Part shown: positions 1-64,000 of the stretch, piece by piece
Position numbering within the stretch: position 1 is the first letter of the stretch
How the letters are laid out: each line of letters opens with the position of its first letter
Assembly: GCA_018812715.1 (NCBI GenBank)
Contig: JAHJCT010000011.1
Coordinates: 114,614-178,613, forward strand
Reading direction: 5' to 3'
Source: Candidatus Micrarchaeota archaeon
GTDB lineage: Archaea > Micrarchaeota > Micrarchaeia > Anstonellales > Bilamarchaeaceae
Length of the DNA: 64,000 nucleotides
Made by a program: the position numbers and the translations under genes
Notes under the pieces: generated by a model
The model's input: the letters and a program-made list of their open reading frames with translations, nothing else
Database searches by the model: none
Told to the model about the DNA's origin: nothing

Positions 1-366
1 CAAAGAATAAAACGGCTAGAAAAATCCAAGATTGTGCGCAAGTATCATGCTGATGTCGACTATAAAGCACTCGGATATGATATGCATGCAATGGTAATGA
101 TTAAAATAAAGAAAAGTGGGCTTGAAGATGAACATCTTATGGATGCTGTCGCAAAAGTTCCTGAGATTGTAGCACTTTATGCAGTAAGTGGCGCTGCAGA
201 TGTCGTGGCAATAGTAAAAGCAAAAAACAGAGATGATCTTGTTCGTATTCTTAGTTATATCCAATCTCAAAAGTCGGTATTAAGAACTACTAGTTATCTC
301 GTACTTGTTACATACAAAGAATCCTATCAGTTTAATCCACTTGTTCCAGGCCCAACAAAAAGCTAA
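1..366 (+). CDS. Lrp/AsnC family transcriptional regulator (5' truncated by window edge)
   Basis: Reading frame is open from nt 1. Translation ...QRIKRLEKSKIVRKYHADVDYKALGYDMHAMVMIKIK... parallels the complete Lrp paralogs at 4669 and 5158 (HTH end followed by RAM/ACT-like domain). TAA stop. Confidence 0.75.
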   Translation, partial: QRIKRLEKSKIVRKYHADVDYKALGYDMHAMVMIKIKKSGLEDEHLMDAVAKVPEIVALYAVSGAADVVAIVKAKNRDDLVRILSYIQSQKSVLRTTSYLVLVTYKESYQFNPLVPGPTKS

Positions 367-2006
367 CAACTTACTTTTCTATATAAATAGCCGTACATAC
401 CACTATCAAAACCATCAACTATCGTCTGTCTTAATGCACCTTCAAAAATAAGTGTTTTTGGTTTATGCGGCCCTATCAATAGATCACTAAAATGCCTTTT
501 TCTTGATGGCCATGAGGCATTTGCTGGCGGATCCCATTCATCAATAACTAACAATGATCCACCTCTTTTCAAGTGTTTTAATGCTTGGTTTATCATTTTT
601 CTACGTCTTTCTTCCTTCATTGTATGGAGTTTTTGCGCAAGAATTATCGTTCCGTACTTTTTTTGATGTAATCTCTTTCTGCTCGGATTAATCACAATAT
701 CTTCGCCAAATGGTATTAAGTTGACCCAATTCTGTCTTTCACCGTTCACTGGCACATAACCATTTCTAAAGGATTCATCCACCCTTTCAAATGCTTCAAT
801 AATTTTTCTAACAGCCATAGCTCTTGCTCTGTTTGCCGCATTAACACTAACTGAGTCATCCTCTACAATTTCGCCTCGAGTGCTTGGTAGTTTTCTTCCT
901 CTTCTCTCTGCTTTATCAGGATCTTTACGATAAATAAGCAGATACATAGAATGTTTAGCATCAATTCTTGCCTTTAATTCTGCTACAAATCGTGCCTCTG
1001 GGATTCTCTTAATTATTTTATCTCTTAGGGGATTACGATCATTACCAATAGGTCTGAATATCTCCCTGAACATTCTGCTTATTATCATTGCCATTGGACT
1101 TGTATGCTGTTCAGAAAGCTTAGCAGGCCATTCATCTATCAGTACGAAATAGCCATTCCATGCAAGATCTCTAAATATTCTTTCTATAACTTCTGCTTTT
1201 ATCTGCTCATGTTCTGGATTTTCCATAACCCCGTCAGGGTCTTTTTCAAGTTTGATTAGTTCCGGATCTGCAATTAGATGAAGTGTTTGTGATAAAATAG
1301 AAGTATCAACAGGTTCAATTACTGCTGCTTCTCTTAGGTCATAAGAAGTATATTCAACATCGCAAAGTCCTTCTAATTTCCTTCTTGCTATGCCTTTCAT
1401 CCGTGGAGAAAGGTCATTTAGTGTTATCCTAATTTTAGCAATTTCTTCTGGATCCATATTGTCACAAAGTAATTTTATCACAGTTCCAGTACCGCCACTC
1501 TCTTCTCTTATTGAATCTCCTAGTATTGGTTTTGTATCACTACCAAATCCAAGTCTGCGCAACTCCACAAGTTGTTTAATTAGATTATCTACTGCTTTTT
1601 CATGGCCAGTTGTTCTCATGTGGTCGTCATAGCTCTCTGCCCATGTCTCAAATAGGTTTGTAATCGCTCTTTTAGGATTATCTTCTCTTTCTATCACAGT
1701 GCTGATTCTATCTACTAATGTAAGAATTGCCCTATTGCGAACCTCTTCTGGCAGTTGTACTGCTTTATCAAAATATCCAAGAAGCATAACAAGATTTTCG
1801 AGACTATTCCCGCCCATTTCACTGAGAATTTCATTTACTAATCTTCCATATTCTCTTTCCAAAACAACCTGGGCTTCGGATACTTCCGCAAGGTTTTCTG
1901 CTACTTTGCCTATGTTCTCATTATGATCTATTAATGGTGAGTTCATCCCATTCATCCGATTTCGCGGCGGCGTCACAGTTGCAACAGTGCCTCTAGGTCC
2001 CTGCAT
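363..2006 (-). CDS. hypothetical 547-aa protein with methyltransferase-like N-terminal region (paralog of 5618..6571 and 32917..34014)
   Basis: Shares the motif block ...W/FAESYDDHMRTTGHEKAV... followed by a degenerate GxGTG stretch with the two clearer SAM-MTase ORFs. Long C-terminal extension has repeated LIDEW(P/D) segments. No family recognised beyond this. Confidence 0.35.
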   Translation of the reverse strand: MQGPRGTVATVTPPRNRMNGMNSPLIDHNENIGKVAENLAEVSEAQVVLEREYGRLVNEILSEMGGNSLENLVMLLGYFDKAVQLPEEVRNRAILTLVDRISTVIEREDNPKRAITNLFETWAESYDDHMRTTGHEKAVDNLIKQLVELRRLGFGSDTKPILGDSIREESGGTGTVIKLLCDNMDPEEIAKIRITLNDLSPRMKGIARRKLEGLCDVEYTSYDLREAAVIEPVDTSILSQTLHLIADPELIKLEKDPDGVMENPEHEQIKAEVIERIFRDLAWNGYFVLIDEWPAKLSEQHTSPMAMIISRMFREIFRPIGNDRNPLRDKIIKRIPEARFVAELKARIDAKHSMYLLIYRKDPDKAERRGRKLPSTRGEIVEDDSVSVNAANRARAMAVRKIIEAFERVDESFRNGYVPVNGERQNWVNLIPFGEDIVINPSRKRLHQKKYGTIILAQKLHTMKEERRRKMINQALKHLKRGGSLLVIDEWDPPANASWPSRKRHFSDLLIGPHKPKTLIFEGALRQTIVDGFDSGMYGYLYRKVSC

Positions 2007-2164
2007 TACTGTACGCCCTAATTTTTTTGAACTTTGTATATTCCCACCCGTTCGAAACAGCCTTTACATTACTAGTGATACTAAATAGTATTTTCTTTCA
2101 AACATATTTAAAAGTAATGTTTTAGTTGATGGACGTTTAACGTAATGTGTTTAATTGATGTGGT

Positions 2165-2359
2165 TTAAGTTCTAGGATATCTAAGTAATCTTTCTACTAA
2201 ATCAACATGTGAAAGAAACATTCTCCTGCAACAAAATCTTTCAAGACCCAGTCCATCTAGTACTACATCTGGTTTCTTCTCTTTTGTCTCTTCTTTATAC
2301 TGTTCGTAAAGATGCCCTATCACAGTTCCACACGTAAAACATCTGATTGGAAATTCCAT
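2165..2359 (-). CDS. rpoN: DNA-directed RNA polymerase subunit N (Rpo10/RpoN)
   Basis: 64 aa, MEFPIRCFTCGTV..YEQY...LGLERFCCRRMFLSHVDLVERLL matches the conserved CxxC...CC zinc motif of archaeal RpoN/Rpb10. Sits downstream of S9 as in the conserved archaeal operon. Confidence 0.9.
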   Translation of the reverse strand: MEFPIRCFTCGTVIGHLYEQYKEETKEKKPDVVLDGLGLERFCCRRMFLSHVDLVERLLRYPRT

Positions 2360-2365
2360 AAAACA

Positions 2366-2824
2366 TCACCTGTAGGATTTTTGGTATCTTGCTCTTGCCT
2401 TTGGACCGCGATACTTCTTTGATTCAACACGTCTTATATCTTCCACAACGAGGGATCTGTCTATTTCAATGAATTTTTCTCTTAACTTTAATTCTTTGAA
2501 GTATACAACTAATGCATTTGCTATTGCTGTTCTGACAGCCTGTGTTTGTCCCATAACTCCGCCGCCATTAACTTTCACAGAAATATCAACATTATTAGCT
2601 TCTGGACCAACATATCCTAATGGTTCTTTGATCAGTTCTCTTATGTAATTGTTATTCAGGGCTTCCACATTAATACTGTTTACTCTTACAATGCCCTTTC
2701 CTTTTTTTATTGTGGCTCTTGCTATACTTTCTTTTCTTTTTCCTCTTACAACAAATGAAATAGTTTCTTTTTTTGTTTTCTTTGGTTTTTTCTCCGTTGT
2801 TTTCTTCGTTTTTCTACCCGCCAT
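2366..2824 (-). CDS. rps9: 30S ribosomal protein S9 (uS9) with Lys-rich N-terminal extension
   Basis: C-terminal ...GGGVMGQTQAVRTAIANALV...RRVESKKYRGPKARARYQKSYR is the uS9 signature. ORF extends to 2857, but the start at the internal ATG (2822-2824) avoids overlap with L13. Confidence 0.85.
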   Translation of the reverse strand: MAGRKTKKTTEKKPKKTKKETISFVVRGKRKESIARATIKKGKGIVRVNSINVEALNNNYIRELIKEPLGYVGPEANNVDISVKVNGGGVMGQTQAVRTAIANALVVYFKELKLREKFIEIDRSLVVEDIRRVESKKYRGPKARARYQKSYR

Positions 2825-2829
2825 ACACA

Positions 2830-3246
2830 TCAACCTGAATAACCTATATTTTTGCAAAGATCATAAACTGTTATATGTTTTGATATTCCGTCAAAAGATG
2901 CATTTTCAAGCTTTAAATTTTGCTGAAGGTTTTTTGGATTTCCTGTATATACCCTTAATCTCTTTAATGCCTTTTCTCCTCTCGTGCTCTTTTTTGGGAG
3001 CATGCCTCTTATCATTCTTTTAACAAGTAAATGGGGCATTCTTGACCACTTCGGAGAGTACTCTGGCGTTGCCTTATTTTTCAAACGTCTTTTTATCAAA
3101 AGTCTTTCACTGATCTGTTTAGGATTTCCGATCAGCACAATTTTTTCTGCATTAATCAGACTCACTTCTTCCCCAAGAATCAGCTTCTTTGCTATCTGGC
3201 TTGACATTCTTCCAAAAATCAGATCAGTTCCATCTACAACTATCAT
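2830..3246 (-). CDS. rpl13: 50S ribosomal protein L13 (uL13)
   Basis: MIVVDGTDLIFGRMSSQIAKKLILGEEVSLINAEKIVLIGNPK... matches the uL13 N-terminus. Track ORF extends to 3255; internal Met chosen as start. Confidence 0.85.
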   Translation of the reverse strand: MIVVDGTDLIFGRMSSQIAKKLILGEEVSLINAEKIVLIGNPKQISERLLIKRRLKNKATPEYSPKWSRMPHLLVKRMIRGMLPKKSTRGEKALKRLRVYTGNPKNLQQNLKLENASFDGISKHITVYDLCKNIGYSG

Positions 3247-3251
3247 GAGCA

Positions 3252-3596
3252 TCACTTCACAATCATTACATCTCTGCCTTCTGGATTGGATTTATGAAGG
3301 TTTTCAATACTTATTGCCTTTCCACCGGCTGCTGTTATCAGTTTTTTTGCACTTTCACTAAATGCAAATGCTGCTATTGTCATTTTTTTAGACAACATCC
3401 CTGAACCTAAAACTTTCCCAGGTATGACTATTGTCGAGTCTTCTGCTCCATAAACTTCGATCTTGCTCAGATTTACCTCGACCTTTTTTCTTCTGGGTCT
3501 TGATAGCTCATAGGCTACTTTTCTCCAAAATGGTTTCTTGTTCTTCATCAACTCAGTTATAAGTGTCTGAAGAATTTGATTATCTTTCTTCTTCAT
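3252..3596 (-). CDS. rpl18e: 50S ribosomal protein L18e (eL18)
   Basis: 114 aa basic protein, ...RPRRKKVEVNLSKIEVYGAEDSTIVIPGKVLGSG... typical of archaeal L18e. First gene of the L18e-L13-S9-RpoN block. Confidence 0.8.
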   Translation of the reverse strand: MKKKDNQILQTLITELMKNKKPFWRKVAYELSRPRRKKVEVNLSKIEVYGAEDSTIVIPGKVLGSGMLSKKMTIAAFAFSESAKKLITAAGGKAISIENLHKSNPEGRDVMIVK

Positions 3597-3682
3597 AGTT
3601 CGCCACCCAGGCTCGCCCTCTTTCTGAGGACTATTTAGAATTGGGTGTTAATTATAGAAGAAGTAAAGTTTAAAAAGTCATC

Positions 3683-4525
3683 TCAGAGAGCTGCGAGGAG
3701 CAATCCAAGCATACCAAGCAGAAAAGCAATCAAGCTCATGTTCCTTGCAAATTTGAATGCTCTTTTTGTTAGTATCTTGTAACAGATCACAGCTATTAGC
3801 CCATCTGCAGCTACTATGAGAACCAATGATATCGAACTTGCACACAAACCAAATGAGAATGGCAATATGCTAAGAGGTATAAATAAGAGGTAAAGTCCTA
3901 TTGCAACCAAAAGTGATGGCCTTTCTCCGATAACTATTGGAAGTGTTTTTGATTTTCTTGCTTTCATATCGCCTTTCATGTCCTGAACAGATTTGATTAT
4001 CTCTCGTGCCAAGCCTGCCACAAATCCTAAGACTGCAAGAACTAATACAACGACTGAAAGATCTCCAGATACAACAAAATTACCGAATATAAAAGGAATC
4101 GCCATTGTCAATGCAATATATATATTTCCAACTAATGGCATATCCTTGAGTTTCCAGTTGTACGTCACAGCAGCAATATTAAAGAACAAGGCAATGACAA
4201 AAGCGATATTATTTATGAAATAAGCCAAAACAGTTGATAGTACTAACATTAGTATGGAGAAACGAAATGCAAATGCAGGACTTATTGTTCCTTTAACTAA
4301 TGGCCTATTTTTCTTATTGAGTTTATCAGTTTCAATATCAAAATAATCATTCAATGCAAAAGAGCCCATTTCACTGAACATTGGAACCAATAGAGAAAGT
4401 ATGATGTAGTATTCAAGCGGCGGTAGCGTTCCTAAAGTTATTATCTCTGCTACCAACACAGCCAGAGCCAGCAGTACTGCATGTTCAAATCTAGTTAACT
4501 TTAACACTTCCATCATACCAATCAA
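3683..4525 (-). CDS. UbiA-family membrane prenyltransferase (DGGGP synthase-like)
   Basis: Polytopic membrane protein with NDYFDIETDKLNKKNRPL, the UbiA Asp-rich NDxxDxxxD motif. 280 aa fits archaeal digeranylgeranylglyceryl phosphate synthase size, but the specific substrate is not determinable. Confidence 0.6.
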   Translation of the reverse strand: MIGMMEVLKLTRFEHAVLLALAVLVAEIITLGTLPPLEYYIILSLLVPMFSEMGSFALNDYFDIETDKLNKKNRPLVKGTISPAFAFRFSILMLVLSTVLAYFINNIAFVIALFFNIAAVTYNWKLKDMPLVGNIYIALTMAIPFIFGNFVVSGDLSVVVLVLAVLGFVAGLAREIIKSVQDMKGDMKARKSKTLPIVIGERPSLLVAIGLYLLFIPLSILPFSFGLCASSISLVLIVAADGLIAVICYKILTKRAFKFARNMSLIAFLLGMLGLLLAAL

Positions 4526-4668
4526 ATTTACTCTTGAATTTAAAATATTTTTTGTTTGTTAAAATCTCACGTTTTATCATAAATTCTGTACAAATTACAC
4601 AAAATTAACTACTTCTGCGCACTAAAGGAACATGATATTATATCCTTTACGGTTCATTATCTTAATAT

Positions 4669-5148
4669 ATGAGAGGCAAAATTTTGAAACTTCCATGGGA
4701 GTTAGATCCATTAGACATGTCAATACTTTTTCATCTTAGAACAAATTCCAAAACACCAATCAAGAAAATGGCAAAAGATCTTGGCATGCATCCGAACACC
4801 CTCATCCAGAGAATAAAAAAAATGGAAAAGGAAGGCGTGATAAAGAAATATTCTGCTGATATTGATTATACTAAGGCTGGTTTTGATCTGCATTTGATGG
4901 TTCTGATAAAAGTAAAAAGAGGCCGTGTTGCTTTAGACCAGCTCAAAGAATTAACAAGAATTGCTGAAATAGAATCAATCTATGCAACCACTGGTCTTTG
5001 GGATGCAGTTGCAATGTGCAGGGTAAGGAACCGCGAACATCTTCTTGGTGTTATAGAGAAAATAGGCGACCATCCCATTGTGCTGAAGACCTCCAGCTCT
5101 ATTGTTCTCTATTGCTACAAATCTAATGATGATTATAATCCATTCTGA
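4669..5148 (+). CDS. Lrp/AsnC family transcriptional regulator
   Basis: 159 aa with HTH (TPIKKMAKDLGMHPNTLIQRIKKMEKEGVIKKYSA) plus C-terminal RAM-like domain. Confidence 0.85.
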   Translation: MRGKILKLPWELDPLDMSILFHLRTNSKTPIKKMAKDLGMHPNTLIQRIKKMEKEGVIKKYSADIDYTKAGFDLHLMVLIKVKRGRVALDQLKELTRIAEIESIYATTGLWDAVAMCRVRNREHLLGVIEKIGDHPIVLKTSSSIVLYCYKSNDDYNPF

Positions 5149-5157
5149 GGTGTTAGA

Positions 5158-5631
5158 ATGAAAATTGATGGAATAGATAAAAAGATTCTTGCCCAGCTTG
5201 TGGAAAATTCTAAAATTATGTCAAAAAAATTATCCAGAAAATTAAGGATACACCCAAATACACTTTTGCAAAGGCTGAAGAAGCTGGAGAAGGAAGGCGT
5301 TCTTGTAAAATATTCGGCAGTAGTTGATTATAGTAAATTTGATAAGCGGCTTCAGGCAATCATTTTCCTTAATATAGAGATGATGAAGGACTGGGAAACT
5401 ATCCTCAGACCATTATCCAAACTTCCAGAAGTCGTTTCTTTTATTCTAGTAACTGGGGAGCATGATGTACTTCTTATTGCCAGACTTAAGGATGAAACAC
5501 ATCTTGCCAATTTCCTGAGAAGATTGCAGACTAACAAGGTTGTGACAAAAACAACAACCCATTTAATTCTCGATTACTACAAACAACCTTACGAGTATAA
5601 TCCTATTGGTGAAGAACTTAGATTTTCCTGA
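5158..5631 (+). CDS. Lrp/AsnC family transcriptional regulator (tandem paralog)
   Basis: 157 aa, KLSRKLRIHPNTLLQRLKKLEKEGVLVKYSAVVDY... 9 nt downstream of the previous Lrp gene. Confidence 0.85.
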   Translation: MKIDGIDKKILAQLVENSKIMSKKLSRKLRIHPNTLLQRLKKLEKEGVLVKYSAVVDYSKFDKRLQAIIFLNIEMMKDWETILRPLSKLPEVVSFILVTGEHDVLLIARLKDETHLANFLRRLQTNKVVTKTTTHLILDYYKQPYEYNPIGEELRFS

Positions 5632-6571
5632 AAAGATGCAGTCTCATTACATGCTCAGAATCGATTGGATAGACTGCCCGTTCTTCTAATCTTTCGAATC
5701 CATTTGTTGTAAATAGGCCACTTAATTTAGCCCTATGTTTTATAGGAGCAGCAACCGACCTTATAAACAAACTTATTGGTTCTATATGCGGTGTTGGAGA
5801 AATCCTAAATGGATCTTCTTCCATTACAACTGCAATTCCCCCATGTGCAAGTGCATTTCTAATGGCCCTAACCATCATTACCTTATCCTCATCTGGGATA
5901 AGATGGAAAGTCTGTGAACAAATAACAGTACGGAAACATGGGTATTCATCTGGAAGGGCATAGGCACTGTAATCTGTAAATGTAACTCCGTTGCCTCTTA
6001 GTTTTTCCCTTGCCTTTTCAAGCATTTTTGAAGATATTTCATTTGCATAAATCTTTCCATTGGAAACCTCGGGAAGTGCAAAGAGTAAGGATCCAAATTT
6101 CCTTTGCATGACTTCTGATTCTCGCATCATGTCAGCAGTTGCCATGAAGTCCATCACATATCTAATTACTTCACCTGTTCCTGCAGTTATGTCCAGGATT
6201 GGCGTTCTGAGATGCGGACCAGCATAAAACAATACATTTTTGATGGCTTCATAATGGCCTGTTGCAATCATATGTTCGTCATAAGTTTCTGCAAATGCAT
6301 TATATAGCATGGTGAAGAATTTTTCTCTTTGTGCTAATGAAAATCTTGAATATGTGCCACGTATAAAATTCTCCATTTGTTCTAAATCAGTACGTTGTCT
6401 CACTTTTTCTCTCGCAAACTCATTCACAAGACCAAAAAATCTCTCGAGGGAAATTTCGCTTTGTTTTTCTGCAATCGAAATTAATTGTCCGAGAGGTCCG
6501 CTTGGTTCTATAATTTTATTAGGAAATTTACACGTTCCCCCAGTAGGTCCATTCTTCTCCCTCCTCCTCAT
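5618..6571 (-). CDS. class I SAM-dependent methyltransferase
   Basis: Motif I LDITAGTGEVIRYVMD, post-I acidic residue, motif ...ALAHGGIAVVME. N-terminal block AETYDEHMIATGHYEAIKNV resembles UbiE-type YDxMN..GxH region. Paralogous to 363..2006 and 32917..34014. Confidence 0.7.
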   Translation of the reverse strand: MRRREKNGPTGGTCKFPNKIIEPSGPLGQLISIAEKQSEISLERFFGLVNEFAREKVRQRTDLEQMENFIRGTYSRFSLAQREKFFTMLYNAFAETYDEHMIATGHYEAIKNVLFYAGPHLRTPILDITAGTGEVIRYVMDFMATADMMRESEVMQRKFGSLLFALPEVSNGKIYANEISSKMLEKAREKLRGNGVTFTDYSAYALPDEYPCFRTVICSQTFHLIPDEDKVMMVRAIRNALAHGGIAVVMEEDPFRISPTPHIEPISLFIRSVAAPIKHRAKLSGLFTTNGFERLEERAVYPIDSEHVMRLHLFRKI

Positions 6572-6676
6572 GAAAAGTAATTGTGGTGAAATGTTTATTT
6601 ATCTGCCTTAAAACCTACAAAAGCCCGCGACGTTTCAATCCTCTTAAACTATAAATCTATTTTTCTATTTCCTATT

Positions 6677-7609
6677 ATGCCCTATAAAGTTGAACTTATC
6701 TCCCAACAAACAAAAGAAAAATTAATGGAAAAACATTACTCATCAGATTTATTTGAAAGAAAAGCTGCCATCCATGGAACATGCGTCAAACTCTTTACTG
6801 ATTCCAAAAATTTCAAGGAAATGTGGGAAGACAATTTTGAACCAATGCCAGAATGGATAAGGCCTCATGCAAGACTGTTTTCCATTTCCGGTCAAAAGTT
6901 GCGGATAAGATATGAACCTCTTTCAAAAACAGCAATTGTTGAAGGCTGCGACTATTACGGCTGGATAAAGAGCATAGCACTTGCAATTGTTGCCGATTTT
7001 ATGGAAGATTTCACCTCAGAACACAGAAGATATTCAGTGCATGGTTCTTTTGTTGATTGTGGTGGAAAGGGCATGGCAATCATAGGTCCGTCAGGCAGTG
7101 GAAAAACCACTCTCACATATGGCCTTTTGCGCAAAAGAAACTGCCACTTTCTTACTGATGACTGGTTTTTTGTAAGACTAATAGACGATGTTCTTGTTTA
7201 TTCCTCAGAAAGAAATTCATACATACGAGGTAATTTATGTGAGGATTGGCCAGAATACAGAGAAAAACTCAAAGGCATCAAAAAAGATTCAAAAGGCAGG
7301 GCAATTGTAGATGTAAAAAGATTTTTTGGTGAATCCAGGATAAGAAAAACATCCACATTGAGTACTATTGTTCTTCTTACCCGCAATAAGAAACTTCCAC
7401 CAATATCAAAACTCACAAAACAAAAGGCACTAGAATTCATGCTAAAAAACGATTTCTGCAATCCTCATCAATTGGTAAGATCAAAAGAAAAGATGAACAA
7501 GAGGAAACAATTCTTTACAGAATTTTTCAATAAAGCACCAATATATCTACTAAACACAATTGAAACTCCCCATGAAAGCCTGGAACGATTAGAAAAAATC
7601 ATCTCTTGA
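6677..7609 (+). CDS. HprK-like P-loop kinase family protein
   Basis: VHGSFVDCGGKGMAIIGPSGSGKTTLTYGLLRKRNCHFLTDDWFFV follows the HPr kinase C-domain pattern hHG..v...G.G.li.G.SG.GK(S/T)..a..L...g..l.aDD. Specific substrate unknown. Confidence 0.5.
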   Translation: MPYKVELISQQTKEKLMEKHYSSDLFERKAAIHGTCVKLFTDSKNFKEMWEDNFEPMPEWIRPHARLFSISGQKLRIRYEPLSKTAIVEGCDYYGWIKSIALAIVADFMEDFTSEHRRYSVHGSFVDCGGKGMAIIGPSGSGKTTLTYGLLRKRNCHFLTDDWFFVRLIDDVLVYSSERNSYIRGNLCEDWPEYREKLKGIKKDSKGRAIVDVKRFFGESRIRKTSTLSTIVLLTRNKKLPPISKLTKQKALEFMLKNDFCNPHQLVRSKEKMNKRKQFFTEFFNKAPIYLLNTIETPHESLERLEKIIS

Positions 7610-8444
7610 TCCAGAACTGGCCCATCATTGTATATGCTAATTTTGCTGCTGTGTATTCACTTATAGGCAATGGGGGGACAGGAAGCGCCTCAACAATATC
7701 AAAGCCAACAACATTCTTTTTTGAAACTGCTTTCATTAGAGAAACAACATCATACCATGAAAGCCCCCCTGGTTCAGGTGTTCCAGTTCCAGGAACAACA
7801 GAAGGGTCAAATCCATCAACATCTACACTAACATAAACATTCTCTCCAAGCTGTGAAACAATTTTCTTTATGTCCAATTTCTCATAAGCATAATGTATTT
7901 TTTTCTCCAATCCATTTTGCTTAATGTAATCCGCTTCTTCATCACACATTGATCTTATTCCAACCTGCACTACATCATCTGTAATCTCACGGACTCTCCT
8001 CATTGCACATCCATGACTATATTTGGTCCCTTGATATGAATTCCTAAGATCAGTATGTGCATCTATCTGCAATACAGAAACAGGAGAATCCAATCCGGCA
8101 ACAACCCCAGCAGTAATGGTGTGTTCTCCTCCAAAAACTACTGGTTTTTTCCCAGCTTTAACTATCTTTCTAACAGCTTCTTCAACTACCTTAACCATTT
8201 CTTCAGGTTTCTTCTCAGCAACTGGCAATTCTTCAGCAGTATGAATTTTCAATTTATCACAAATATTTATTCCTAATTCTATGTCATATGCTTCAAGATA
8301 GTTGCTAGCTTCAATAATTGCTGCAGGCCCTAAACGTGTACCAGAGATATAAGAAACTGTTGAATCATAAGGAACTGGCAGAACAACAATTTCTGCTTCT
8401 TCAAATAATGCATCTGATCTGAGAAATGACATATTATGGTTCAC
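7599..8444 (-). CDS. speB: agmatinase / arginase-family ureohydrolase
   Basis: GGEHTIT, DAHTD and SVDVDGFDPSVVPGTGTPEPGGL manganese-binding motifs of the arginase/agmatinase fold. 281 aa. Confidence 0.85.
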   Translation of the reverse strand: MNHNMSFLRSDALFEEAEIVVLPVPYDSTVSYISGTRLGPAAIIEASNYLEAYDIELGINICDKLKIHTAEELPVAEKKPEEMVKVVEEAVRKIVKAGKKPVVFGGEHTITAGVVAGLDSPVSVLQIDAHTDLRNSYQGTKYSHGCAMRRVREITDDVVQVGIRSMCDEEADYIKQNGLEKKIHYAYEKLDIKKIVSQLGENVYVSVDVDGFDPSVVPGTGTPEPGGLSWYDVVSLMKAVSKKNVVGFDIVEALPVPPLPISEYTAAKLAYTMMGQFWIKR

Positions 8445-8487
8445 TAGGTATCTACTTTTTATTTATTTCCCCGCCTTTAATAAAAAC

Positions 8488-9777
8488 ATGAAAACACGAA
8501 TAGTATTGATAACGCTGCTGTTCGCCCTTATTTTTCTTTCAGGTTGTGTGAAGATTTCATACGATGCTGAGCAGCAATTTAATGAGGATGGTACGTCAGT
8601 ACTTACAGTTACTGAGTATGTTGGTGTGAGTGATGCAACAATGGATAGTCTTGATGACTTTCCAAGTTCTACTGATGCCTCAAGCATAACAACTCAATTA
8701 ATGCTGGAATACTACAAGAGCTCGGCATACTCACAATTTCTCTGTGATTTAATTGAAGATTCTTCAGTTGAATCATGCACGGCCCATAACGACGGATCTG
8801 TAACTGCAACAATAAATCTTGAACCTGGTGATTTCTACTCCTTTGAAAAAACCACTGATTGGGTTTCTCTAAAGGAAAAAAGCAAATACACTATTGATAA
8901 GGTTCCATTGATCTCTTATTACGCCAAGAAAGACAATGATGATTACGAAGATCTTTTCCAGGAAGATTTAGTTGAATATGTTGAAGAGAATATCGACACT
9001 TATCTTACTGAAGATATCCATTGTTCTGCTTCATACCCATTCGAATGTGAATTCTTGTCCGCCTCAACGCTTGAAGTAAGCACCAGTTCTTATACTCCTA
9101 AACGTATCCAATGGATAGGGTGCTCTGACCTAGAAAGCTGGGACTTTTTCTTCATGGAAGAAGAAGAGGCAAAGAATGCAACATCAAACGTAATAGAGCT
9201 TAACACTACTATAACATCTACCAGTCCACTTACAGTTGCGCTTTCCTGTCCACCAAATTCTCAATCAATAGTTGTATTCTATCTTCAGGAATCCTATTCT
9301 GGAGATATGACTAGCGAACTGGATGCCTTTGATATACAAACAAAAGAGGACATAAAACAAGAAATACTTGAAGGCCTTGAAACCGATACCTCCAGTATTG
9401 ACACTACCTCAAGCGTCTCATCTTCTGATACCACCGATTATTTCCTTAACTTCAAGACATCCAAATTCCTCACATCTACATTTGAGGAGTTATCTGATCT
9501 TGTTTCGTCTTCAAGTTATGTGAAATCAGAGGTTGAAATAAACTATGAAGCCTCTTTCCCAGAAACAGCCGTAAATGCAACCATTGGAGCAGAAAAACTT
9601 GCTTTGTCAGATAATACATTGGAGCTTGGATTGGATGATCTTGAAACATTGCCAAAAGGTTCCTTGATTGTCACTACTGAGAAAGAGCTCTCTCCGTTGG
9701 GCATTTACACATGGGCGATACCATTGCTTGTATTTGTAGCAATTGTTATCGTTGTGATACTGGGACTGAAAAAATAA
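8488..9777 (+). CDS. secreted acidic lipoprotein with C-terminal transmembrane anchor
   Basis: N-terminal signal with lipobox-like LSGC, very acidic Ser/Thr-rich body, C-terminal TM helix WAIPLLVFVAIVIVVILGLKK. Confidence 0.5.
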   Translation: MKTRIVLITLLFALIFLSGCVKISYDAEQQFNEDGTSVLTVTEYVGVSDATMDSLDDFPSSTDASSITTQLMLEYYKSSAYSQFLCDLIEDSSVESCTAHNDGSVTATINLEPGDFYSFEKTTDWVSLKEKSKYTIDKVPLISYYAKKDNDDYEDLFQEDLVEYVEENIDTYLTEDIHCSASYPFECEFLSASTLEVSTSSYTPKRIQWIGCSDLESWDFFFMEEEEAKNATSNVIELNTTITSTSPLTVALSCPPNSQSIVVFYLQESYSGDMTSELDAFDIQTKEDIKQEILEGLETDTSSIDTTSSVSSSDTTDYFLNFKTSKFLTSTFEELSDLVSSSSYVKSEVEINYEASFPETAVNATIGAEKLALSDNTLELGLDDLETLPKGSLIVTTEKELSPLGIYTWAIPLLVFVAIVIVVILGLKK

Positions 9778-9833
9778 TTCTTTTCTTTTTTCCATAACAA
9801 ACCATTTTAAACACCACTACACTAATTATTTTT

Positions 9834-10415
9834 ATGACCAGGAGAATGATTGCTTTCTCACGAACAGACAAAGCCTCTAAAATCGTTCAAGAAGTGCTAG
9901 CAGGAACCAATTGCTTAGAGTGCAAATCATGTTGTAGAACAAGAGGGATACATAGAACTCCAGTTGGGGGTACGGATCCGCATCATGAAGATATACGTAA
10001 ACTTGCCAAAAACAAATTTCCTGAGGCTATTCATCCAGAAATTAACGATGGCTTTGATATCCTATCTCCAGAAAGCTGCGCATTTCTAAAAGACGATCGA
10101 TGTTCTATATATGCCATACGCCCGGTAATATGCAGTGTATTCCCATTCATACCGCAAAGTGTTACAAGTTATTCTGATAGTAATGGTTTTACTACAGGTC
10201 TCAAAGTGGTCTTAACAAGTTGCTGTCCACCCCTAAGACAACTAAGCGATGAGGGTGTTCAATATTTAACACTTCACGATCTGCATCAACTTTCAGATAG
10301 AACCTTCCTGACTCGCTCCTTCTATACAGTTCTCTTTTATATGGAGAGAGGCATCGTTTTTCAGTCAGTGCGTTTTATTTCAAAAAGCGGAGATCTCGCC
10401 TTTCCCATCCTATAA
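9834..10415 (+). CDS. YkgJ/UPF0153-family CxxCxxCC metal-binding protein
   Basis: CLECKSCCRTRG... plus a later C...C cluster, the arrangement typical of the putative Fe-S/zinc-chelating YkgJ (FliB-like) family. Confidence 0.45.
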   Translation: MTRRMIAFSRTDKASKIVQEVLAGTNCLECKSCCRTRGIHRTPVGGTDPHHEDIRKLAKNKFPEAIHPEINDGFDILSPESCAFLKDDRCSIYAIRPVICSVFPFIPQSVTSYSDSNGFTTGLKVVLTSCCPPLRQLSDEGVQYLTLHDLHQLSDRTFLTRSFYTVLFYMERGIVFQSVRFISKSGDLAFPIL

Positions 10416-11165
10416 ATGCGCTCTAAAGTAATCTTCCACAGCTAATTGAAATTCTTTATTATTTGAATAACCAAACTTGTCACTGAGCTGAAGCAAATAT
10501 GGGTGTGGAGAGAAATGGGGGACAGTAATAGCATACCCTTCCATATCCATAGATGCTGATTTCATCTGAGCACCGCCATATTTTTCATATACTCCTTTGA
10601 ATTTTGCAGAACTCGCTACCCGTTCTTTAGAAACTATTCTCCCCTTCACTTGTTCATGCCTAAATAAAAATGACACCTTCTTTTTCTCCACTTTGCCAGT
10701 TACAAGATTCTTCATGGGCTTTTCAATATTTCCTCGTATTACTATCCGTTTCTCCTCAACCTCGCTATCATATTCTCCTTTTTGTAGGTGAAGCAACACC
10801 AGAGAAGTAAGGAATTCTTTTCCTTCCTTAAAATTTACTGATTTTGAAAATAACACTAAATTATTTCCTACAAAGAAAATCGAACGCATTGCTCCATGGG
10901 CAAATGAATTACCAAGACGTTCACCATCAAGCATGAGATTTTGGAAATAATTATTCGGTACAGCATAAGCAGTACGTGCCTCAAACATAGGCTCTATCAG
11001 TCGGATAGGCCATTCCATAGAAGAATAAATGCTCCGGGTAAGTGGCCGCAGCTCTTTCACTATTTCTTTTGAATATTCTAATCGTGCTTCGTCCTCTTTT
11101 AGCATTTCATTTATAAGATGACCGTATTCAGGTATGTTTTTTGCTTTCTTACAAAGTTCGCACAT
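10410..11165 (-). CDS. hypothetical protein
   Basis: 251-aa ORF with no recognisable motifs. Coding-like composition. Confidence 0.4.
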   Translation of the reverse strand: MCELCKKAKNIPEYGHLINEMLKEDEARLEYSKEIVKELRPLTRSIYSSMEWPIRLIEPMFEARTAYAVPNNYFQNLMLDGERLGNSFAHGAMRSIFFVGNNLVLFSKSVNFKEGKEFLTSLVLLHLQKGEYDSEVEEKRIVIRGNIEKPMKNLVTGKVEKKKVSFLFRHEQVKGRIVSKERVASSAKFKGVYEKYGGAQMKSASMDMEGYAITVPHFSPHPYLLQLSDKFGYSNNKEFQLAVEDYFRAHL

Positions 11166-11203
11166 GCTTTTTAAGTTTAATTATCTCATTTTTATAGTTT
11201 ACT

Positions 11204-12274
11204 ATGGACAAAAAATTAATTCTTCAGATTGCAGTAGTAGTGGTAGTGATATTCTTTCTTTTACAGCCATTAGGTATGGGAGGCCGACTTCCAGACTTCC
11301 TCTCATTTTTCAATAATGAAAATACAGCGACTCAGTTAACTGGCCTAACCGTATTCAACGCTACAATAAGGACGTATGATCCCTATCTTATACTAGCATC
11401 TGATACTAACCAATCAATCATAAATGAGCTAAATACCAGGGCCGATGTTAAAAGCGTGGTAACCGATGCCCAGGGGATTATAGTTGAAACAGAGACGAGA
11501 GATGATGTGTATCCTTTAGCATCCTATCTAAGAAGTAAAGGGGTCTCTTCACTATCCCAAGCAAATCTAGCACTCCCTCAAACAATACAAGTTGATGTAA
11601 ATGGAGAACAAAAAGAAATATTCACATCATCAGGAATAATACAAGTTATTTCAGAGGCAGTAGTTGATGCCGATACTGAAGTAACAGTCTCTATGATTGC
11701 CGTAATAAGCGGTAATCAATTAGTACAATACCAATCTCCATCAATCCTTTTCCAACAAACAACTATCCTGGTAAATGCTCAGGTCGTTGATCTTAATTAC
11801 AAACTATATACTTATACGATCCCATGGGAAAGCAGAAACTCCCTCGGTAATCTCTCTCAATATGGTGAGTATACTTATAATAAAAAAGACTCTATTATAT
11901 TCAATCCACCACTTGATATAAATCAAATACTCATAAAAAAACAATTCAGTTACATCGATTATATCGATGCTGGAAGTGCACAAGTAGCTTCTGATTTTGA
12001 CAACATTACTCAGTTGGAATCAAACTTCCAGGATGTTTCATATTCGCTTCCATCTTCACAACTAACAATAAAAACAAATGAAACGCCAAATATCTCTTTC
12101 AATGCAACTGTTTCTTATAATTATAATTTACTGCTTGAAACGGATTATGAGTTTGAAAACCCGGTTATAACTACAGATCTAAATGAAGAACAAAATGCAA
12201 CTGTAGAATTAAATATAAGCATAGTTGCACTTGGCAAAAAGGTAGTTTCTATAGGGAAAATCAGCCCATCCTGA
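11204..12274 (+). CDS. secreted/membrane-anchored hypothetical protein
   Basis: N-terminal hydrophobic signal anchor IAVVVVVIFFLLQPLG, Asn/Thr/Ser-rich body. Confidence 0.45.
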   Translation: MDKKLILQIAVVVVVIFFLLQPLGMGGRLPDFLSFFNNENTATQLTGLTVFNATIRTYDPYLILASDTNQSIINELNTRADVKSVVTDAQGIIVETETRDDVYPLASYLRSKGVSSLSQANLALPQTIQVDVNGEQKEIFTSSGIIQVISEAVVDADTEVTVSMIAVISGNQLVQYQSPSILFQQTTILVNAQVVDLNYKLYTYTIPWESRNSLGNLSQYGEYTYNKKDSIIFNPPLDINQILIKKQFSYIDYIDAGSAQVASDFDNITQLESNFQDVSYSLPSSQLTIKTNETPNISFNATVSYNYNLLLETDYEFENPVITTDLNEEQNATVELNISIVALGKKVVSIGKISPS

Positions 12275-12800
12275 CAATCTTTCTTATTCTTTTATCTGCT
12301 TCAATAGAATCAAGATAGTCAACTGCTTGTTTTGGGATGTGTTCAGCCCAACCCCTATCATTCTCTACCATAAGCTTTCTTATGTACACTCCTTCCTTTG
12401 CTCCTCTATCGTAGAATTCAATTGATTTAACTAGGATACCGTGTTGCGAAAATAACATTTTTATTAAAGGATTATTCGAATAAACATTATTCACTGTCGG
12501 GATATGGCTTAAAACATGATCCACCCACACTCGGTTATCATTGACATCTGGCACAGGGACAATCACTATCCGTGCAATCTCATTTTTTGTGAAACAACAG
12601 CGTATCATTTCTATACGTTCGCCACATGTAAATGGATTTTCTTTAGTAAACAATTCTTCTGAACTGCCTATTACCACCACTACCTCGTTATATTTCTTCA
12701 AGAGTTTCTTTATTGCATGCAAATGTCCATGATGGAATGGCTGAAATCGCCCTATAAATAGTGCTCTTTTAATACTGCTCTTTTTTTCATTTTTTTTCAT
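12261..12800 (-). CDS. nadM: nicotinamide-nucleotide adenylyltransferase (archaeal NadM type)
   Basis: ALFIGRFQPFHHGHLHAIKKLL is the (H/T)xGH nucleotidyltransferase motif in the archaeal NMNAT context. 179 aa. Confidence 0.8.
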   Translation of the reverse strand: MKKNEKKSSIKRALFIGRFQPFHHGHLHAIKKLLKKYNEVVVVIGSSEELFTKENPFTCGERIEMIRCCFTKNEIARIVIVPVPDVNDNRVWVDHVLSHIPTVNNVYSNNPLIKMLFSQHGILVKSIEFYDRGAKEGVYIRKLMVENDRGWAEHIPKQAVDYLDSIEADKRIRKIVRMG

Positions 12801-15800
12801 GCAGCCACCTTTATCCTTATTCCTACTAATTTTGACATATCTCCAGATTTTGTTACTCCTATAACAGCATCCGAGTTAGACATTAATATGTCATTGTGTG
12901 TTACCATAATAAACTGACTCTCCTTTGTTTTCATTATCAGATTAGCTAAATTTTTGCTATTTGGTTTATCCAAAGCAGCATCAACCTCATCTAATATGTA
13001 AAATGGTGCTGGTTTGAAAAACTGCAGTGCAAACATAAACATAAGTGCCACGAGTGTCTTCTCTCCACCAGAAAGAGCATCCAAAGAATGTTCCTGGTTA
13101 TTTCTTCTGAGTTTTATAAACAATCCACTCTCAAATGGATCAGAGGGATTATTAAGGTAAAGATGTCCCTTTCCTATATTAATATGATCAAACAGCTTAG
13201 TAAAGTTATCGTTAACCGCATGGAAGGTCTCAAAGAAGGCTTCTTTCTTGTGTTCTTCGATCTCATCTATCATTGATATTATCGCCCCCCTCTCACTATC
13301 CAGCTTTCCTATCCTATCTTCAACGTCTTCTATCTCTGCTTTTCTCTTGTCATACATCTCCACAGCAGCCATATTCACATTGCCCAGCTCTGCCAATGTC
13401 CTTTCTGATTCACCTATCATTCTACTGAGCTCATCCCTTTCTGCATCCATAAATTCTATGTCTGTAAACTCGGAAAATTCAGCCTTAATATCTTCGAGAC
13501 GGGTAGTTGTTGTTGCCTTCTTAATCTCAAGTTGATTCAGATCTTTATTTAGCTTGTCAAGCATCATTCTTTTCTCTCCGCGTCTTTCTCCAAGTTCTTG
13601 GAGTTCATTCTCATACCCACGCATTCTTTCGAAGAGTTTTTCTATTGCTTTACTTGCAGAACTTATCCTTCCTTCAAGCTCTAATAGTTCTTTTTGTTCC
13701 TCTTTGATCTGAATATTTACATTTTTTATACTCACTAATGCTTCTTTTTCTTCTTTGTTGAGTCTTTCCAATCTTTCCTTTTTTGATTGGCATTCTTTTT
13801 CTCTTAATTTAATCTCACTTCGTTTTCCTTCATTCTTTGTCCGTATTTCTGATACTTCACCACTCAAATCTGCTCTTTCTTTGCTGCTTTCTTCAGTAGA
13901 TTTTTTGAATTCTTTTTCAGCAGCCTCCATTTTCTCTCTTGCTTTTGTTAGTATTTCTTGCTTTTCTGATACAAGAACAGTGCATTTTTCTCTTTCTGTA
14001 ATCTTGTTTTTTATCCCGTTTTCGAGTTCCTTTATTTCATTTGCAAGCCGCTCCTTTCTTTTTAATGCAGTTTCAGTTTCCTTCTTTCTCTCATCAGCAA
14101 GTGTTTGTTTCATTTCAAGGGTTTTCACTCTTATCTCAAGCTGTGATTTTTCTGCACGCATTTTTGATTCATCTTCACGTATAGCATAAAGCTCTTGAAT
14201 AAGTGCATCTTTATGTGATTTTACATCAGCAAGGTCTGTTTCTATCTTTCTCAATTGATTGGCACTCAGTATACTGCTTTGAGCTCGCCCACCACTCACT
14301 ATTCCAGAACGTTCAAATATTTCGCCTTCAAGTGTAACCATCCTTGTTTTTCCTGTGCCAATTTTCTTTGCATCATGAACATTATCTACAAGAAGCGTAT
14401 CAGCAAAAACATACTCTACAGCCCTTCGTACTGCTGCTTTACAATCAACAACATCTAAAATCGATGAATATCTACCTTCTTTTGCAACTGGCGCTGTTTT
14501 TATAGAATCTATTGGTATGAATGTGGCCCTTCCAGCCTTTGCTTTTTTCAGTTTCTCTATAACACCTGTAGCAGTGTCTATAGAATCTACTACGATGTAA
14601 AGCAGCCTTCCTCCTCCAGCAGCTTCAACTGCACTGGCGTATGTTGGATCAAATGATATCAAATCAGCCAATATACCATATATGCCTGGTTCTTTCATTT
14701 CACTAATTAAACTAAGTGCAGGATTGGCAAGTTTTGGCGATGCCCTTATTTTGTAAATTGAAGCCTTTTCCTTGAGTTCCAGCATTTCTCTGTCCAATTC
14801 AGCTATTTGATTGTTTACTTCCTTTGTCTTTGCAAATGATCTCTCTATTTTTGCTGCTATCCCATCTGCTTCTGCCTTCAATCTGCTAACATCTTCAGAA
14901 GCCCCCCCATCATTAGAACCAGAAATTGCAATTGTCTCATATTCCTCTCTTTTTGCTTTAATCAATTCTCCCTTTGATTCTATTTCAGAAGAAGTTGTCA
15001 TCAATTTTTCTTTTGTTTGCAATAAATCTTGTTCACATTCGTATATCTCTCTTCTTAATCCAATTATCTCTTTATCCTCTGCTGTGCCCCCATATGATGC
15101 AAGCTTGGCCTCTACTTTCGCAAGCTCTTCTTGTAATGTTTTTACCTCCAATTCCAATCCTTTTATTATTTCATTTTCTTCACTGATTTCAGTTTCAATT
15201 GTTTTTTTCTCCTCTTTTGCATTTTCTATGAATTTTTGTCTATCTTCTATTAATTGTTTTTTCGAGCCACCAGATGCTTTCAATTCCTCCAATCTCCTGA
15301 TCATTGCATTAGTTTTTTGTTTTGACTGCAACTCTTGACTTGTTTCATGGCGTTTTATTTCTACTTCATCTATGATCTTGTTTATTCCGCCCATGTCCTC
15401 TTCTATTTTTCTCCTTTCTGAAAGCATTTTTTCTTCTTTTTCTATAACTCCTTCAAGATCTTTTTCATGTCTGTCTATTTCTATCTTCAACAATGTTCCT
15501 TTTGCATTTGTGAGCGTTTTTCGAGAATCTCTATACTTAATTGCTATTTCTTTTTCCTTTTCAAGTTCACGTAAGAACGCCTTTCTTTCACCCAAAACAA
15601 GCTTAGCATCTTTTATGCGGGTTTCAACTGTTTCTAATTCTCGCATTGCCTCTTTTTTCTTTTCTTCAAAATCAGCTATTCCAGCTACGTTATCTATGAT
15701 AAGTCTTCTTTCCTTTCCATTCATACTAATGATCCTTTGCACTTCCCCCTGTGCTATTGTATTCCTTCCAGAACCATCAAGATTATGTTTTTTCAAAGCC

Positions 15801-16141
15801 TCTAGAATTGCTCCCCTTGTTGTTCTTTTACCATTTAATCTATATAATATCTTTCCGTCTTGTCTAATCACTCTTTTGATTTCGAGTTGATCTCCTCCAT
15901 TCCCAAAAACAAGACTAACCTCAGCTGTTTTTGCTCCAGCATATATCAAATCTTTTACTTTTTTAGCACGCAAAGAACGCAAACTTTTTTCTCCCATTAC
16001 AAATCGTATTGCATCGCACAGATTACTTTTTCCACTACCATTAGGACCAGCAAAACATACGAATGTGTCAGAAAGCTGTGCATCAGCTGCTTTAAAAGAT
16101 TTAAAGTTCCTTAGCTTAAGCCGGGAGATATTAAACATCAT
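12797..16141 (-). CDS. smc: chromosome segregation protein SMC
   Basis: 1114 aa. N-terminal Walker A FAGPNGSGKSN, long coiled-coil arms, hinge, C-terminal LSGGEKTLVALMFMFAL and Walker B FYILDEVDAALD. Confidence 0.9.
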   Translation of the reverse strand: MMFNISRLKLRNFKSFKAADAQLSDTFVCFAGPNGSGKSNLCDAIRFVMGEKSLRSLRAKKVKDLIYAGAKTAEVSLVFGNGGDQLEIKRVIRQDGKILYRLNGKRTTRGAILEALKKHNLDGSGRNTIAQGEVQRIISMNGKERRLIIDNVAGIADFEEKKKEAMRELETVETRIKDAKLVLGERKAFLRELEKEKEIAIKYRDSRKTLTNAKGTLLKIEIDRHEKDLEGVIEKEEKMLSERRKIEEDMGGINKIIDEVEIKRHETSQELQSKQKTNAMIRRLEELKASGGSKKQLIEDRQKFIENAKEEKKTIETEISEENEIIKGLELEVKTLQEELAKVEAKLASYGGTAEDKEIIGLRREIYECEQDLLQTKEKLMTTSSEIESKGELIKAKREEYETIAISGSNDGGASEDVSRLKAEADGIAAKIERSFAKTKEVNNQIAELDREMLELKEKASIYKIRASPKLANPALSLISEMKEPGIYGILADLISFDPTYASAVEAAGGGRLLYIVVDSIDTATGVIEKLKKAKAGRATFIPIDSIKTAPVAKEGRYSSILDVVDCKAAVRRAVEYVFADTLLVDNVHDAKKIGTGKTRMVTLEGEIFERSGIVSGGRAQSSILSANQLRKIETDLADVKSHKDALIQELYAIREDESKMRAEKSQLEIRVKTLEMKQTLADERKKETETALKRKERLANEIKELENGIKNKITEREKCTVLVSEKQEILTKAREKMEAAEKEFKKSTEESSKERADLSGEVSEIRTKNEGKRSEIKLREKECQSKKERLERLNKEEKEALVSIKNVNIQIKEEQKELLELEGRISSASKAIEKLFERMRGYENELQELGERRGEKRMMLDKLNKDLNQLEIKKATTTTRLEDIKAEFSEFTDIEFMDAERDELSRMIGESERTLAELGNVNMAAVEMYDKRKAEIEDVEDRIGKLDSERGAIISMIDEIEEHKKEAFFETFHAVNDNFTKLFDHINIGKGHLYLNNPSDPFESGLFIKLRRNNQEHSLDALSGGEKTLVALMFMFALQFFKPAPFYILDEVDAALDKPNSKNLANLIMKTKESQFIMVTHNDILMSNSDAVIGVTKSGDMSKLVGIRIKVAA

Positions 16142-16194
16142 GTGTTTATCTCAGAAGAGCTTAAAAAGGATTTCTCGTTTTGTTATTAAAAGTG

Positions 16195-16854
16195 CTATTT
16201 AAAAGGAGAAATAGTACTCATCAGTTCTTGAAGTTTTTGGCTAAGCTCAAGCGACCCTTCCTTTAAATCACTTATCAATTCTCTTACTTTATCAACATCT
16301 GGTTTGAAAGAATACTCTAATTTCTCTTTGGCAAAAGTCAATATCATCCAAATCCCAAACCCAATTCCGCCTGCTATCATACATATTTCCTGGGATCCTG
16401 TTTGCATTCGAGATGCTATAAGAGATGTAATAATCGATATACCAGCAAATATAGCACTAATGGTCGCTGCTACATTCAGCATTCTATCCCACACATTAAC
16501 CCTTTTATCAATCCCCTCCAATTCCTCAAAATTTATTGTCGAGATATCCTCTTCAAGTGCGGTAATAATTCCAGGTATTTTTTCTTGTGCTTTTTGAGCA
16601 GCTCTACTCACATCTCTTATTCCACCCAATTGTGCTAATACCTGGGCATCATTTATTATTCCCAATTCTCTTCCAGCTGCGAAACGTCTTACACATATTC
16701 CATTAATTAGTGGACAGAGTTCATCTGCGCGATCCTTTGCCCTTGCAAAAATTCGACTCCTGGCTCCACTTCCCATGAGACCTCTTGCATGTTCAATTCT
16801 AATTAGGGGGATTTCCACGTCTTGTATTTTTTGGACTATCCTGGAATGAATCAT
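16195..16854 (-). CDS. hypothetical membrane protein
   Basis: 219 aa with two hydrophobic helices (NVAATISAIFAGISIITSLIA and ICMIAGGIGFGIWMILTF) flanked by charged helical regions. No family assigned. Confidence 0.4.
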   Translation of the reverse strand: MIHSRIVQKIQDVEIPLIRIEHARGLMGSGARSRIFARAKDRADELCPLINGICVRRFAAGRELGIINDAQVLAQLGGIRDVSRAAQKAQEKIPGIITALEEDISTINFEELEGIDKRVNVWDRMLNVAATISAIFAGISIITSLIASRMQTGSQEICMIAGGIGFGIWMILTFAKEKLEYSFKPDVDKVRELISDLKEGSLELSQKLQELMSTISPFK

Positions 16855-16947
16855 TCTACCAACTCTCTAAACTGAGCATTGGAAAGCTCAAACTTCTGAA
16901 AAATGGACTTTCACTTGAAATGCTGTTTCAAGATTTTCCATTAAAAA

Positions 16948-17050
16948 TGGACTCGGGGGGAATCGCACCCCCGGCCTCTCCCATGCCAAGGGAGCGCTCT
17001 ACTGCTGCCCAATTTCTTTTTTATCTAAGAATTTTCTGAGCCACGAGCCC
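16948..17050 (-). tRNA. tRNA-Ala (anticodon GGC) with ~30-nt insertion (probable non-canonical intron) in the D-arm
   Basis: Minus-strand read: GGGCTCG-TG-GCTCAG[AAAATTCTTAGATAAAAAAGAAATTGGGCAGC]AGTAGAGC-G-CTCCC-TTGGCAT-GGGAG-AGGCC-GGGGG-TGCGATT-CCCCC-CGAGTCC-A. Acceptor stem pairs with the G3:U70 Ala identity pair, anticodon loop is TT-GGC-AT, discriminator A. Exact intron boundaries uncertain. T-loop has unusual G at 55. Confidence 0.65.
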
Positions 17051-17053
17051 GTT

Positions 17054-17278
17054 TTATGAAGGTGAGATAAATGTTACTGAATCTCCACGTACGAGAACAG
17101 TTCCTACTCCACGCTTCACTTCTCCATTCACCATCTGCTCAGCTTTTTCAAGCACAAGGTTCATGTGAACATCGTAAGCTACCATAACTCCTCTAAACTC
17201 ATAGCCCCCTTTCATACCGACGATAACCGTGTTGTTTAGGGAACTGTTCAATACATCAAATGGTCTTCTCTCTGGCAT
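17054..17278 (-). CDS. Sm-like archaeal protein (SmAP/LSm)
   Basis: 74 aa, RPFDVLNSSLNNTVIVGMKGGYEFRGVMVAYDVHMNLVLEKAE matches Sm1/Sm2 motifs. Its stop codon sits 3 nt upstream of the tRNA-Ala 5' end. Confidence 0.85.
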   Translation of the reverse strand: MPERRPFDVLNSSLNNTVIVGMKGGYEFRGVMVAYDVHMNLVLEKAEQMVNGEVKRGVGTVLVRGDSVTFISPS

Positions 17279-17334
17279 AGTTTCACCTCAAAAAATAAAA
17301 CCTCCATCTTATCTATCATCGTATTCTTTTTAAA

Positions 17335-17805
17335 CTACTCGGTATTGATGATCGTTTCTATTTTTCCTGGCTCTCTAAAAATAATGATTCTATCAGCAGT
17401 ATTTCTAAGTGCTGCACTGAAAGCCACATCTGTTGCTATTATTACTGTCTTTTTTCCACGTTCTCTTGCTTTAACCAATACTGGTCTATAATCAGTATCG
17501 CGCGTCATTAATGCAAGCATGTCTATTTTTGGATCAAGAACATATTCCATTCCTTCTATAGCCATAGTTACATCTACGTCTCCAGTAGTTATTTCAGTTT
17601 CAAATCCTTGGTTTATCATTGCTTCTATCAGTTTATCTGAAGCATATTGATCAAGATATATCTTGGCTACTCTGATAGTTCCAAGTTTACCAAGTTCTTT
17701 TTTCACTTCTAGGAGATCTATATTGAATGCCTTGCGTAATATGTTTGGTCCATCTACAAGCAATGCAATATTTGGCTTTCCAGCATGCAACCATTTCAAA
17801 AACAT
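17335..17805 (-). CDS. NYN/LabA-like (PIN-fold) domain protein
   Basis: NIALLVDGPNILRK... with downstream acidic residues, typical of NYN-domain putative RNases. Track ORF runs to 17868, but the internal Met avoids overlap with tatD. Confidence 0.5.
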   Translation of the reverse strand: MFLKWLHAGKPNIALLVDGPNILRKAFNIDLLEVKKELGKLGTIRVAKIYLDQYASDKLIEAMINQGFETEITTGDVDVTMAIEGMEYVLDPKIDMLALMTRDTDYRPVLVKARERGKKTVIIATDVAFSAALRNTADRIIIFREPGKIETIINTE

Positions 17806-17806
17806 A

Positions 17807-18523
17807 TTAAAACCTGAAAAATCTCTTCGCATTTTCGGTAGTCTTTGCAGCAACCTCTTCGGCATCAATTCCTTTAATTTCTGCTATATAAGTAACTGCA
17901 TCCCTTATTGTTTCGGGAGTTTTTCCTACATACGGAGAGTCACTTTCCAATACTAATCTATCAAGCCTTATATTATTTATAACCTTCCTGCGCTCTTTGG
18001 AATGGAGATGCGTAACTGATATATAACCTCCATTTTTTACTATTTCTACAGCCTGCTCCTCAGTTCCAGAGAAGAAGTGCATAAGTATTTTTTTACCTTT
18101 TAGTGTCTGAATTATCTCGTCTATAGCATTTTTCGGTACCTTATTCTCAACAGGGTTGTTCCTTGAATGTATTACAAGTGGAAGCTTCATTTTATCAGAA
18201 AGTTCTATCATTCGCTTGAAAACCTTTCTTTGTTTTTCAACATCTTCCATTGTCTGTGCCCATTTATAATCAAGGCCCACTTCTCCAATTGCATTTGGTT
18301 CATTATTCTCTATAAATTTTGTCCAATCATCGAGCTTAGATATATCATCTTTGATTGCTGTTTGGGGTGCAATGCCCAGTGTAAATGGATAGCCTTTACT
18401 TCTAGCTAACTCTACTGCTTTTTTATTTGAAGAGGGGGAATATCCAGCTACTACCGGGGTTATATCCGATGAAATCTCGTATTTTTTTATTTCAAACAAA
18501 TGGGTATGCGCGTCTATCAACAT
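17807..18523 (-). CDS. tatD: TatD-family metal-dependent hydrolase
   Basis: IDAHTHL, GEVGLDY, VIHSR and LESDSPY motifs of the TatD TIM-barrel deoxyribonuclease family. Confidence 0.85.
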   Translation of the reverse strand: MLIDAHTHLFEIKKYEISSDITPVVAGYSPSSNKKAVELARSKGYPFTLGIAPQTAIKDDISKLDDWTKFIENNEPNAIGEVGLDYKWAQTMEDVEKQRKVFKRMIELSDKMKLPLVIHSRNNPVENKVPKNAIDEIIQTLKGKKILMHFFSGTEEQAVEIVKNGGYISVTHLHSKERRKVINNIRLDRLVLESDSPYVGKTPETIRDAVTYIAEIKGIDAEEVAAKTTENAKRFFRF

Positions 18524-18594
18524 ATTCAGGTTTAAAAATCCTAAGGTTTTATAACCTATAGTTGTTCGACTTATAATTCTTAATAGGTGTAAAA

Positions 18595-18987
18595 ATGGTC
18601 GAGAAAGTTTTTGCTATAGCGAAAGAACTGAAAGAAGGAAAGTACGTACTTATAGATGATATCCCATGTAGGGTAGTAAATATAGAGAGCTCTAAGCCAG
18701 GTAAGCATGGTTCTGCAAAGATGCGTATAACTGCTATTGGTATATTCAATGGTCAGAAGAAAACTCTTCTTTGTCCTGGAGATGCTGATGTGGACATTCC
18801 GATAATAGAAAGAAAAACAGTTCAGATCATGTCTGTGTCAGGCAACAATGTCCAAGTTATGGATCAAAAAACCTATGAAATTTATGATATGGAAGTGCCC
18901 GAAGAATTACTTTCTGAAGTTGCTGCAGGTAAAGAAGCAGATATTCTAGAAGCTATGGGTATAAGAAAAATGGAGAGGGTCAAATGA
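18595..18987 (+). CDS. eif5a: translation initiation factor 5A (aIF5A)
   Basis: SSKPGKHGSAK hypusination loop, 130 aa, archaeal IF5A length and fold pattern. Confidence 0.9.
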   Translation: MVEKVFAIAKELKEGKYVLIDDIPCRVVNIESSKPGKHGSAKMRITAIGIFNGQKKTLLCPGDADVDIPIIERKTVQIMSVSGNNVQVMDQKTYEIYDMEVPEELLSEVAAGKEADILEAMGIRKMERVK

Positions 18988-19388
18988 ATGTCAATATAAT
19001 TTCTAAGATTGATAATAAAGTTCTTGAACGCAAGGAAATAGAAGCAGAAATTTCTTTTGATGGAGCTACCCCAAGCAGAAATGACTTGAAGGATGCAATC
19101 TCAAAAAAAGTTGCTGCAGATGTGGACCTCACAGTCTTGAGAGAAGTGCACAGTACATTTGGCAAAAAAACTGTGAAAGTTCTTGCACATGTCTACTCAA
19201 ATAAGGAAACAATGGTGGGTACAGAACCAGCACATTTACTGAAGCGCAGCAAAGTTGAAGAAGAAGCCAAGGTTGAAGAAAAGCCCAAAGAAAAACCTAA
19301 GGCTGAAGAAAAGCCCAAAGAAGAAGCCAAGGTTGAAGAAAAGCCCAAAGAAAAACCTAAGGCTGAAGAAAAACCATCTGAGAAGTGA
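18984..19388 (+). CDS. rps24e: 30S ribosomal protein S24e with Lys/Glu-rich repeated C-terminal tail
   Basis: N-terminal 100 aa ([62 protein letters not shown]) is eS24. Tail contains two copies of a 20-aa [20 protein letters not shown] unit. Confidence 0.85.
19261..19380 (+). repeat. 60-bp perfect tandem duplication inside S24e coding tail
   Basis: aagaagccaaggttgaagaaaagcccaaagaaaaacctaaggctgaagaaaagcccaaag at 19261-19320 repeated at 19321-19380, with minor divergence at the end. Confidence 0.85.
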
Positions 19389-19393
19389 TATTT

Positions 19394-19552
19394 ATGGCAG
19401 AAAAGAAAAAAGAAGCTCCGAAAAAAAAGAAAGGTGGACCTAAGGCCTACAAATCACGTAGATTTTGTCCAAAATGCGGTCCGGGAGTTGGCTTAGCTCA
19501 ACACAAGGACAGGAGTTCATGCGGCAAATGTGGGTATTTCGAGAAAAAATAA
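19394..19552 (+). CDS. rps27ae: 30S ribosomal protein S27ae (eS31) zinc-ribbon protein (below ORF-track size cutoff)
   Basis: Manual translation: [53 protein letters not shown]4 zinc ribbon CPKCG...CGKCG, and the conserved position after S24e. Confidence 0.8.
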
Positions 19553-20181
19553 AATCTCTATTTGTTTTTCTAATACTTTTTTCCCTTGCATTCCTTGCTA
19601 TTCTTATGATATGCGGGGATTTGGATACTAACATCTGTAATCTTCTTAATGAAAATAGCATTTATTTTGGGGCAGCAGCACTTCATTCAGCTCTTTTTTT
19701 CTTAGCACTGCTTTTCTTATGGGAAAAAGATTTACAAACAACTCTCAAGAAACTTGCATTTCCAGGTGATATCCAGAGAAATTTAATTCTATCAGGGGCT
19801 GGTTTTATACTTGTGATATTTGTCCTACTCTTTCTAGGTGTAGTAGCAACTCTTACTGGCTTTAATGATCAAGAAGCAGTTTATGAAAAAGTTGCAGATC
19901 TTCCTGTTTACATATTATTATTTGCTATTTTTCTTGCCCCCATTACCGAAGAACTTTTTTTTAGGGCATTGCTTGTCCCACGCATTGGCATTATTTTTTC
20001 AGCAATACTTTTTGGTCTTATGCATGTATCATACGGATCAGTAATTGAGATAGTTGGTGCTGGACTTATCGGAGTAGTACTTGCAATTATGTTTCGCATT
20101 TCCAAAAGCATAACCCCATGTATCATAATCCACGTTACCTATAATCTCTTTTCTATAATCGTCATGAGGTTTCTAATATGA
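19519..20181 (+). CDS. CPBP-family intramembrane metalloprotease (CAAX protease/Abi-like)
   Basis: Multiple TM helices with EELFFRALL and FGLMH motifs of the CPBP family. Upstream part of the track ORF overlaps S27ae in another frame, so internal Met used as start. Confidence 0.7.
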
Positions 20182-21149
20182 TAACTCTTGGAATAGAAAG
20201 TACTGCCCATACTCTTTCAATTGGCATTGAAGAAAATGGCAAAATTCTTTCCAATGTTATCGACATGTATAATGGTGGCAATGAAGGTTTAATCCCAAGA
20301 AAACTTGCTGATCATCATGCTGCTGTTTTTGCATCAGTACTTTCAAAAAGTCTGGAAATCGCAGGAACTACAATAAAAGATGTGGATTTGATTGCATTCT
20401 CTCAAGGACCTGGTATAGGTTCTCCACTTTCAGTTGGAGTGAGTGGAGCAAAATTCCTAGCATTAATTCATGATAAAAAAATAATTGGAGTAAATCATCC
20501 ATATGCCCACGTAAAGATAAGTGAACATTGTTGCAATATGGAACAACCTCTAGTTCTCTATCTTTCAGGTGGCAATTCACAACTTTTGATTGAGGAAAAT
20601 GGTTATTATGATGTTCTTGGAGAGACCCTTGATATAGGCATAGGAAATCTTTTCGATAATTTTGCCAGATCTTTAAAATTAGAACATGCACATGGTGCTG
20701 CTTTAGCTAAACTTGCAGAAGGGGGTGAGTATGTTGAACTTCCATATACTGTAAAAGGAATGAATCTTGTTTTTTCTGGTTTGCTTACTTCAGCAGAAAA
20801 ACATATTAGTAAACATTCAAAGAAAGATTTGGCATTTTCATTAATGGAAACTTCATTTGCAATGACCTGCGAAGTAACAGAACGTGCGCTTTTTCTTACA
20901 AAAAAGAAAAACCTGCTTGTTTGCGGTGGGGTTGCACAAAATCGAAGACTTCAAGAAATGCTGAAGATAATGTGCAAAGAAGACGATGTAATATTTGGTG
21001 TTGCTCCGGATGAATATAACAGGGATAATGGAGCAATGATAGCTTATGCTGGCTCTTTACTTTATAAGAAATATGGTGCAATGCCAATAGAAAATTGTAT
21101 TCCAATTACTAATTATAGAATAGACAGAATGAAAGAGATTCTAGACTAA
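20178..21149 (+). CDS. kae1: tRNA threonylcarbamoyladenosine biosynthesis protein Kae1/TsaD
   Basis: [17 protein letters not shown]... N-terminus and VNHPYAH metal-binding motif of the Kae1/TsaD (ASKHA) family. 323 aa, not fused to Bud32. Confidence 0.8.
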   Translation: MITLGIESTAHTLSIGIEENGKILSNVIDMYNGGNEGLIPRKLADHHAAVFASVLSKSLEIAGTTIKDVDLIAFSQGPGIGSPLSVGVSGAKFLALIHDKKIIGVNHPYAHVKISEHCCNMEQPLVLYLSGGNSQLLIEENGYYDVLGETLDIGIGNLFDNFARSLKLEHAHGAALAKLAEGGEYVELPYTVKGMNLVFSGLLTSAEKHISKHSKKDLAFSLMETSFAMTCEVTERALFLTKKKNLLVCGGVAQNRRLQEMLKIMCKEDDVIFGVAPDEYNRDNGAMIAYAGSLLYKKYGAMPIENCIPITNYRIDRMKEILD

Positions 21150-21523
21150 ATCTCTTCAAGTTTTTTTCCTAAAGCCTGAGCATTCACCCAGTTTATTGCA
21201 TAACTTTTTGCATTTTCTTTGAATACTGCAAGGGGGATGAGGTACCATGGTTCCCTGTTTCTTCTCCAGCCAATGACACAGTTTATTCCACTTGTTTCTT
21301 CCCATTTTTTCAGATTCAAAAATTGCTCTCTATCAATATTCAAATTATCCTTTTCCCATGCCTTTGCTTCTATCCCTATCTGTATCCCTCTTCTAAAAAC
21401 AAGAATATCCGGACTAAGAGAATTCACTCCACTACCAGCAGCTCTTATTACACAAAAATCTCTGGATGAAAAGTAGTCTATTAATTCCCTTTCTGCTCTG
21501 GAGCCTTTGCGGTAGCATTTCAT
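21146..21523 (-). CDS. hjc: Holliday junction resolvase Hjc
   Basis: KGSRAERELIDYF...FCVIRAAGSG...PDILVF...IEAK matches the archaeal Hjc nuclease core (E...D...EAK-type active site). Confidence 0.75.
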   Translation of the reverse strand: MKCYRKGSRAERELIDYFSSRDFCVIRAAGSGVNSLSPDILVFRRGIQIGIEAKAWEKDNLNIDREQFLNLKKWEETSGINCVIGWRRNREPWYLIPLAVFKENAKSYAINWVNAQALGKKLEEI

Positions 21524-21551
21524 GATTATTATTCACTGTTTTGATTTTAAA

Positions 21552-23045
21552 CTATGATGGGAGTACATCGCTTCCAATGTGCCCTCCATCTGGCAATTCT
21601 CCGATATCTTCTGGATTTGGATCATCAGCTGCAGGCTCTGCTTCAGTTGCTTCACTTATGATATCATAATATTCCTGTGGAAGACCTTCTTCTTCAGGCC
21701 CTGTAAATTCTTCAGCAGGATTTAGGAAATTATAAACATCAAAGAAGAAATGATAAACTCCAAATTTGAATCCATTGACCAACCCTTCACCCTCTATCCT
21801 TATCATTCCTTCAGATAATGCCTGTTGTACGCTTAGATCTTCGCTTGCAAGTAAACCAACAGTTTCTCTATCAGTATAAATTGTTACTGTCGGTTCCTGC
21901 GTGAGTGTTTCACCATAATCCGTTACATCCGAAGCTTCAGTAGCAATATGGCCAACATCCCCTTCATCTGTTTGAATATTTATCTTTTCATCAGAGAAAA
22001 GTCCGCCAATAACTGGTGCAGCTGCAAGATTATCATAGAACCCTACTCCATGGTCAATAAATGAATAAACAGTGTGATCACAATCTCCATTTCCCCTAAT
22101 ATTATTCGGATCACTACAAGTTTTTTCTATCACCACATTATTCTTTACACAATCCCAACAACCAGTTTTGTAATTTTTGTAGCATTGAGCATCTGTTCCA
22201 CATGCTGCCTGACATGCAGTTTGACCAAGATATTCACCGTTTGCTGCTATGCATATAGGCCCATAACAACTGCAACAAACAGGGCAACACGCCTGTCCGA
22301 CTCCACAGCCATCCGGACTTGCAAATGGATCGCATTGCTCTCCCTTTCCATTTTCTACCTCTCCATTTCCACAGCAGCAATTATCCGGGCAGGCATTAGC
22401 ACCACAAATATCATTTGCAATTTCATCAATATTTGCTTGTGTAGGGTCAGAATTCGCTCCTGACGTCCTTGACATGATGCCACCGTCCCCATCTTCCAAA
22501 CCCATCATGTGGCCTGCTTCATGTGCAAAGTCCTTGTAATGCTCTCCATTTGGATCATTTGCATTTACTGGCCTGCTCATAAGATCAGACCACCAGCCTT
22601 TCTGGCTGTTTCCACCATCTCCAGTTGCAATGCCATACATATATCCTAAGTAGATCGTTGCCCCAGTTATATTTGTTTGATTTCTAGGCGGATTATCATA
22701 CTGACCATTTGGTTTGAAATAAGGAGTAACCATTATACAATGATACCCTGGAGGCCCTGGATTACAATTCACCTGGCTTGCATTAGTTATCTTCATAGTT
22801 TCTACTTCAAATGTCATTTTACATTTACAATCTCCAGTAGTTCTGAATCCATCTGGCCCATTCCAAGTGTTTTCTATTTCCTGTTCGACTCTATTGATAT
22901 AGTCATCTGTAGCGCCAGAGAATGCAAGTTTTAGTGTTATTTTTATGTTACAGTTATTAGTTTCACAGGTTGTTTCAGCAGAAGAAAGTGGAATTAAAAG
23001 AATAAGTATTATTCCAAAAACCAGAAATTTATCAAACCAGCCCAT
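21552..23045 (-). CDS. secreted cysteine-rich zinc metallopeptidase-like protein
   Basis: Signal peptide (FLVFGIILILLIPLSSA). HEAGHMMGLEDGDGG is a HExxHxxGxxD zincin motif, followed by more than 40 Cys in CxxC/CC clusters. Confidence 0.5.
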   Translation of the reverse strand: MGWFDKFLVFGIILILLIPLSSAETTCETNNCNIKITLKLAFSGATDDYINRVEQEIENTWNGPDGFRTTGDCKCKMTFEVETMKITNASQVNCNPGPPGYHCIMVTPYFKPNGQYDNPPRNQTNITGATIYLGYMYGIATGDGGNSQKGWWSDLMSRPVNANDPNGEHYKDFAHEAGHMMGLEDGDGGIMSRTSGANSDPTQANIDEIANDICGANACPDNCCCGNGEVENGKGEQCDPFASPDGCGVGQACCPVCCSCYGPICIAANGEYLGQTACQAACGTDAQCYKNYKTGCWDCVKNNVVIEKTCSDPNNIRGNGDCDHTVYSFIDHGVGFYDNLAAAPVIGGLFSDEKINIQTDEGDVGHIATEASDVTDYGETLTQEPTVTIYTDRETVGLLASEDLSVQQALSEGMIRIEGEGLVNGFKFGVYHFFFDVYNFLNPAEEFTGPEEEGLPQEYYDIISEATEAEPAADDPNPEDIGELPDGGHIGSDVLPS

Positions 23046-23080
23046 AATGCGCTTTCGCAGCGAATCTTATATTACTTTTG

Positions 23081-23563
23081 TTAATTCAAAGCACTTCTTA
23101 CGGCGTTCTCCAATTGGCTTGCATCATATGGTTTATCAAGGAGAACAGTTGCTCCTGCTTGTAATAATGCTAGTTTCGCCTCATTTGCATCCATCTTTCT
23201 TTTGTTATCTGCAAAATTGCCACTGCCAACTACAATTTTCACATCTGGATTGATTGCTTTTAATCCCTTTATTAGTTCAAGACCATCCATTTCAGGCATA
23301 TGGAAGTCACTCACCACTAAATCAAAATGCTCAGTTTTGAATCGCTCTAAAGCTTCTTTGCCATCACTTGCTTCTGTACATTCATGTCCTTTTCGTCTCA
23401 TAACTCTCATAACTACCTTTCTAAGCAGCGGTTCATCATCAACAACCAAAATACGAAGCTGTTTTTTTGTTGGCCCTTCATCTTTTGGTGCTGTCCTTCT
23501 GAACGTTGCTCCAGAACTACCTTCTACCATACACATTAGGATCCTAGTTTTATCTCTGAACAT
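23081..23563 (-). CDS. single-domain response regulator (CheY-like receiver)
   Basis: LRILVVDDEPLLRK...FDLVVSDFHMPEMDGLELIKGLK...KIVVGSG carries the receiver-domain Asp pocket and phospho-acceptor D. No kinase in window. Confidence 0.75.
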   Translation of the reverse strand: MFRDKTRILMCMVEGSSGATFRRTAPKDEGPTKKQLRILVVDDEPLLRKVVMRVMRRKGHECTEASDGKEALERFKTEHFDLVVSDFHMPEMDGLELIKGLKAINPDVKIVVGSGNFADNKRKMDANEAKLALLQAGATVLLDKPYDASQLENAVRSALN

Positions 23564-23613
23564 AAAGTTTCACACTTTAAATATGTGTCACAACCTTTAT
23601 AACTCTACCACTA

Positions 23614-24357
23614 CTATATCTCGGGTGCTTCCCTCATAATTCTCAATAAACTTTTTGCAGCTTCTGAGATATTTAGTTCTCCACCTTTGATATACCAATT
23701 TCTTCTTTTTGCTATGGCAGCAAGCACGTCATCTGATGTTTTAGCATCCTTGAGACTAAAGTCATATTTTCCTTCCAGCCATGTTCTAAGTTTCTGGTTC
23801 TTCAAAATATCGTCTGCTAGTTTATACGCATATCTCTCTTCATCTCCATGAACATCAAGTGCCCCCTTCCGCACTAATTCGCTTCTAGTTTCTTTGTCCG
23901 GGAACATGCCCCTGTAATCAGTTACCTGAAGCTCTTCATTTATCCTTACCCATTGCACATTTTTGGTAGTCCCTGCCAATGCTGAAACCTTTGCTGCTTT
24001 TCTATGAGCAAGCATGTTAATGAGCGAACTTTTCCCAACGTTTGGATATCCTATAAAAAGAGCCCTCATCGGCCTAGTGCTATTCTTAGCTAATATGGCA
24101 TTTATCAATTCCTTTCTCTCATCTTTATCTGCTGTTTTTGCACTTACTAACATTCCCTTTCTTGGTACTTTAACCTTTTCAGAGAGCAAATCTTTTTTAT
24201 TGGCCAAAATAAGCAGTCTGTTTGTTCCTGCCATTCTTTCTGCTATTGGAAGGCGCGTCCCCTCTATATCTCTGGCATCAACTACCTCTATAATAACCTG
24301 TGCCTCTTTCATAAGTTTTTTTAGCAATTTCCATTTATCCATGTTTACACTTCTCAC
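23614..24357 (-). CDS. circularly permuted GTPase (RbgA/YlqF-like ribosome biogenesis GTPase)
   Basis: G4 NKKD precedes G1 GYPNVGKSS and G3, the permuted order characteristic of the YlqF/RbgA/MJ1464 family. Confidence 0.7.
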   Translation of the reverse strand: MRSVNMDKWKLLKKLMKEAQVIIEVVDARDIEGTRLPIAERMAGTNRLLILANKKDLLSEKVKVPRKGMLVSAKTADKDERKELINAILAKNSTRPMRALFIGYPNVGKSSLINMLAHRKAAKVSALAGTTKNVQWVRINEELQVTDYRGMFPDKETRSELVRKGALDVHGDEERYAYKLADDILKNQKLRTWLEGKYDFSLKDAKTSDDVLAAIAKRRNWYIKGGELNISEAAKSLLRIMREAPEI

Positions 24358-24391
24358 TTAGCTTAATAATCATTTTCAGCTAATCAACACC

Positions 24392-25144
24392 ATGCTTGAG
24401 CATACTTTTATTCATCTTCCTAATTTCGGTCCAAAACGGGAACAAAAGCTTTGGTCCTGTGGTATACGTACCTGGGACGATTTCTTGTCTCATTTTGGTA
24501 ACTCTCCATATCATCGTGACTGGTGCCGCCGTATTGCAAGTTCAAAATATGCACTAAAATCGCGAGATGCAGTATACTTTGCTAATCATCTGCCGAATGA
24601 TGAGATGTGGCGCTCTTTTCCTCATTTCAATAAAATTGCATATCTTGATATTGAAACAACTGGACTATCTGCTGAACAAAATGATATTACAGTTATTGGG
24701 CTTTTTGATGGTTCTAAAACCCATAGCTATATCCATGGACAGAATCTTAATGCCTTTTACAAAGAGATAGCAAAATATGAGGCGGTTGTCACCTTCAATG
24801 GCAGTCTGTTTGACATCCCATTTATCAAAAAAAGCATGAAGGGCATTAAAGTTCCAGCTTTACATATAGATCTACGATTTCTTCTTTCTTCTTTAGGTGT
24901 AACTGGTGGCCTTAAGAAAATCGAAAAACAATTTAATTTAGAAAGAGAAGATGATCTGAATGGTTTGACCGGTTATGATGCAGTACTTTTATGGAAAGCA
25001 TATACCAAGAAAAAAGATAAAGATGCATTAGATAAATTAGTGAGATATAATGCCGCGGATGTTTCAAATCTAAAAATACTTATAGAATGGGCATATAAGG
25101 AAAAAAGGTTGAGAACTGGCATTGCTGAATTTATAAAAAATTAG
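24392..25144 (+). CDS. RNase H-like 3'-5' exonuclease (YprB/COG3359-like)
   Basis: LDIETTGL catalytic motif I, then FNG..FDIPF motif, about 250 aa as in COG3359 predicted exonucleases. Confidence 0.55.
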   Translation: MLEHTFIHLPNFGPKREQKLWSCGIRTWDDFLSHFGNSPYHRDWCRRIASSKYALKSRDAVYFANHLPNDEMWRSFPHFNKIAYLDIETTGLSAEQNDITVIGLFDGSKTHSYIHGQNLNAFYKEIAKYEAVVTFNGSLFDIPFIKKSMKGIKVPALHIDLRFLLSSLGVTGGLKKIEKQFNLEREDDLNGLTGYDAVLLWKAYTKKKDKDALDKLVRYNAADVSNLKILIEWAYKEKRLRTGIAEFIKN

Positions 25145-25172
25145 CTGCTACCAGCTAATATTTAAGAATTAT

Positions 25173-26264
25173 ATGTGTCAGATTAGAAGTATGAGAGGCT
25201 TACTATTCTTGATTATCACTAGTTTATTAGTTGCCGGTTGCTTTGAACAACCAGATGAAATAAATCAAACAATTACTAATATTTCCAATAACACTACTGA
25301 TAATCAATCTATTGTTTGTCTTGGTCCAGTATGCGGAGCAGATGAACGAACATATGCAACTGATTGTGAAGCAATTGATGCTGGCATTGCAATACTTCAT
25401 ACTGGAGAATGTGAAATTGAAGAAAACTGTACTGATACCGATGGCGGTATTGTATTAGGAACAAGAGGAACTGCATCAAAAGGAACTGAAATTCATGAAG
25501 ATTACTGTGTTGATCTCCAACAACTTATTGAATATACCTGCCTTGACAATAGTATAGAAATGGCTACAGTTAATTGCGGGCAAGGGAAAGAGTGTATTGA
25601 TGGAGAATGTATTGAAATAGAACTTGAACCTGAGGTTATTGGTTGTGAAGGAACTTCAGATGTGGATATATATAACAAAGATTCAATCACTCTAAATGGC
25701 AATATCACATATACTGATGTATGCATTGAATACGGCACTGTAAAAGATTATTATTGTGAAAATGATGAGATGAAAAGTACCAATACTCAGTGCCCTTCTG
25801 GTTATGCATGCAACAATGGCAAGTGTGAGCCACTTACAAATGAATGTACAGATAGTGATGGTGGAGCAAATATTTTTGAACGTGGTAGAACTAAAGTGAC
25901 AAGAGGGTTAATGTCGACCATATTTGATCAATGGGATGAATGTGTTGATTTTGGTATGATAAAAGAACATTCATGCCTTGAAAACGAAACTGCAAAAACC
26001 GAAGATATAGAATGCGGAAGTGGCTACAAATGTTCTACCGGTCGTTGCGTGCAAAGTGCATGTAGTGATACGGATGGAGGACTTGAAATCTATGTTGCTG
26101 GCACAGTAACAAAAAATGGTAATGAATACGAAGATTATTGCTTTGATGATTATGAACTTAGGGAATACTATTGTTATGGGGATGATGTTGAACTCAAGAA
26201 ACACATCTGCCCTGAAGACTATATTTGCTTGAACAAAAAATGTGTTGTCGGTAGTATTTCCTAA
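25173..26264 (+). CDS. Cys-rich repeat lipoprotein with Kazal-like module
   Basis: Lipobox LLVAGC. VCLGPVCGADERTYATDCEAIDAGIAILHTGEC resembles a Kazal-type domain. Then four to five repeats of about 70 aa, C-TD-DGG...EDYC.D...L.EY-C....C..G..C..G-C. Confidence 0.5.
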   Translation: MCQIRSMRGLLFLIITSLLVAGCFEQPDEINQTITNISNNTTDNQSIVCLGPVCGADERTYATDCEAIDAGIAILHTGECEIEENCTDTDGGIVLGTRGTASKGTEIHEDYCVDLQQLIEYTCLDNSIEMATVNCGQGKECIDGECIEIELEPEVIGCEGTSDVDIYNKDSITLNGNITYTDVCIEYGTVKDYYCENDEMKSTNTQCPSGYACNNGKCEPLTNECTDSDGGANIFERGRTKVTRGLMSTIFDQWDECVDFGMIKEHSCLENETAKTEDIECGSGYKCSTGRCVQSACSDTDGGLEIYVAGTVTKNGNEYEDYCFDDYELREYYCYGDDVELKKHICPEDYICLNKKCVVGSIS

Positions 26265-26305
26265 ACTTTTATAAAGATTGCATCAGCATTCCTTTCGGTG
26301 CTGAT

Positions 26306-28981
26306 ATGAATAAAATGTCTATTTTTCTTTTATTATTGACGTTCGTTGGCTTTGCATCGTTTAGTAATGTAACTGACAATGTCAATTTGGAATGGTCTGA
26401 TAATAATTTCCAAGCAGTTGATATCGCTGTTGGAAATATTGATGATGATCCACAACTTGAAGCTGTTATAGTAGGAACAGCAGGATCAGCTTGGGAAGAG
26501 ATGGGAATTGCAGTATTTGAATTGTCTTCTGATGCAATAACCTTTGAAGATAGTTTTTATCTTTCTCCTAGTGCACCACTTGATGCATATTATCCAACAT
26601 CAGTAATGCTGTGTGATGTTGACAATGATGGGACTAAAGACATTGTTACTGGCGGGTATATCGACTGGGGCGTCATAATGGATAAAGGCTTTATTTACAC
26701 TTATGAATTTGATGGAACTATCTCTCCGCAATATGATTATGATTCAATGAGCTTTACCAGGATTGAAGCGATAGGTGCAAGACAAAGTGCAACTGGATGC
26801 AGCATACATGCGGCTGGAACAAAGAATACTCCTGGACACCAAAGAGAATATACTGCCATTTTTAATGCCGCCTCAGGCATTTTAAATATGACTCATGAAT
26901 TCACAAAAGATTGGTTTACTGATTCAAGTGCTTATGGAATTGATTTCTTCCAAAATGGAACTGTTGTGACTGCTGGAACTGCTGAGGGCGGATGGGTAGG
27001 CAACCAATATGTCAGCCTTACAATAAATCCAGGAAATCTTTCACATACATTTGGTTTCACGGGAACAAACAAAGAAGCAACATCCCTTGTAATAGCAAAT
27101 ATTACTTCATCAGATCCAGAAGAAATTATCATTGGTGTTGATAGCTCTTCTATAATTACTGATACTGCCTATTTGTATGTCTTTAATAATAGCCTTAGCC
27201 AGTTAGCATATGTTTCATTTCCTACTGGTTATGGACTCTACAATTCATACTTAAATGATGTAGAAGTGTGCGACATTGATAACGATGGAGCAAGAGAGGT
27301 TTTTGCAGCTGTTGAATATCACACCAGCAGAGTATACAGCATGTTAAAAGGACACAATACCTTACAGATTTTCCATCTTGTTGGTCTTTTGGGAACATCT
27401 GAATATAATACTACAACTATAGGGGCCGGTTATGAATCTAGTCTTCAAGCACTTCGTTGTGCAAATACTGATGATGATACAAGAATGGAACTTGTTAGTG
27501 TCATAAATCTTGCTAATAGTACAAATAGTGACTATAAAATTGTGCTTGCAGTGTTAGAAGATGAACCGATAGTTCCAGAAATTACTGTGATCTCACCTTC
27601 TGATGGAGAAGCACTTAGTGGTATGTTTACTCCATCAATAAATGTCACTGATGATGCCGCTCCAGGCGATCTAATAGTACAATACAGAATCATTTCATCA
27701 AATATGACAAGTTATTACCAAACCATGAATAATACTAATTATCATTTCTATGCAACTGTCAATCTTTCATCTTACCCTGGTGGTGGGTATACACTTCAAT
27801 TCAAGGCAACAGATGATGAAGGCAATGAAGATATTGAAGCAGTTCACTTCTTTGTAGACAATACTCTCCTTACAGTAACTCTAGTTCAGCCTGCTGAAGG
27901 ATCAATTATTGCTCCAGGAACAGAACTATACTTCTCCAGTTCGCATCCACTTATTTCTTTCACATACTCTATAGACAATGGCACTACAAATGATACCTTA
28001 AGTGCACCTTATTTAGTTGAAACAGGTACTTGGGACGATGGACCAACATATGTAGATGTGTGGGCTGAAAGTATAACTGGCCAACTTTTCCATGATGTTT
28101 TTGAAATTGCCATAGATGGAACAGCACCAGAAATAACTGCATATCCATCTGATCTTACAATCTATCCTGGTGAAAATGTTGCAATCTTTGTACAAGATTA
28201 TGCACTTGGCTCACTTGTTTTTGAATATAGCAATTTCTCCGTAGATTATACTGGTGCTTCACTACCCATTGTACTTGACACCAGTAGTTGGGACGCAGGA
28301 ATATTTGGTGTAAGAGTTATTGCAATAGATGTTGCCGGCAACCCATCAACCGAATATTTCGGATTCAATGTTTTAGCAGCAGAAGTGCCGTCTGAACCTG
28401 CAGGGAACCAGAGCATGGCGAACCTTAGTGCTGAAGTTGCTGATTTGATAGGTACTGTTGAACAAGAAATTGCAGATGCAGTTGCTGCAGGTGAAGAAAC
28501 ATCACTTGCAAAAAAAGCATTAAGTGAAGCAAAGCGGCTTTTTTCTCTTGGTAAATATAAAATGGCACAACGAGCAGTTCTTGATGCAAGGGATAAGATA
28601 GGCCAATCAGTTCCAGGCGAAACTCCTCCGACAGAACCTCCGCCAACAGAACCGCCCCAACAGCCTCCGGTTCAGCCACCTCAACAACCACCGCAGCAAC
28701 CCCCGGCAAAACCCCAACAACCTCCGGCTGAAGAAATTCCAGAACAAGACAATACAATACTGCTTGCAGGTGCATTATTACTAGCATTACTGGTGCTTGC
28801 AGCATTAGCCTACTTTGTTTTAAGGAAACCTAAACCTCCTGCTGAACCTCCAGTAGAGGAAACTGAACCAGAAGAATTTGAAGCACAAAAAATAGCTGAA
28901 CCTCAAGAAGTAAAGCTCGAGGAATTACTGGCACAAAAAGCAAAGAAAAAGCGAAGGAAAAAGACTAAGAAAAAGAAGTAA
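26306..28981 (+). CDS. large secreted surface protein with FG-GAP/propeller-like repeats, Pro-rich linker, TM anchor and polybasic tail
   Basis: Signal peptide. CDVDNDGTKDIV and CDIDNDGAREVF are FG-GAP/VCBS-like Ca-binding repeats. Linker PPTEPPPTEPPQQPPVQPPQQPPQQPP, TM LLAGALLLALLVLAALAYFVL, tail KKKRRKKTKKKK. Confidence 0.5.
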   Translation: MNKMSIFLLLLTFVGFASFSNVTDNVNLEWSDNNFQAVDIAVGNIDDDPQLEAVIVGTAGSAWEEMGIAVFELSSDAITFEDSFYLSPSAPLDAYYPTSVMLCDVDNDGTKDIVTGGYIDWGVIMDKGFIYTYEFDGTISPQYDYDSMSFTRIEAIGARQSATGCSIHAAGTKNTPGHQREYTAIFNAASGILNMTHEFTKDWFTDSSAYGIDFFQNGTVVTAGTAEGGWVGNQYVSLTINPGNLSHTFGFTGTNKEATSLVIANITSSDPEEIIIGVDSSSIITDTAYLYVFNNSLSQLAYVSFPTGYGLYNSYLNDVEVCDIDNDGAREVFAAVEYHTSRVYSMLKGHNTLQIFHLVGLLGTSEYNTTTIGAGYESSLQALRCANTDDDTRMELVSVINLANSTNSDYKIVLAVLEDEPIVPEITVISPSDGEALSGMFTPSINVTDDAAPGDLIVQYRIISSNMTSYYQTMNNTNYHFYATVNLSSYPGGGYTLQFKATDDEGNEDIEAVHFFVDNTLLTVTLVQPAEGSIIAPGTELYFSSSHPLISFTYSIDNGTTNDTLSAPYLVETGTWDDGPTYVDVWAESITGQLFHDVFEIAIDGTAPEITAYPSDLTIYPGENVAIFVQDYALGSLVFEYSNFSVDYTGASLPIVLDTSSWDAGIFGVRVIAIDVAGNPSTEYFGFNVLAAEVPSEPAGNQSMANLSAEVADLIGTVEQEIADAVAAGEETSLAKKALSEAKRLFSLGKYKMAQRAVLDARDKIGQSVPGETPPTEPPPTEPPQQPPVQPPQQPPQQPPAKPQQPPAEEIPEQDNTILLAGALLLALLVLAALAYFVLRKPKPPAEPPVEETEPEEFEAQKIAEPQEVKLEELLAQKAKKKRRKKTKKKK

Positions 28982-29054
28982 CCACCTGAAAGAAGCATGG
29001 TTTCTTCAGGAATCATTTATAAACATTTAGTCTCACAATTACTTAGTTGATAAA

Positions 29055-29465
29055 ATGTACCGATTAGCTGTAAGACCATCTACAACGAAACCTCAACCAT
29101 CTTATCCATCTACGATCGAAGCGTTGAGAAATGGAAAAATCAATAAACCAATCTCTGCTTTAATCAAAATGATCGAAAAAGGGGATCCAACAGATAGATG
29201 GATGGCATGTGTTGAAATACATGATTTAGCCCTTGAAAATCCACAAAAAGCGGCACAAGCACTTCCAGCACTCTTAGATGCATTTGAAAAATGGGGGGCA
29301 GGAACCAAATGTGTTGTTGCTGAAACTTTAATAGCAATTGGTGATGCTCGTGTTTTACCAACATTAATGCGTGCAGTAAATCATGAAAATGCAGAAGTAA
29401 GGGAAAGAGTTCATTATGCACTTAGTGCTATTCCAGCTGTTTCTTTAGAAGTTATAAGACAATGA
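29055..29465 (+). CDS. HEAT-repeat (PBS-lyase type) protein
   Basis: Repeated ...[12 protein letters not shown].../...[24 protein letters not shown]... HEAT-like units. Confidence 0.45.
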
Positions 29466-29856
29466 TCCCTTTATCTCCATCAACTTCTACTTTTTGTCCA
29501 TTTTTCAGAATTTTGTAAATATCAGTTTCTGGTTTATCCACCATTGGTATTTTCGAGATTATTGCACCTACCGCGATTATTGGCTCTGCACTAATATTGA
29601 TTATTGCTGCAGGTGCCTTGCCATTTTTTGCAAGCTGGAGCATCACATAAGAACCCACTGTTGATCCTTTACCATTTGGAAAAACAAGAATCTTCCCGGC
29701 AATATTTTTTCCTTTTAATGGATGCCATGGCTCTATTATTTCACCGCTCGTTGGATCGACTCCACCAAGAAATCCAAGTGGTTCGTTGCTGATAAGAACC
29801 TCTCCGGAACCTTTTCCACGTGATATTGAACGACATTTGATCCCCATGATTATCAC
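29452..29856 (-). CDS. phosphomevalonate dehydratase small subunit (AcnX swivel domain, DUF126)
   Basis: 134 aa GKG-rich swivel-domain protein ([21 protein letters not shown]...) immediately downstream of, and overlapping, the DUF521 large subunit. Confidence 0.7.
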
Positions 29857-31022
29857 CGGTATAATATATCCTCAAGCTTGCCAAATGCAACCCTTTGCTT
29901 GCAAAGGCTCGGAAGATATTTGGCAGCCTTTCCTGAATTGGTTCCTGTAACATTGTAGCCCATTCTTTCCAGTGGACATACTACCATGCATGTATCCGCA
30001 ACAACCCTTCCTCCAGCCTCTTCTATTATTTTGCTATAACCAATCCTGTCGGCTTCTTCTTTTAATTTTCTCGAAGTGCATACCCAAAATTCACATGTTG
30101 GTTTTCTTGCTTCTACCATATTTGCTACTTCTCTTATCTCTTCAAGAGATGCATGCGGGCATCCAATGGTCACAAGCTGTGGTTTTTCTTTTGAATCAAG
30201 TTCTTTTTTTGAATTATTTAATTGAAATTCAGTGAAACTTATTTCTTCTGCATCTTCGGCAACATTATATTCTGGTGTAATATTTTCTACAAAGAAAAGT
30301 GGAACTGATCCGCTTGCTGCCATTGATGCTCCAAGTACTTTTAATTGCTCCTCAGTTGCAGATTTTATTCCAGTGAATGCAGGATATTTTCTTTTTGCTA
30401 ATTTACCAATAGCGAAACCCAAAGCACCAAAATCAGCAATATCCCCAAGCTTACATTGTACATTTACAATAACTGTTGCTACGCGGTTTTCATTCAAATG
30501 CAATCCGTAATTTGGCGTAACACCGCAAATTGCAGCTGCCAATGCTGATGGTCCGCCTTCACGATTTGTTCGTGCACCCAATACTGAATTTGCAAATGCT
30601 ACTGCACTGGATTCAGCCCATGCTATATGTTCCCCTTCCTTTGGTCTAATCCCTATGAAATACGGAGCACATGTACAAGTCTTCATTATCCCCATTTTTG
30701 AATATGCATCAAGAATTTGGATTTGTTTTTTAGCAAAATCTTCAGGAATCTTCATTTCTTTCCATTGTTCTATGTCCATTCCGGCAGGATTAAGGAAGGT
30801 TGGAATTCTTGTTTTTGCTCCTTTTTTTACTAAATCTTGTAAATATTCTAATCCGGCATCTCCAATTGTTTTGTAAGAAACCCCAGAAACTTGTGCACTT
30901 GTAATTGGAATCATTTTATCTGCATTGTATATTTTGCCCATGGCAACAAGTATCTCCATGGATTGTTGTACTGCTTCACCTAATTCGCCATCGTACATTT
31001 TCTGTTGTTCTTTAGTGAGCAT
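29853..31022 (-). CDS. phosphomevalonate dehydratase large subunit (aconitase X, DUF521)
   Basis: 389 aa AcnX-type protein with Cys ligands (…CTCAPY…, …CMVVCP…). Clustered with the UbiD/UbiX/IPK/MVK genes of the archaeal mevalonate route. Confidence 0.7.
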
Positions 31023-31031
31023 TGCAATACC

Positions 31032-32324
31032 TCAAAGATAGTTCTCAGGATCAATTTTTTTCCATTTTCCTTTTTCAAAACTTTTCCGATCAGAGAGCGG
31101 TTTAGTGGCATCTAATCCCATCTTACTTGTTTCTCTTGTATTTGGATCTGCACTAGGGTCAAGTGAAGAACCTTTTTCATTTTTCTTTACTATTAAATCT
31201 TTATTTGCCTGGAATCTTGTAGCAATTGCCCATTCTACTTCCGCAGGATCATCCACGTCAATATCATCATCAACAATAACTACATGCTTCAGTGATTTAT
31301 GCCCTGCAAATGCCGCTTCTATTGCTTTCTTTCCATCCTCTTCATTTTCCTTTTTGATTGAAACAACTGCATGGAGCCAGGAGCATCCGCCAGGTGTTAT
31401 ATCCACTGCTTTGCATTCACAAATTTTATTCACTTCATTGAAGATTGTTGGCTCTCTTGGCATGCCCATAAGCACTTTGTGTTCAAGACCACCAGGCAAT
31501 AATACATGCCACATTGCATCGTTTCGGTGATACATTTTAGTTACTTTCATTACTGATTGCTTTCGTATAATATCATAAGTTTCTGTTAGATCAATAAATG
31601 GTCCTTCATTATGCATTTCCTTTGTTATTCTCCCTTCAAATGCAAATTCACAATCAGCAGGTACTTGTATTCCATTACTAAGCTTCACTGTTTTTATAGG
31701 AACAAGGGCATTAGCATACTCTAATTCATCCTGCCCTAATTTAGAAGAAATAGCTGCTGAAAGAAGTACATTGATTGGTGCTCCAACTACAAATGCAACA
31801 TCAAGCTCTCCTCCAGCTCTTTTTATGAATTCATCAAGATGTCTTGGTAAGATTCTCATTACTAATTTGTTTTTACCAATTACCATCATTCTGTGAAAAG
31901 AAAGATTTCTTCCAAATTCTTTATCCTGTGCTATGACAATTGCTGATGAAAGATACGGTCCACCATCTTTTTCTGCATGTAATGGAATTGGCAATTTAGA
32001 TAGATCAATGTCTTCAGTGCTGTTTTCCAAAACTGGTCCATCATTTACAAGTTCTGGCTTTTTAGGATTGTTTGTTGCATGGACAAGTTTTGCTATAAGT
32101 TCTTTCTTTTTTATTCCAAGATACTCACATATCAGTTCTCTTGTAGAAAATACATTTCCAACTGCTGCAAAATCAGCATCTTCTACTTCTGGAACATAAA
32201 CTACTTCTCCGTCTAGTGCATGCATAAGTCCAGCCAAATCTAAATTCTTTGAAACTGATTTTTTTGCAATTTTGATTCTTTTTTCCTTTTTCAGTTTTTC
32301 TATAAAGTCACGAAATGTTTTCAT
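31032..32324 (-). CDS. UbiD-family decarboxylase (putative trans-anhydromevalonate 5-phosphate decarboxylase)
   Basis: 430 aa UbiD-fold protein. Genomic context with UbiX and AcnX points to the prenyl-FMN-dependent decarboxylase of the archaeal mevalonate pathway. Confidence 0.7.
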   Translation of the reverse strand: MKTFRDFIEKLKKEKRIKIAKKSVSKNLDLAGLMHALDGEVVYVPEVEDADFAAVGNVFSTRELICEYLGIKKKELIAKLVHATNNPKKPELVNDGPVLENSTEDIDLSKLPIPLHAEKDGGPYLSSAIVIAQDKEFGRNLSFHRMMVIGKNKLVMRILPRHLDEFIKRAGGELDVAFVVGAPINVLLSAAISSKLGQDELEYANALVPIKTVKLSNGIQVPADCEFAFEGRITKEMHNEGPFIDLTETYDIIRKQSVMKVTKMYHRNDAMWHVLLPGGLEHKVLMGMPREPTIFNEVNKICECKAVDITPGGCSWLHAVVSIKKENEEDGKKAIEAAFAGHKSLKHVVIVDDDIDVDDPAEVEWAIATRFQANKDLIVKKNEKGSSLDPSADPNTRETSKMGLDATKPLSDRKSFEKGKWKKIDPENYL

Positions 32325-32856
32325 TTCCCCACCTTTTTGATAATTTATGTTTTACTCCAATTTGGTCAAGCACTCTTGCTACTATAAAATCAATTAAATC
32401 GTCTACTTTTTTTGGTTTTCCATAAAATCCTGGACATGCGGGGAGAATCACTCCCCCTGCTAACGTTATTCTCTCCATATTTTTTATTGTAATTAATGAA
32501 TATGGTGTATCACGAACTACTAATACTAATTTCTTTCTTTCTTTTAACACTACTTCGGCAGCTCTATTGATGAGGTTATCCCCGACTCCATTGGCTATCT
32601 CCCCCAAACTTTTCAAAGAGCATGGAATTACTATTAATGCGTCAGGTGGATTTGAGCCTGAAGCATAAGGACATGAAAAGTCATTTTCAGCATAATCTGC
32701 CTTTGGAAGTTCTGTTCCTTCCGCTTTGGCTACTTCTCTCGCGCCTTCGCTAACAATAACGCTGAGCTTTACACTACTATCATGTTTCAGAACTTCGACG
32801 AGCCTCCTTCCATACTCTAAGCCCGAAGCTCCAGTAATGGCTACCAGTATACGCAT
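32308..32856 (-). CDS. ubiX: flavin prenyltransferase UbiX
   Basis: MRILVAITGASG... flavoprotein fold, 182 aa, overlaps the UbiD start. Confidence 0.85.
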   Translation of the reverse strand: MRILVAITGASGLEYGRRLVEVLKHDSSVKLSVIVSEGAREVAKAEGTELPKADYAENDFSCPYASGSNPPDALIVIPCSLKSLGEIANGVGDNLINRAAEVVLKERKKLVLVVRDTPYSLITIKNMERITLAGGVILPACPGFYGKPKKVDDLIDFIVARVLDQIGVKHKLSKRWGNENIS

Positions 32857-32916
32857 AATATTTCGTTATATTTTTCTCTTTTAAATATAGTACGTAAACA
32901 ATAATCGTTCGACAGA

Positions 32917-34014
32917 TCACGTATTTTGTTCGAATATCATCAGATCCATCCCGTGATCTTTGTCAATTCTCACTTTTTGTGTTTTTATAAATTTGAATAA
33001 CCCCTCTATCCTGTATTTTATCTGATCTAATGAAAGCCGTGGTCTTTCTATGATTCTTCGTATCTTTTCAGACATCTCAGGTCCAACTATGAATGGGTTT
33101 TCTTCTGCAACAATAAGTTTTGCACCTTTTTTCATTCTAAAACCTACTGCTAGCAACGGTGCTATAAAAGACGTGTAAGCAGTAGCATTGAACATCAATA
33201 CGGTATTGAATTCTACATCCTTTGGAAGGTCATCACTATGTTCTATATCTCCGCAAATGAATTTTATTTCTGAACCATTATTCACAACTAATGGCGTTTC
33301 AAGTACTGAAGCCATCTTTCTTGCAAACCTAATCATTTCAGCTGAAGAATCAATACCTACGTATGTGAATGGTTCTTTTATCATTCTATGTAATTGATGT
33401 AAATTTCTTCCCGATCCACAACATAAATCTAGTATTGGTTCTCGAATATGTTCTCTTACCTTCATTAGTGCCATATGCTGAGCTCTGTAATGCCCACTTT
33501 CTAACATGTAATCATCAAATTCAAACGCAATTTCATTCCATTGATTTGTAAATGAAGCAAAAGAACAATTGTAATGATGAAGTGGCATGTACAAATCTAA
33601 AGATTTGTCCCATCCAAACGGCACTTCTTTTATGTTTAGTCCATCTTCCTTGAGTTTGTAGGTCAATATACTCATCATTCTTCTTGCCAGTTCTGGTTCT
33701 GCTGAATTTTCACTTAAATGAGCAAAGGCAGCAATAACTATCTCCTCTACACCAAGCATTTGACGTGATCTTAGAATTGCTTCTTTTACATCATCCAAAA
33801 GATCAAGTCCATTATCTCCTTTTTCAACACAAACAAAGACAAGCAGGGCATTTTCTGCTTTAGTCTCTTTATTTGAATCATCTAGAATTGGCAGGACTTC
33901 TCCAAGTCTCTCTCTTAGTTTATCTTCATTCCGTTTTCTTCCGCCGCCATTTTTTCCGCTCTTTGCACCTGCTTTAATGCGAAGATTCTGTGCATGCATA
34001 AACAACATTTTCAT
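32917..34014 (-). CDS. fusion protein: ThrRS-editing/DTD2-like N-terminal domain + class I SAM methyltransferase
   Basis: N-terminal about 150 aa (MKMLFMHAQN...ALLVFVCVEKGD...IVIAAFAHLSENSAEPELA...VPFGWDKS) resembles the archaeal ThrRS N-terminal editing domain/DTD2. C-terminal half has MTase motif I ILDLCCGSGR preceded by the YDxxM..GH block shared with two paralogs. Confidence 0.5.
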   Translation of the reverse strand: MKMLFMHAQNLRIKAGAKSGKNGGGRKRNEDKLRERLGEVLPILDDSNKETKAENALLVFVCVEKGDNGLDLLDDVKEAILRSRQMLGVEEIVIAAFAHLSENSAEPELARRMMSILTYKLKEDGLNIKEVPFGWDKSLDLYMPLHHYNCSFASFTNQWNEIAFEFDDYMLESGHYRAQHMALMKVREHIREPILDLCCGSGRNLHQLHRMIKEPFTYVGIDSSAEMIRFARKMASVLETPLVVNNGSEIKFICGDIEHSDDLPKDVEFNTVLMFNATAYTSFIAPLLAVGFRMKKGAKLIVAEENPFIVGPEMSEKIRRIIERPRLSLDQIKYRIEGLFKFIKTQKVRIDKDHGMDLMIFEQNT

Positions 34015-34132
34015 ATTCTCATCTCAAGTGTTAGTTCTTGATTATTAGTGTATTTCATCATATATTAATATTTCTAGCAAAAATTTACAAAAAATGAAAG
34101 CTTTTTATTAATTTTTATAAAAAATAGCAATT

Positions 34133-35104
34133 ATGAGCCTAGAAGATCTTGATTTAATAGACCATAAAATTTTGTCTCAGCTTGATACTGATGCAAGAAT
34201 AAGCTACAGTGCATTGGGAAAAAAAATAAGAGTTGCAAAAGAAACAGTGAAGTATAGGATTCAACTTTTACAAAAAAATGGTATTATTCAAGGCTATTAC
34301 ACTGTTTTGAATCTCTCTAAACTAGGCTATACAATATATCGAGCATATATCCGCCTTCAAAATACCTCGCCTTCAATTGAACAGGAAATTATCGATTATC
34401 TATTGAAATCAAAGAAAGTAGTTGTTTTTTATCGCGTTACTGGTCCTTTCAATCTTGCTTTAGGAGTATTAGCACACAATACTTGGGAATATGAACATTT
34501 TTGGCTGGATCTAAAAAAGCAATTTGGAGAATATTTTTCTGATTATCACTTTTCTGTTTTTACCGAGTATTTGGAGTTTTCTAGACCATATTTCCTTCCG
34601 TCTAAAGAAGCTGTAAAAAACATTTTCACAACACTGAAAAAAGCAGAAATGGAAAAATTAGATAAATTAGATCTCGAATTGCTATCTTTTCTTTCTGACA
34701 ATGCAAGAGCATCCCTTGTTTCAATTGCTAAAAAATTGAATACCAGTGTTGTTACTGCCCGCCATCGTTTGAAAAACTTAATTAATAAAAAAGTAATCAT
34801 AGGTTTTAGACCTATCTTTAATCTTCGGGCTTTAGGAAGAGAATATTACAAAGTAGATTTATGGTTCAAAAAATTTGATCACATGGAGGAAGTACGTCAA
34901 CACATTATTTCGCACCCTGACGTTGCATATACTGAACGCAGTGTTATTGGAAGTGATCTAGAGTTCGATATCGAAACAAAGAATTTTGAAAGTTTTATCG
35001 CTACCATGGATTCATTCAAAGAAGAATTTCCAAATGATATTCGTGATTATTCTTATTACTCACTTATCAAAAATTACAAAATGAAATATGCCCCCGGGCT
35101 GTAA
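34133..35104 (+). CDS. tandem-domain Lrp/AsnC-like transcriptional regulator
   Basis: Two consecutive HTH+RAM modules (LDLIDHKILSQLDTDARISYSALGKKIRVAKETV... and LDLELLSFLSDNARASLVSIAKKLNTSVVTARHRL...). Confidence 0.7.
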   Translation: MSLEDLDLIDHKILSQLDTDARISYSALGKKIRVAKETVKYRIQLLQKNGIIQGYYTVLNLSKLGYTIYRAYIRLQNTSPSIEQEIIDYLLKSKKVVVFYRVTGPFNLALGVLAHNTWEYEHFWLDLKKQFGEYFSDYHFSVFTEYLEFSRPYFLPSKEAVKNIFTTLKKAEMEKLDKLDLELLSFLSDNARASLVSIAKKLNTSVVTARHRLKNLINKKVIIGFRPIFNLRALGREYYKVDLWFKKFDHMEEVRQHIISHPDVAYTERSVIGSDLEFDIETKNFESFIATMDSFKEEFPNDIRDYSYYSLIKNYKMKYAPGL

Positions 35105-35115
35105 GCAGTTTTTAA

Positions 35116-35889
35116 GTGCTTTCCATCCATTCTTTTCTTATGAAAATACTCAAATTAGGCGGTAGTGCAATAACTGACAAAAAAGCCTATAAAAAGGCCC
35201 GTCTTGGCCAGATAAAAAAACTAGCAAAAGTAATTGCAGAAATCTGGAAAAAAGGAGAAAGAGATCTGGTAATCGTCCACGGTGCTGGTTCTTTTGGCCA
35301 TGCGGTTGTTCTTAAACATGATATCAATGGTGGCATAAACTCAGATAAACAACGTGTAGGCTATGCAGATACGCACGCTGCCTGTTCAGAACTTTCCTTG
35401 TTTGTTGTGAAAGCACTTATTGGAGAAGGCGTTCCTGCAATTTCAATTCCGCCAGCTGTAATTATCAAACAGAAAAACAAAAGAATTTGTGAATTTCGTG
35501 AAGGTATTTTGAACGATTATTTATCAGCAGATTACTTGCCCGTATTATACGGAGATATGGTGCCAGATAATGAACTGAGAGGTTCTGTGTGCTCTGGAGA
35601 TCAGATAATGGCTTGGTTGGGTAAAAATGCAGAATTCCTTGTTTTTGTAACAAATGTTGGCGGAGTTATGGACGATAAAGGAAATCTCATCCCTGAAATA
35701 ACAAAAAATAATTTTGAAGAGGTTTCTAAACATCTGAAGGAATCACCCAATGATGTTACTGGTGCTATGAAAGGAAAAATCAAGGAACTTTTAGATCTAA
35801 ACAAGACATCTTACATTGTCAACACTGATCCTGAAAGAGTAAAGGCACTATTGATGGGGAAAAAAACAACATGCACAAAAATAAAATAG
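35116..35889 (+). CDS. ipk: isopentenyl phosphate kinase
   Basis: Amino-acid-kinase fold: ILKLGGSAITDK...VIVHGAGSFGH. About 257 aa, clustered with MVK and the AcnX/UbiD genes. Confidence 0.75.
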   Translation: MLSIHSFLMKILKLGGSAITDKKAYKKARLGQIKKLAKVIAEIWKKGERDLVIVHGAGSFGHAVVLKHDINGGINSDKQRVGYADTHAACSELSLFVVKALIGEGVPAISIPPAVIIKQKNKRICEFREGILNDYLSADYLPVLYGDMVPDNELRGSVCSGDQIMAWLGKNAEFLVFVTNVGGVMDDKGNLIPEITKNNFEEVSKHLKESPNDVTGAMKGKIKELLDLNKTSYIVNTDPERVKALLMGKKTTCTKIK

Positions 35890-36509
35890 ATTTGATTCTC
35901 AAGCAAATGCATAATGAAGCCAAAAAAAGAAATGCACCAGTTTTTCGTGCAGAAGATTCTACAAGAACACCATTCCAAATTCTTGTTTTCACGATGCTTT
36001 CTGCAAGGACTAAAGATGAAACTACAATGAAAGTTGTAAATCGCCTTTTCAAAGAAGCAAAAACACCAAAACAAATTGTTTCTTTAGGAAAAAATAAACT
36101 TGAAAAATTACTCTTTGGTGTTGGATTTTATCGTGTAAAAGCAAAGAATCTTCTCAAGGTTTGCAAAATTATCGAAAAAACTGGCCAAGTGCCTGATACT
36201 TTAGAAGAACTTCTCAAGTTTCCCGGAGTTGGTAGAAAAACAGCCAACATTGTACTTGCACGGGCCTTTGGAAAAAACACTATTGGTGTTGATGTTCATG
36301 TTCACAGAATAAGTAATAGGTTAGGCCTAGTAAAAACAAAAAAGCCAGAAGAAACCGAAAAAGCTCTACTAAAGAAAATTCCTGAAAAATACGTGAATAC
36401 TTTAAATAGGAATTTTGTTGCATTTGGACAAACAATATGCCTTCCAAGAAATCCAATGTGCTCAATTTGTCCAATAAATAAGTTGTGCCCTAAGATTGGA
36501 GTCTACTAG
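35871..36509 (+). CDS. nth: endonuclease III (Nth) HhH-GPD DNA glycosylase
   Basis: HhH-GPD region (LLKFPGVGRKTANIVL) and C-terminal [4Fe-4S] CLPRNPMCSICPINKLC cluster loop. Confidence 0.85.
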   Translation: MHKNKIDLILKQMHNEAKKRNAPVFRAEDSTRTPFQILVFTMLSARTKDETTMKVVNRLFKEAKTPKQIVSLGKNKLEKLLFGVGFYRVKAKNLLKVCKIIEKTGQVPDTLEELLKFPGVGRKTANIVLARAFGKNTIGVDVHVHRISNRLGLVKTKKPEETEKALLKKIPEKYVNTLNRNFVAFGQTICLPRNPMCSICPINKLCPKIGVY

Positions 36510-37408
36510 TGTCTTTTCTCTATCTGTGTTGTAAACGAATCCAATCCTTTTTTCTTGAACATTTCAGCTATTTTTGATGCTTGTTCCTGGTCTTTAGTAA
36601 GTGCGATGCAACATCCGCCTCCTCCGCCTCCAGTTAATTTCGCACCAATAGCTCCAACTTCAAGTGCAATTTTATTGATTTCATCATTGGTTTCATCTGA
36701 AACTCCTAATTCAGAAAGCAGACTCTGATTTGCATTCATTAATTTTCCAATATCTTCTATTTTTCCTCTTTCTATCGCATGTCTTCCATGAGTGGCAATA
36801 TCAGTATACTCATCCATCAATTGAGTAAATTCTTTTTCATCTTGCTCTTTGAATTTTTTCACTCTTTCTACCATCTTTGCTGTTTCACTATATTTCCCCG
36901 TAAATGTTACAACAAAATCCAATGGTTTGTATAACTCTAATAATTCGAATTTGTTTTTCTCTTTTCCTCTTTCGAAGAGAATCACTCCGCCATGTGTTGC
37001 TATTGTATTATCTATTCCACTTGGATTTCCGTGAAATGCCTTTTCTCCTTCATAAGCATACTTATTTACTTCTTCTTTAGTTAGGTGAATCTTTTTTTCA
37101 TCAGCAAATGCGTGTACCATAGCAACACAAAAAGCTGCAGATGACCCTAGCCCCCCATATGTTCTAAGATCCCCTCGAAGATGAACGCCGTATCTCTCGT
37201 GGATTCCCATAACTGCAAGAACCCTTTCTATACCAGCCAGGCTCATCTTTTCAACTACTTTGTGCTCAGTAATGATCCTATTCTTATCTGATTTTTCTAC
37301 TTCAACAGTAACTTTGCTTGATATTCCACCAGCTATAGCAGGTGCTCCGTGTACGACAAAATGTTCTCCAAATACTATTATCTTTCCCTGTGCCTCTCCA
37401 ATACCCAT
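36506..37408 (-). CDS. mvk: mevalonate kinase (GHMP kinase)
   Basis: GKIIVFGEHFVVHGAPAIAGGI N-terminal motif and GLGSSAA ATP-binding motif of GHMP kinases, 300 aa. Confidence 0.8.
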   Translation of the reverse strand: MGIGEAQGKIIVFGEHFVVHGAPAIAGGISSKVTVEVEKSDKNRIITEHKVVEKMSLAGIERVLAVMGIHERYGVHLRGDLRTYGGLGSSAAFCVAMVHAFADEKKIHLTKEEVNKYAYEGEKAFHGNPSGIDNTIATHGGVILFERGKEKNKFELLELYKPLDFVVTFTGKYSETAKMVERVKKFKEQDEKEFTQLMDEYTDIATHGRHAIERGKIEDIGKLMNANQSLLSELGVSDETNDEINKIALEVGAIGAKLTGGGGGGCCIALTKDQEQASKIAEMFKKKGLDSFTTQIEKRH

Positions 37409-37412
37409 ACCA

Positions 37413-38174
37413 TCAACCTTTTGGTTTTCTTCCTTTTACTTTCGGAGGTTTTATGTCTGGATAAGCGCCTGTTAGCATATGAGAACTTGCATATGGGCGA
37501 TATCCAACAGCCTCAAGACTTTTGCATATAATGTATGGATTTTTTCCTTCTAATTCCTTTAATACAAGTAAAGCATTTCCAAGTGATTTCTTCTTTCCTT
37601 TTGTTAAATTATTAACAGTTGCATCATCCTTTCCCATCCCAGAAAAATCAAATGCTTTATTTACAACACTGAAATTTATTCCCGAGAGTATCCCTGATAC
37701 CTCGTAATCCTGCACTTTCTCCATACTAAGTTTCTTTATTGATACCCAATCCTTATATTTTCCAATAAAAGCTATTTGTTTTCCAATTTCTTCTTTTTCT
37801 GGTTCTAATGTTGCGGTAGAAACCTTGAATTTGACATTTGCAGCTGACAACAGTCTATTGAACAAATAAGAATCAGCTGCAGATTTTAATTCTGGTTTCT
37901 TAACAGTCTCTTTTACTAATTTGTTCCACTCAGTAGATTTATTCTCAAGAAAAGAACATGCGGCTGAAACTCCTTTTCCATCTAATTTAACAAAATCTTC
38001 TATTTTCTTTGTATCTATCCCAGAAAACTTGTATGCATACGGCTCAATTACAGAACTTAGGTATGCAAGTGCCCCACCTACATCTTCAGCTTTTTTCTCA
38101 TTAAGATCAAAGCGTATTCCTAGGCTAAACTCTTTGTATGTTCCAGTAAATATTACTTCGTCTCCACCAAGCAT
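37413..38174 (-). CDS. hypothetical protein
   Basis: 253-aa ORF co-directional with and 5 nt downstream of mvk. No recognisable motifs. Confidence 0.4.
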   Translation of the reverse strand: MLGGDEVIFTGTYKEFSLGIRFDLNEKKAEDVGGALAYLSSVIEPYAYKFSGIDTKKIEDFVKLDGKGVSAACSFLENKSTEWNKLVKETVKKPELKSAADSYLFNRLLSAANVKFKVSTATLEPEKEEIGKQIAFIGKYKDWVSIKKLSMEKVQDYEVSGILSGINFSVVNKAFDFSGMGKDDATVNNLTKGKKKSLGNALLVLKELEGKNPYIICKSLEAVGYRPYASSHMLTGAYPDIKPPKVKGRKPKG

Positions 38175-38235
38175 CTTATCGACCTCTAAAAACTATTAGG
38201 TTCATGAATTTAAATGTTATTCAATTAAAAAGGCC

Positions 38236-39372
38236 ATGCGAGATCGAAAAACCCAGTATAGGCGGAAACTTGAGAAACCACGCTCTATAGAGAAAAAAGG
38301 CCTTCCTACGAAGAAAGTGGCTGTTGTAGTTGGTAAAGCCTATACCATTGATCAACTTCAAGATCTCATTGCTTCTCTATCGAGTGGCTCTTCGGATAGA
38401 GAAATAATTGCAGTAACTAACTTTATTGAAAATCAAAGTTCAATAGCAGAAACTGCTGTCAATACGCCTGAAATATCCGGAACAGAGATAGTAGAATTGG
38501 TTATTGCTGCCGTATTAAAAAATGAAAAAGAACTATTGTCTAAGTTTGAAAAAGAAAATAACGTTCCAGCACTTACTTTTATAGCAAAATCATCGTCAAT
38601 GCCACCCCCAGTACAAAAAAGAGCTGCAGAAGTGCTTCAACGTGCCGAACCTCAAAAAATTGCAAAAGAAGAAATAACTTTTGTCCTGCCATATACTCCA
38701 AAGGAAGTCCAAATACTTATAAAAAATTTAGAAAGCAAAGTAGAGGAAATCAAAATATCTGCCGCTATTCAGTTTATTCACGATTATCCGCGTGTAACTC
38801 CAGCAGTTTTAGCTATGCCGCTGCTAACAGTAACCAGTGTAACCACCAAAGCTGTCGAAGTGATAAAAGTCAATACTGATCGTGTTCTGGATGCTATGGT
38901 ACAAAAAAAGATGGTGCCAGCCCTAATCTTTCTATCTTCTTTGAGTCAAGTTCCATTGCCAATACAAAAACGTGCAAGAGAAGCTGCAGAGAAACTACTT
39001 GTTTCTCCAGTTGAAAAGCCCAGAGAATACGCTTCCTCCAAACACTATGCACCTATGGAATTACAGGCTTTACTTGATGGTCTCGGCAGTGTCGAACGTG
39101 TAAGGGCAGTTAGAAATGCCATTGAATTTTTGAAAAATTATGATATTATAATACAAGCAATCTCAAAAGCGCCAATGCTTACTGTAACGGAAGTAACAAG
39201 CAATGCAGTTAAGGTTATAGAGACTAATTTAGGAAGCATTCTGAAAGAACTAAAAAGGACAAATGATACCGCCACAATTGAGTTTTTAGCACATTCAAGC
39301 AAATTCTCTTCGAAAACTAGAAAGAAAGCAGCTCAAGTACTGAAGCTTATGTTTGAACCATCTGAAGAATAA
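38236..39372 (+). CDS. hypothetical protein with three internal ~100-aa repeats
   Basis: Repeated blocks ...AVTNFIENQSSIAETAVNTPEISGTEIVELVIAAVLKN.../...ISAAIQFIHDYPRVTPAVLAMPLLTVTSVTTKAVEVIKVN.../...AVRNAIEFLKNYDIIIQAISKAPMLTVTEVTSNAVKVIETN... Confidence 0.4.
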   Translation: MRDRKTQYRRKLEKPRSIEKKGLPTKKVAVVVGKAYTIDQLQDLIASLSSGSSDREIIAVTNFIENQSSIAETAVNTPEISGTEIVELVIAAVLKNEKELLSKFEKENNVPALTFIAKSSSMPPPVQKRAAEVLQRAEPQKIAKEEITFVLPYTPKEVQILIKNLESKVEEIKISAAIQFIHDYPRVTPAVLAMPLLTVTSVTTKAVEVIKVNTDRVLDAMVQKKMVPALIFLSSLSQVPLPIQKRAREAAEKLLVSPVEKPREYASSKHYAPMELQALLDGLGSVERVRAVRNAIEFLKNYDIIIQAISKAPMLTVTEVTSNAVKVIETNLGSILKELKRTNDTATIEFLAHSSKFSSKTRKKAAQVLKLMFEPSEE

Positions 39373-39409
39373 ACTAATAAAAACATAATCACTTATTAGC
39401 TTTCACTAA

Positions 39410-39646
39410 GCCCTTGTAGCTCAGCGGTAGAGCGCGTCCTTGGTATCCCAACTTTTAGGAAACAACAAAGAACTTTGTTCTTTGTGCCCCATGAAAGCAT
39501 TGTTTTTATGTGGGAGTTGGATCAAAACTGGCCAAAGAGGACGAGGTCGCGAGTTCAAAAAACTTTCCCGATGAAATCTCATATTAAAGTGTTATCAAAC
39601 TTCATGAGTTGAAACTGGTCAAGTTTTGGAAATCTCGCCGGGGGCT
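39410..39646 (+). tRNA. tRNA-Thr (anticodon GGU) with two introns (92 nt at 37/38 and ~73 nt in the T-loop at ~59/60)
   Basis: Exons: GCCCTTG-TA-GCTC-AGCGGTA-GAGC-G-CGTCC-TTGGTA[39446..39537]A-GGACG-AGGTC-GCGAG-TTCAAA[39560..39632]T-CTCGC-CGGGGGC-T. All four stems pair (acceptor with two G-U). Mature length 72 nt. First intron contains a perfect hairpin CAAAGAAC-TTT-GTTCTTTG. Confidence 0.75.
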
Positions 39647-39676
39647 ATTTATATTTCTTATGATCTTATTTTGCCT

Positions 39677-40615
39677 ATGAAGTATCTGATATCATCTCTT
39701 TTGATTTTTATCCTTCTTATTGGCTGTACTCAAGAAGACAAAACACTCAAAGGTGTGAGTCTCTCACCACGAACATCAGGAGATGAAGATTTTTTGGGTT
39801 TCTTTGAAAAATCAAAGCAGACTGGCAATATGGTTATGTGGGCAGGTGACTGGAATGAGCTTCCAGATGGAGCTCCGAAAGTAGTGACTGAGCTTTCATC
39901 AACTTATGGATATACTCCTATCATTGAAGTTACTTATTATTCTCAAGGTGATGGTCAGCTAATAAGACCATTTAATGAAACAATAAAAGAACTTTACAAA
40001 AACAAAGCTATCGAATTTGCTGAAAAATATAAACCAAAATACCTTGGTCTTGGGATTGAAGTAAATATTATGTATGAAAAATCTCCTGATGATTTTGAAG
40101 ATTTTGTTATTTTCTATGATGAAGTTTATGATACTGTAAAAGAAGTCTCTCCAAACACAAAAGTATTTACGGTTTTTCAATTGGAAAAAATGAAAGGCTT
40201 AACTTTCTGGTCTGATGGAACGTTGAATTCTAGTAAAGCACAATGGTTCCTTCTTGATCGATTTGATTCGGATCTTGCTGTTTTTAGTACATATCCAGGA
40301 TTAGTATATAAGGATCCTTCAGAGATTCCCGCAGATTACTATACAGAAATAACACTCCATACAGATAAGCCCATTGCATTCACAGAAATGGGTTGGCATA
40401 GTGCGGCAAGCCCTCAAGGCTGGGAGAGCAGTGAAGAAGAACAAGCAGAATTTATCACGACTTTCTTTAATCTTACCAAAGATCTGAATAAAGAAATAAT
40501 CATCTGGAGTTTTATGTATGATCCAGATACAATAGAACCATTCAATAGCATGGGTCTACGTAATAGTGATGGAACAGCCAAATCTGCATGGAATGTTTGG
40601 ATTACTGCTGAATAA
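39677..40615 (+). CDS. lipoprotein, possible TIM-barrel glycoside hydrolase-like
   Basis: Start chosen at MKYLISSLLIFILLIGC (lipobox), downstream of the tRNA-Thr 3' end. IAFTEMGWHS resembles a GH5/GH26-type nucleophile region. The glycoside hydrolase assignment is weak. Confidence 0.35.
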   Translation: MKYLISSLLIFILLIGCTQEDKTLKGVSLSPRTSGDEDFLGFFEKSKQTGNMVMWAGDWNELPDGAPKVVTELSSTYGYTPIIEVTYYSQGDGQLIRPFNETIKELYKNKAIEFAEKYKPKYLGLGIEVNIMYEKSPDDFEDFVIFYDEVYDTVKEVSPNTKVFTVFQLEKMKGLTFWSDGTLNSSKAQWFLLDRFDSDLAVFSTYPGLVYKDPSEIPADYYTEITLHTDKPIAFTEMGWHSAASPQGWESSEEEQAEFITTFFNLTKDLNKEIIIWSFMYDPDTIEPFNSMGLRNSDGTAKSAWNVWITAE

Positions 40616-40841
40616 TATCAAGTAGTATGGAAATTTCCATCTCTGTCTCTAGTAAATTTATGACCATGGTCTACTTGACATAAAAATATATTTTCTTTTT
40701 TAACTAATGGGGACCAAAGTCCTTTGTATATATGACAATGTGGACATGCTGGACCTGTATTCATGGGATTTCACCTCTTCTGATCGAACCTACGCATATA
40801 CACTATTATGGTTTAAAAATGCTTGGTCTTTGATCTTTTCC

Positions 40842-41609
40842 ATGAGAGCTTTAGCAATTTTTATATTGTCGTTATTGTTGGTTTTTGGATGTGCAACTAC
40901 TGAACCTACTGAGCAACCGCCAGCTCAAAATATCTCAGAACCGCCTCTTGAAAATATTACTGAACCTGGAAACACAACTAATATTACCTGCGAGGAACAT
41001 TGCCCAACATTATCTCACATTCAATGTGTTGGTGAATGGAATATTTCAGGTATTTACCCTGATTGCGAATGCGAATTTACATGTAATACTGAAGAAGTTC
41101 AACCAGAAGAAAACATAACAGAAAATGAAACACCAGAGTTTTCATTTCCATTTACTAATCAAACTTTAGAGGAAATGATAACTGAAAATTTAGCTGAATT
41201 AAGAAGCGATTTTTATCATGATCATTCAGGAGTATTTGATGTCAATACTTATACTTGGAAACGCATTCCATCCAATGCCTCACCTGGTGAAATTACCATT
41301 GATGCTGCTCCAGCGTCAGACATAAAATTCGACGACACAGTAATTCAAAGTGTTCAAGCATCCGGTTTCATTGTTTTTGAAAATACTGGTACAGAAGAAA
41401 TCAATACTTTCGGCTTTGCCATCTTTAGTGAGATGATAACTATGCTAGATAGTTATACTGGCAGTGATGCTTTTGATATTTACTATTTTCAGGAGATAAT
41501 AGATAAAAATTTGTATGACTGCTGGGTCTACGAAAAGATTGTCGAAGAAAACAAAAATGGTTATGTCTCAACATACTTCTTCCAGTGTGAAAGAGTAATT
41601 GAAAAATGA
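40842..41609 (+). CDS. secreted Cys-containing hypothetical lipoprotein
   Basis: Start chosen at MRALAIFILSLLLVFGC (signal plus lipobox). Acidic Thr/Glu-rich body with CEEHC...C...C.C.C cluster. Confidence 0.4.
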   Translation: MRALAIFILSLLLVFGCATTEPTEQPPAQNISEPPLENITEPGNTTNITCEEHCPTLSHIQCVGEWNISGIYPDCECEFTCNTEEVQPEENITENETPEFSFPFTNQTLEEMITENLAELRSDFYHDHSGVFDVNTYTWKRIPSNASPGEITIDAAPASDIKFDDTVIQSVQASGFIVFENTGTEEINTFGFAIFSEMITMLDSYTGSDAFDIYYFQEIIDKNLYDCWVYEKIVEENKNGYVSTYFFQCERVIEK

Positions 41610-41930
41610 CGCGGCAAAGAGTCTAATAAGTCGGCAGCTTAGCTTTTTTTCCGTTCATACTGACTTTAGGAAACCGTCGTCCCCTCTTTTGAATCTGTGT
41701 TGCGGGTTTGCATTGCATTCGAAATGATCTCCCTTCTCGCATAAAGGAGAGTGCATACCTAAACCCATACTACACTCAGGACAACCCATTATGTATCCAT
41801 TTTCCATGGGTATCAACTCCATATTATACTGGTCGCATATTCATACGGAGGAGAACTTTTTAAATCATTGCATCATTTTTCCTCTAAAGTTCATGGAAAA
41901 TAATATAAAGCTAAAGATATATGACAAAGT

Positions 41931-44900
41931 ATGCGCGCATATCTTTTATTATTATTGATGATTTTAGCAGGTTTATCTTTTTCTATCGACGTTTCAAGCT
42001 GTGAGAATATCACAGCACCTGGTGTTTATGAACTAACTACCAATCTTGTAGGTGCACCTAATAATGCCTCTGAAGTATCGAGTATTGACTGGGCATGTAT
42101 AAAGATAGCATCTTCAGACGTAGTCTTTGACTGTATGGGATATACAATAACAAACGACGGAACTCTAGCTGCTGCAGGTATCGTTGTTAATGGTTCTAGT
42201 GGAATTAACTATCCCAATGTAACAGTAAGAAACTGCCCTTCGATTACACAATATTACTATGGTATTTACATTTATCGAACTAATGAAACTACCGTCACAA
42301 ATGTAACATTGTATAACAACACATATTCATTTGCTTCCCTTATATCTGATTATCTTAATCTCACAAATAACACAGCTTACGATCAAACTGCTGGTTTTGA
42401 GATTATTGGTTGTGCTGGATGCAGTCTTATTGATAATGTTGTTTACGATATGTCAGATGTTGGTATTGCTAGCAGTGGCTGTTTTTATTGTAATTTTATA
42501 AATAATAGTATGTATGACGGCTCAGATTATGGATTTTATATTGAGCAAACTGGTGATACTAATTTTATCAATAACACAGTTTTTGATATCTCTAATGATG
42601 CATTTCATATCAGCGGTGCTAGTGATTGCAACTTCATAAACAATACAGTCTATAACAGCCTCGATGGTATGGACCTTTATATGACCAGCAATATGACTAT
42701 CATCAATAACTCATTTTATAACAACAATGAAGATGCTATTGAAATTTATGAAGGTGGCGATAACAATTTATCAAATAACGAACTCTATAACAATGAACGG
42801 GGCCTCAGCATATACAATGCTTCTGCAACACGTGTAATCGGAGATCATTATTATAACAACAGCATAGATATCTTCGTTAATGGAACAGGAATAACAGTCG
42901 ATCTTTCTGGTGTTATCTTTGATAATGATGCTGGAACACTGGCAGATTACACAAACATCTCTTTAACTGATACAGTTGCATCCATCTACACTATAGATCA
43001 CGCAGTTCAACCCGCAGCACTACCGCCCAATATGGCGTCATTTGAAAATAAATTTGTAAACATTACAAATCTAACAAGCGGGGTTTCAATAGATACTATT
43101 ATCTGGCACTGGACAGAGGCTGAAACTGCTGGTTATACTGAAGCTAACTTTGAATTATGGAAATATAATGTTTCAGGTTGGGCCGATACTGGTGCTACCC
43201 CCAATACCGCAACTAACACATTCACTTTAACAAATCTAAATCCGGCAAGCACTTATGCAATATTGCAAACAAGTGTTTGTCCAGTTATAAGTTCAAGCGG
43301 AACATATGCCCAACTAGGCGATCTTGTTGGCGCCCCCAATTCTGCAAGTCCAGTTTTCGGTTCTGTATGTGTAAAGATAACTGCATCTAATGTTGTCTAT
43401 GATTGTAATGGTTATAGTATCACTAATGACGGAACAGGTTCTGCTATGGGTATAATGATTGGCAGAACATCAGATCTTAATCCAGAAATAACAAATGTTA
43501 CCGTTAGAAACTGCCCAAGCGTTTCGCAATATACCTATGGTATTTATACTCGCGGAGCTAATGATAGTTTCATAATTAATTCTACAGTTCACAACAATGC
43601 CGGCTATGGTACTTTCTTTATGCTCAGTAATGATATCACTGTTATCAATAGCACCGCACATAGCAATGGACTTGATGGATTTTATACCTCTACAAGTTCC
43701 ACATTTACTAATTTCTCCAATAACACAGCTTATAACAACACTCGTAGTGGTTTTGTTCTTTTCCCGGGAGCTAATAGTACAGTTTTGGATAACACTGCAT
43801 ATAATAACACGGAATATGGTTTCTACTGGAGAATGAGTGGTGGTAGTAACGCCATCAATAACACAGCACACAACAACGGGCTGAGTGGCTTCTATCTTTA
43901 TGATTCAGATAACAATACTCTTTTGAATAATACAGCGTACAATAATTCAAATGAAGGTATTCTTCTCGTTGATTCCAATAACAATGAATTCAATAATAAT
44001 GAAGCATATGAAAATTATGTTGGTATCTCAACTTATCATTCAGACTACAATACTCTGCAAAATAACTCGGTTCATAACAATGTAATGACTGCCATTGTTG
44101 TAAATAGTTCTTCTTATAACAATTTGACTAACAATACTATCTATAATCATCGCGGAGCGATGGGGCCAGCATTTGGAATTTATGTTGAAGCATCATCATA
44201 TCAAAATCAAATTACAGATAATAACCTCACTAATAACACGGTTTGTATAGTCCTGGGGGCAACCAGAACTGCATTTAATGGCGGTAACAATTGGATAGTA
44301 AATAACACTATGACTGATGCATATATGGGTGTTTTCCTTTACCTAGCTGATAATACATCTGTAATAGAAAATCATATCAGCAATGTTCCGGAGACGAGTG
44401 CAATTATCGTTTTAGGTTCTGATATTTATGGCATGTTTGGCGGCGGATATCTAGGCGCTTACAACAATACTTTCATTGGCAATGTAATAGAAAACAGTAC
44501 TGGTTTCATTTTCTACATGGCAAATAACAATGTAATTCAGTCAAATATTATAGCAAATGCCACTGGCTACTTTAATTGGTCTGACGCAGGGATTTTAGAA
44601 AATTATACTGGTTTTTACTTCTATGAATCCAATTATTCAAATCTGTCTGACAATTTAGTATACAATCTTTCTGGTTACGCACTCCACATAATCGATTCAG
44701 AATCTGTTAATGCCTCTGATACACATGTTTATAACAATGATAGAGGTGCTCTGTTTGTTTCTGCTTCAGTAGCAACAAATCTTTACTTATCAAACTTCAC
44801 AATAGATAATCCATCAGGCAACTTCCAAAATTATACAAGCATCTCACTTACTGATGCTGTTGATGGTGACAGTAAATATACTATTAACTGGTCATTCAAT

Positions 44901-47900
44901 TCAACTGCTTTACCTGCCAATTACTTTTCATTTGAAGGGAAATATGTAGATATAAGTCAATACAAAGGAGGAGTACCTAGTATAATAGATTCAATTACAT
45001 GGACTTGGCTAAATTCAGAGTTGTCAGGATATGATGAATCCAGATTTGAATTATGGCAATATAATGGAACTTGGACCAATATGGGTGCAACATTGGATAC
45101 TGGAGCAAACGCATTGACAGTAACAAACCTGAATCCAGAAAGTACCTATAGTATACTACAAAGTAATCTGTCTACATGTATGCTGATCAATTCTTCAGGT
45201 TATTATCAACTTAATACTAATCTTCAGGGTGCTCCAATAAATGCTGCCCCTCTAACCGGAACTGCTTGTATAAAAATAAATAGTTCAGATGTAGTCCTTG
45301 ATTGTAATGGATTTACTATTACAAATAATGGAACTGCTGGAACTACAAGAGGTATTCTAGCGGTAGGTCCAATCTCAAACATAACAATTTTCAATTGTCC
45401 AGGAATTGCAAATTATACCAATGGTATTGAGGTCGTTGAATCTAATGATACCTTAGTTCTAAATAATACGGTCTATGAAATTGGCACCGATGGTTTAAGT
45501 GTAACAAACTGTACCAACTCTGAATTTATCAACAACACAGCTTACAATATTACAGATGATGCCTTTGACTTTTACAACTGTACCAATATTACAGTGATAA
45601 ATAATACTGGCTATTTGATATTTAGTGGTGACATCTTTGAAAATAGTCTTTGCAACAATTGTGATTTCATAGATAACAGTGCTCTTGGAGGATTCGCCGA
45701 TGCCTTTGACTTTAATTATTGTAATAATACAAACCTCATAAACAATACCTTAAGTTTTGCTTTAGATAATCTTGTGGAAGCAACCTATTCTATAAATTGG
45801 ACCGTAATTAACAATACACTTCACGATGCTGGAAACGATGCCTTTTTCTTTGGCGATGCTGTCAATATTGTTTTCCTAAATAATACTGTTCATGATATAC
45901 AAAATGAATTCTTTGATATTGAACTTTGTAGTAATTGTAACCTCACCAACAACACAGGTTACATGTCATATGCTGGGGGCGGACTTAATCTTATTGATTC
46001 CAATATCATTACAGTAACAAATAACACTTTCTATGATGTTACTCTTGATGCTTCATATGCAGAAAATTGTACTAATTGTAATTTCATAAATAACACCGCT
46101 TATAACTCCACTGATGCAGATATATTTGATTTCGACAGATGTACTAACCTTACAGTAATGAATAATAGTGGTTTTCTAACACTTAACAGCAACATCTTTG
46201 AAACTAGCCGCTGTAATAATTGTGATTTCATAAATAATCTTGCTATGGGGGCAATAATTAATGCTAGTAGCGCCTTTGACTTTGCTGCTTGTAATAATAC
46301 CAACATCATAAACAATAATGTAACCTGGAGTATTAATGATCTTGTGCAAGTAAGTTATTGTATAAACTGCAGTGTAATCAATAACACACTTTACTATGCT
46401 GGGGGAGATGGTTTTGCTCTTGGTAAATCTATCAATTTTACTCTTTTAAATAATACAGTCAATGGTGTTATAGATGACGGAGCTGATATAAAAGAGTTAA
46501 ATGATAGTATCATTAGAAATAATTTATTATATAATATATCTGATAACGGTATTGAATTTTCTGAATGTGATAATTGCACTCTAATCAACAATACTATTTA
46601 TAATGTAAGTATTAATGGCTATTACTTAGATGAGATGACTAATTGTGTTCTTATCAATAATACAGCCTATGATATTGGAGACGATGGATATGATGGTGGA
46701 GATTCAAGCAATACTAATTTCACAAATAATTTAGCTTATGATACTGGAGGTGACGGTTTCCAATTTGAAGACTCTACTAACATCATTTTCCTTAACAACA
46801 CAGCATACGACAACCCTGAGTTTGGGTTCAGCCTAAACAACTCGCCGAGCAACACTTTTGTCAATAACACAGCGTATAATAATGGATATGCTGGGTTTGC
46901 TGCATTCCTTGGCTCTAATGGCAATAATTTCACCAGAAACCTGGCTTACAACAATACTGGTTTTGCACTCCTTGAAGTTTATAATACCAATCTGGATTCC
47001 AATATTGCGAGAGATAGTGAGGGTTATGGGGTCCAGGTAATTGGTCTTATGCTAGGCATACCATTTGTTGATGATCTAGATGACGTTGGTTTCCTTTTCT
47101 ATGAATCCGATAGTTCTATTGTATTCAACAATAGTGCTTACAATTTCACAGGAAACATGAGCGGAGATGAAGAATCATATGGTTTTGTTGTTTACTTAAG
47201 CGACAATAACAACTTCACCAACAATCTTGCACATACTACTAATGATTCCGGCTTCTTATTGCTAAATTCATCTTACAATAATCTTACCAATAATACTGTA
47301 TATGACAACCGGGAAGCTGGAATAGCTCTTGAAGAGAATTGTACTTGGAATATTCTAACTAACAACACTGCCCACCATAATGGCCTTATCGGTATTAATC
47401 TACAAGATGGTCCTTTCGCAAACGGAATATATGGAACAAATGCTTATAGTAATGGCTGGTGTTCCTTCCAAATTTTTGATGCTGATACGAATGGCTTCAT
47501 TAACAATACAGTGACTAATGACACTGGTTTCATTGTCATATTTTCCAATGATACTCAAATCCTTTCAAATACTGTAGCCAACAGCAGTGGAAGTGGAGTA
47601 AGCTCTTATATACCAACAATTGATGATAGTGGTGTTGTTTTGATATACTCTAACTACACTAATATATCTGATAATGTGGTTTACAATTTAACCAACAACA
47701 CATCTCATGCTTTCTATCTTGATCAAAGCAATAACAATCTTCTCATAAATAATACAGCTTATATTAATGGAGAAACAGGTTTCTATGTGCACAACTCCCA
47801 TTACAATACCTTAGTGAATAATACTGATAACAACAACCATGAAGGTTTTATTATTGACAGTGGCTCGTCCTTTAATATTCTCTATAACAACACGGCCATG

Positions 47901-48446
47901 TTTGACAATGGTTATCAAGTACTTGGTGCTGCATTCAACAATTCACTGATTGATAATACGGCTTATTATATAGAAGACAATGGTTTCAGTGTAAAAAATG
48001 GTGGCTTCAATACTACATTGATAAACAATACTGCATTATTCAGTGATGAAGCAGGCTATCTCATTATGATGTCTGATAATAACACGCTTTTCAATAACAC
48101 TGCATATAACAACTATGCCAATGGTTTCGAAATATTTATGGCTGCGGATAATCACCTCATCAATAACACTGCATACGAAAATAATGAATCAGGTTATTCA
48201 ATTGGCATGAATCTAGTTCCAAACTACTTCTTCAACAACACCGCATACGACAACAACTTCACTGGTTTTATGATCATGCAGAATAATAATAGTGATTTCC
48301 AAAACAATACAGTTCATGACAATGGTCTCATGGGCTTCTTAATAGTCTTGGCTGGCCACAACAATTTCACTAACAATACAGCTTATGACGGCAATGTAAG
48401 TGGTTTCTGGCTGGGTATGGATTCACGTTACAATGTTTTCACATAA
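41931..48446 (+). CDS. giant secreted right-handed beta-helix (NosD/PbH1-like) repeat surface protein, N-terminal 2171-codon segment
   Basis: Signal peptide. Dozens of ~22-aa NNTAYNN..GF.L... parallel beta-helix repeats organised into three super-modules, each opening with C...(S/A)PG.Y.L..NL.GAP.NA(S/A). Ends at a single in-frame TAA, see findings. Confidence 0.7.
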   Translation: MRAYLLLLLMILAGLSFSIDVSSCENITAPGVYELTTNLVGAPNNASEVSSIDWACIKIASSDVVFDCMGYTITNDGTLAAAGIVVNGSSGINYPNVTVRNCPSITQYYYGIYIYRTNETTVTNVTLYNNTYSFASLISDYLNLTNNTAYDQTAGFEIIGCAGCSLIDNVVYDMSDVGIASSGCFYCNFINNSMYDGSDYGFYIEQTGDTNFINNTVFDISNDAFHISGASDCNFINNTVYNSLDGMDLYMTSNMTIINNSFYNNNEDAIEIYEGGDNNLSNNELYNNERGLSIYNASATRVIGDHYYNNSIDIFVNGTGITVDLSGVIFDNDAGTLADYTNISLTDTVASIYTIDHAVQPAALPPNMASFENKFVNITNLTSGVSIDTIIWHWTEAETAGYTEANFELWKYNVSGWADTGATPNTATNTFTLTNLNPASTYAILQTSVCPVISSSGTYAQLGDLVGAPNSASPVFGSVCVKITASNVVYDCNGYSITNDGTGSAMGIMIGRTSDLNPEITNVTVRNCPSVSQYTYGIYTRGANDSFIINSTVHNNAGYGTFFMLSNDITVINSTAHSNGLDGFYTSTSSTFTNFSNNTAYNNTRSGFVLFPGANSTVLDNTAYNNTEYGFYWRMSGGSNAINNTAHNNGLSGFYLYDSDNNTLLNNTAYNNSNEGILLVDSNNNEFNNNEAYENYVGISTYHSDYNTLQNNSVHNNVMTAIVVNSSSYNNLTNNTIYNHRGAMGPAFGIYVEASSYQNQITDNNLTNNTVCIVLGATRTAFNGGNNWIVNNTMTDAYMGVFLYLADNTSVIENHISNVPETSAIIVLGSDIYGMFGGGYLGAYNNTFIGNVIENSTGFIFYMANNNVIQSNIIANATGYFNWSDAGILENYTGFYFYESNYSNLSDNLVYNLSGYALHIIDSESVNASDTHVYNNDRGALFVSASVATNLYLSNFTIDNPSGNFQNYTSISLTDAVDGDSKYTINWSFNSTALPANYFSFEGKYVDISQYKGGVPSIIDSITWTWLNSELSGYDESRFELWQYNGTWTNMGATLDTGANALTVTNLNPESTYSILQSNLSTCMLINSSGYYQLNTNLQGAPINAAPLTGTACIKINSSDVVLDCNGFTITNNGTAGTTRGILAVGPISNITIFNCPGIANYTNGIEVVESNDTLVLNNTVYEIGTDGLSVTNCTNSEFINNTAYNITDDAFDFYNCTNITVINNTGYLIFSGDIFENSLCNNCDFIDNSALGGFADAFDFNYCNNTNLINNTLSFALDNLVEATYSINWTVINNTLHDAGNDAFFFGDAVNIVFLNNTVHDIQNEFFDIELCSNCNLTNNTGYMSYAGGGLNLIDSNIITVTNNTFYDVTLDASYAENCTNCNFINNTAYNSTDADIFDFDRCTNLTVMNNSGFLTLNSNIFETSRCNNCDFINNLAMGAIINASSAFDFAACNNTNIINNNVTWSINDLVQVSYCINCSVINNTLYYAGGDGFALGKSINFTLLNNTVNGVIDDGADIKELNDSIIRNNLLYNISDNGIEFSECDNCTLINNTIYNVSINGYYLDEMTNCVLINNTAYDIGDDGYDGGDSSNTNFTNNLAYDTGGDGFQFEDSTNIIFLNNTAYDNPEFGFSLNNSPSNTFVNNTAYNNGYAGFAAFLGSNGNNFTRNLAYNNTGFALLEVYNTNLDSNIARDSEGYGVQVIGLMLGIPFVDDLDDVGFLFYESDSSIVFNNSAYNFTGNMSGDEESYGFVVYLSDNNNFTNNLAHTTNDSGFLLLNSSYNNLTNNTVYDNREAGIALEENCTWNILTNNTAHHNGLIGINLQDGPFANGIYGTNAYSNGWCSFQIFDADTNGFINNTVTNDTGFIVIFSNDTQILSNTVANSSGSGVSSYIPTIDDSGVVLIYSNYTNISDNVVYNLTNNTSHAFYLDQSNNNLLINNTAYINGETGFYVHNSHYNTLVNNTDNNNHEGFIIDSGSSFNILYNNTAMFDNGYQVLGAAFNNSLIDNTAYYIEDNGFSVKNGGFNTTLINNTALFSDEAGYLIMMSDNNTLFNNTAYNNYANGFEIFMAADNHLINNTAYENNESGYSIGMNLVPNYFFNNTAYDNNFTGFMIMQNNNSDFQNNTVHDNGLMGFLIVLAGHNNFTNNTAYDGNVSGFWLGMDSRYNVFT

Positions 48447-50114
48447 AATACAGTATATAATCATAGCTTTGGATTTATGATAAATTCTAGTTTATCTAAC
48501 AACTTCACCAATAATATGGTTCATGATATTCTTTGGCAAGGTTTCAATTTCTGGAATGCTAGTGATTCTGTTCTTACCAATAATAATGTTTATGGAAATG
48601 ATGTAGGTATAGGGCTTGATACATGTGGAGATAATTATTTGATTAACAATGAACTCTATGATAATAGCATAGGCCTTGGCATCGTCAATTCTTCTGCAAC
48701 TTTTGTAACAAGAGATCATTACTATAACAATACTATTGATTTTGGAGTCAATGGAACCGGGATAACAATTAATCTCTCAGAAGTTATCTTTGATAATCCA
48801 TTAGGAAACTTTGTCAATTTCACAAACATCTCTCTAAACGACACAGTTGCATCTGCTTATTCAATAGATCATGCAGTCGAACCTGCTCCATTGCCAACCG
48901 GTGCAACATCCTTTGAAAATAAATTTGTAAATATCACTAATGCCACCTCAGGCGTTTCAATAGATTCCATCGTCTGGCATTGGACAGATGCTGAATCAGT
49001 AGCATATGATGAACCTGCGTTTGGAGTATGGGAATACGATGGTTCTTGGTCAGATACTGGAGCAACTCTTGATACTGCAGCAAATACTCTTAGCCTCAGC
49101 AATCTTGCTACATTCAGCATTTTTGCAATTCTAGAATCTCCTGAAGATGAAGAAAATCCAAGTGATGAAGATAAAGAGTTTAGTCTATCATTTGATTCAA
49201 CATGTGATGGCAATACTCTAACTGTTACTTATAATGGCAATCCAGTTCCTGGTGCCTCAGTCAATGTCTATAATCCAACTACTATGCAAACCATTGCCTT
49301 AGGTACTACAAATGTTAATGGTGAATTCGAATTTAGTGGTTGTGACCTTACGATCCAAGTTCATGTTAGCAAAACTGGTTACGATTCTGAGACAGTTACC
49401 GAGCAATTAATTAACTGCGAACTTTGCCTAGAAGAAGAGGAACATCTTGAATGTGTGGATGATTTATGCATTGTTGTTCCCGGTCTTGGTCCAAATCTTT
49501 GCTCTTTAGATGCTGACTGCATGGAACCAGTGTACGAATGTTACTCAGATAATGATTGTGACGATACTGACTACTGTGACATTCTAGAAGGCGAAGCTGG
49601 AGGCAATTGTTTACCTGTTACTGGCGACTGTGGTTATGCACAAAATCATACTTGGGTTCAATATGAGTGTGGAGTTGATCCAGAATGTGTCCTTTGCCCA
49701 GAAGGTTTAGTTTGTGTAGAACATCAATGTGTAGAGGCCAATCTTACTGGTCCAGGTGAAGGATTTGTAGATGCTGAGGTTGATATAATCGCTACAATCA
49801 ACAACGAAACTTGTGCTTACTGCGATATTGAAATTGTTGATCCAACTGGCGAGCATTTCACTGGTTTAACAGATGAAAACGGAAGGATCCAAGTTCCATT
49901 GAATCTCAAGGGTCAATATACAATTACGCTTCTACAAAATGGACAAGTACTTGCTTCAAAAACAGTAGATGCGATTCCAAAGGCCCCACCTACAGACGAA
50001 CCCCCCCCAACAGAAAAGATTGGTGAGGACTTTACCTGGCTGTGGTTATTCATACTTTTAGCTGGCTTCTTTATTCTGTTCTTCTACTGGAGACAAAGGA
50101 AAAAGAAGAAATAA
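48447..50114 (+). CDS. in-frame continuation of the beta-helix surface protein: C-terminal segment with Cys-rich domain, TM anchor and KKKK tail
   Basis: Same frame as 41931..48446 with no further stops. Repeats a 170-aa module of the upstream segment almost verbatim. Ends ...FTWLWLFILLAGFFILFFYWRQRKKKK. Lacks its own signal peptide. Confidence 0.6.
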   Translation, partial: NTVYNHSFGFMINSSLSNNFTNNMVHDILWQGFNFWNASDSVLTNNNVYGNDVGIGLDTCGDNYLINNELYDNSIGLGIVNSSATFVTRDHYYNNTIDFGVNGTGITINLSEVIFDNPLGNFVNFTNISLNDTVASAYSIDHAVEPAPLPTGATSFENKFVNITNATSGVSIDSIVWHWTDAESVAYDEPAFGVWEYDGSWSDTGATLDTAANTLSLSNLATFSIFAILESPEDEENPSDEDKEFSLSFDSTCDGNTLTVTYNGNPVPGASVNVYNPTTMQTIALGTTNVNGEFEFSGCDLTIQVHVSKTGYDSETVTEQLINCELCLEEEEHLECVDDLCIVVPGLGPNLCSLDADCMEPVYECYSDNDCDDTDYCDILEGEAGGNCLPVTGDCGYAQNHTWVQYECGVDPECVLCPEGLVCVEHQCVEANLTGPGEGFVDAEVDIIATINNETCAYCDIEIVDPTGEHFTGLTDENGRIQVPLNLKGQYTITLLQNGQVLASKTVDAIPKAPPTDEPPPTEKIGEDFTWLWLFILLAGFFILFFYWRQRKKKK

Positions 50115-50124
50115 TTTTTATATT

Positions 50125-50723
50125 CTAATTCTTTTTTACTTGATATAATAATATTTTTACTCGCCTTTTGACCATGATATCAAAACAACTGTAGTTCCAT
50201 TCATTTTCTATCTTATATCCATATCTTTTAAGAGAATTGTGGAACCTTTTAAAATTTTTTTGGTATGCATCAGAGTATTGGATCCAGATACTACCATCCT
50301 TTGATAAATAATTTCTAGCATCATTAAAAAATCTACCAACAACTCCATTATCATAAATTGCATGTAAACTAGGAACCTCTGGAACTCCCTCAGACCAAGG
50401 GGGTGCAAAATTATAGTGTCGAATACTCCATTTACTTTATCGAAAAGATTCCCTTCCAGAACAATTGCTTCTGGAACAAGCTTTTTTGTTGCCTCAACAG
50501 CAGCTGGATTTATATCTACTGCTATAACTTCCGTTGCCCCTTTTTCTAATGCCATCTTAGAAATAACTCCTGAACCGGGGCCTATCTCTAAAACCCGTTC
50601 TCCAACAAACATATTATTTTCATACTGTCTTATTCTATTCTTGGCAGGAGTTAGATATCCTTGGCTATTGATATAATCCCAACCTAAAATTTTAGATAGC
50701 ATCAATCTTACAAAAGTTCTCAT
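50125..50723 (-). CDS. NPPY-type (HemK/Mtq2-like) SAM methyltransferase interrupted by a single-nucleotide frameshift
   Basis: Frame A (50723 to ~50400) gives VLEIGPGSGVIS...VIAVDINPAAVE...VFDTIIL. An adjacent frame continues ...NFAPPWSEGVPEVPSLHAIYDNGVVGRFF... to a TAG at 50125-50127. The junction lies in a TTTT/CCCCC homopolymer region around 50395-50410. Confidence 0.5.
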
Positions 50724-50816
50724 ATTTATGACCTATATGAAATTTGTCAATTATATCTTTTCATTATATACAGTTAAAAATCTCGCCCCAATGATAACTT
50801 AATAAAATTCTTTAAG

Positions 50817-51374
50817 TCAAGAAATTTGTTCTTTTAGGATAAAATAAAGATCAAAATAATCACGTGGCTGGTTTCTTGTTATGGCAGCCCTGAGTTTTTC
50901 TGCTATGAGTTCATTGAAATTAAGAACATTTATTTCAAAATCCAAATTATAGAAATTATGAACTTTTTTCCTATCTATTTTGATGTGAATTGATGCTTTT
51001 CTATTTGCATCTAGAATAATATAATTGTTATTTGAAAAATAACTCTGATAAAAGATTTTAATTCTTACAAAATTCCTGCTTTCATTTTCATATTCTATCC
51101 TTCTGAAATGTTTTTTGTCATTTTTAACAATTTCTTCTATTTTTGCCTTAATCTGGGTTATTGGAATAGTTGCTGTAAAATCTGCATCTTCAGAAAGACG
51201 CATGTGGTCTAAGAAAATTTTATTCAGGGCAGTTCCACCTTTGAAATATATCCCTTCAAAATCTTTCAGATGATAGAGCAAGATTGTTAGGAAATAATCT
51301 TTTTCCAGATATATAAGATTATATCCAGTTTCAGCTGCAATATTCCGAAGTTTTGCTTCATTTATCCGATCCAT
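50817..51374 (-). CDS. AbiEii-family nucleotidyltransferase toxin (type IV toxin-antitoxin, DUF1814)
   Basis: IYFKGGTALNKIF is the GGTAL signature of the AbiEii/DUF1814 nucleotidyltransferase. 185 aa, downstream of and overlapping the putative antitoxin. Confidence 0.6.
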   Translation of the reverse strand: MDRINEAKLRNIAAETGYNLIYLEKDYFLTILLYHLKDFEGIYFKGGTALNKIFLDHMRLSEDADFTATIPITQIKAKIEEIVKNDKKHFRRIEYENESRNFVRIKIFYQSYFSNNNYIILDANRKASIHIKIDRKKVHNFYNLDFEINVLNFNELIAEKLRAAITRNQPRDYFDLYFILKEQIS

Positions 51375-51907
51375 TTTTTACTTTCCCTCTTTGATGCGAT
51401 TAAAAAATCATGGTCCTTTATTTTCCTTTTAACTGTTTTTCCTAATTTTCTCACTCGTCTAAACTTGAACACAGAGCCAAGTATTTTCATTGTCCCTTGT
51501 TTTTTTGTAGAAAATACATCTATAACTGTGGGCAACTGATCTATCAACCCCCAATAATTTGCAGCTGCTTTGCCACCTATGTAGTAATCCTTTCCATTGA
51601 ACATTTCATCTGCTATGATGAATGGGTGTTCTGCCCAGCCTTTGTAGGCCTTTATCGGAATCAAGTAATATTTTTCCTTGTTTATTCTCTCAATTCTTCT
51701 TTTTTTCCTTAGCCTGTGTACGTAAACATTCAATTCATTGTCAGATGTAAAAAACTTTCTGATGTCCTTCTTTGAGAAAAATCTTTTTTCCTCTAGTTCA
51801 AGGTATGAAACTACTTCAATTTCTTTGTTTGACAAACCTTTGATACGATGCTTCGTATCAAATTTTGGCGCAGTTTTTTGCAATCCTTTGATTTTCTTCT
51901 TAGTCAT
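51362..51907 (-). CDS. AbiEi-like antitoxin/transcriptional regulator
   Basis: ...YYIGGKAAANYWGLIDQLPTVIDVFS... matches the AbiEi C-terminal domain pattern (Y.sl.sAl.y.GL.dq.p..i.v). Basic N-terminus. Gene order antitoxin then toxin with 13-nt overlap. Confidence 0.5.
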   Translation of the reverse strand: MTKKKIKGLQKTAPKFDTKHRIKGLSNKEIEVVSYLELEEKRFFSKKDIRKFFTSDNELNVYVHRLRKKRRIERINKEKYYLIPIKAYKGWAEHPFIIADEMFNGKDYYIGGKAAANYWGLIDQLPTVIDVFSTKKQGTMKILGSVFKFRRVRKLGKTVKRKIKDHDFLIASKRESKKWIG

Positions 51908-52152
51908 GTTATGTTACACCAATATTAATGATATAGTAATATTACTGTAGCATAATCTTTATAAATATATTGTTCAAAACAGTCCAACATCCAACGTTTT
52001 CATAAAAGTCTTAGTTGTTGGGGTTTCGATTATATGTTAATATCAATTAACAAAAAATTTACAATATGATGATTAGAGTTAACAAAAGATCAAGAAAAAT
52101 GATATTAGTGTGGCAACATTCAGTAAGATAAATAACAAAAACCATAAATATC

Positions 52153-52306
52153 TGGCGCCCCAACGGCGATTTGAACGCCGAATTCAACCTGTCAGCTTGG
52201 CCTTTCGGTGAGAAACACCCAAAAAAACGAGAATGTGTTTTAGGGCGCCGTTTCCCAAAAGGCGCAACCGCAGGGTTGCGTCCTATCCAGATTAGACTAT
52301 TGGGGC
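52153..52306 (-). tRNA. tRNA-Arg (anticodon GCG) with 77-nt intron at the canonical 37/38 position, CCA encoded
   Basis: Minus-strand exons: GCCCCAA-TA-GTCT-AATCTGGATA-GGAC-G-CAACC-CTGCGG[intron]A-GGTTG-AATT-CGGCG-TTCAAAT-CGCCG-TTGGGGC-G-CCA. All stems Watson-Crick or G-U. T-loop TTCAAAT. Confidence 0.75.
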
Positions 52307-52420
52307 TCTAGAGACATATTTAAATATGTATAGCTTTTAAATATTGTCTACACTTCTGAGGTTAAAATAGCCTCAAGTGAATCTTTCTAGACGATTGTAT
52401 TTGTTGTTTTAGGTGATATA

Positions 52421-52567
52421 TTGCAAAGATGTATAACTTGCGGAAGAAATACTAAGAACTTCGCTCAGTTCCCCTGTGCAGAGTGCAGTGAGAAGATCAT
52501 TAGATGTGACTTCTGCAGAGAAAATAGAAACAAATATACTTGCAAGTGTGGCTTTACCGGCCCGTAG
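52421..52567 (+). CDS. small Zn-ribbon protein (4x Cys pairs) upstream of aEF-1beta
   Basis: TTG-initiated 48-codon ORF: (M)QRCITCGRNTKNFAQFPCAECSEKIIRCDFCRENRNKYTCKCGFTGP*. CxxC...CxxC...CxxC...CxC spacing. Position immediately 5' of aEF1beta resembles the conserved archaeal Zn-ribbon/EF1B gene pair. Confidence 0.45.
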   Translation: MQRCITCGRNTKNFAQFPCAECSEKIIRCDFCRENRNKYTCKCGFTGP

Positions 52568-52575
52568 GTGTAATG

Positions 52576-52833
52576 ATGGCAGAATATAACGTTGTAGCAC
52601 AATTGAAAGTTTATGTTGAAAATCCCGAACAAATGGACTCTGTAAAAACTGGTATAGAAAATCTTGCAAAAGTCCAGGATTTTAAGGAAGAGGATGTTGG
52701 TTTTGGTATCAAAGTACTCAAGGTTACCATCCTTATGATGGATTCTGAAGGCGGGATGGATGAATTAGAAGAAAAAATAAAAACTCTTGAAAATGTAAGT
52801 CAAGTTGAAGTTGAAGGCGTCAGCAGGGTGTAA
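52576..52833 (+). CDS. ef1b: elongation factor 1-beta (aEF-1beta)
   Basis: MAEYNVVAQLKVYVENPEQMDSVKTGIENLAKVQDFKEEDVGFGIKVLKVTILMMDSEGGMDELEEKIKTLENVSQVEVEGVSRV, archaeal EF1B length and conserved AFGLKAL-like core. Start at internal Met of the track ORF. Confidence 0.85.
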   Translation: MAEYNVVAQLKVYVENPEQMDSVKTGIENLAKVQDFKEEDVGFGIKVLKVTILMMDSEGGMDELEEKIKTLENVSQVEVEGVSRV

Positions 52834-52835
52834 TC

Positions 52836-53387
52836 ATGGCAAAAAAAGTTCCTAAAAAAACTAAAAAACCTGAAAAAGAAGAAAATGAAAATTTCAGAGG
52901 TATTGTTCGTATTGCAGGAAAAGATGTGAATGGAAAAGTAACTCTTAAAAGAGCCCTTCATCGTGTTAGAGGTATTGGACACACCATGGCACATGTGGCA
53001 GCCTTGGCAATCACAAAAGAGCTTTCTTTAGATCCACTTAAACCTATTGGAGAATACACTGAAGCTGATATAGAAAAAATTGATAAGATTCTATTTAGTA
53101 TGCAAGATCATAATGTTCCATCATTTCTCTTAAATCGCTGCAAGGATTTCAATTCCGGCGATAATAAGCATGTAATTATGAATGATCTCATATTTGAAGT
53201 AAATCAGGATGTTGATAGAGATAAAAAGATGTACTCCTGGAAAGGTTATAGGCATTCTTATGGGCAAAAAGTTAGAGGCCAAAAAACCAGAAACACAGGT
53301 AGAAGTGGTATGGCCCTTGGTGTTCTAAGAAAATCAATTATAGCAGCACAAGGAGGCGCCAAAGAACCAGCAAAGGAGAAGAAGTGA
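52836..53387 (+). CDS. rps13: 30S ribosomal protein S13 (uS13)
   Basis: FRGIVRIAGKDVNGKVTLKRALHRVRGIGHTMAHVA is the uS13 N-terminal signature. Basic C-terminus. Confidence 0.9.
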   Translation: MAKKVPKKTKKPEKEENENFRGIVRIAGKDVNGKVTLKRALHRVRGIGHTMAHVAALAITKELSLDPLKPIGEYTEADIEKIDKILFSMQDHNVPSFLLNRCKDFNSGDNKHVIMNDLIFEVNQDVDRDKKMYSWKGYRHSYGQKVRGQKTRNTGRSGMALGVLRKSIIAAQGGAKEPAKEKK

Positions 53388-53391
53388 TAAC

Positions 53392-53961
53392 ATGGGAGAC
53401 CCACCTAAATTCAGAAACAAATTTGAACGACCAAAGAAACTTTGGGATGTAGATCGCATTAGACATGATTCTGCTCTAAAGAATGAATATGGCCTCAAAA
53501 ACATGAGTGAAATCTGGAGAGCTAACGAAGAGCTCAAAAAATACAGACGAGAGGCAAGGCGACTTCTTTCTGTAACAGAAGAGGAAAGACGTGATGATGC
53601 ACAGAAAATACTTCAAAAACTTGATAAATTTGGCATCCTAAAAAAAGGCTCATCTATTGATGATGTACTTTCTCTTGAAGTGCGCGTAGTTCTTGAAAGA
53701 CGATTACAAACCTTGTTAGTGCGCAAGGGTCTGGCCAGAACAATGGTTCAAGCAAGACAACTAGTTACACACGGCTTCGTATCACTAGGCGGAAGAAAAA
53801 TTACCCGCCCTGGTTATATGGTAACCGTTCATGAAGAACCAACAATTGCTTATGTTCGTGCTATTGATTTAAGTGTTAGACCTGAAGAAGAATCAAGTAA
53901 GGAAGAAAAACCTAAACCAGATTTAACTGAAGAAACAAAGCCAGAAGAAAAGGTGAACTAA
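53392..53961 (+). CDS. rps4: 30S ribosomal protein S4 (uS4)
   Basis: [23 protein letters not shown]...[16 protein letters not shown]... uS4 N-terminus, plus S4 RNA-binding domain ([30 protein letters not shown]). Confidence 0.9.
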
Positions 53962-54410
53962 TGGCAGAAGAACCAAAAGAGGAAAAAAAGCCAGAAGAAA
54001 AAACAGAAGAAGTAAAGAAACCTAAAAAACGCAGGTATGCTGTCATACACGTTTATTCTTCAAAAAATGATACAATAATCACCGCGACTGATCTCAGCGG
54101 GGCTGAAACTCTTGCATGGGCAAGTGGTGGAATGGTTGTAAAATCTCATCGCGAAGAAGGAAGACCATACGCAGCAATGCAAGCGGCTCTTAGAGTCGTT
54201 ACCAATCTTAAAGATAAGGGCATAACTAATGTTACTGTAAAAATCAGGGCGCCGGGCGGTGTTGGACTTAAAACACCTGGTTCGGGGGCACAGGCAGTTG
54301 TTAGAACTATTGCAAGGACCGGGGTTCGTATTGGAAGAATCGAAGACGTCACACCCTTACCCACGGACTCTATGAAGAGAAAGGGCGGAAGAAGGGGAAG
54401 AAGAGTATGA
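53961..54410 (+). CDS. rps11: 30S ribosomal protein S11 (uS11)
   Basis: ...[32 protein letters not shown]...[28 protein letters not shown] matches uS11. Start overlaps S4 stop (TAATG). Confidence 0.9.
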
Positions 54411-55102
54411 AATTGGTTCTTGATAAAAAACACGAAAATAGGGTTGAGTTCCTGGTGGATGGTATCTCTTTACCATTTGCAAATATGTTGAGGAGATATG
54501 CTATCTCTTCTATCCCAGTGCTTGCTGTTGATTCTGTAGTTTTTTATGATAATAATAGTGCTTTCTGGGATGAATATCTTGCACATCGTCTTGGATTAAT
54601 GCCAATTATTACACCTGAAAAACTTCCTGAAAGTACAGAAATCGTATTTACTCTGGATGCTGAAGGGCCTAAAATAGTTTATGCAAGTGATATGAAGAGT
54701 TCTGATAAAGAAATTTCTATTGCTAAAGATAAATTACCATTTGTTACCTTAGGACCAAATCAACATGTTAGATTAGAAGCTAAAGCAATTCTTGGTACTG
54801 CAAAGCAACATGCTAAATTCCAGGCAGGAATTGTTAGCTATGGTGAAGATGGCAAAGGTCTTAGATTTACAGTGGAAAGCTTCTTCCAAATGACTCCAAC
54901 CGATGTTTTACAGCGTACTTGTGATGTAATTGAAAGCGATATCAATGATGTAGAAGCTGCCCTTGGTGAAACAAAACCTGTTAAAAAATCTAAGAAAAAG
55001 AAGACTGAAGAAACGGTAGAACCAAAGAAGGAAGAAAACGTTGAGGAAGAAGAAAAACTAAAGAAAACTGAAGCTAAGGAAAAATCCAAGAAAAAGAAAT
55101 AA
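54407..55102 (+). CDS. rpoD: DNA-directed RNA polymerase subunit D (Rpo3)
   Basis: ...[46 protein letters not shown]... matches the RpoD/Rpb3 dimerisation domain. Lys-rich C-terminal tail. Follows S11 as in the conserved S13-S4-S11-RpoD operon. Confidence 0.85.
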
Positions 55103-55110
55103 CTATTTTC

Positions 55111-55312
55111 GCAGGGGTGGCAGAGCGGCCAAATGCGCCAGCTTGAGGAACTTTTTTGGAAAAAAGTTCCACCAAAAACTGATTGTTTATGGTGGTTATC
55201 CAAATAAGTTGCGAAATGTTTAGGAAATAGCAGCCTGTTTTGGTTTCGCTTTTCCTAAAAGCGGAAGGCTGGTGGGTTAGTCCCTACGAGTGTTCGAATC
55301 ACTTCCCCTGCA
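55111..55312 (+). tRNA. tRNA-Leu (anticodon GAG), class II with long variable arm and ~118-nt anticodon-loop intron
   Basis: GCAGGGG-TG-GCA-GAGCGGCCAAA-TGC-G-CCAGC-TTGAGG[intron ~55149..55266](G/A)-GCTGG-TGGGTTAGTCCCTAC-GAGTG-TTCGAAT-CACTT-CCCCTGC-A. Acceptor fully paired. Intron begins with a perfect hairpin AACTTTTTT-GG-AAAAAAGTT. Starts 9 nt after the rpoD stop. Confidence 0.7.
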
Positions 55313-55344
55313 TTTTGATCCACAAGCCAAATTATTCCTCAAAA

Positions 55345-56391
55345 TCAGGGTACAACTTTCCTATCCTTTTCTTTTTTTATATTAATCGCATAAAAGATTT
55401 CTTCACTTAATCCTCTCCTCGTGATTTCTCTACATAGTTGTGGATCAAATTTAAAAAGGCCACTTGTCTGTCTAAGATTATTCTTAGTCATTATAAGAAC
55501 TGCTGCATCAATTATTGCCTTATCACTGAGAAATCTGGAACCCTTCGGTAAAATTACTCCACGTGGCGGCATTATAGATACTAAAGGAATTCTTGTATCT
55601 CCCTCATCCATAATCTCACTATTAATACGCAGTACCAGACCTCTTCGGTATATGTGCTTAACAAGATGCCTATCCCTATCCTGGAGATGACCAATTGTTA
55701 AAATATCTCTATCGGCCAGCTTTCTAAGCGCAGTAGAAATGATATATTCATCGCTTTCTCGAATATATGGATCCGCTTTAGGGCCAGCCCTGCTAGGACC
55801 TCCATATGTACCTCGTTTTTTCTTCACACAATCCATTACCTGTTGCGTGAGTCTTTTTTTGTATAAGATCCCTACAAGATAATTCTCCACTTGCCGAAGG
55901 TCTTTGATTGTCTCATAATTCAAACCAATTATTATATCAACAGCACCATCAATCAATTCTTGGTCTGTAAGCGATTTCCAGTGCTCTTGTGATTTTGGTA
56001 CATAAGAATCTTTAGCTGACAACTGATCATCAGAAGTTTCAAGTGTTGCGGATTTTTTCTGAGTATCACCCCCTATTAGAACTGTTGCATGTAAAGAAAG
56101 AATTGGAGTAATATCAGTTGTTGCAAGTTCACCACTATCAAAAAGCATTTGTACTGCTGGAATGAAATCAGATTCGGCTAACTCTGCAATACTATGTTGC
56201 GCACTTAGTTGCTCTTCACGAGCAGAAGCTTTCACATGAGTCTGGACTGCCGCAGCCATAAGGAGAACTGAAGGAGTTTGCATACACTCCTCCATAAGTG
56301 AATATCTCGTGAACCTTTTCTTGACTTCATCGGAAGCACTCCTATAAATATCTCTTACAGTCCTTCGTAACTTCTTTAGTTGTGGTTGCAT
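55345..56391 (-). CDS. hypothetical protein
   Basis: 348-aa ORF with good coding character. No motif recognised (no P-loop, no Cys cluster). Confidence 0.4.
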   Translation of the reverse strand: MQPQLKKLRRTVRDIYRSASDEVKKRFTRYSLMEECMQTPSVLLMAAAVQTHVKASAREEQLSAQHSIAELAESDFIPAVQMLFDSGELATTDITPILSLHATVLIGGDTQKKSATLETSDDQLSAKDSYVPKSQEHWKSLTDQELIDGAVDIIIGLNYETIKDLRQVENYLVGILYKKRLTQQVMDCVKKKRGTYGGPSRAGPKADPYIRESDEYIISTALRKLADRDILTIGHLQDRDRHLVKHIYRRGLVLRINSEIMDEGDTRIPLVSIMPPRGVILPKGSRFLSDKAIIDAAVLIMTKNNLRQTSGLFKFDPQLCREITRRGLSEEIFYAINIKKEKDRKVVP

Positions 56392-56532
56392 GCTACTAAC
56401 TATGTAACAGAAGATATAAATATATTATCATAATTAACCACTGAATAAATATTACAATCTGCATTTTATTCCAATTTGTTATCAATTTTCGTATAAAAAA
56501 ACCTTTATAAATGATATATTGGTTATGTACTG

Positions 56533-59500
56533 ATGCGATTTACATATTTTGTCTTGATTTTGGCTTTAATTAGCTTGGGATTTGCCATCTCACCTTTGGC
56601 CATTGATGTTCTAGAACCTGCTGGTGATATAGAAATAAACCAAAATAGAATATACAATGTAACTGTTAATGTATCATGTAATGTTGGAGATTGTGGAGAT
56701 GTTAATGTCTCTTTGGATAATTTTCCAACTTCATGTAAAGCAATCTTAGATCTAGGTCAAAGTATTGGCGATGGAGAGTATACTATATACCCAGCCAATC
56801 ATCCTTCTGGAATAGATGTTTATTGTGATATGACCACTGATGGCGGGGGTTGGACCTTGGTATTTGCAGGTATGGGAAGCACCTCAACTTATGCTTCTAC
56901 CTGGTCAGGCTGGTTTTCTGAAGGTTCAACCACAGAAATAACTGATAAAAGCACCGAAGGAAAAAGTCCAGCATATGATAGTGTTACAGTGAGTACTTTA
57001 ATGCTGGAGTCAACTTATGGAACAGACGGAATAATTATCGCAGATTTAGATCAAACTTATTCCAGTCTTCTGGATCTGGTTGGACCTGATCCAGGGTATA
57101 ATGATGGAAGCACTTCCTGGGATAATGGATTAAAAGGGCCATTTACTGCCAATTATCCTCATACTGGTGATCATTTTGTTAATGATTGGATTAGGATATG
57201 GGTTGGAGATGGAGATTATGATGAGCAGGATAGAGTTGTTTTTGCTACCCAACTTGGTGAAGGGGACTGGTCTGGTCATGATAATCCCGGTGCAATTGGC
57301 GGCGAATACCAAACAGCAAGAGATGGAAGTGATTGGTACTACGTATGGGTGAGAGAAGAAGGCACATATGAATCGTATTCTGATGTCATTACGATAAATA
57401 ATGGCGAATCCGAAATCGTAATCTTTTCAGTAAATGCAACTGTTATCGGAAATTACACTTATTATGCTTATGCAGAAGAGGTTTCTAACCCATCTGTCAA
57501 CACAACTAGTAGCACCTGGAATGTAACTGTATATCCCCCTATACAGGTTATTTTTTCATCTCCAGGAAAATATGTTTCTGGCAATGATGTTACCGTAAAT
57601 CTCACCACAAGGTATTTTGTGGAAGGTCTAGACAGTATCTGGTGGAATAATGGAACAGCAAACCAGACATATTCAGGAGAAACTACTGACTATTATCCAG
57701 ATGGGTTTTATACATTTACTGCATATGCCAATGACAGTGCTGGTTATCTGGCCTCAACAATACTAAATTTCAACGTCAATATATGTGGTTTGGAACTTGA
57801 TTCTGATTATACACTTGAATATGATCTTGATTGCAGTGAATATTCTGAAGCTGCAGTTATTATTACTGAAGAAAATGTTACTCTTGATTGTGATGGCCAT
57901 TCAATAATCGGTCCTGGTTATGATACAGGAGTTTATTCCGAGTATGATAATACTATTATACAAAATTGCATTATAAGTAATTTTAATGAAGGTATACAGT
58001 TCTATGATTCTTCTAATGGCTTTATAATCAACAATACTTTTGACTCAAATTATTATGGTCTTTGGCTTGGGGAAAACTCAGATAATAATATAGTTACTTA
58101 CAATACTTTCACTTCAAATGATTATGGATTTTATTTAGAATTTGCCGATAACAACCAAATAGGGCATAACACAGTTGATATGTCGTATTCTAATTTTGGT
58201 GATTCTTCCTGTCCCTTTGTTTATGCATGGAATGGCGAAGAGTATGACTTCATAACTGATTTTTCCAGCAGTGGCAGATTAGCAGCTTCGAGTAAGGGAA
58301 CCCCAAGGGTCTACTATGACTATGTGAAACTTTCAAATGAACAATTAAAACCAGAATCTGGTTTTTACCAAATTCAATTAACAGAAGAATACGATGAAAT
58401 CTCATATGTCGATGAGCTCACATTAATTACAATAGACCATCCATCTGATTATGATGTTTACACTGGATTTACTATGGATGATAAAAGCGATATTTATACA
58501 GTTAGCAAAACTTTATTGCCAATTGAATCATGTGTGGATGAATCAGGGCAGGATTGTACGTCTGAAGTTTCTACCAAGGATGGCATATATACTGAAAAAG
58601 CAGATGGTGTAAATAAAAAAACATTTGAGCTTGATCTTGGTGATCTTTCAGAAGATGTTAAATTAGTTATAACTTATGCAAAAGCTCTCGACCTTGATCT
58701 GGATGACGAGACAAGATCAATTCAGATAAAAAATTCAGAAGGTGTTTGGACTGATTTATATACTCATTCCGAGTTAATCTCTTCTCCAAATGCCCCAAAT
58801 ACCTATGTTCTTGATCTTACTGGGTTATTGGTCTATGATAATTCAGTAAAATTAATACTTCCAGAAGGATTAATTGACTATCTTGCAGTTGATACTTCGC
58901 CACAACAAGAAGTAGTTGTAAACGCATATTCTCCTGATTCTGCAAATCTACACTACCATGGTTATTCTGAAGATATTAGCAACGATGTAGTTGATTATGA
59001 TTATTATTCTCTTGCATCACTTCGAAATAACGAACCCACTGGTTACTTCACTAAATATGGAGATGTTAACGAACTCCTTACTTCAACTGATGATATGTAC
59101 GTTATCATGCACGATGGTGATGAGATTTCAGTTGAATTCCAATACAATGCTCCAGAAGAGGGGATGACAAGAGATTTCCTTGTTTACAGCTGGTATTACT
59201 ACAAACCTGCAAAGAAATTTTTAGATGATTATACTGTTGATCCATTACCATTTGTTGGCATGAGCACTTATCCATATCCAGAAGGAGAAACTTACCCACA
59301 AGATGAAGAACATCAAGCTTATCTTTCGGAATGGAATACCCGATATTACGAAAGACCAATGAGAATGGGCGGCTCATTACCGTATTCCTTCAATAATACA
59401 GTATTTGAAAATACTATTATAGGAAGTAGTTCTGGTTATGGTTTATATCTATACGAGGAAGATTCAACATTGTTGCTAAATAACAATATCTCAGATGTAG

Positions 59501-62094
59501 AGATTGGTATTTATCTAGAGGATTCAAGTTATACTTTAATTAGTGGAAACAATATATTCGATGTCGAAACAGGTATGTACCTTGGTGATTCTGATTATAA
59601 TGAAATCTATGAAAATGAAATAGAAGCTTTTGAGGGCAGAGGAATTAATGTTAGGTACTCTGATTACAATGAAATCTTTGATAATATACTCTTTGTAGAC
59701 AGTACCGATAATTGTGATTATGGCGGACCTGGCTGTGGAGGAATTTATGTCGTTGGCTGTTCTTATGTGAACATAATCACTGACAATGACATTACTTCCC
59801 TTTATGGTCATGGTATTGCTATCGGTGGTTGTGGCGAAGACAACGACTTCATTGGCAATACGCTAACTATAACTAACGATGAAAGCAACTACTACGCATT
59901 CTATGCCTTTGAAGGTGGTGATGGCTGTTCTTACTACAATACTTTCTTACACAACAGAATTTTCAGCGATTACTGGATCTATGATGATTGTGATGGAAAT
60001 GACTATAGCGATGATTATTCAGGAAATATCTACTATTTTGCAGATGCAACTCCAAGCTGGGAAGTGTACGATGATCTTTATGATACTACAGACCCAGAAG
60101 ATGGTTGGGCAGATGAAGGAGATTTTGTACCATTTAGTTATGGTACTTTAGAAGATGAAGATCTGTGGTATGATTATGGTGAAGATTGGCATCCAGCACT
60201 AACAGATGACCCATCCATACATTCAGTTGATGTTGAATTAGTTTCTCCTGAAGATGAAGCACAAGCGTTAAGTCCGATTATTTTTACTTACATACCATCA
60301 GTTGGCTGGGAAGGCCAAACTATCGAAAATTGCGATATAACTGTTCAAACTGTTGAAGGAGGAGAAGTAACTGAAATAGATCCAGGTGAACAAGATGGTT
60401 TAGTTGCTTTATGGCACTTTAACGATGATTATCTTGATTCATCAGGAAATGGCCATGATGGAACTCCTGAAGGTGATACTTATCTCACTCCTGATTCGCG
60501 ACTTGGCGATGGTGCGGTATTTCTAGATGGTGATCTTGATTATGTATCAGTGCCTGATTCAGGTGATTTTGATGATGGCCCTGATCTTACCTTTGCTGCA
60601 TGGGTACATTTTGATGGAGAATCTACAAATTGGAATAGAATAGTTTCAAAACGTCTAGATTGTTGTGATGGAGAACCGGGTTGGGAGATCACTCTCGATG
60701 GTGGTGATGGCACAGATATTTATGTATCTGATAATGGCTGGGGAGGATTTATCAACGGCCAGTGTGTTGACAGCTGGACTGATGGTAATTGGCACCATGT
60801 TGCTGTTACATACGATGAAGATACTGCATCAGTATATTGCGATGGTGAGTTCAAATTTTCAGGAGCAGTTAATTCAATAAGTCCAAATGACCAAGATTTA
60901 CTTCTCGGCAAAATTGAATCAGAAGATAGTACTAGTTGGGTTGGTGCTATGGATGAAGTTGCCATCTGGAATCGTGCTCTCTCAGAAGATGAAGTGGAAG
61001 AACTTTATACTAGCTATACTTACTATACTGACTCTTCCTCTTCAATAGATGAAGGTGAAGAAAATACATTCACAATGGAATTACCTGATGGTGAATATTA
61101 TTGGAGTGTTGAATGTACTGATAATCTGGATATAACTGGAGAATCGGAAACATGGCTTTTAACAGTTGGTGAAGAAGAACCTCCAGAAGAAGATGGTAAT
61201 CCATCTCCTTCAAAACCACAACTTTCAATTGATCTAGATAGTTCCTGTGAAGACAACACAATAACCGTTACAAGCAATGGCGATGAAGTTGCCGGCGTTT
61301 CAGCAACTGTCCTTAATTACGATACTATGACCAACATTGCAAGTGGAAACACAGATGCAAATGGTGAACTGAGCTTCAGTGATTGCGGCAAAACTGTAAA
61401 AGTAAGTGCTTCAAAATCAAATTACAAGTCTGCAACTGGCATATACACACTTGATGACTGCTGTGAAGAAGAACAAGTTGGTTGTATAGATGATTCAGAT
61501 TGTCTTTCAACAAAAGAATGTGTTAATGGTGCCTGCGTTGCTGTTGAATGTGAATGTGGCACAGTTCAAAACCACCAATGTGTTCCATATGACTGTTGCT
61601 TAGATTCAGACTGCAATGAAGGTGAAGTTTGTACTGAACATGCGTGCGTATCGGTTCCTGTTGAGCCAGAATGCACTTCTAATGATGACTGTGCTTCAGG
61701 AATGGAATGTAGTAATGGAATTTGCATTGAAGTCGAACCACCTGAGGATCTTGAAGATTTAGCGACCCAAACAATAAATACTGCTCAAGACGCAATAGAT
61801 ACTGCCAAATCAGAAGGCAAAGATACAAGTGAGGCAGAAGCAAAGCTTGCAGCAGCATGGGCCGCATATGAAGCAGGCAATTTTGAAGAAGCAAAAAATC
61901 TTGCAGAAGAAGCAAAGCAATTGGCACTCAATGCAGCTGCACAACCAGCAAATCAAACAGGAACAGAAATTGAAGTTACTGAAACTCAACAAGACAATAA
62001 TGTCGTCTTTGTAACTGTTTTCTTACTATTGGTATTAGCAGCATTATGCATTTACTGGGTTGTCTCACGAAAACCTGCTAAGAAGAAAAAATAA
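56533..62094 (+). CDS. giant mosaic surface protein: signal peptide, fibrinogen-related domain, beta-helix repeats, LamG/ConA-like lectin domain, Cys-rich modules, TM anchor and KKKK tail
   Basis: 1853 aa. SGIDVYCDMTTDGGGWTLVFAGMG is the fibrinogen C-terminal-domain hallmark. NosD-like beta-helix repeats (NCIISNFNEGIQFYDSSNGFIINNTFDSNYYGLWLGENSDNN...). LamG-like block (LDGDLDYVSVPDSG...LTFAAWVHFDG...WHHVAVTYDEDTASVYCDGEF). C-terminal Cys-rich module homologous to the 48447..50114 tail. TM VVFVTVFLLLVLAALCIYWVV followed by SRKPAKKKK. Confidence 0.65.
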   Translation: MRFTYFVLILALISLGFAISPLAIDVLEPAGDIEINQNRIYNVTVNVSCNVGDCGDVNVSLDNFPTSCKAILDLGQSIGDGEYTIYPANHPSGIDVYCDMTTDGGGWTLVFAGMGSTSTYASTWSGWFSEGSTTEITDKSTEGKSPAYDSVTVSTLMLESTYGTDGIIIADLDQTYSSLLDLVGPDPGYNDGSTSWDNGLKGPFTANYPHTGDHFVNDWIRIWVGDGDYDEQDRVVFATQLGEGDWSGHDNPGAIGGEYQTARDGSDWYYVWVREEGTYESYSDVITINNGESEIVIFSVNATVIGNYTYYAYAEEVSNPSVNTTSSTWNVTVYPPIQVIFSSPGKYVSGNDVTVNLTTRYFVEGLDSIWWNNGTANQTYSGETTDYYPDGFYTFTAYANDSAGYLASTILNFNVNICGLELDSDYTLEYDLDCSEYSEAAVIITEENVTLDCDGHSIIGPGYDTGVYSEYDNTIIQNCIISNFNEGIQFYDSSNGFIINNTFDSNYYGLWLGENSDNNIVTYNTFTSNDYGFYLEFADNNQIGHNTVDMSYSNFGDSSCPFVYAWNGEEYDFITDFSSSGRLAASSKGTPRVYYDYVKLSNEQLKPESGFYQIQLTEEYDEISYVDELTLITIDHPSDYDVYTGFTMDDKSDIYTVSKTLLPIESCVDESGQDCTSEVSTKDGIYTEKADGVNKKTFELDLGDLSEDVKLVITYAKALDLDLDDETRSIQIKNSEGVWTDLYTHSELISSPNAPNTYVLDLTGLLVYDNSVKLILPEGLIDYLAVDTSPQQEVVVNAYSPDSANLHYHGYSEDISNDVVDYDYYSLASLRNNEPTGYFTKYGDVNELLTSTDDMYVIMHDGDEISVEFQYNAPEEGMTRDFLVYSWYYYKPAKKFLDDYTVDPLPFVGMSTYPYPEGETYPQDEEHQAYLSEWNTRYYERPMRMGGSLPYSFNNTVFENTIIGSSSGYGLYLYEEDSTLLLNNNISDVEIGIYLEDSSYTLISGNNIFDVETGMYLGDSDYNEIYENEIEAFEGRGINVRYSDYNEIFDNILFVDSTDNCDYGGPGCGGIYVVGCSYVNIITDNDITSLYGHGIAIGGCGEDNDFIGNTLTITNDESNYYAFYAFEGGDGCSYYNTFLHNRIFSDYWIYDDCDGNDYSDDYSGNIYYFADATPSWEVYDDLYDTTDPEDGWADEGDFVPFSYGTLEDEDLWYDYGEDWHPALTDDPSIHSVDVELVSPEDEAQALSPIIFTYIPSVGWEGQTIENCDITVQTVEGGEVTEIDPGEQDGLVALWHFNDDYLDSSGNGHDGTPEGDTYLTPDSRLGDGAVFLDGDLDYVSVPDSGDFDDGPDLTFAAWVHFDGESTNWNRIVSKRLDCCDGEPGWEITLDGGDGTDIYVSDNGWGGFINGQCVDSWTDGNWHHVAVTYDEDTASVYCDGEFKFSGAVNSISPNDQDLLLGKIESEDSTSWVGAMDEVAIWNRALSEDEVEELYTSYTYYTDSSSSIDEGEENTFTMELPDGEYYWSVECTDNLDITGESETWLLTVGEEEPPEEDGNPSPSKPQLSIDLDSSCEDNTITVTSNGDEVAGVSATVLNYDTMTNIASGNTDANGELSFSDCGKTVKVSASKSNYKSATGIYTLDDCCEEEQVGCIDDSDCLSTKECVNGACVAVECECGTVQNHQCVPYDCCLDSDCNEGEVCTEHACVSVPVEPECTSNDDCASGMECSNGICIEVEPPEDLEDLATQTINTAQDAIDTAKSEGKDTSEAEAKLAAAWAAYEAGNFEEAKNLAEEAKQLALNAAAQPANQTGTEIEVTETQQDNNVVFVTVFLLLVLAALCIYWVVSRKPAKKKK

Positions 62095-62160
62095 TCTAAT
62101 TCTTTAATTTTTCTTAAATTTTGCAAGTTCTGTTGAGTAAAACATACATTTAAGACATCT

Positions 62161-63000
62161 TTGACCACAATACTTTTTATGAGGCAGGTAACTAGACAAC
62201 TTGATAAACGACCAGTTATTATAACAAAAGATAAATGCCCGTTGACCGATACTCTTTGGTTTCCAATAAAACCAGAAGATGCTAGAGAAATGCATTTACT
62301 TGATCTATCTGGAGCTTTGAAACTTTGGCATCCTGGCATAGACTCAAGAATATTTCTTCTTTGTAGAAATGGACAACAAATGGAACGAAGTCTTTCTTCT
62401 AAGAAAATTTTATCTTTTGCTGACATTTCAGATGCGGCAAAACAGGGCTGTGAAGGAATTGTTATTCCGACTACAGCAATTGACATACGTTGGGTAACTC
62501 GTGCTGATATGATAGATAGAAATATTATGGAATTATCAGTTAGATTGGCATTACTAATAACGTATACTAATGAAATTCCAGCGGTTTTAGATCTACATGA
62601 TGCGGATAAGGCCCTGGGGTCCTTGTCTTTACAATTTGGAAACTGCTATCATATGTCCACATTATTAACCGCCATACTTAGAAAAAACGGAGTTCCTGCG
62701 CGTTTAGTTGGTTATGAAGATGAATCCGATGCATCGCCCAAAAATCATTGGTGGGTTCAAGCATATGTTGATTCTGAATGGAGAGATTATGATGCTTGTT
62801 TTGTGCCTGCTTTGTTACAACATGCAGTTGCTCAGGCCACCAGTTCAATTAGAAAAGACAAGACACTTAGAAAAGCCCTTGTATCTGCTGTTATTGATAC
62901 TCTTGAAGAATCAAGAATAAAACAACCAGTAACATTTGTAGAGGATAAAAAATACAGGTATGGTATAGAAGGATTTGTGCCAGCTGAATTTGAATTATAA
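62161..63000 (+). CDS. transglutaminase-like cysteine protease superfamily protein
   Basis: GNCYHMSTLLTAILRKNGVPARLVGY...NHWWVQAYVDSEWRDYD has Cys-His-Asp catalytic-triad spacing typical of transglutaminase-like domains. Confidence 0.6.
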   Translation: MTTILFMRQVTRQLDKRPVIITKDKCPLTDTLWFPIKPEDAREMHLLDLSGALKLWHPGIDSRIFLLCRNGQQMERSLSSKKILSFADISDAAKQGCEGIVIPTTAIDIRWVTRADMIDRNIMELSVRLALLITYTNEIPAVLDLHDADKALGSLSLQFGNCYHMSTLLTAILRKNGVPARLVGYEDESDASPKNHWWVQAYVDSEWRDYDACFVPALLQHAVAQATSSIRKDKTLRKALVSAVIDTLEESRIKQPVTFVEDKKYRYGIEGFVPAEFEL

Positions 63001-63282
63001 ATTTTCAACTCTTAATGTGATACTTTTTGTTCCATCAGAGTTAATCTGAGTTATTTTATATCCTTTAAAATTTATCGAAGGTTTCTCAAAAGGAGACATG
63101 CTGTGAAGGTATTCTGTTTCTTCCATACTTCCTTTTTTTAATTTCAGAGTAACTTTCAATTCTTCTTCGCCTGAATCTTTCCCCATATCCATAGGTAATC
63201 TTTTCACTATGATTTCTTCTACTATTATGCCAAGATCATCTACTTCAAATTTCTCTCCTTGTTTAAGCTTCTTTTCATTCAT
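62995..63282 (-). CDS. hypothetical small protein
   Basis: 95-aa charged ORF, no motifs. Confidence 0.3.
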   Translation of the reverse strand: MNEKKLKQGEKFEVDDLGIIVEEIIVKRLPMDMGKDSGEEELKVTLKLKKGSMEETEYLHSMSPFEKPSINFKGYKITQINSDGTKSITLRVENL

Positions 63283-63320
63283 AAATTACATTCCAATGAA
63301 ACATTTATATATTAAATAAA

Positions 63321-64000
63321 TCAATCTGATCTTCTCTCAGCATTTTGCATAAATTGGATGAGCCTTTGATTAGTTTCTTTAGGATCTTCTATGTGTGGGA
63401 AATGTCCAGATCTAAATAATTCGAGTTCTACATCTGCATTTATTTCTCGAATTACATCATACGTATGTGGTGCGACTAGCGGATCAAATTTACCTGTGAA
63501 AACTGTTGTTGGTACATTTATTTCTGCCATTGCATCGGCAATCTCTCTCCAAATTCTAATCATATTTATTACTGGCACTATCACTGCTGCTGGATTTCTT
63601 TTTGCCATTGTATTTACATTATCCCAGAATTCTTTGTTCGTATCAAGAACTTCTTTTCTAAATTCTGGTGTACTCCCAAGTTCGTTTTCTCTTTTTACTT
63701 GCCAAGTACTTATGAATTCGCTCAACTTCACTGTTGCTCGTGTCATAAATCTAACGAAAGAACCAACTCTGTCGTTGTCTCTTTTAATAACAACATTTAG
63801 GAATTTTAGTAAATTCAGTGATATCTTTCCAATAGCCCCTGCAAGTGTTTTAGCCGGATCCCCTACATTTGCTGGTGCTATTAATGAAAGTGAAAGCAGT
63901 TCTATATTGTGCATTTTTTGTGCAAATTTAGCTACACCTGTCGCAATACCACCGCCCATGCTATGGCCCACTATGTGCAGTTGCATCTTTTTACCCTCAC
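63321..64000 (-). CDS. alpha/beta-hydrolase fold protein (N-terminus beyond window edge)
   Basis: HIVGHSMGGGIATG nucleophile elbow (GxSxG). Reading frame remains open upstream of the track Met to the window end. Confidence 0.6.
   Translation of the reverse strand, partial: EGKKMQLHIVGHSMGGGIATGVAKFAQKMHNIELLSLSLIAPANVGDPAKTLAGAIGKISLNLLKFLNVVIKRDNDRVGSFVRFMTRATVKLSEFISTWQVKRENELGSTPEFRKEVLDTNKEFWDNVNTMAKRNPAAVIVPVINMIRIWREIADAMAEINVPTTVFTGKFDPLVAPHTYDVIREINADVELELFRSGHFPHIEDPKETNQRLIQFMQNAERRSD

Follow-up and report, generated by a model that had tools for sequence, protein, structure and literature searches.

The locus examined here raises the question of what a single stop codon within the frame of a giant archaeal surface-protein gene represents: a boundary between two genes, a recoding site, a genuine lesion, or an error in the consensus of a metagenome-assembled genome (MAG). 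The window, i.e., the whole 64,000-nucleotide stretch of the 244-kb Micrarchaeota contig that was analyzed, contains two open reading frames on the forward strand, 41931..48446 (2171 aa) and 48477..50114 (545 aa), which an ORF and translation check places in the same frame. Across 41931-50114 the only stop is the TAA at 48444-48446, and the 30 nt before the ATG at 48477 stay open. The initial reading of the sequence alone, that one TAA splits an otherwise continuous gene of ~2,730 codons, therefore stands, with 2,727 sense codons in one frame and no other stop. At the window's ~36% GC, where a random codon is a stop with a frequency of ~0.068, the probability that chance alone would leave 555 codons open after the TAA is ~1e-17; hence, the continuity of the frame across the TAA is not accidental. 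The region 41931-50114 is one gene, a conclusion founded on the frame, the Pfam matches and the ORF on an independently assembled contig, and its interruption is an ordinary recent nonsense variant or base error that involves no special coding mechanism.

Pfam scores above the gathering cut-offs place the product in the right-handed parallel beta-helix/NosD family (PF13229, PF05048): the upstream part matches Beta_helix (E=2e-121; 401.5 bits, cut-off 25.9) and NosD (E=1e-79; 267 bits, cut-off 23.6), and the downstream part matches Beta_helix at 29 bits along with CarboxypepD_reg. The translation opens with an N-terminal signal peptide, MRAYLLLLLMILAGLSFSI (41931..41987), the only one in the gene, and a TATA-like AATATAAAG lies ~25-30 nt 5' of the ATG, as it does at other first genes in the window. 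A motif map resolves the exported portion into three modules. Module 1 (41988..43268) runs from the N-cap CIKIASSDVVFDCMG through beta-helix coils to the C-cap DHYYNN and a beta-sandwich (IIWHW); module 2 (43269..45161) keeps this order of elements with the C-cap THVYNN; and in module 3 (45162..49136) the N-cap is placed at aa 1113 and the C-cap, again DHYYNN, at aa 2262 (48714-48731), with a beta-helix of ~1,130 aa between them and a beta-sandwich after. These are followed by a CarboxypepD_reg-like Ig domain (49221..49400; PF13620, E=1.4e-10, residues 259-318 of a 555-aa fragment), a Cys-rich region conserved in all homologues (49413..49751), and a C-terminal transmembrane (TM) anchor, FTWLWLFILLAGFFILFFYW, with the basic tail RQRKKKK (50031..50111). 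The Cys-rich domain, TM segment and KKKK tail that had been ascribed to the downstream part are thus all present as described. The same kind of C-terminus is seen on other secreted proteins of the window. As judged from this architecture, the full-length protein would be exported via its N-terminal signal peptide, carry three NosD-like right-handed beta-helix modules on the extracellular side, and be held in the membrane by the C-terminal TM segment and KKKK tail. Giant surface proteins are thought to serve DPANN archaea in host contact, and the architecture of this one points to a probable adhesin of an episymbiotic Micrarchaeon.

The TAA falls inside a beta-helix coil of module 3, 90 residues ahead of its C-cap, and the coil period of 23-24 residues continues unbroken past it. 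The N-[TS]-x-[YHF] motifs occur at residues 2055, 2078, 2102, 2125, 2148 and 2172, the last of which is the stop itself, with the next coil ~23 residues later. Moreover, one Pfam Beta_helix match crosses the TAA (residues 1-98 of a test segment in which the stop is residue 71), confirming along with the coil register that the repeat pattern runs across the stop. The coil position taken by the stop is Asn in 34 of the 38 coils. Asn, which lies two steps from TAA, was therefore entertained as the ancestral residue, but was set aside because the independent contig discussed below shows Glu, one step away. At the nucleotide level the picture is different from the highly repetitive DNA that had been proposed: the internal repeats of the gene are 60-75% identical at best, the DNA at the stop is unique, the TAA lies outside any homopolymer, and none of the exact 16-mers around it recurs anywhere in the 64-kb window. 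Repeats that are at most 75% identical and share no 16-mers rule out a repeat-driven misassembly, and with it the suggestion of an assembly error caused by the repeats. No other interrupted gene was found in the window.

The comparison with orthologous loci that had been called for shows that the orthologous giants are intact. In other Micrarchaeota the syntenic orthologues share this architecture and are unbroken, with ORF lengths of 2,375 aa and at least 2,334 aa. The 2,375-aa ORF, on JAHJDH010000019.1 (L001 4922-12049), occupies the same slot, between a homologue of the window ORF 40707-41609 and a methyltransferase; the methyltransferase near EF-1beta and the ribosomal-protein operon are surroundings common to the window gene and its relatives. 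The window ORF 40707-41609 itself has no Pfam match. The order of parts is likewise common to these relatives, namely, the signal peptide, three modules, CarboxypepD_reg, Cys-rich region, TM segment and basic tail, whereas they differ in having only ~30-44% amino-acid identity, other coil numbers, and an additional tandem paralogue of 1,059-1,060 aa. In the BLAST register, the residue aligned to the stop in the orthologues is Glu (GAG or GAA); a MAFFT alignment shifts the register by one coil and pairs the stop with Met or Glu, so that the assignment of Glu is register-dependent.

The decisive evidence comes from Logan assemblies of the runs SRR2540949 (MMR) and SRR2544004 (MMG), which are Illumina metagenomes of modern-marine deep-groundwater biofilms at the Äspö HRL (PMC5364579). 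Neither of the two ORFs, nor P0001, was matched by an exact-protein look-up in the contig index, and scans of genome and metagenome contigs recovered no near-identical copies, only orthologues at 28-48% identity; the relevant contigs were reached via look-ups of the flanking genes. Across the 33,555 bp of the window that four Logan contigs span, only two bases differ, 43253 and 48444, indicating that the MAG and these assemblies derive from the same near-clonal population. One contig (L014, SRR2540949) equals window positions 39467-49214 apart from these two bases. At 48444 it reads G in place of T, making codon 2172 GAA (Glu) where the MAG has TAA, a single G-to-T transversion, and the gene is called on it as one ORF of 2,428 codons that runs off the contig end with no stop. 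The other difference, T in the MAG and A in the Logan assembly at 43253, is synonymous (Thr441, ACT/ACA). Over the 1,600 bases compared after the TAA, the gene is identical to the intact allele and free of any further lesion, stop or frameshift, and the 25.4 kb compared outside the gene agree with the Logan contigs without a mismatch. The MAG assembly is the only one in which a T was seen at 48444. The sense codon that was to be sought in the reads has thus been recovered in part, from an independent assembly rather than a read pile-up.

These observations bear heavily on the explanations that posit a special coding arrangement. That the 545-aa ORF could be a gene in its own right, relying for its expression on an internal promoter or on termination-reinitiation at ATG 48477, is suggested by its annotation as a protein in GenBank (MBU0532101.1, hypothetical protein KKB44_01265), by an ATG just 30 nt past the stop, and by a TATA-like GTATATAAT ~19 nt before it. 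However, this element merely spells out the V-Y-N codons and lies too near for a leaderless start, and the ATG lacks the Shine-Dalgarno GGTG/GAGG that the window's internal operon genes have at -9 to -12; a sigma-70 promoter scan is in any event unsuited to an archaeon. The product would, moreover, start mid-coil with neither N-cap nor signal peptide, its Pfam Beta_helix match beginning at residue 1 but at position 39 of the 158-position profile. Despite having no export signal, it bears the Cys-rich domain, the C-terminal anchor and, in its first 130 residues, 7.7 N-glycosylation sequons per 100 aa, as against 0-1 in cytoplasmic proteins, and every homologue fuses the matching region to an N-terminal signal peptide and beta-helix. 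An independent gene would be expected to have its own promoter or RBS, to encode an export signal and to begin at a domain boundary; the downstream ORF does none of these, in keeping with the earlier remark that it lacks a signal peptide, and we regard two genuine genes as very improbable. Scarcely better placed is programmed or tolerated readthrough of the UAA, yielding mostly a shed 2,171-aa form and a minor full-length anchored form. The frame and domain do go on perfectly after the stop, and low-level near-cognate readthrough is compatible with the sequence, yet the stop is not conserved, being GAA in the same population and Glu in the orthologues, and the 120 nt from the stop (48441-48560; context UAA-A) fold no better than shuffled sequences (z=-0.64). 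Both conservation of the stop and a 3' stimulatory structure, by which a recoding site would be recognized, are thus lacking, and no Rfam match was found anywhere in the window. Readthrough in archaea has been demonstrated for UGA/Sec and UAG/Pyl only, and a dedicated review does not include UAA (PMC8211752), which in this window is a normal terminator. Reassignment of TAA to a sense codon has the single in-frame TAA in its favor and nothing else, and is effectively refuted: TAA ends 22 of the 59 window ORFs, including EF-1beta, whose end coincides with the last position of its Pfam profile (88/88), TsaD/Kae1 and S4, and no other window gene has one in frame. No tRNA gene is present in the window. 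The sequence-only reading had held TAA to be a genuine stop elsewhere, which these ORFs support, although the two tandem Lrp genes it had invoked end in TGA; its view that recoding is unlikely is reinforced by the GAA of the independent assembly and the uninterrupted orthologues. DPANN archaea carry diversity-generating retroelements (DGRs), but DGR mutagenesis was rejected here, as a template/variable repeat pair is missing (internal DNA repeats reach 60-75% identity at best) and a change between G and T is not what adenine mutagenesis means. In sum, neither programmed readthrough nor recoding nor a functional split into two genes is supported; of the three options originally offered, recent nonsense mutation and sequencing or assembly error stand, and low-level readthrough does not.

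Between the remaining two, we lean toward the TAA being real, a nonsense allele of very recent origin that segregates unfixed in the Äspö population. The competing account, a serious though less probable one, is that the T at 48444 is an artefact of sequencing, assembly or polishing, that the organism carries only the intact GAA, and that the split is not biological. It draws on the G of the independent assembly of the same population and the Glu of the orthologues, on the fact that the 545-aa product of the TAA allele is known from one NCBI record and from no other indexed contig, and on the nature of the change, since G-to-T is a typical artefact of oxidative damage. Against it, the site lies outside homopolymers and repeated DNA, and the undisturbed genes of the 64 kb together with the 25.4 kb of perfect match outside the gene indicate that the assembly is otherwise accurate. 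The difference at 43253 would demand a second independent error, and both this synonymous change in the same gene and the unique local sequence tilt the balance to a real allele; nevertheless, 33.5 kb with only two differences gives too little to tell a variant haplotype from two consensus errors. Furthermore, De Bruijn assemblers require erroneous k-mers to recur. The FSGD set was assembled with MEGAHIT at min-count 2, a setting that keeps only k-mers observed two or more times (PMC8275790), and if the MAG belongs to this set, as we infer, such recurrence would again favor a real allele.

On the favored reading, the nonsense allele would segregate in the "modern marine" groundwater and biofilm population, and the MAG assembler would have happened to follow the path with the TAA. 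Cells with this allele would export a 2,171-aa beta-helix without its final four coils, C-cap, sandwich domain and anchor; the loss of these C-terminal parts suggests that the truncated product would be shed or unstable, and the downstream 545 codons would have no useful expression. Nonsense-target sites amount to ~227 + 69 equivalents, with ~69 downstream of the TAA, and from the absence of lesions over the latter we calculate less than ~4% neutral divergence since the change. A further, rather improbable extension would give the allele an ecological meaning, with a sub-population that has switched off adhesin anchoring, e.g., in planktonic as opposed to biofilm cells or in escape from a virus using the protein as a receptor; a rarer alternative still is partial rescue by UAA readthrough. 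The intact allele was recovered from a garnet-biofilm sample, and what supports both of these proposals is solely that two alleles coexist.

For annotation, the 3' part has a GenBank entry of its own, and the upstream ORF has no record in the protein collection under any of three alternative starts looked up; the two parts are best treated as one 2,727-codon gene with a G/T variant at codon 2172. More generally, the case shows how independent assemblies, made run by run from one population, can be compared to settle whether a MAG gene is the "recoding candidate" it appears to be. Should the nonsense allele be real, it would illustrate on a small scale the standing loss-of-function variation of giant DPANN surface proteins.

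Set against known systems, the locus resembles archaeal recoding, including UGA/Sec, UAG/Pyl and the interrupted fucA1 gene of Saccharolobus solfataricus, which is expressed by -1 frameshifting (PMC8211752, PMC1616953), in being an interrupted gene with two parts encoding one protein. It departs from these cases in its UAA codon, in having neither a slippery site nor a stimulatory structure, and in an interruption that is not conserved and is absent from the sibling assembly. As in pseudogenes, a disrupting lesion is present where the orthologues are intact; unlike established pseudogenes, however, it coexists with an intact allele one base apart in the same population and shows no secondary decay. 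The lesion is not fixed, and the compared bases contain no downstream difference or second lesion, so that the "pseudogenization of a giant adhesin" proposed earlier overstates the case, the downstream 1.6 kb being free of decay. A close parallel is with the nonsense-interrupted genes of draft genomes and MAGs, with which it shares one premature stop in an intact long ORF, intact orthologues, an absence of recoding signals, and a large gene that presents a large mutational target. The case is an ordinary one, of minor biological weight but of use for annotation.

The open reading frames at 41931..48446 (2171 aa) and 48477..50114 (545 aa) lie in one frame, and, as the sequence-only reading had claimed, the TAA at 48444-48446 (codon 2172) is the sole in-frame stop in 41931-50114. 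In a window of ~36% GC, stops account for ~0.068 of random codons, which gives a calculated chance of ~1e-17 for a 555-codon open continuation; thus, the two ORFs clearly belong together. The upstream ORF matches the Pfam domains Beta_helix (PF13229, E=2e-121) and NosD (PF05048, E=1e-79), and the downstream ORF enters a Beta_helix match at its residue 1 (profile position 39 of 158), followed by CarboxypepD_reg. A motif map resolves the giant gene into three modules, each with an N-cap (C-I/V-K-I-x2-3-S-D/N-V-V-x-D-C-x-G), coils of 23-24 residues, a C-cap (DHYYNN or THVYNN), and a beta-sandwich (I-x-W-H/T-W). The TAA (aa 2172) falls inside the third module (N-cap aa 1113, C-cap aa 2262), four coils ahead of the C-cap. 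That the repeat pattern crosses the stop is borne out: a single Beta_helix match spans it, and it sits in coil register just before the conserved N-T-x-Y, with Asn there in 34 of the 38 coils. The signal peptide is confined to the upstream part; translation of the downstream part agrees with its earlier description as lacking one but carrying the Cys-rich region, TM helix, and KKKK tail, which are found only there. N-glycosylation sequons are dense on either side of the stop, at 6.4 per 100 aa upstream and 7.7 per 100 aa over the first 130 residues beyond it, against 0-1 per 100 aa in the window's cytoplasmic proteins.

All three stops are in use among the 59 ORFs of the window (26 TGA, 22 TAA, 11 TAG), and the other same-frame neighboring ORF pairs, namely two Lrp/AsnC genes and UbiD with AcnX, are complete, separate genes. 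The giant gene is thus the only interrupted gene in 64 kb, and reassignment of TAA to sense is rejected. The EF-1beta gene ends on TAA, with its Pfam match reaching profile position 88/88 at the last residue, and the TsaD/Kae1 and S4 genes are also TAA terminated. The earlier view of TAA as a genuine stop elsewhere therefore holds, except for its example of Lrp: the tandem same-frame Lrp/AsnC regulator genes at 4669-5631 are parted by a TGA plus 9 nt, the second having its own GAGGTG Shine-Dalgarno motif. A separate 323-aa protein with two AsnC-type HTH domains is encoded at 34133-35104, and small overlapping ORFs at 2366-3596 encode ribosomal proteins S9, L13, and L18e. The earlier idea of a misassembly within highly repetitive DNA fared poorly. 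The internal direct repeats are only 60-75% identical and every 16-mer within 48400-48480 is unique in the window, making repeat-driven misassembly at the stop unlikely.

Programmed readthrough of the TAA, a functional split gene, and a diversity-generating retroelement target each failed on every point that could be tested. Folding of the 120 nt that begin at the stop is no more stable than that of shuffled controls (z=-0.64), and Rfam has no match in the window. A review of archaeal recoding records readthrough for UGA/Sec and UAG/Pyl only, with UAA absent from it (PMC8211752). With TAA an ordinary terminator and GAA present in an independent assembly, the earlier judgment that recoding is unlikely stands. 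Two genes would call for a separate promoter, ribosome-binding site, and signal peptide for the downstream ORF. In the window, internal operon genes have GGTG or GAGG at -9 to -12 and first genes a TATA-like box ~25-35 nt upstream; the ATG at 48477 has no Shine-Dalgarno motif, only GTATATAAT (also the V-Y-N codons) centered ~19 nt upstream, too close for a leaderless start, and the signal peptide is upstream only.

In a 5.8-billion-sequence collection, the nearest proteins are only 36-39% identical; all are beta-helix surface proteins of Micrarchaeota or other DPANN in which this C-terminal region is joined to a signal peptide and helix. Scans of genome and metagenome contigs recovered loci at 28-48% identity, which all-against-all BLAST of flanking ORFs showed to be syntenic with the window. 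Their common order is a homologue of the ORF at 40707-41609, the beta-helix gene(s), a methyltransferase (minus strand), and an operon of EF-1beta, S13, S4, S11, and an RNA polymerase subunit. The comparison of orthologous loci suggested earlier gives uninterrupted genes of 2,375 aa in JAHJDH010000019.1 (L001) and at least 2,334 aa in L010, both contigs of related Micrarchaeota. By BLAST, the stop pairs with Glu in all syntenic loci (FVENEVYNN; codons GAG, GAG, GAA); in a MAFFT alignment, the register is one coil off and the stop pairs with Met or Glu. Related Micrarchaeota have two tandem beta-helix surface genes at this locus (L001 1680-4859 and 4922-12049; L002, another such contig, 9641-12823 onward), a single-module gene of 1,059-1,060 aa and a three-module giant of ~2,375 aa; the window has the giant only. 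Module and coil numbers change quickly in this family, with 30-44% identity versus 60-90% for the housekeeping genes on either side.

Exact matching of flanking genes led to Logan (independent per-run) assemblies of SRR2540949 and SRR2544004, Illumina metagenomes of biofilms that grew in "modern marine" groundwater of the Äspö Hard Rock Laboratory, one on garnet (MMR) and one on glass (MMG) (PMC5364579). Across four contigs covering 23039-38981, 39467-49214, 49285-55313, and 55119-56953 (33,555 bp in total), only two bases differ from the window: 43253 (window T, Logan A; synonymous, Thr441, ACT/ACA, within the giant gene) and 48444 (window T, Logan G; TAA versus GAA). On the SRR2540949 contig L014, the gene is called as one ORF of 2,428 codons running past the contig end, and its protein differs from the window's only at position 2172 (Glu versus stop). 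With base 48444 alone changed, the window has one clean ORF of 2,727 codons here. A sense codon had been proposed as the mark of a sequencing error; L014 does read GAA, an assembly result rather than a read pile-up. The SRR2540949 contigs break inside the giant gene at 49214/49285, leaving a 70-nt gap (49215-49284) that no exact 16-mer repeat in the window accounts for; additional polymorphism nearby or a dip in coverage may be the cause. Among database records, MBU0532101.1 ([quoted passage not shown]), from a 244-kb contig, has exactly the sequence of the 545-aa ORF; for the 2,171-aa upstream ORF, none of three candidate starts gives an entry in the protein collection, and this part may carry a GenBank pseudogene flag.

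GAA is the ancestral and still-extant codon, in agreement with Glu in the orthologues and a single transversion away from TAA. The earlier interpretation is thereby supported and sharpened to one gene with an ancestral GAA (Glu) and a G-to-T variant. The TAA is then either a real nonsense allele or a base error in the MAG consensus. We modestly prefer the former, a very recent allele segregating in a near-clonal population, which we hold to be somewhat probable. The 1.6 kb downstream of the TAA shows no difference from the intact allele, and the lack of a second stop among ~69 nonsense-target site equivalents there puts its calculated age at < ~4% neutral divergence. An erroneous T at 48444 has a real but lesser chance of being correct; against it stand the unique, non-homopolymeric site, the perfect agreement with Logan outside the giant gene, and the second, synonymous difference within it, a pair more readily seen as a variant haplotype than as two errors arising separately. 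Judging from how the contigs of the neighboring MAG L001 are named and from the Äspö source of the identical reads, the MAG may come from the Fennoscandian Shield Genomic Database, for which MEGAHIT was run at min-count 2, in part on samples co-assembled by water type (PMC8275790); if so, the T would need recurrent support. The recent nonsense mutation proposed earlier survives as a G-to-T change relative to GAA, but not as pseudogenization: an established, decaying pseudogene is rejected because an intact allele coexists.

The GAA allele would yield one protein, exported by means of its signal peptide and likely N-glycosylated, displaying ~2,400 residues of beta-helix and sandwich modules on a C-terminal TM tether; the architecture is evident, and we infer an adhesin role. 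From the TAA allele, an exported fragment of 2,171 aa would result that has no anchor and whose helix end is uncapped. Were the 545-aa ORF reinitiated, its product would still remain cytoplasmic and lack an N-cap, making it implausible as a functional protein.

Elsewhere in the window, a second giant surface protein (56533-62094, plus strand; 1,853 aa) has a different architecture, with a fibrinogen-C-like N-terminal domain, Beta_helix/NosD, Laminin_G_3, and a C-terminal TM helix with KKKK tail. A type IV toxin-antitoxin pair (50817-51907, minus strand; AbiEii toxin PF08843, E=2e-24, and a weak AbiEi-like antitoxin) is placed between the methyltransferase gene and the EF-1beta/ribosomal-protein operon. 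A cluster at 29452-37408 comprises a putative AcnX swivel subunit (29452-29856), AcnX (29853-31022), a UbiD-like protein (31032-32324), a flavoprotein that may be UbiX-like (32308-32856), an AA_kinase (35116-35889), and a GHMP kinase (36506-37408), and resembles an archaeal-type mevalonate pathway. DPANN genomes are usually thought to lack lipid precursor synthesis, and such a pathway would be notable in one.

A real loss-of-anchor allele could possibly differ in frequency between biofilm and planktonic cells. The present case is of a familiar kind, one nonsense difference within a very large gene of a draft MAG.

Follow-up and report, generated by a model that had tools for sequence, protein, structure and literature searches.

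Layout of the locus

The window, by which we mean the whole 64-kb stretch of DNA that was analyzed, derives from a Micrarchaeota (DPANN) genome. Its minus strand carries a pair of abiE genes next to a tRNA-Arg gene: in the direction of transcription, the tRNA gene is followed by a 245-bp spacer, abiEi (181 aa) and abiEii (185 aa). The features of the locus are listed below in this order.

52153-52306, minus strand: tRNA-Arg(GCG) gene, predicted by ARAGORN with introns allowed, with its 3′ end facing the AbiE cassette
52268-52306, minus strand: 5′ exon of the tRNA-Arg gene
52191-52267, minus strand: 77-nt intron of the tRNA-Arg gene, at the canonical 37/38 position
52153-52190, minus strand: 3′ exon of the tRNA-Arg gene, with encoded CCA
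52145-52163, minus strand: candidate attL core TTGGGGCGCCAGATATTTA, made up of the terminal 8 nt of the acceptor strand, CCA and 8 nt downstream
51966-52144, minus strand: AT-rich part of the spacer between the tRNA gene and the abiE promoter, without homology to other AbiE loci
51958-51965, minus strand: TATA box TTTATAAA of the abiE operon, at a position conserved in homologous loci
51913-51951, minus strand: inverted repeat GCTACAGTAATATTA-N9-TAATATTGGTGTAAC, the presumed operator, ending 5 nt before the abiEi ATG
51362-51907, minus strand: abiEi, full-length winged-HTH regulator/antitoxin (PADLOC and fold match)
50817-51374, minus strand: abiEii, 3′-truncated DUF1814 nucleotidyltransferase toxin gene, ending in YFDLYFILKEQIS and a stop
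50724-50816, minus strand: gap of 93 bp separating the premature stop of abiEii from the start codon of the methyltransferase gene
50775-50791, minus strand: candidate attR remnant TTGGGGCGAGATTTTTA, aligning with 52145-52163
50124-50723, minus strand: frameshifted Mtq2/HemK2-like methyltransferase gene, a flanking core gene

The tRNA-Arg gene was detected solely by ARAGORN with introns allowed and was missed by the default settings of that program and by Rfam. The intron explains why no Rfam tRNA match (E ≤ 10) was obtained at 51900-52450; a snoR10 C/D-box-like Rfam match (E 2.9) in this interval was dismissed because it has no D box. The pre-tRNA folds with a z-score of -4.3, and relatives L012-L016 possess an orthologous intron-bearing tRNA-Arg with a near-identical 5′ exon and a compensatory change in the T stem. 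The 3′ end of the gene (52153) and the ATG of abiEi (51907) are on the same strand, placing the cassette directly 3′ of the tRNA gene. A preliminary description of this DNA had placed the pair against the 3′ end of a tRNA-Arg, had recognized two overlapping minus-strand genes and had noted about 250 bp of extremely AT-rich non-coding DNA between them and the tRNA. All three observations stand: the tRNA is the conserved, intron-bearing tRNA-Arg(GCG), the genes share 13 nt, and the spacer (51908-52152) has a GC content of 0.245. The 13-nt overlap is also kept in homologous loci.

Identity and composition of the AbiE pair

The assignment of the GGTAL-motif protein to the AbiEii/DUF1814 nucleotidyltransferases was confirmed by profile searches, with matches to Pfam PF08843 (E 1.8e-24; score of 87.5 bits, cut-off 22.5) and to PADLOC AbiEii (2e-31); the family is also catalogued as COG2253. 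We found 600 homologues, and PF08843 was present in all among the matches listed. The protein carries the sequence KGGTALNK and retains nucleotidyltransferase motifs I-IV, which we read off the sequence following published definitions (hG[GS]x15DhD with an Arg, K...R and +DxxD; PMC3985639). These are GG46-47, R59/D63/D65 with the 15-residue spacing, K160/R167 and R171-D172-Y-F-D175, and the motif residues are invariant in homologue alignments.

The proposed AbiEi-like regulator was supported by PADLOC (AbiEi, 1.3e-22) and by its fold, but not by Pfam AbiEi_4, which did not match, while Pfam AbiEi_1 (E 7e-4) and NCBIfam TAA_AbiEi remained below their cut-offs. An AF2 model (pLDDT 86) had Rv2827c and the S. 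agalactiae AbiEi 6y8q as its top three PDB fold matches (probability 1.0, 135-154 aligned columns). Homologues of about 165 aa cover residues 17-181. The remaining 16 residues form a disordered N-terminal extension unique to this protein, which resembles a partly duplicated abiEi 5′ end.

The composition and codon use of the pair deviate from those of the host genome (GC, GC3 and K+N+I over the 59 ORFs of the window). Both genes had been described as very AT-rich, which holds for abiEii, whose GC content of 0.286 is the lowest of the 59 ORFs (about -3.4 SD), but not for abiEi, with a GC content of 0.343 (-1.1 SD) and the highest GC3 of the window (0.365). The lowest-GC 550-bp windows of the whole 64 kb are located at 50551-51450. 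The reported Lys/Asn/Ile bias applies to both proteins, whose K+N+I content ranks at the top of the 59 ORFs (0.31 versus 0.215±0.044).

Promoter and presumed operator

In a blastn-short comparison with 82 AbiE loci, matches to the 245-bp spacer were confined to its final ~65 nt. This segment contains the TATA element, whose spacing to abiEi is the same in nearly all homologous loci, and a 15+15-nt palindrome between the TATA box and the ATG, which is conserved and covarying in 27 distinct loci. Across these loci 84% of cells are complementary, compared with 32-57% when the arms are slid, and there are 17 compensatory cells, a value as high being reached by none of 500 shuffles. More distant AbiE subfamilies display a different palindrome in the same place. 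We presume that AbiEi represses its own operon through this palindrome, which would overlap the transcription start; inverted repeats of a comparable kind are bound by the AbiEi of S. agalactiae (PMC3985639). In the spacer, a 17-nt match to the toxin gene of locus L008 hinted at an older AbiEii fossil, which was rejected because all six-frame fragments of the window gave no HMM match.

Truncation of the toxin gene

The AbiEii of the window is 185 aa long, while homologues of 58-77% identity have about 244 aa (241-271 aa). A model of a full-length homologue (pLDDT 93.5; best fold matches MenT4, JHP933 and MenT3) indicates that the missing ~60 residues correspond to the four C-terminal helices (residues 187-243), the truncated protein ending after the helix equivalent to 170-182. 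It thus consists of a nucleotidyltransferase core without the C-terminal helical domain of a two-domain toxin. The missing part contains conserved columns in the full-length homologues, among them the near-invariant L189, K193, F207, S215, W217, L224 and T225, and is replaced by a QIS tail with no homology. The 93-bp gap that follows is too short for the missing 180 bp of the toxin gene. Searches of this gap and of the 5′ region of the methyltransferase gene for a remnant of the toxin C-terminus, by tblastn with 11 homologue C-termini and by DNA alignment with 10 homologue 3′ ends, did not rise above shuffle level. The truncation had gone unnoticed in the preliminary description.

The sequence comes from a metagenome-assembled genome (NCBI: 'Candidatus Micrarchaeota archaeon'), and the frameshift in the neighboring methyltransferase gene sits in a homopolymer, which raises the question of whether both defects are assembly or sequencing artefacts that conceal intact genes. 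We consider this very improbable. An independent Logan assembly (SRR2540949; L001) is 100% identical over 6029 bp spanning both defects, abiEii included. Moreover, the toxin defect is an absence of at least 90 bp and not a base-call error, in a gap of 93 bp that cannot hold the ~180 bp. Runs of four or five T are not known to be error-prone in Illumina data.

Because the C-terminal ~60 residues are missing, the truncated AbiEii is most likely inactive or crippled, and judged from its sequence the pair has probably ceased to work as a toxin-antitoxin (TA) module. As a counterpoint, the four catalytic motifs and the GGT phospho-acceptor are kept, the abiEii ORF has no internal stops, and MenT1, a structural relative of AbiEii, is an active toxin of only ~190 aa (189-195 aa). 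The protein could therefore be a functional 'minimal' nucleotidyltransferase toxin of the MenT1 type, controlled by an intact AbiEi and operator in a TA or abortive-infection module that still works. We regard this as unlikely, since the C-terminal ~60 aa and their near-invariant residues are present in all close homologues, while the protein of the window ends in an unrelated tail. In S. agalactiae, the C-terminal domain of the toxin is one of three interfaces with the antitoxin (bioRxiv 10.64898/2026.01.19.700257). Clearly dead toxins beside an intact abiEi at other loci further suggest that erosion is common: the toxin is disrupted next to an intact abiEi in 9 of 59 evaluable homologous loci. 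This matches the toxin-first decay described for bacterial TA systems (PMC13617665) and supports our reading of the locus as eroding. With promoter, operator and abiEi intact, abiEi most likely persists here as an orphan regulator/antitoxin.

A variable slot between conserved flanks

The methyltransferase gene next to the toxin had been described as frameshifted, and the same sequence occurs in the independent Logan assembly. The lesion is a 1-nt deletion, one T being missing from a T5 run at 50407-50410. Once repaired, the product matches NCBIfam PRK14968 (1e-21) and TIGR00537 (5e-17), and intact orthologues of 199-208 aa (67-69% identity) are found in the same synteny. The suggestion that this gene belongs to the accessory patch was not upheld; it is a syntenic core neighbor in relatives.

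The repaired methyltransferase led to the relatives L012-L016, which are the closest obtainable, yet distant, with 61-69% aa identity on most flanking genes (roughly 60-70%) and 88% on S11. The Micrarchaeota retrieved by scanning the genome collection with S13 were all distant (44-46% identity) and lacked the EF1β/tRNA-Arg context. In L012-L016 the flanks are kept, with rpoD-S11-S4-S13-EF1β-tRNA-Arg on one side and the methyltransferase on the other, and abiE is missing from the orthologous site. There, the slot of 1.2-1.4 kb holds either a 368-aa protein of unassigned function or a cytidine deaminase and a 186-aa protein, whereas in the window the ORF list gives abiEi and abiEii as its only content. 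Because relatives carry unrelated genes between the same flanks, the AbiE pair is, from comparison of gene order, accessory. With relatives this distant, differential loss instead of acquisition may also account for the pattern. We considered whether the alternative cargo consists of other defense genes and rejected this, since PADLOC, Pfam and NCBIfam returned only the cytidine deaminase. The slot is variable and is not a defense hotspot.

Evidence for tRNA-linked mobility

The preliminary description interpreted the region as a possible small island integrated at the tRNA. Its accessory nature agrees with this, as does the tRNA-linked mobility observed across the family (see below), but the slot itself has neither a clear att duplication nor an integrase. 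No direct repeat of the tRNA of at least 10 nt was found within ±10 kb, and no further att repeats were detected in the window by pattern searches allowing up to 3 mismatches, repeat searches, exact k-mers of at least 10 nt over 40-60 kb, or blastn-short with word size 6. The search for a repeat of the tRNA-Arg 3′ segment thus left a single weak candidate of 17 nt at 50775-50791. It consists of TTGGGGCG plus flank and forms an imperfect, gapped alignment (8+8 nt) with a local score of 22, reached by 27 of 5000 shuffles and by 22 of 4124 window segments (p about 0.005, post hoc). It resembles a CCA-less tRNA-Arg 3′ end, as in the genes of the relatives, followed by oligo-T, and its 8-mer occurs rarely across 600 kb of related loci. 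These features are suggestive of an attR remnant of the tRNA-Arg. Were integration at the candidate core true, the empty tRNA-Arg/methyltransferase junction would read ...GCCGTTGGGGCG-AGATTTTTAACTG... A search with a local HMM derived from two DPANN integrases found none in the window, at low sensitivity (phmmer/HMM recovered only the two queries).

The family as a whole was examined through 80 homologous loci. Of 58 other loci, 4 have a tRNA gene on the same strand 250-400 nt upstream, where 0.08-0.19 were expected (P ≤ 4e-5), and all four carry duplications of the tRNA 3′ end. In L094 and L043, 17-nt repeats of the tRNA 3′ end bracket the cassette; in L043 a tyrosine integrase follows the second copy, and the sister loci L043 and L095 have integrases nearby. 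Direct repeats bracket the AbiE pair in 22 of 66 loci, and at an offset of 1.3-1.8 kb such repeats occur in 15 of 63 loci compared with 2 of 253 controls (p = 7e-10). In the nearest cassette relative, L097 (abiEi 90% aa identity), the terminal 12 nt of tRNA-Arg lie 138 nt upstream of abiEi at a place with no tRNA. From this tRNA-like core to the promoter, L097 and the window share no alignable DNA, and the data therefore lend no support to a classical attP whose arms are conserved. Taken together, these sequence patterns favor tRNA-linked mobility of AbiE cassettes. A viral origin was rejected, as no relative of AbiEi was found among IMG/VR contigs.

Several observations fit a different explanation, in which the pair is one of several gene sets swapped in a plastic intergenic slot, by homologous recombination of the flanks or by differential loss, and its position next to a tRNA is coincidental. 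The slot lacks an integrase and an unambiguous att duplication, the alternative cargo of the relatives likewise has no flanking tRNA repeats, and many AbiE loci adjoin ordinary housekeeping genes without a tRNA. The bracketing repeats are also heterogeneous, deriving from host gene ends or from the toxin's own end, a pattern more in line with recombination than with a single integrase. Against coincidence speak the family tRNA adjacency, which is far above chance with 3′-end duplications at all four other tRNA-adjacent loci, the terminal 12 nt of tRNA-Arg in L097, and a candidate attR exactly where expected. On balance we hold an origin independent of the tRNA to be rather unlikely, though a serious contender.

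Our preferred reading is that the region is probably a horizontally acquired AbiE (AbiEi/AbiEii) TA/abortive-infection cassette that is eroding in a high-turnover slot directly 3′ of an intron-bearing tRNA-Arg(GCG). As a more tentative proposal, which we advance as a possibility and no firmer than that, archaeal AbiE pairs, in DPANN and beyond, may constitute one class of minimal integrative cassettes (~1.4-1.6 kb) that lack a recombinase and comprise their own TATA box, operator, abiEi and abiEii. Their insertion sites would be the ends of tRNA or protein genes, where each cassette would supply a replacement copy of the target end, and neighboring integrases (CIME-like accretion) or host recombination would move them in trans. 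The copy in the window would be a tRNA-Arg-specific member, fixed once a deletion had taken most of attR together with the 3′ end of abiEii.

Proposed mechanism and history

The layout seen here would give a near-leaderless bicistronic abiEi-abiEii transcript from the TATA-box promoter. By analogy with bacterial homologues, a dimeric winged-helix AbiEi would bind the palindromic operator, which separates the TATA box from the ATG, and repress the operon. It would also bind AbiEii and lead to auto-phosphorylation of the toxin on the GGT threonine (T48 here), keeping it silent, while freed AbiEii (DUF1814/MenT-type) would add nucleotides to tRNA 3′-CCA ends and stop translation (family mechanism: bioRxiv 10.64898/2026.01.19.700257). 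As for its history, the module may have arrived as a ~1.5-kb integrase-less cassette, probably captured at the tRNA-Arg 3′ end, and a later deletion would have taken the toxin 3′ end, leaving at most a 17-nt att scar.

Comparison with known systems

The locus resembles AbiE of S. agalactiae and Lactococcus and MenA/MenT of Mycobacterium tuberculosis, the systems with DUF1814 nucleotidyltransferase toxins (type IV/VII TA). Shared features are the bicistronic operon with antitoxin before toxin, a presumed palindromic operator in the promoter, an antitoxin of the AbiEi/COG5340 type with a wHTH and a C-terminal antitoxicity domain in the fold of Rv2827c/AbiEi, and a toxin with PF08843, motifs I-IV, the GGT phospho-acceptor and the fold of MenT4/MenT3/JHP933. 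The archaeal subfamily differs in its shorter AbiEi (~165 aa versus 195-290), its toxin of ~244 aa, its TATA-box promoter and an operator that abuts the start codon, and the toxin of the window differs further in lacking the four C-terminal helices. This pair is an ordinary decaying defense module of known type and not a new system.

Erosion of chromosomal TA systems is also seen in ccdO157 of E. coli. As in the eroding type II systems of Photorhabdus (PMC13617665), the module sits in a high-turnover spot into which it was probably acquired, the toxin appears to have been inactivated first while antitoxin and promoter persist, and there is no long-term linkage to neighboring genes. The window differs in its DPANN host, in the family involved (AbiE and not type II) and in showing a 3′ deletion instead of point pseudogenization.

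Meanwhile, the position directly 3′ of a tRNA and the absence from the syntenic site of relatives recall tRNA islets and CIMEs, which are att-flanked and integrase-less (PMC5704250, PMC7563491). Sister loci share with them the att-like tRNA 3′-end repeats around an integrase-less unit, with an integrase-bearing unit next door in L043. The window itself departs from this pattern in that it shows neither an integrase nor a clear attR. The unit, of ~1.4-1.6 kb, is extremely small and holds a TA pair only, and many members of the AbiE family are bracketed by repeats of protein-gene ends and not of tRNAs.

Implications

AbiE is reported to be among the few defense systems enriched in DPANN archaea (PMC12988326). 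For the window, our findings are mainly a correction of annotation. Since the toxin is truncated, counts of defense systems that score this locus as a complete AbiE would overcount; the methyltransferase should be read as a broken core gene; and the intron-hidden tRNA-Arg, overlooked in standard scans, deserves annotation. For the family, the TATA box and palindromic operator, the toxin decay in 9 of 59 loci, the excess of upstream tRNAs and the repeats around one third of the cassettes provide testable handles on how AbiE spreads and is regulated in DPANN archaea.

An AbiE cassette directly 3′ of a tRNA-Arg gene

Directly 3′ of a tRNA-Arg gene lies an AbiE cassette that comprises a conserved promoter and putative operator, an intact abiEi and a 3′-truncated abiEii. 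The features of the locus are as follows.

50124-50723 (-): methyltransferase, Mtq2/HemK2-like (release-factor glutamine; NCBIfam PRK14968, 1e-21)
50724-50816 (-): 93-bp gap between abiEii and the ORF starting at 50723
50817-51374 (-): abiEii, ORF call, 185 aa
51362-51907 (-): abiEi, ORF call, 181 aa
51913-51951 (-): inverted repeat, intact
51958-51965 (-): TATA box, intact
52153-52306 (-): tRNA-Arg(GCG) gene, upstream of abiEi (ARAGORN with introns allowed)

The two ORFs share a 13-nt overlap, and a 245-bp spacer separates abiEi from the tRNA gene. The abiEii product matched Pfam PF08843 (E 1.8e-24, 87.5 bits, cut-off 22.5) and PADLOC AbiEii (2e-31). It retained the four motifs described for AbiEii of S. 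agalactiae (PMC3985639), namely GG46-47; R59/D63/D65, with 15-residue spacing; K160...R167; and R171-D172-x-x-D175. By sequence, the downstream ORF is assigned as an AbiEii/DUF1814 nucleotidyltransferase. Meanwhile, the abiEi product, which is full length, matched the PADLOC AbiEi model (1.3e-22) and scored under the Pfam and NCBIfam cut-offs. The AbiE assignment of the preliminary description is thus upheld by PF08843 (DUF1814) and both PADLOC models, but not by Pfam AbiEi_4, which gave no match to the abiEi product. The AlphaFold model of this protein (pLDDT 86) displayed a winged HTH and an α/β C-terminal domain, and its best three PDB matches were to Rv2827c (MenA3) and S. agalactiae AbiEi. 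Profile and predicted fold both identify the upstream ORF as AbiEi. Both proteins fall within a large subfamily found mostly in DPANN archaea (MAGs of the Micr-, Nano-, Aenigm- and Diapherotrites types); its AbiEi members have ~165 aa and its AbiEii members ~244 aa. The window abiEi carries a unique 16-aa N-terminal extension (51860-51907, -), for which a pLDDT below 50 predicts disorder. KIKGL is present twice in the 5′ region of the gene, in copies ATCAAAGGATTG and ATCAAAGGTTTG situated 48 nt apart, and the extension resembles a tandem copy of part of the gene's own 5′ end.

An AbiEi-profile scan of metagenome contigs yielded 80 AbiE loci, and no AbiEi relatives were found in IMG/VR viral contigs. 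In nearly all loci, a palindrome (consensus GYTACACTAATATTA-N9-TAATATTGGTGTARC) lies downstream of a TATA box and ends 1-6 nt ahead of the abiEi ATG; more distant AbiE subfamilies have another palindrome at the same position. In a set of 27 distinct loci, complementarity held at 84% of arm positions, compared with 32-57% when the arms were slid, and 17 compensatory cells were counted, a value reached in 0 of 500 shuffles. We expect this palindrome to overlap the transcription start and to be the operator at which a dimeric wHTH protein would repress its own expression.

Intron-bearing tRNA genes

The tRNA-Arg recognised by eye in the preliminary description was confirmed by ARAGORN with introns allowed, although standard scans miss it: default ARAGORN and Rfam at the gathering threshold reported zero tRNAs in the entire window, and Rfam at E ≤ 10 gave no tRNA match in the region around the gene. 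The gene encodes the CCA, its product folds into a good cloverleaf, and a 77-nt intron interrupts it one base 3′ of the anticodon. In related contigs, an orthologue occupies the same place, with one base different in the 5′ exon, a variable intron length and a compensatory change in the T stem. Because of these orthologues and the good fold of the pre-tRNA (z = -4.3), the gene is real.

Default ARAGORN and Rfam are also blind to a tRNA-Ser(GGA) with a 118-nt intron (55111-55312, +) directly after rpoD. A further ARAGORN call at 16948-17968, for a "tRNA-Cys" whose intron would span 927 nt, is probably spurious. In the AT-rich spacer, 52061-52125 (+) contains an AUGAUGA resembling a C box and gives a weak match to a C/D-box family of Rfam (snoR10, 21 bits, E 2.9); the D box (CUGA) is absent, and this match is probably due to chance. 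Between tRNA-Arg and EF-1β, a 48-aa four-cysteine ORF (52421-52567, +) is similar to small zinc-finger proteins of the HVO_2753-like family (Pfam E 6e-6, under the cut-off) and had no tblastn match in the relatives' loci.

A variable slot between conserved flanks

A scan of the genome collection with S13 gave only distant relatives, in which the relevant context was absent. The useful contigs (L012-L015 and L016) were reached through homologues of the methyltransferase, repaired in silico. These homologues are 67-69% identical, all intact and ~200 aa long. The contigs share the gene order rpoD-S11-S4-S13-EF1β, intron-bearing tRNA-Arg, slot, methyltransferase and giant β-helix surface protein. 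The slot measures 1429 bp in the window (abiEi-abiEii), 1264 bp in the L012 lineage (a 368-aa protein with no family match) and 1167 bp in L016 (a cytidine deaminase and a 186-aa acidic protein). The 368-aa (L012 6855-7961) and 186-aa (L016 5133-5693) proteins matched nothing in Pfam, NCBIfam or PADLOC. Since the flanks are common to these relatives and the slot content differs, gene order identifies AbiE as cargo of a variable slot between the tRNA-Arg 3′ end and the methyltransferase start, in agreement with the accessory character first suspected.

The frameshifted methyltransferase, first suggested as a possible part of the accessory patch, is instead a backbone gene, syntenic in the relatives. 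Its T5 run at 50407-50410 is short by one T; restoring it gives FDTIIFAPPWSEG, in agreement with FDTIIFA[AS]PWSEG of the relatives. The frameshift is also present in an independent assembly while the relatives' orthologues are intact, and it could be a real pseudogene or a population variant.

Three very large Asn/Thr-rich repeat ORFs with many N-x-T/S sites (41931-48446, 48477-50114 and 56533-62094, +; 2171, 545 and 1853 aa) apparently encode β-helix surface proteins. The 545-aa protein, syntenic with a giant ORF of L012, carries a Cys-rich region and a transmembrane anchor at its C-terminal end.

The description of both cassette genes as very AT-rich and Lys/Asn/Ile-biased holds in that both are atypical, with the top two K+N+I contents (0.31) among 59 ORFs, but the deviation is not uniform. 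In a window of GC 0.366 ± 0.027 (550-bp windows), abiEii has the lowest GC of the 59 ORFs (0.286) and abiEi the fifth lowest (0.343), yet the highest GC3 (0.365). The spacer has a GC of 0.245.

Possible signatures of mobility

The slot contains no integrase, and the direct repeat of the tRNA-Arg 3′ segment sought in the flanks was not found, with no copy of ≥10 nt within ±10 kb. A candidate att repeat, TTGGGGCG-AGATTTTTA (50775-50791), lies within the 93-bp gap; its counterpart in the alignment is TTGGGGCGCCAGATATTTA, situated at the end of the tRNA (52145-52163). A score this high was reached in about 0.5% of cases, both among shuffles and among window segments. This distal copy lacks CCA, as do the relatives' tRNA genes, and is followed by oligo-T. 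It fits the look of a displaced original tRNA terminus, which is suggestive rather than proof.

Homologous loci provided further insights. A same-strand tRNA ends 250-400 nt upstream of abiEi in 4 of 58 non-redundant other loci (expected 0.08-0.19; P ≤ 4e-5), and all four display tRNA 3′-end duplications. Perfect 17-nt copies flank the cassette in L094 (tRNA-Gln) and L043 (tRNA-Glu). In L043, the second copy (7335-7351) is the att copy closing the AbiE-containing segment and is followed by a tyrosine integrase (Pfam Phage_integrase, 7485-8837); the segment also encloses a 280-aa ORF that matches no family. Such an arrangement is reminiscent of tandem accretion, with an integrase-less unit beside an integrase-bearing one. 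Another tyrosine integrase (Pfam Phage_integrase; L095 6198-7464) lies by a tRNA 3′-end copy near an AbiE cassette.

Direct repeats (14-178 nt, 82-100% identical) enclose just the gene pair in 22 of 66 loci. The two copies are ~1.33-1.75 kb from each other, and the interval contains no recombinase. Repeat offsets of 1.3-1.8 kb occurred in 15/63 loci versus 2/253 pseudo-module controls (p = 7e-10). The repeats are mixed. Some are the 3′ end of an upstream host gene whose replacement tail has diverged (L019, L081) and some are downstream gene ends (L065, L078); others are tRNA ends or the 3′ end of the toxin gene itself. In L094, an inner pair is nested within an outer one.

Examples of bracketing repeats in homologous AbiE loci
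L019: 833-906/2240-2313
L081: 4727-4781/6262-6316
L084: 4737-4839/6267-6369
L094: 349-365/2073-2089

The closest cassette relative, L097 (abiEi 90% identical in aa, 84% in nt), has the 12 nt that precede CCA in tRNA-Arg (GCCGTTGGGGCG) in the same orientation 138 nt upstream of abiEi, at a site where a tRNA gene is absent. Across the collected loci (600 kb), the 12-mer was found only in genuine tRNA-Arg genes and L097; shorter forms occur at -107 in L027 and -91 in L009. The core-to-promoter sequences of L097 and the window are not alignable, which counts against a classical attP.

Truncation of the toxin

The window AbiEii ends at 185 aa, compared with 241-271 aa in every close homologue (58-77% identity). 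The protein ends in ...YFDLYFILKE plus a tail, QIS*, that has no counterpart in the homologues. An assembly artefact is ruled out, because the independent Logan assembly of SRR2540949 is 100% identical to the window over 6029 bp. The 93-bp gap is too short for the absent ~180 bp, and tblastn and DNA local alignments with homologue 3′ ends revealed no remnant of the abiEii 3′ end there or in the methyltransferase 5′ region. A full-length homologue was modelled (pLDDT 93.5; best matches MenT4, JHP933 and MenT3); the absent part corresponds to its four C-terminal helices (residues 187-243), and the missing alignment columns include near-invariant residues. One of the three antitoxin interfaces in the complex from S. 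agalactiae is formed by the C-terminal domain of the toxin. By analogy with MenT1, which has only ~190 aa, the truncated AbiEii may alternatively function as a minimal NTase. We consider the window toxin to be probably inactive or crippled.

The toxin is deleted, internally deleted or frameshifted beside an intact abiEi in 9 of 59 evaluable homologous loci; therefore, toxin-first decay is recurrent in AbiE loci. Such decay has been reported for bacterial chromosomal TA systems (PMC13617665).

Based on these findings, we postulate that the cassette arrived through integration linked to the tRNA-Arg end, and that a later deletion took the toxin end and most of attR. By analogy with bacterial homologues, AbiEi would repress the operon and induce auto-phosphorylation of the toxin, which would nucleotidylate the tRNA 3′-CCA. 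In the literature found, ~1.5-kb integrase-less cassettes with bracketing repeats, a tRNA link and a conserved putative operator are not described. Since AbiE is already known and enriched in DPANN archaea (PMC12988326), and a bacterial model of TA acquisition in turnover spots followed by toxin pseudogenisation has been published (PMC13617665), the window feature is an eroding example of the known AbiE type.

Follow-up and report, generated by a model that had tools for sequence, protein, structure and literature searches.

Four tRNA genes lie in the 64,000-nucleotide stretch of DNA analyzed here (hereafter the window), and all are disrupted by introns. In the reading that we favor, with a probability of roughly 85%, these are protein-spliced introns of a member of the Micrarchaeota, excised at BHB motifs (a 4-bp helix between two bulges); the introns of the Leu and Arg genes, and possibly the first of two introns in the Thr gene, come from a clade-wide intron family, and the Leu copy is recent.

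Four disrupted genes and their five introns

The window contains exactly four tRNA genes, for Ala-GGC, Thr-GGU, Arg-GCG and Leu-GAG, interrupted by five introns:

16948-17050, minus strand: tRNA-Ala(GGC) with a G3:U70 pair; exon 1 17050-17036, exon 2 17004-16948, discriminator A at 16948
17005-17035, minus strand: Ala intron, 31 nt, at the non-canonical D-loop position between nucleotides 15/16, placed by BHB enumeration and a constrained fold
39410-39646, plus strand: tRNA-Thr(GGU) with two introns; exons 39410-39445, 39538-39559 and 39633-39646
39446-39537, plus strand: Thr intron 1, 92 nt, at the canonical position 37/38; strict BHB UUGG/CCAA with bulges UA|U and AG|A
39560-39632, plus strand: Thr intron 2, 73 nt, in the T-loop at 59/60; BHB UUCA/UGGA with bulges AA|A and AA|U
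52153-52306, minus strand: tRNA-Arg(GCG), 3' CCA encoded; exon 1 52306-52268, exon 2 52190-52153
52191-52267, minus strand: Arg intron, 77 nt, at 37/38; relaxed BHB CUGC/GCUG with one U.U mismatch
55111-55312, plus strand: tRNA-Leu(GAG), directly 3' of rpoD; exon 1 55111-55148, exon 2 55267-55312
55149-55266, plus strand: Leu intron, 118 nt, at 37/38; a full-length, pseudo-palindromic member of the intron family described below

Default ARAGORN and Rfam at its gathering threshold reported zero tRNAs in the 64-kb window. ARAGORN in intron mode picked up the Arg gene, with its 77-nt intron, and the Leu gene, with its 118-nt intron, the latter under the name Ser-GGA, which intron-less orthologues expose as a phasing error. 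The Ala gene was located from a permissive Rfam hit and the Thr gene from a GC-island scan, each followed by inspection of the sequence and of the spliced product. Scans for T-arms and acceptor stems, and of the intergenic gaps, revealed no fifth and no intron-less tRNA in the window. When the introns were excised in silico, intron-blind ARAGORN called Ala-GGC, Thr-GGU, Arg-GCG and Leu-GAG, all canonical, so that in each of the four genes removal of the inserts restores a complete tRNA, as is expected of archaeal BHB introns. Because every excision rebuilds a full cloverleaf with matching acceptor strands, a chance origin of these structures is excluded; a naive exhaustive BHB scan, which returns many chance motifs, does not discriminate unless the cloverleaf is imposed as a constraint.

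These results uphold the claim of an earlier sequence-only reading of this DNA that all four tRNA genes of the window are interrupted, and correct its details. One intron per gene had been implied, and the Thr gene carries two (37/38 and 59/60). The proposed length range of 77-118 nt accommodates the Arg, Leu and first Thr introns but not the 31-nt Ala intron or the 73-nt second Thr intron, and the range 52153-55312, to which the four genes had been assigned, holds Arg and Leu but neither Ala nor Thr. For tRNA-Arg(GCG), the 77-nt intron that had been proposed is the one recovered by ARAGORN intron mode and by the spliced call, with a 37/38 junction that agrees with intron-less orthologues. A TTTAAATA box is located upstream of this gene.

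The geometry of the splice sites divides the introns into two groups. A 4-bp helix between two 3-nt bulges forms at Thr intron 1, Thr intron 2 and the Ala intron, with good geometry (ddG +2 to +3 kcal). The Ala intron presents an HBh' motif with a GCUC/GGGC central helix and AG|A and AG|C bulges (ddG +2.2 kcal), in a register that is ambiguous by 2-4 nt. Both Thr intron positions recur identically in an orthologue (locus L009, 45-263), which at the position of Thr intron 2 forms a perfect UUCA/UGAA helix. The Arg and Leu helices are compatible with the relaxed BHB class only: that of Arg has one U.U mismatch, at a strand reading GCUG where orthologues read GCAG, and that of Leu (UUGA/GCGG) is weak, with two G.U pairs and an A.G (ddG +9.1 kcal). 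Given these imperfect and poor helices, cleavage of the Arg and Leu precursors is an assumption.

Group I or group II self-splicing introns were also considered as an identity for the inserts and rejected; there was no Rfam hit, and the introns measure only 31-118 nt. The catalytic core of group I and group II introns typically exceeds 200 nt. Runs of T6 and T7 that resemble archaeal terminators occur inside the introns. Pairwise comparison among the five introns of the window found no significant similarity.

Taxonomic placement and intron distribution among relatives

The RpoD protein encoded in the window is 100% identical to a protein annotated as Candidatus Micrarchaeota, and the related loci that we collected (n = 52) are almost all from Micrarchaeota. 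A nearly identical contig is present in SRR2544004. RpoD is at most 75% identical to that of any sampled relative, and the window represents a different, non-acidophilic branch from ARMAN-2. The suggestion of a lineage with expanded tRNA-intron content, DPANN groups among the candidates, was thus well aimed; the Thermoproteales-like, Korarchaeota-like and Asgard lineages named alongside are contradicted by the same evidence. In ARMAN-2, 56% of tRNA genes are disrupted, including at 59/60 and in multi-intron genes (PMC3239211). Heavy disruption of tRNA genes is already known for Micrarchaeota, and the window extends that pattern.

It is very unlikely that essentially all tRNA genes of this genome or lineage are split by long introns, as disruption of four out of four genes in the window could suggest, together with introns in at least 64% of the non-anchor tRNAs found by ARAGORN in the relatives' loci. 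At the background of 56% reported for ARMAN-2 (PMC3239211), four of four would be expected about 10% of the time. A 100% intron frequency moreover fails as a trait of the clade: the Leu(GAG) gene at the syntenic position lacks an intron in ~36 of 45 relatives (~80%), the closest included, Arg(GCG) is intron-less in ~5 of 26 loci (~20%), and intron-less Leu-CAG, Leu-UAG and Ser-CGA genes are present in the relatives' loci. Where the genes are disrupted, the pattern varies; the Leu(GAG) gene is interrupted in 9 of ~45 relatives, at varied positions, and the Arg(GCG) gene in ~21 of 26 loci, with up to three introns.

A probable recent insertion in tRNA-Leu(GAG)

Intron-less orthologues establish both the Leu identity of the gene and its 37/38 junction. 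Once spliced, the exons are a single nucleotide away from the closest intron-less orthologues (L054/L055). The insertion falls precisely at 37/38 and has left no target-site duplication, the flanking exon sequence being that of the uninterrupted orthologue. Since the gene is intact in most relatives, the closest among them, the 118-nt intron has the appearance of a recent, private gain, and on the comparison of these loci it is evidently a recent acquisition in the lineage. A near-identical donor was not found.

The sequence-only reading had described an intron of ~118 nt with a hairpin at its 5' end; the intron is exactly 118 nt long and the hairpin is there (AACUUUUUU/AAAAAAGUU), with two exon G:C pairs that can lengthen its stem. 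From 5' to 3', the intron consists of hairpin 1 (55149-55168), CCAAAAAC, a stretch that ends in UAGCAG-CCU-GUUUUGG, and hairpin 3 (UUUCGC-UUUUCCUAAAA-GCGGAA). That it is a conserved structured RNA element had not been foreseen.

An insertion of this kind could also have killed its host: Leu(GAG), and perhaps Arg, would then be pseudogenes carrying an unspliceable, MITE-like insertion. The ends of the Leu element are inverted-repeat-like and its two strands score nearly alike against the family model (44.9 vs 40.4 bits), none of the other four BHBs is as weak, a T6 run lies inside it, and the element is missing from ~36 orthologous genes. Against this, the insertion is precise to the 37/38 junction and lacks a target-site duplication, and the exons are intact, a single nucleotide from functional orthologues. 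No other Leu(GAG) gene occupies the conserved slot after rpoD, and CUC/CUU codons cannot be read without this tRNA. Two other loci (L058 and L070) retain Leu(CAG) genes that contain a family intron whose central helix is just as weak, and cleavage of relaxed motifs has been demonstrated for enzymes of this phylum (PMC3239211). We regard pseudogenization as highly improbable.

A structured intron family in micrarchaeal tRNA genes

The Leu intron belongs to a family of structured, pseudo-palindromic introns of about 50-190 nt with no Rfam entry. Its members are built from hairpin 1, with a UUUU-NGG-AAAA top, the linker CCAAAAC, internal hairpins, UAGCAAG-N4-GUUUUGG, and hairpin 3. We modeled the family from an alignment (A5) of six Arg, Thr-UGU and Val-GAC introns, all from other genomes, which contains 53 invariant columns. 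The resulting covariance model, R1, matches the window Leu intron from end to end (55146-55267, model positions 1-130, 44.9 bits, E = 2.3e-7), E-values from this home-made model being rough. Under R1 the Arg intron scores 27.3 and 23.2 bits, with E of about 1e-3 to 6e-3. Besides the Leu and Arg introns nothing in the window falls below E = 0.3, and the Thr and Ala introns are unmatched. A profile of the terminal module, in which the hairpin with the UUUU-NGG-AAAA top is followed by CCAAAAC and mirrored at the 3' end, recovers the 3' end of the Leu intron (E = 1.8e-4) and the 5' end of the Arg intron (E = 6.3e-4). Consisting of hairpin 1 (GCGCC-UUUUGGGAAAC-GGCGC) followed by CCUAAAAC, the Arg intron appears, on marginal grounds, to be a shortened member of this modular family. 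The 5' part of Thr intron 1 (CCCAAC-UUUUAGGAAAC...AGUUGG-AUCAAAAC) looks like family hairpin 1 with a large insertion, a likeness to the introns of loci L069 and L074 that was judged by eye and is not significant under R1.

Further members are present at 12 more loci, and when metagenomes were scanned for the exact pattern, 11 of 18 matches fell within tRNA genes (Leu-CAG, Thr-UGU, Thr-CGU and Val-GAC). In all, the family occupies at least six tRNA species (Arg-GCG, Thr-UGU, Thr-CGU, Val-GAC, Leu-CAG and Leu-GAG) and three insertion positions, in the D-loop, at 37/38 and at 59/60; all significant copies in the ~0.8 Mb of DNA sampled lie within tRNA genes. Its presence in different genes and at different positions implies that it spreads between genes, and this sharing, as read from the sequences, argues for intron mobility of the kind described in Thermoproteales.

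The terminal hairpin shows covariation. Of the alignment cells that should pair, 96% do so, compared with 62% in shuffles; four of five pairs are altered on both sides, and the covariation score was reached by 0 of 500 shuffles. The count carries some selection bias, as stems of equal length were aligned by hand (MAFFT lost the stem register) in the register that maximizes pairing. A conserved, rod-like helix formed between the 5' and 3' ends of the intron was rejected, because the two terminal stems of the L019 intron lack mutual complementarity and covariation occurs within each stem separately. Similarity was measured as local z-scores, global identity with permissive gaps being uninformative: family introns from different genes reach z = 12-32, compared with z = 1.3-2.7 for Thr(GGU) introns that are orthologous but outside the family, from hosts of similar divergence. 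The window Leu intron and the Thr(UGU) intron of L069, with 87 identical columns out of 134, score z = 12.1.

Selection acting alike on unrelated introns might produce such a resemblance if the splicing machinery, or the stability of an excised circle, favored the same hairpins and CCAAAAC/GUUUUGG. The two terminal hairpins are placed symmetrically about the two splice sites, an arrangement that mirrors the two-fold symmetric endonuclease dimer. Their stems covary around fixed loops, and in some members one strand serves twice, as the 3' side of hairpin 3 and as the intron side of the central BHB helix. Convergence is nonetheless quite unlikely, as the similarity is collinear over the full length, includes internal hairpins and UAGCAAG, for which no function at the splice sites is apparent (53 invariant columns), and attains z of up to 32 between different host genes, and introns that use the same machinery (Thr-GGU, Ala and the Leu intron of L009) lack the motifs.

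The long introns may have been retained for a small RNA that acts in trans, as a box C/D guide like that in the Haloferax tRNA-Trp intron or as another stable circle. We consider this unlikely; it is compatible with the main reading. Non-family introns at similar host divergence have decayed far more than the family sequences, and the conserved loop and linker motifs suggest constraint beyond base pairing. However, derivatives of 46-77 nt survive in which deletion has removed the internal hairpins, and complementarity to a target was not identified. The sequence-only reading had noted that the long Leu intron lacks a box C/D pair, and the RUGAUGA and CUGA boxes are indeed absent on inspection. 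Its suggestion that the intron might host a small RNA found no support for box C/D or for any Rfam family: an Rfam scan at E up to 1 matched no family to the introns, whether in the window or at five loci that bear members of the family.

We give about even odds to the view that an undescribed structured element, absent from Rfam, is colonizing micrarchaeal tRNA genes and has left copies as the Leu and Arg introns. It would be either a selfish mobile intron that leans on the host splicing endonuclease for its harmless removal or an intron-borne functional, probably circular, RNA.

A model for excision and spread

We infer the following course of events. Each gene would be transcribed into a long pre-tRNA, in which a broad-specificity splicing endonuclease would cut 2 nt 3' of each strand of the 4-bp exon-intron helix; an RtcB-type ligase would then join the exons, the intron probably being circularized, to yield Ala-GGC, Thr-GGU, Arg-GCG and Leu-GAG. 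The clade-wide structured family includes the introns of the Leu and Arg genes, and perhaps Thr intron 1; its members may move by reverse splicing followed by recombination, or by gene conversion among tRNA genes.

The ARMAN-2 epsilon2 enzyme cleaves relaxed motifs (PMC3239211, PMC12397907). No splicing endonuclease or ligase gene occurs within the 64-kb window; the relatives encode PF01974 proteins. Searches with a relative's EndA and the ARMAN-2 catalytic unit as queries retrieved only single-unit proteins of 80-231 aa, in a word-seeded search that may miss others. In this branch they are of two kinds, stand-alone and catalytic-like (180-225 aa) or His-less (about 165 aa).

Implications

To standard pipelines this 64-kb window looks devoid of tRNAs, and ARAGORN intron mode misnames or overlooks many such genes. 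With disrupted genes hidden in this way, the 'missing' tRNAs of DPANN archaea are often likely to be present but unseen, which would bias completeness estimates and claims of host dependence. The presence and absence of the Leu intron among relatives, together with a family spread across unrelated tRNA genes, would document tRNA-intron mobility for a second time, in a lineage phylogenetically distant from Thermoproteales. As the element is defined and structured, and can be modeled and traced, the gain of protein-spliced introns, a long-standing problem, becomes more tractable.

Relation to known systems

The closest parallel is ARMAN-2 (Candidatus Micrarchaeum acidiphilum), of the same phylum, which has intron-rich tRNA genes and multi-intron genes (PMC3239211, PMC3488258, PMC12397907). 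Its introns likewise occupy 37/38 as well as non-canonical sites, 59/60 among them, with relaxed BHB motifs that need a broad-specificity enzyme. Two differences stand out: epsilon2 is a single three-unit protein of ~390 aa (alphaN-alpha-betaC), and none was found in searches of the window's branch; and the ARMAN-2 literature compared does not describe a conserved intron family.

In Haloferax and other Euryarchaeota, the tRNA-Trp intron carries a box C/D guide RNA. It resembles the Leu intron in being a long, conserved 37/38 intron that is not a mere spacer, but C, D, C' and D' boxes are all absent from the introns here, and Rfam gave no snoRNA match. The split and permuted tRNAs of Nanoarchaeum equitans and Caldivirga share disruption of the tRNA gene resolved by the same endonuclease; the genes of the window are not split genes, because their exons are collinear and adjacent and introns of 31-118 nt are too short for an internal promoter.

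MITEs are similarly small and non-coding, with inverted-repeat-like ends, many copies and presence/absence polymorphism among relatives. An identity as a MITE or DNA transposon was rejected despite such ends, as no bases are duplicated around the Leu insertion; family insertions lack target-site duplications and occupy exactly the sites in tRNA genes where a BHB can form.

Mobility of tRNA introns in Thermoproteales was reportedly the subject of a 2010 paper (Mol Biol Evol 27:2233). As summarized in reviews, those introns also come without target-site duplication, and the BHB requirement sets their possible targets (PMC4090602, PMC4033280). Thermoproteales belong to TACK, in contrast to the DPANN lineage of the window, and the element described here, judged against reviews, differs in being up to about 190 nt long and pseudo-palindromic, with covarying, conserved internal hairpins.

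Four interrupted tRNA genes in the window

Neither default ARAGORN nor Rfam at gathering thresholds reported a tRNA in the 64-kb window. With introns allowed, ARAGORN returned tRNA-Arg(GCG) at 52153-52306 (minus strand) with a 77-nt intron and, at 55111-55312 (plus strand), a gene with a 118-nt intron that was mis-phased as Ser(GGA). A permissive Rfam search flagged a tRNA-like 3' half at 16945-17050 (minus strand), and this match reads as tRNA-Ala(GGC) with G3:U70 and a D-loop insertion. Because the window is only 36.6% G+C, searching it for G+C-rich islands paid off and located a fourth gene, tRNA-Thr(GGU), at 39410-39646 (plus strand) with two interruptions. T-arm and acceptor scans, together with inspection of the larger intergenic gaps, revealed no further tRNA in the window, with or without introns. 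Spliced in silico, the four sequences were called Ala-GGC, Thr-GGU, Arg-GCG and Leu-GAG by intron-blind ARAGORN. The 3' CCA is encoded by tRNA-Arg only (52153-52155, minus strand); the Ala, Thr and Leu genes are without it. The sequence-only reading had placed four tRNA genes, all with introns of 77-118 nt, within 52153-55312; that all four are interrupted stands, but the coordinates, sizes and number required correction, with Ala at 16948-17050, Thr at 39410-39646 and five introns of 31-118 nt.

Junctions were set by the rule that the archaeal bulge-helix-bulge (BHB) motif is cut two nucleotides 3' of either strand of its 4-bp helix, and by intron-less orthologues where these existed. The anticodon loop of relatives' intron-less Leu(GAG) genes reads UUGAGG/G (slash, junction), and the Leu(GAG) identity and junction are therefore settled.

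Introns of the window's tRNA genes, with BHB helix strands and the cost of the forced BHB conformation in constrained pre-tRNA folds
17005-17035, minus strand: Ala intron, 31 nt, between D-loop nucleotides 15 and 16; GCUC/GGGC, +2.2 kcal
39446-39537, plus strand: Thr intron 1, 92 nt, position 37/38; UUGG/CCAA, +3.0 kcal
39560-39632, plus strand: Thr intron 2, 73 nt, T-loop, position 59/60; UUCA/UGGA, +2.4 kcal
52191-52267, minus strand: Arg intron, 77 nt, position 37/38; CUGC/GCUG with a U.U mismatch, +6.4 kcal
55149-55266, plus strand: Leu intron, 118 nt, position 37/38; UUGA/GCGG with two G.U and one A.G, +9.1 kcal

Given these costs and positions, an endonuclease tolerant of non-canonical positions and relaxed motifs is needed. 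That the Leu gene is instead dead, struck by a MITE, is unlikely: the insertion is placed exactly, the exons are intact, the gene is the single one in its slot, and Leu(CAG) genes persist elsewhere despite equally weak helices.

Once spliced, tRNA-Ala(GGC) (16948-17050, minus strand) would lack the usual G18 in its D-loop (AGCAGUA) and carry G at position 55 in its T-loop (UGCGAUU); these could be compensating changes at the D-loop/T-loop contact, or the true junction could lie 2-4 nt off. Just past the 3' end of tRNA-Arg, across an A+T-rich spacer (24% G+C), lies an AbiEii toxin/AbiEi antitoxin pair (50817-51907, minus strand), which may mark the boundary of an integrated element, since tRNA 3' ends are common integration sites. 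The window also encodes two very large predicted proteins, of 2171 aa (41931-48446, plus strand) and 1853 aa (56533-62094, plus strand); the latter combines a signal peptide, beta-helix-like repeats and, at its C terminus, a membrane anchor, as is frequent in DPANN surface proteins.

Intron content among relatives

The RpoD encoded beside tRNA-Leu matches a protein annotated as Candidatus Micrarchaeota at 100% identity, and its homologues are from Micrarchaeota. Scanning one genome per species gave 52 related loci (at most 71% identity), almost every one of which bears the label Micrarchaeota, Micrarchaeia or Bilamarchaeum; among metagenomic relatives, identity rises to 74-75% in the closest. 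The proposal of a lineage with expanded tRNA introns is thus borne out for an intron-rich DPANN group, but not for the other lineages offered with it, the relatives being Micrarchaeota. Introns interrupt 56% of tRNA genes in ARMAN-2, with 59/60 introns and multi-intron genes among them, and its epsilon2 endonuclease cuts relaxed motifs (PMC3239211; PMC12397907). A later survey describes diverse DPANN endonuclease architectures and takes incomplete tRNA sets as a sign of disrupted genes missed in detection (PMC5829648). With tRNA disruption in Micrarchaeota already published, our core finding therefore adds a further case to a known phenomenon.

The Arg and Leu genes could be traced across relatives by their conserved slots, upstream of the S13-S4-S11-rpoD operon and just after rpoD, respectively. 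About 36 loci have an intact Leu(GAG) gene; in nine it is interrupted: at 37/38 in the window and L009, in the D-loop in L011, L022 and L030, in the T-loop in L025 and L032, and by several introns in L036 and L037, with positions and sequences differing from case to case. In the closest relatives, L054 and L055, the gene is intact and one base off the window's joined exons; the 118-nt intron was thus gained recently, and in the window's lineage alone. Of 26 Micrarchaeota loci, about 21 have an interrupted Arg(GCG) gene, with up to three introns (D-loop, 37/38, T-loop), and the gene for this 74-nt tRNA can reach 294 nt. tRNA introns are therefore abundant in the clade, at a frequency well short of the 100% that had been read as its trait. 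Thr(GGU) of L009 has both intron positions of the window's gene and exons identical at 68 of 72 positions, with introns diverged beyond recognition (z = 2.7 and 1.3); these Thr introns are old and fast-decaying.

ARAGORN's intron mode erred often among the compared loci (L003, L017, L022, L025, L029, L030, L039, L040, L058 and L069). Arg-GCG was named Cys, Ser, Gly or Thr, Leu-GAG was named Ser, Phe or Gly, and genes with T-loop or D-loop introns passed as intron-less, so automated tRNA inventories of Micrarchaeota cannot be relied on.

Directly upstream of intact tRNA-Leu(GAG) in five relatives (L004:10779-10864, L005:10695, L012:2037, L017:10680, L040:10740) is an element of about 85 nt, absent from the window, whose start copies roughly the first 13 nt of the tRNA (GCAGGGGTGGCRG) and which continues as two hairpins. 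Possible readings are a remnant of integration or recombination, a small RNA gene or a structured leader.

A structured intron family

Relatives' Arg introns share a hairpin directly after the 5' splice site, with a G+C stem and a UUUU-NGG-AAAA top, followed by CCAAAAC; their 3' end mirrors this with GUUUUGG and then a hairpin. In the window, a profile built solely from these termini matched the Leu intron at its 3' end (E = 1.8e-4) and the Arg intron at its 5' end (E = 6.3e-4), and every significant match in the 1.56 Mb searched (780 kb, both strands) falls in tRNA genes. The hairpin stem shows covariation: with the register picked to maximise pairing, 96% of cells are paired versus 62% in shuffles, and both sides have changed in four of five pairs; the score was reached by none of 500 shuffles, and the signal collapses on sliding the register. 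An exact-pattern metagenome scan gave 18 matches, 11 of them within tRNA genes for Leu(CAG), Thr(UGU), Thr(CGU) and Val(GAC).

The long version runs hairpin 1, CCAAAAC, UUGNAAAACCC-loop-GGGUUUUG, an AUUUU...AAAAU hairpin, UAGCAAG-N4-GUUUUGG and hairpin 3. Long introns are collinear over their full length, with 53 invariant columns in six introns from three tRNA species, and no corresponding family exists in Rfam. A covariance model (R1) trained on those six, with no window sequence included, matched the window's Leu intron end to end (55146-55267, 44.9 bits, E = 2.3e-7) and its opposite strand nearly equally (40.4 bits), which shows its pseudo-palindromy. The Arg intron matched weakly (23-27 bits), the rest of the window gave no match below E = 0.3, and a dozen additional loci yielded family members.

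In a metagenomic tRNA-Thr(CGU) (L065:2176-2289), the 5' module lies in a D-loop intron and the 3' module in a 37/38 intron; R1 spans both, and the exon sequence separating them, at 58 bits. Outside tRNA genes, a 62-nt tandem repeat (L064:1178-1264, L072:6-154) has the intron-module motif CCCCTTTTGGGAAAAGCGGCACCAAAAC in its unit and identical spacers. Several U4-U7 runs, resembling archaeal RNA polymerase termination signals, are typical of family introns; the window's Arg intron has a sense-strand T7 run (52221-52227, minus strand) and its Leu intron a T6 run (55152-55157, plus strand).

That the introns carry a cargo small RNA is possible but unsupported: no C/D boxes were found, in line with the sequence-only reading of the Leu intron; a covariance-model scan matched the introns to no Rfam family, and short derivatives of family introns persist.

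Splicing endonuclease

Among 40 window proteins scanned against Pfam, none proved to be an endonuclease or RtcB. Near rpoD, two relatives (L030:13148-13708; L031:3571-4182) have a single-unit EndA homologue (PF01974, about 165-170 aa). Its own homologues (124-184 aa) number about 95, some of them encoded in the MAGs of L004, L021, L034 and L049. The catalytic His position holds Arg or Lys in all 18 aligned homologues, Tyr varies and Lys is invariant; the alignment suggests that this His-less protein is a structural, beta-like subunit. The ARMAN-2 catalytic unit, read from the 4FZ2 alignment, retrieved stand-alone, catalytic-like proteins of 180-225 aa that resemble its alpha unit, some of which carry the annotation Micrarchaeota tRNA-intron lyase; a three-unit protein was not among the matches. 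With the His-less and catalytic-like proteins separate, many Micrarchaeota may rely on two subunits in place of the epsilon2 type known from Micrarchaeum.

Proposed intron transposition between tRNA genes

Even across different tRNA genes, family members are very similar (z = 12-32); nearest to the window's Leu intron is a Thr(UGU) intron (z = 12.1, 87 of 134 columns identical). Convergence imposed by the splicing machinery, as a source of this likeness, does not explain the collinear internal motifs. The final six bases, GCGGAA, are shared by the window's Leu intron and an Arg intron of L006, where the GCGG is fully complementary to CUGC in the Arg anticodon loop; with the Leu loop UUGA the same bases form a weak helix, as expected if the Leu intron was imported from another tRNA gene. 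No target-site duplication was found at its insertion. The simplest reading of the family is intron transposition between tRNA genes. Nothing in the literature searched describes a family of this kind in Micrarchaeota, and this modular, apparently mobile family is the part that deserves further work. tRNA-intron transposition has likewise been proposed in Thermoproteales (Fujishima 2010, as cited in PMC4090602 and PMC4033280).
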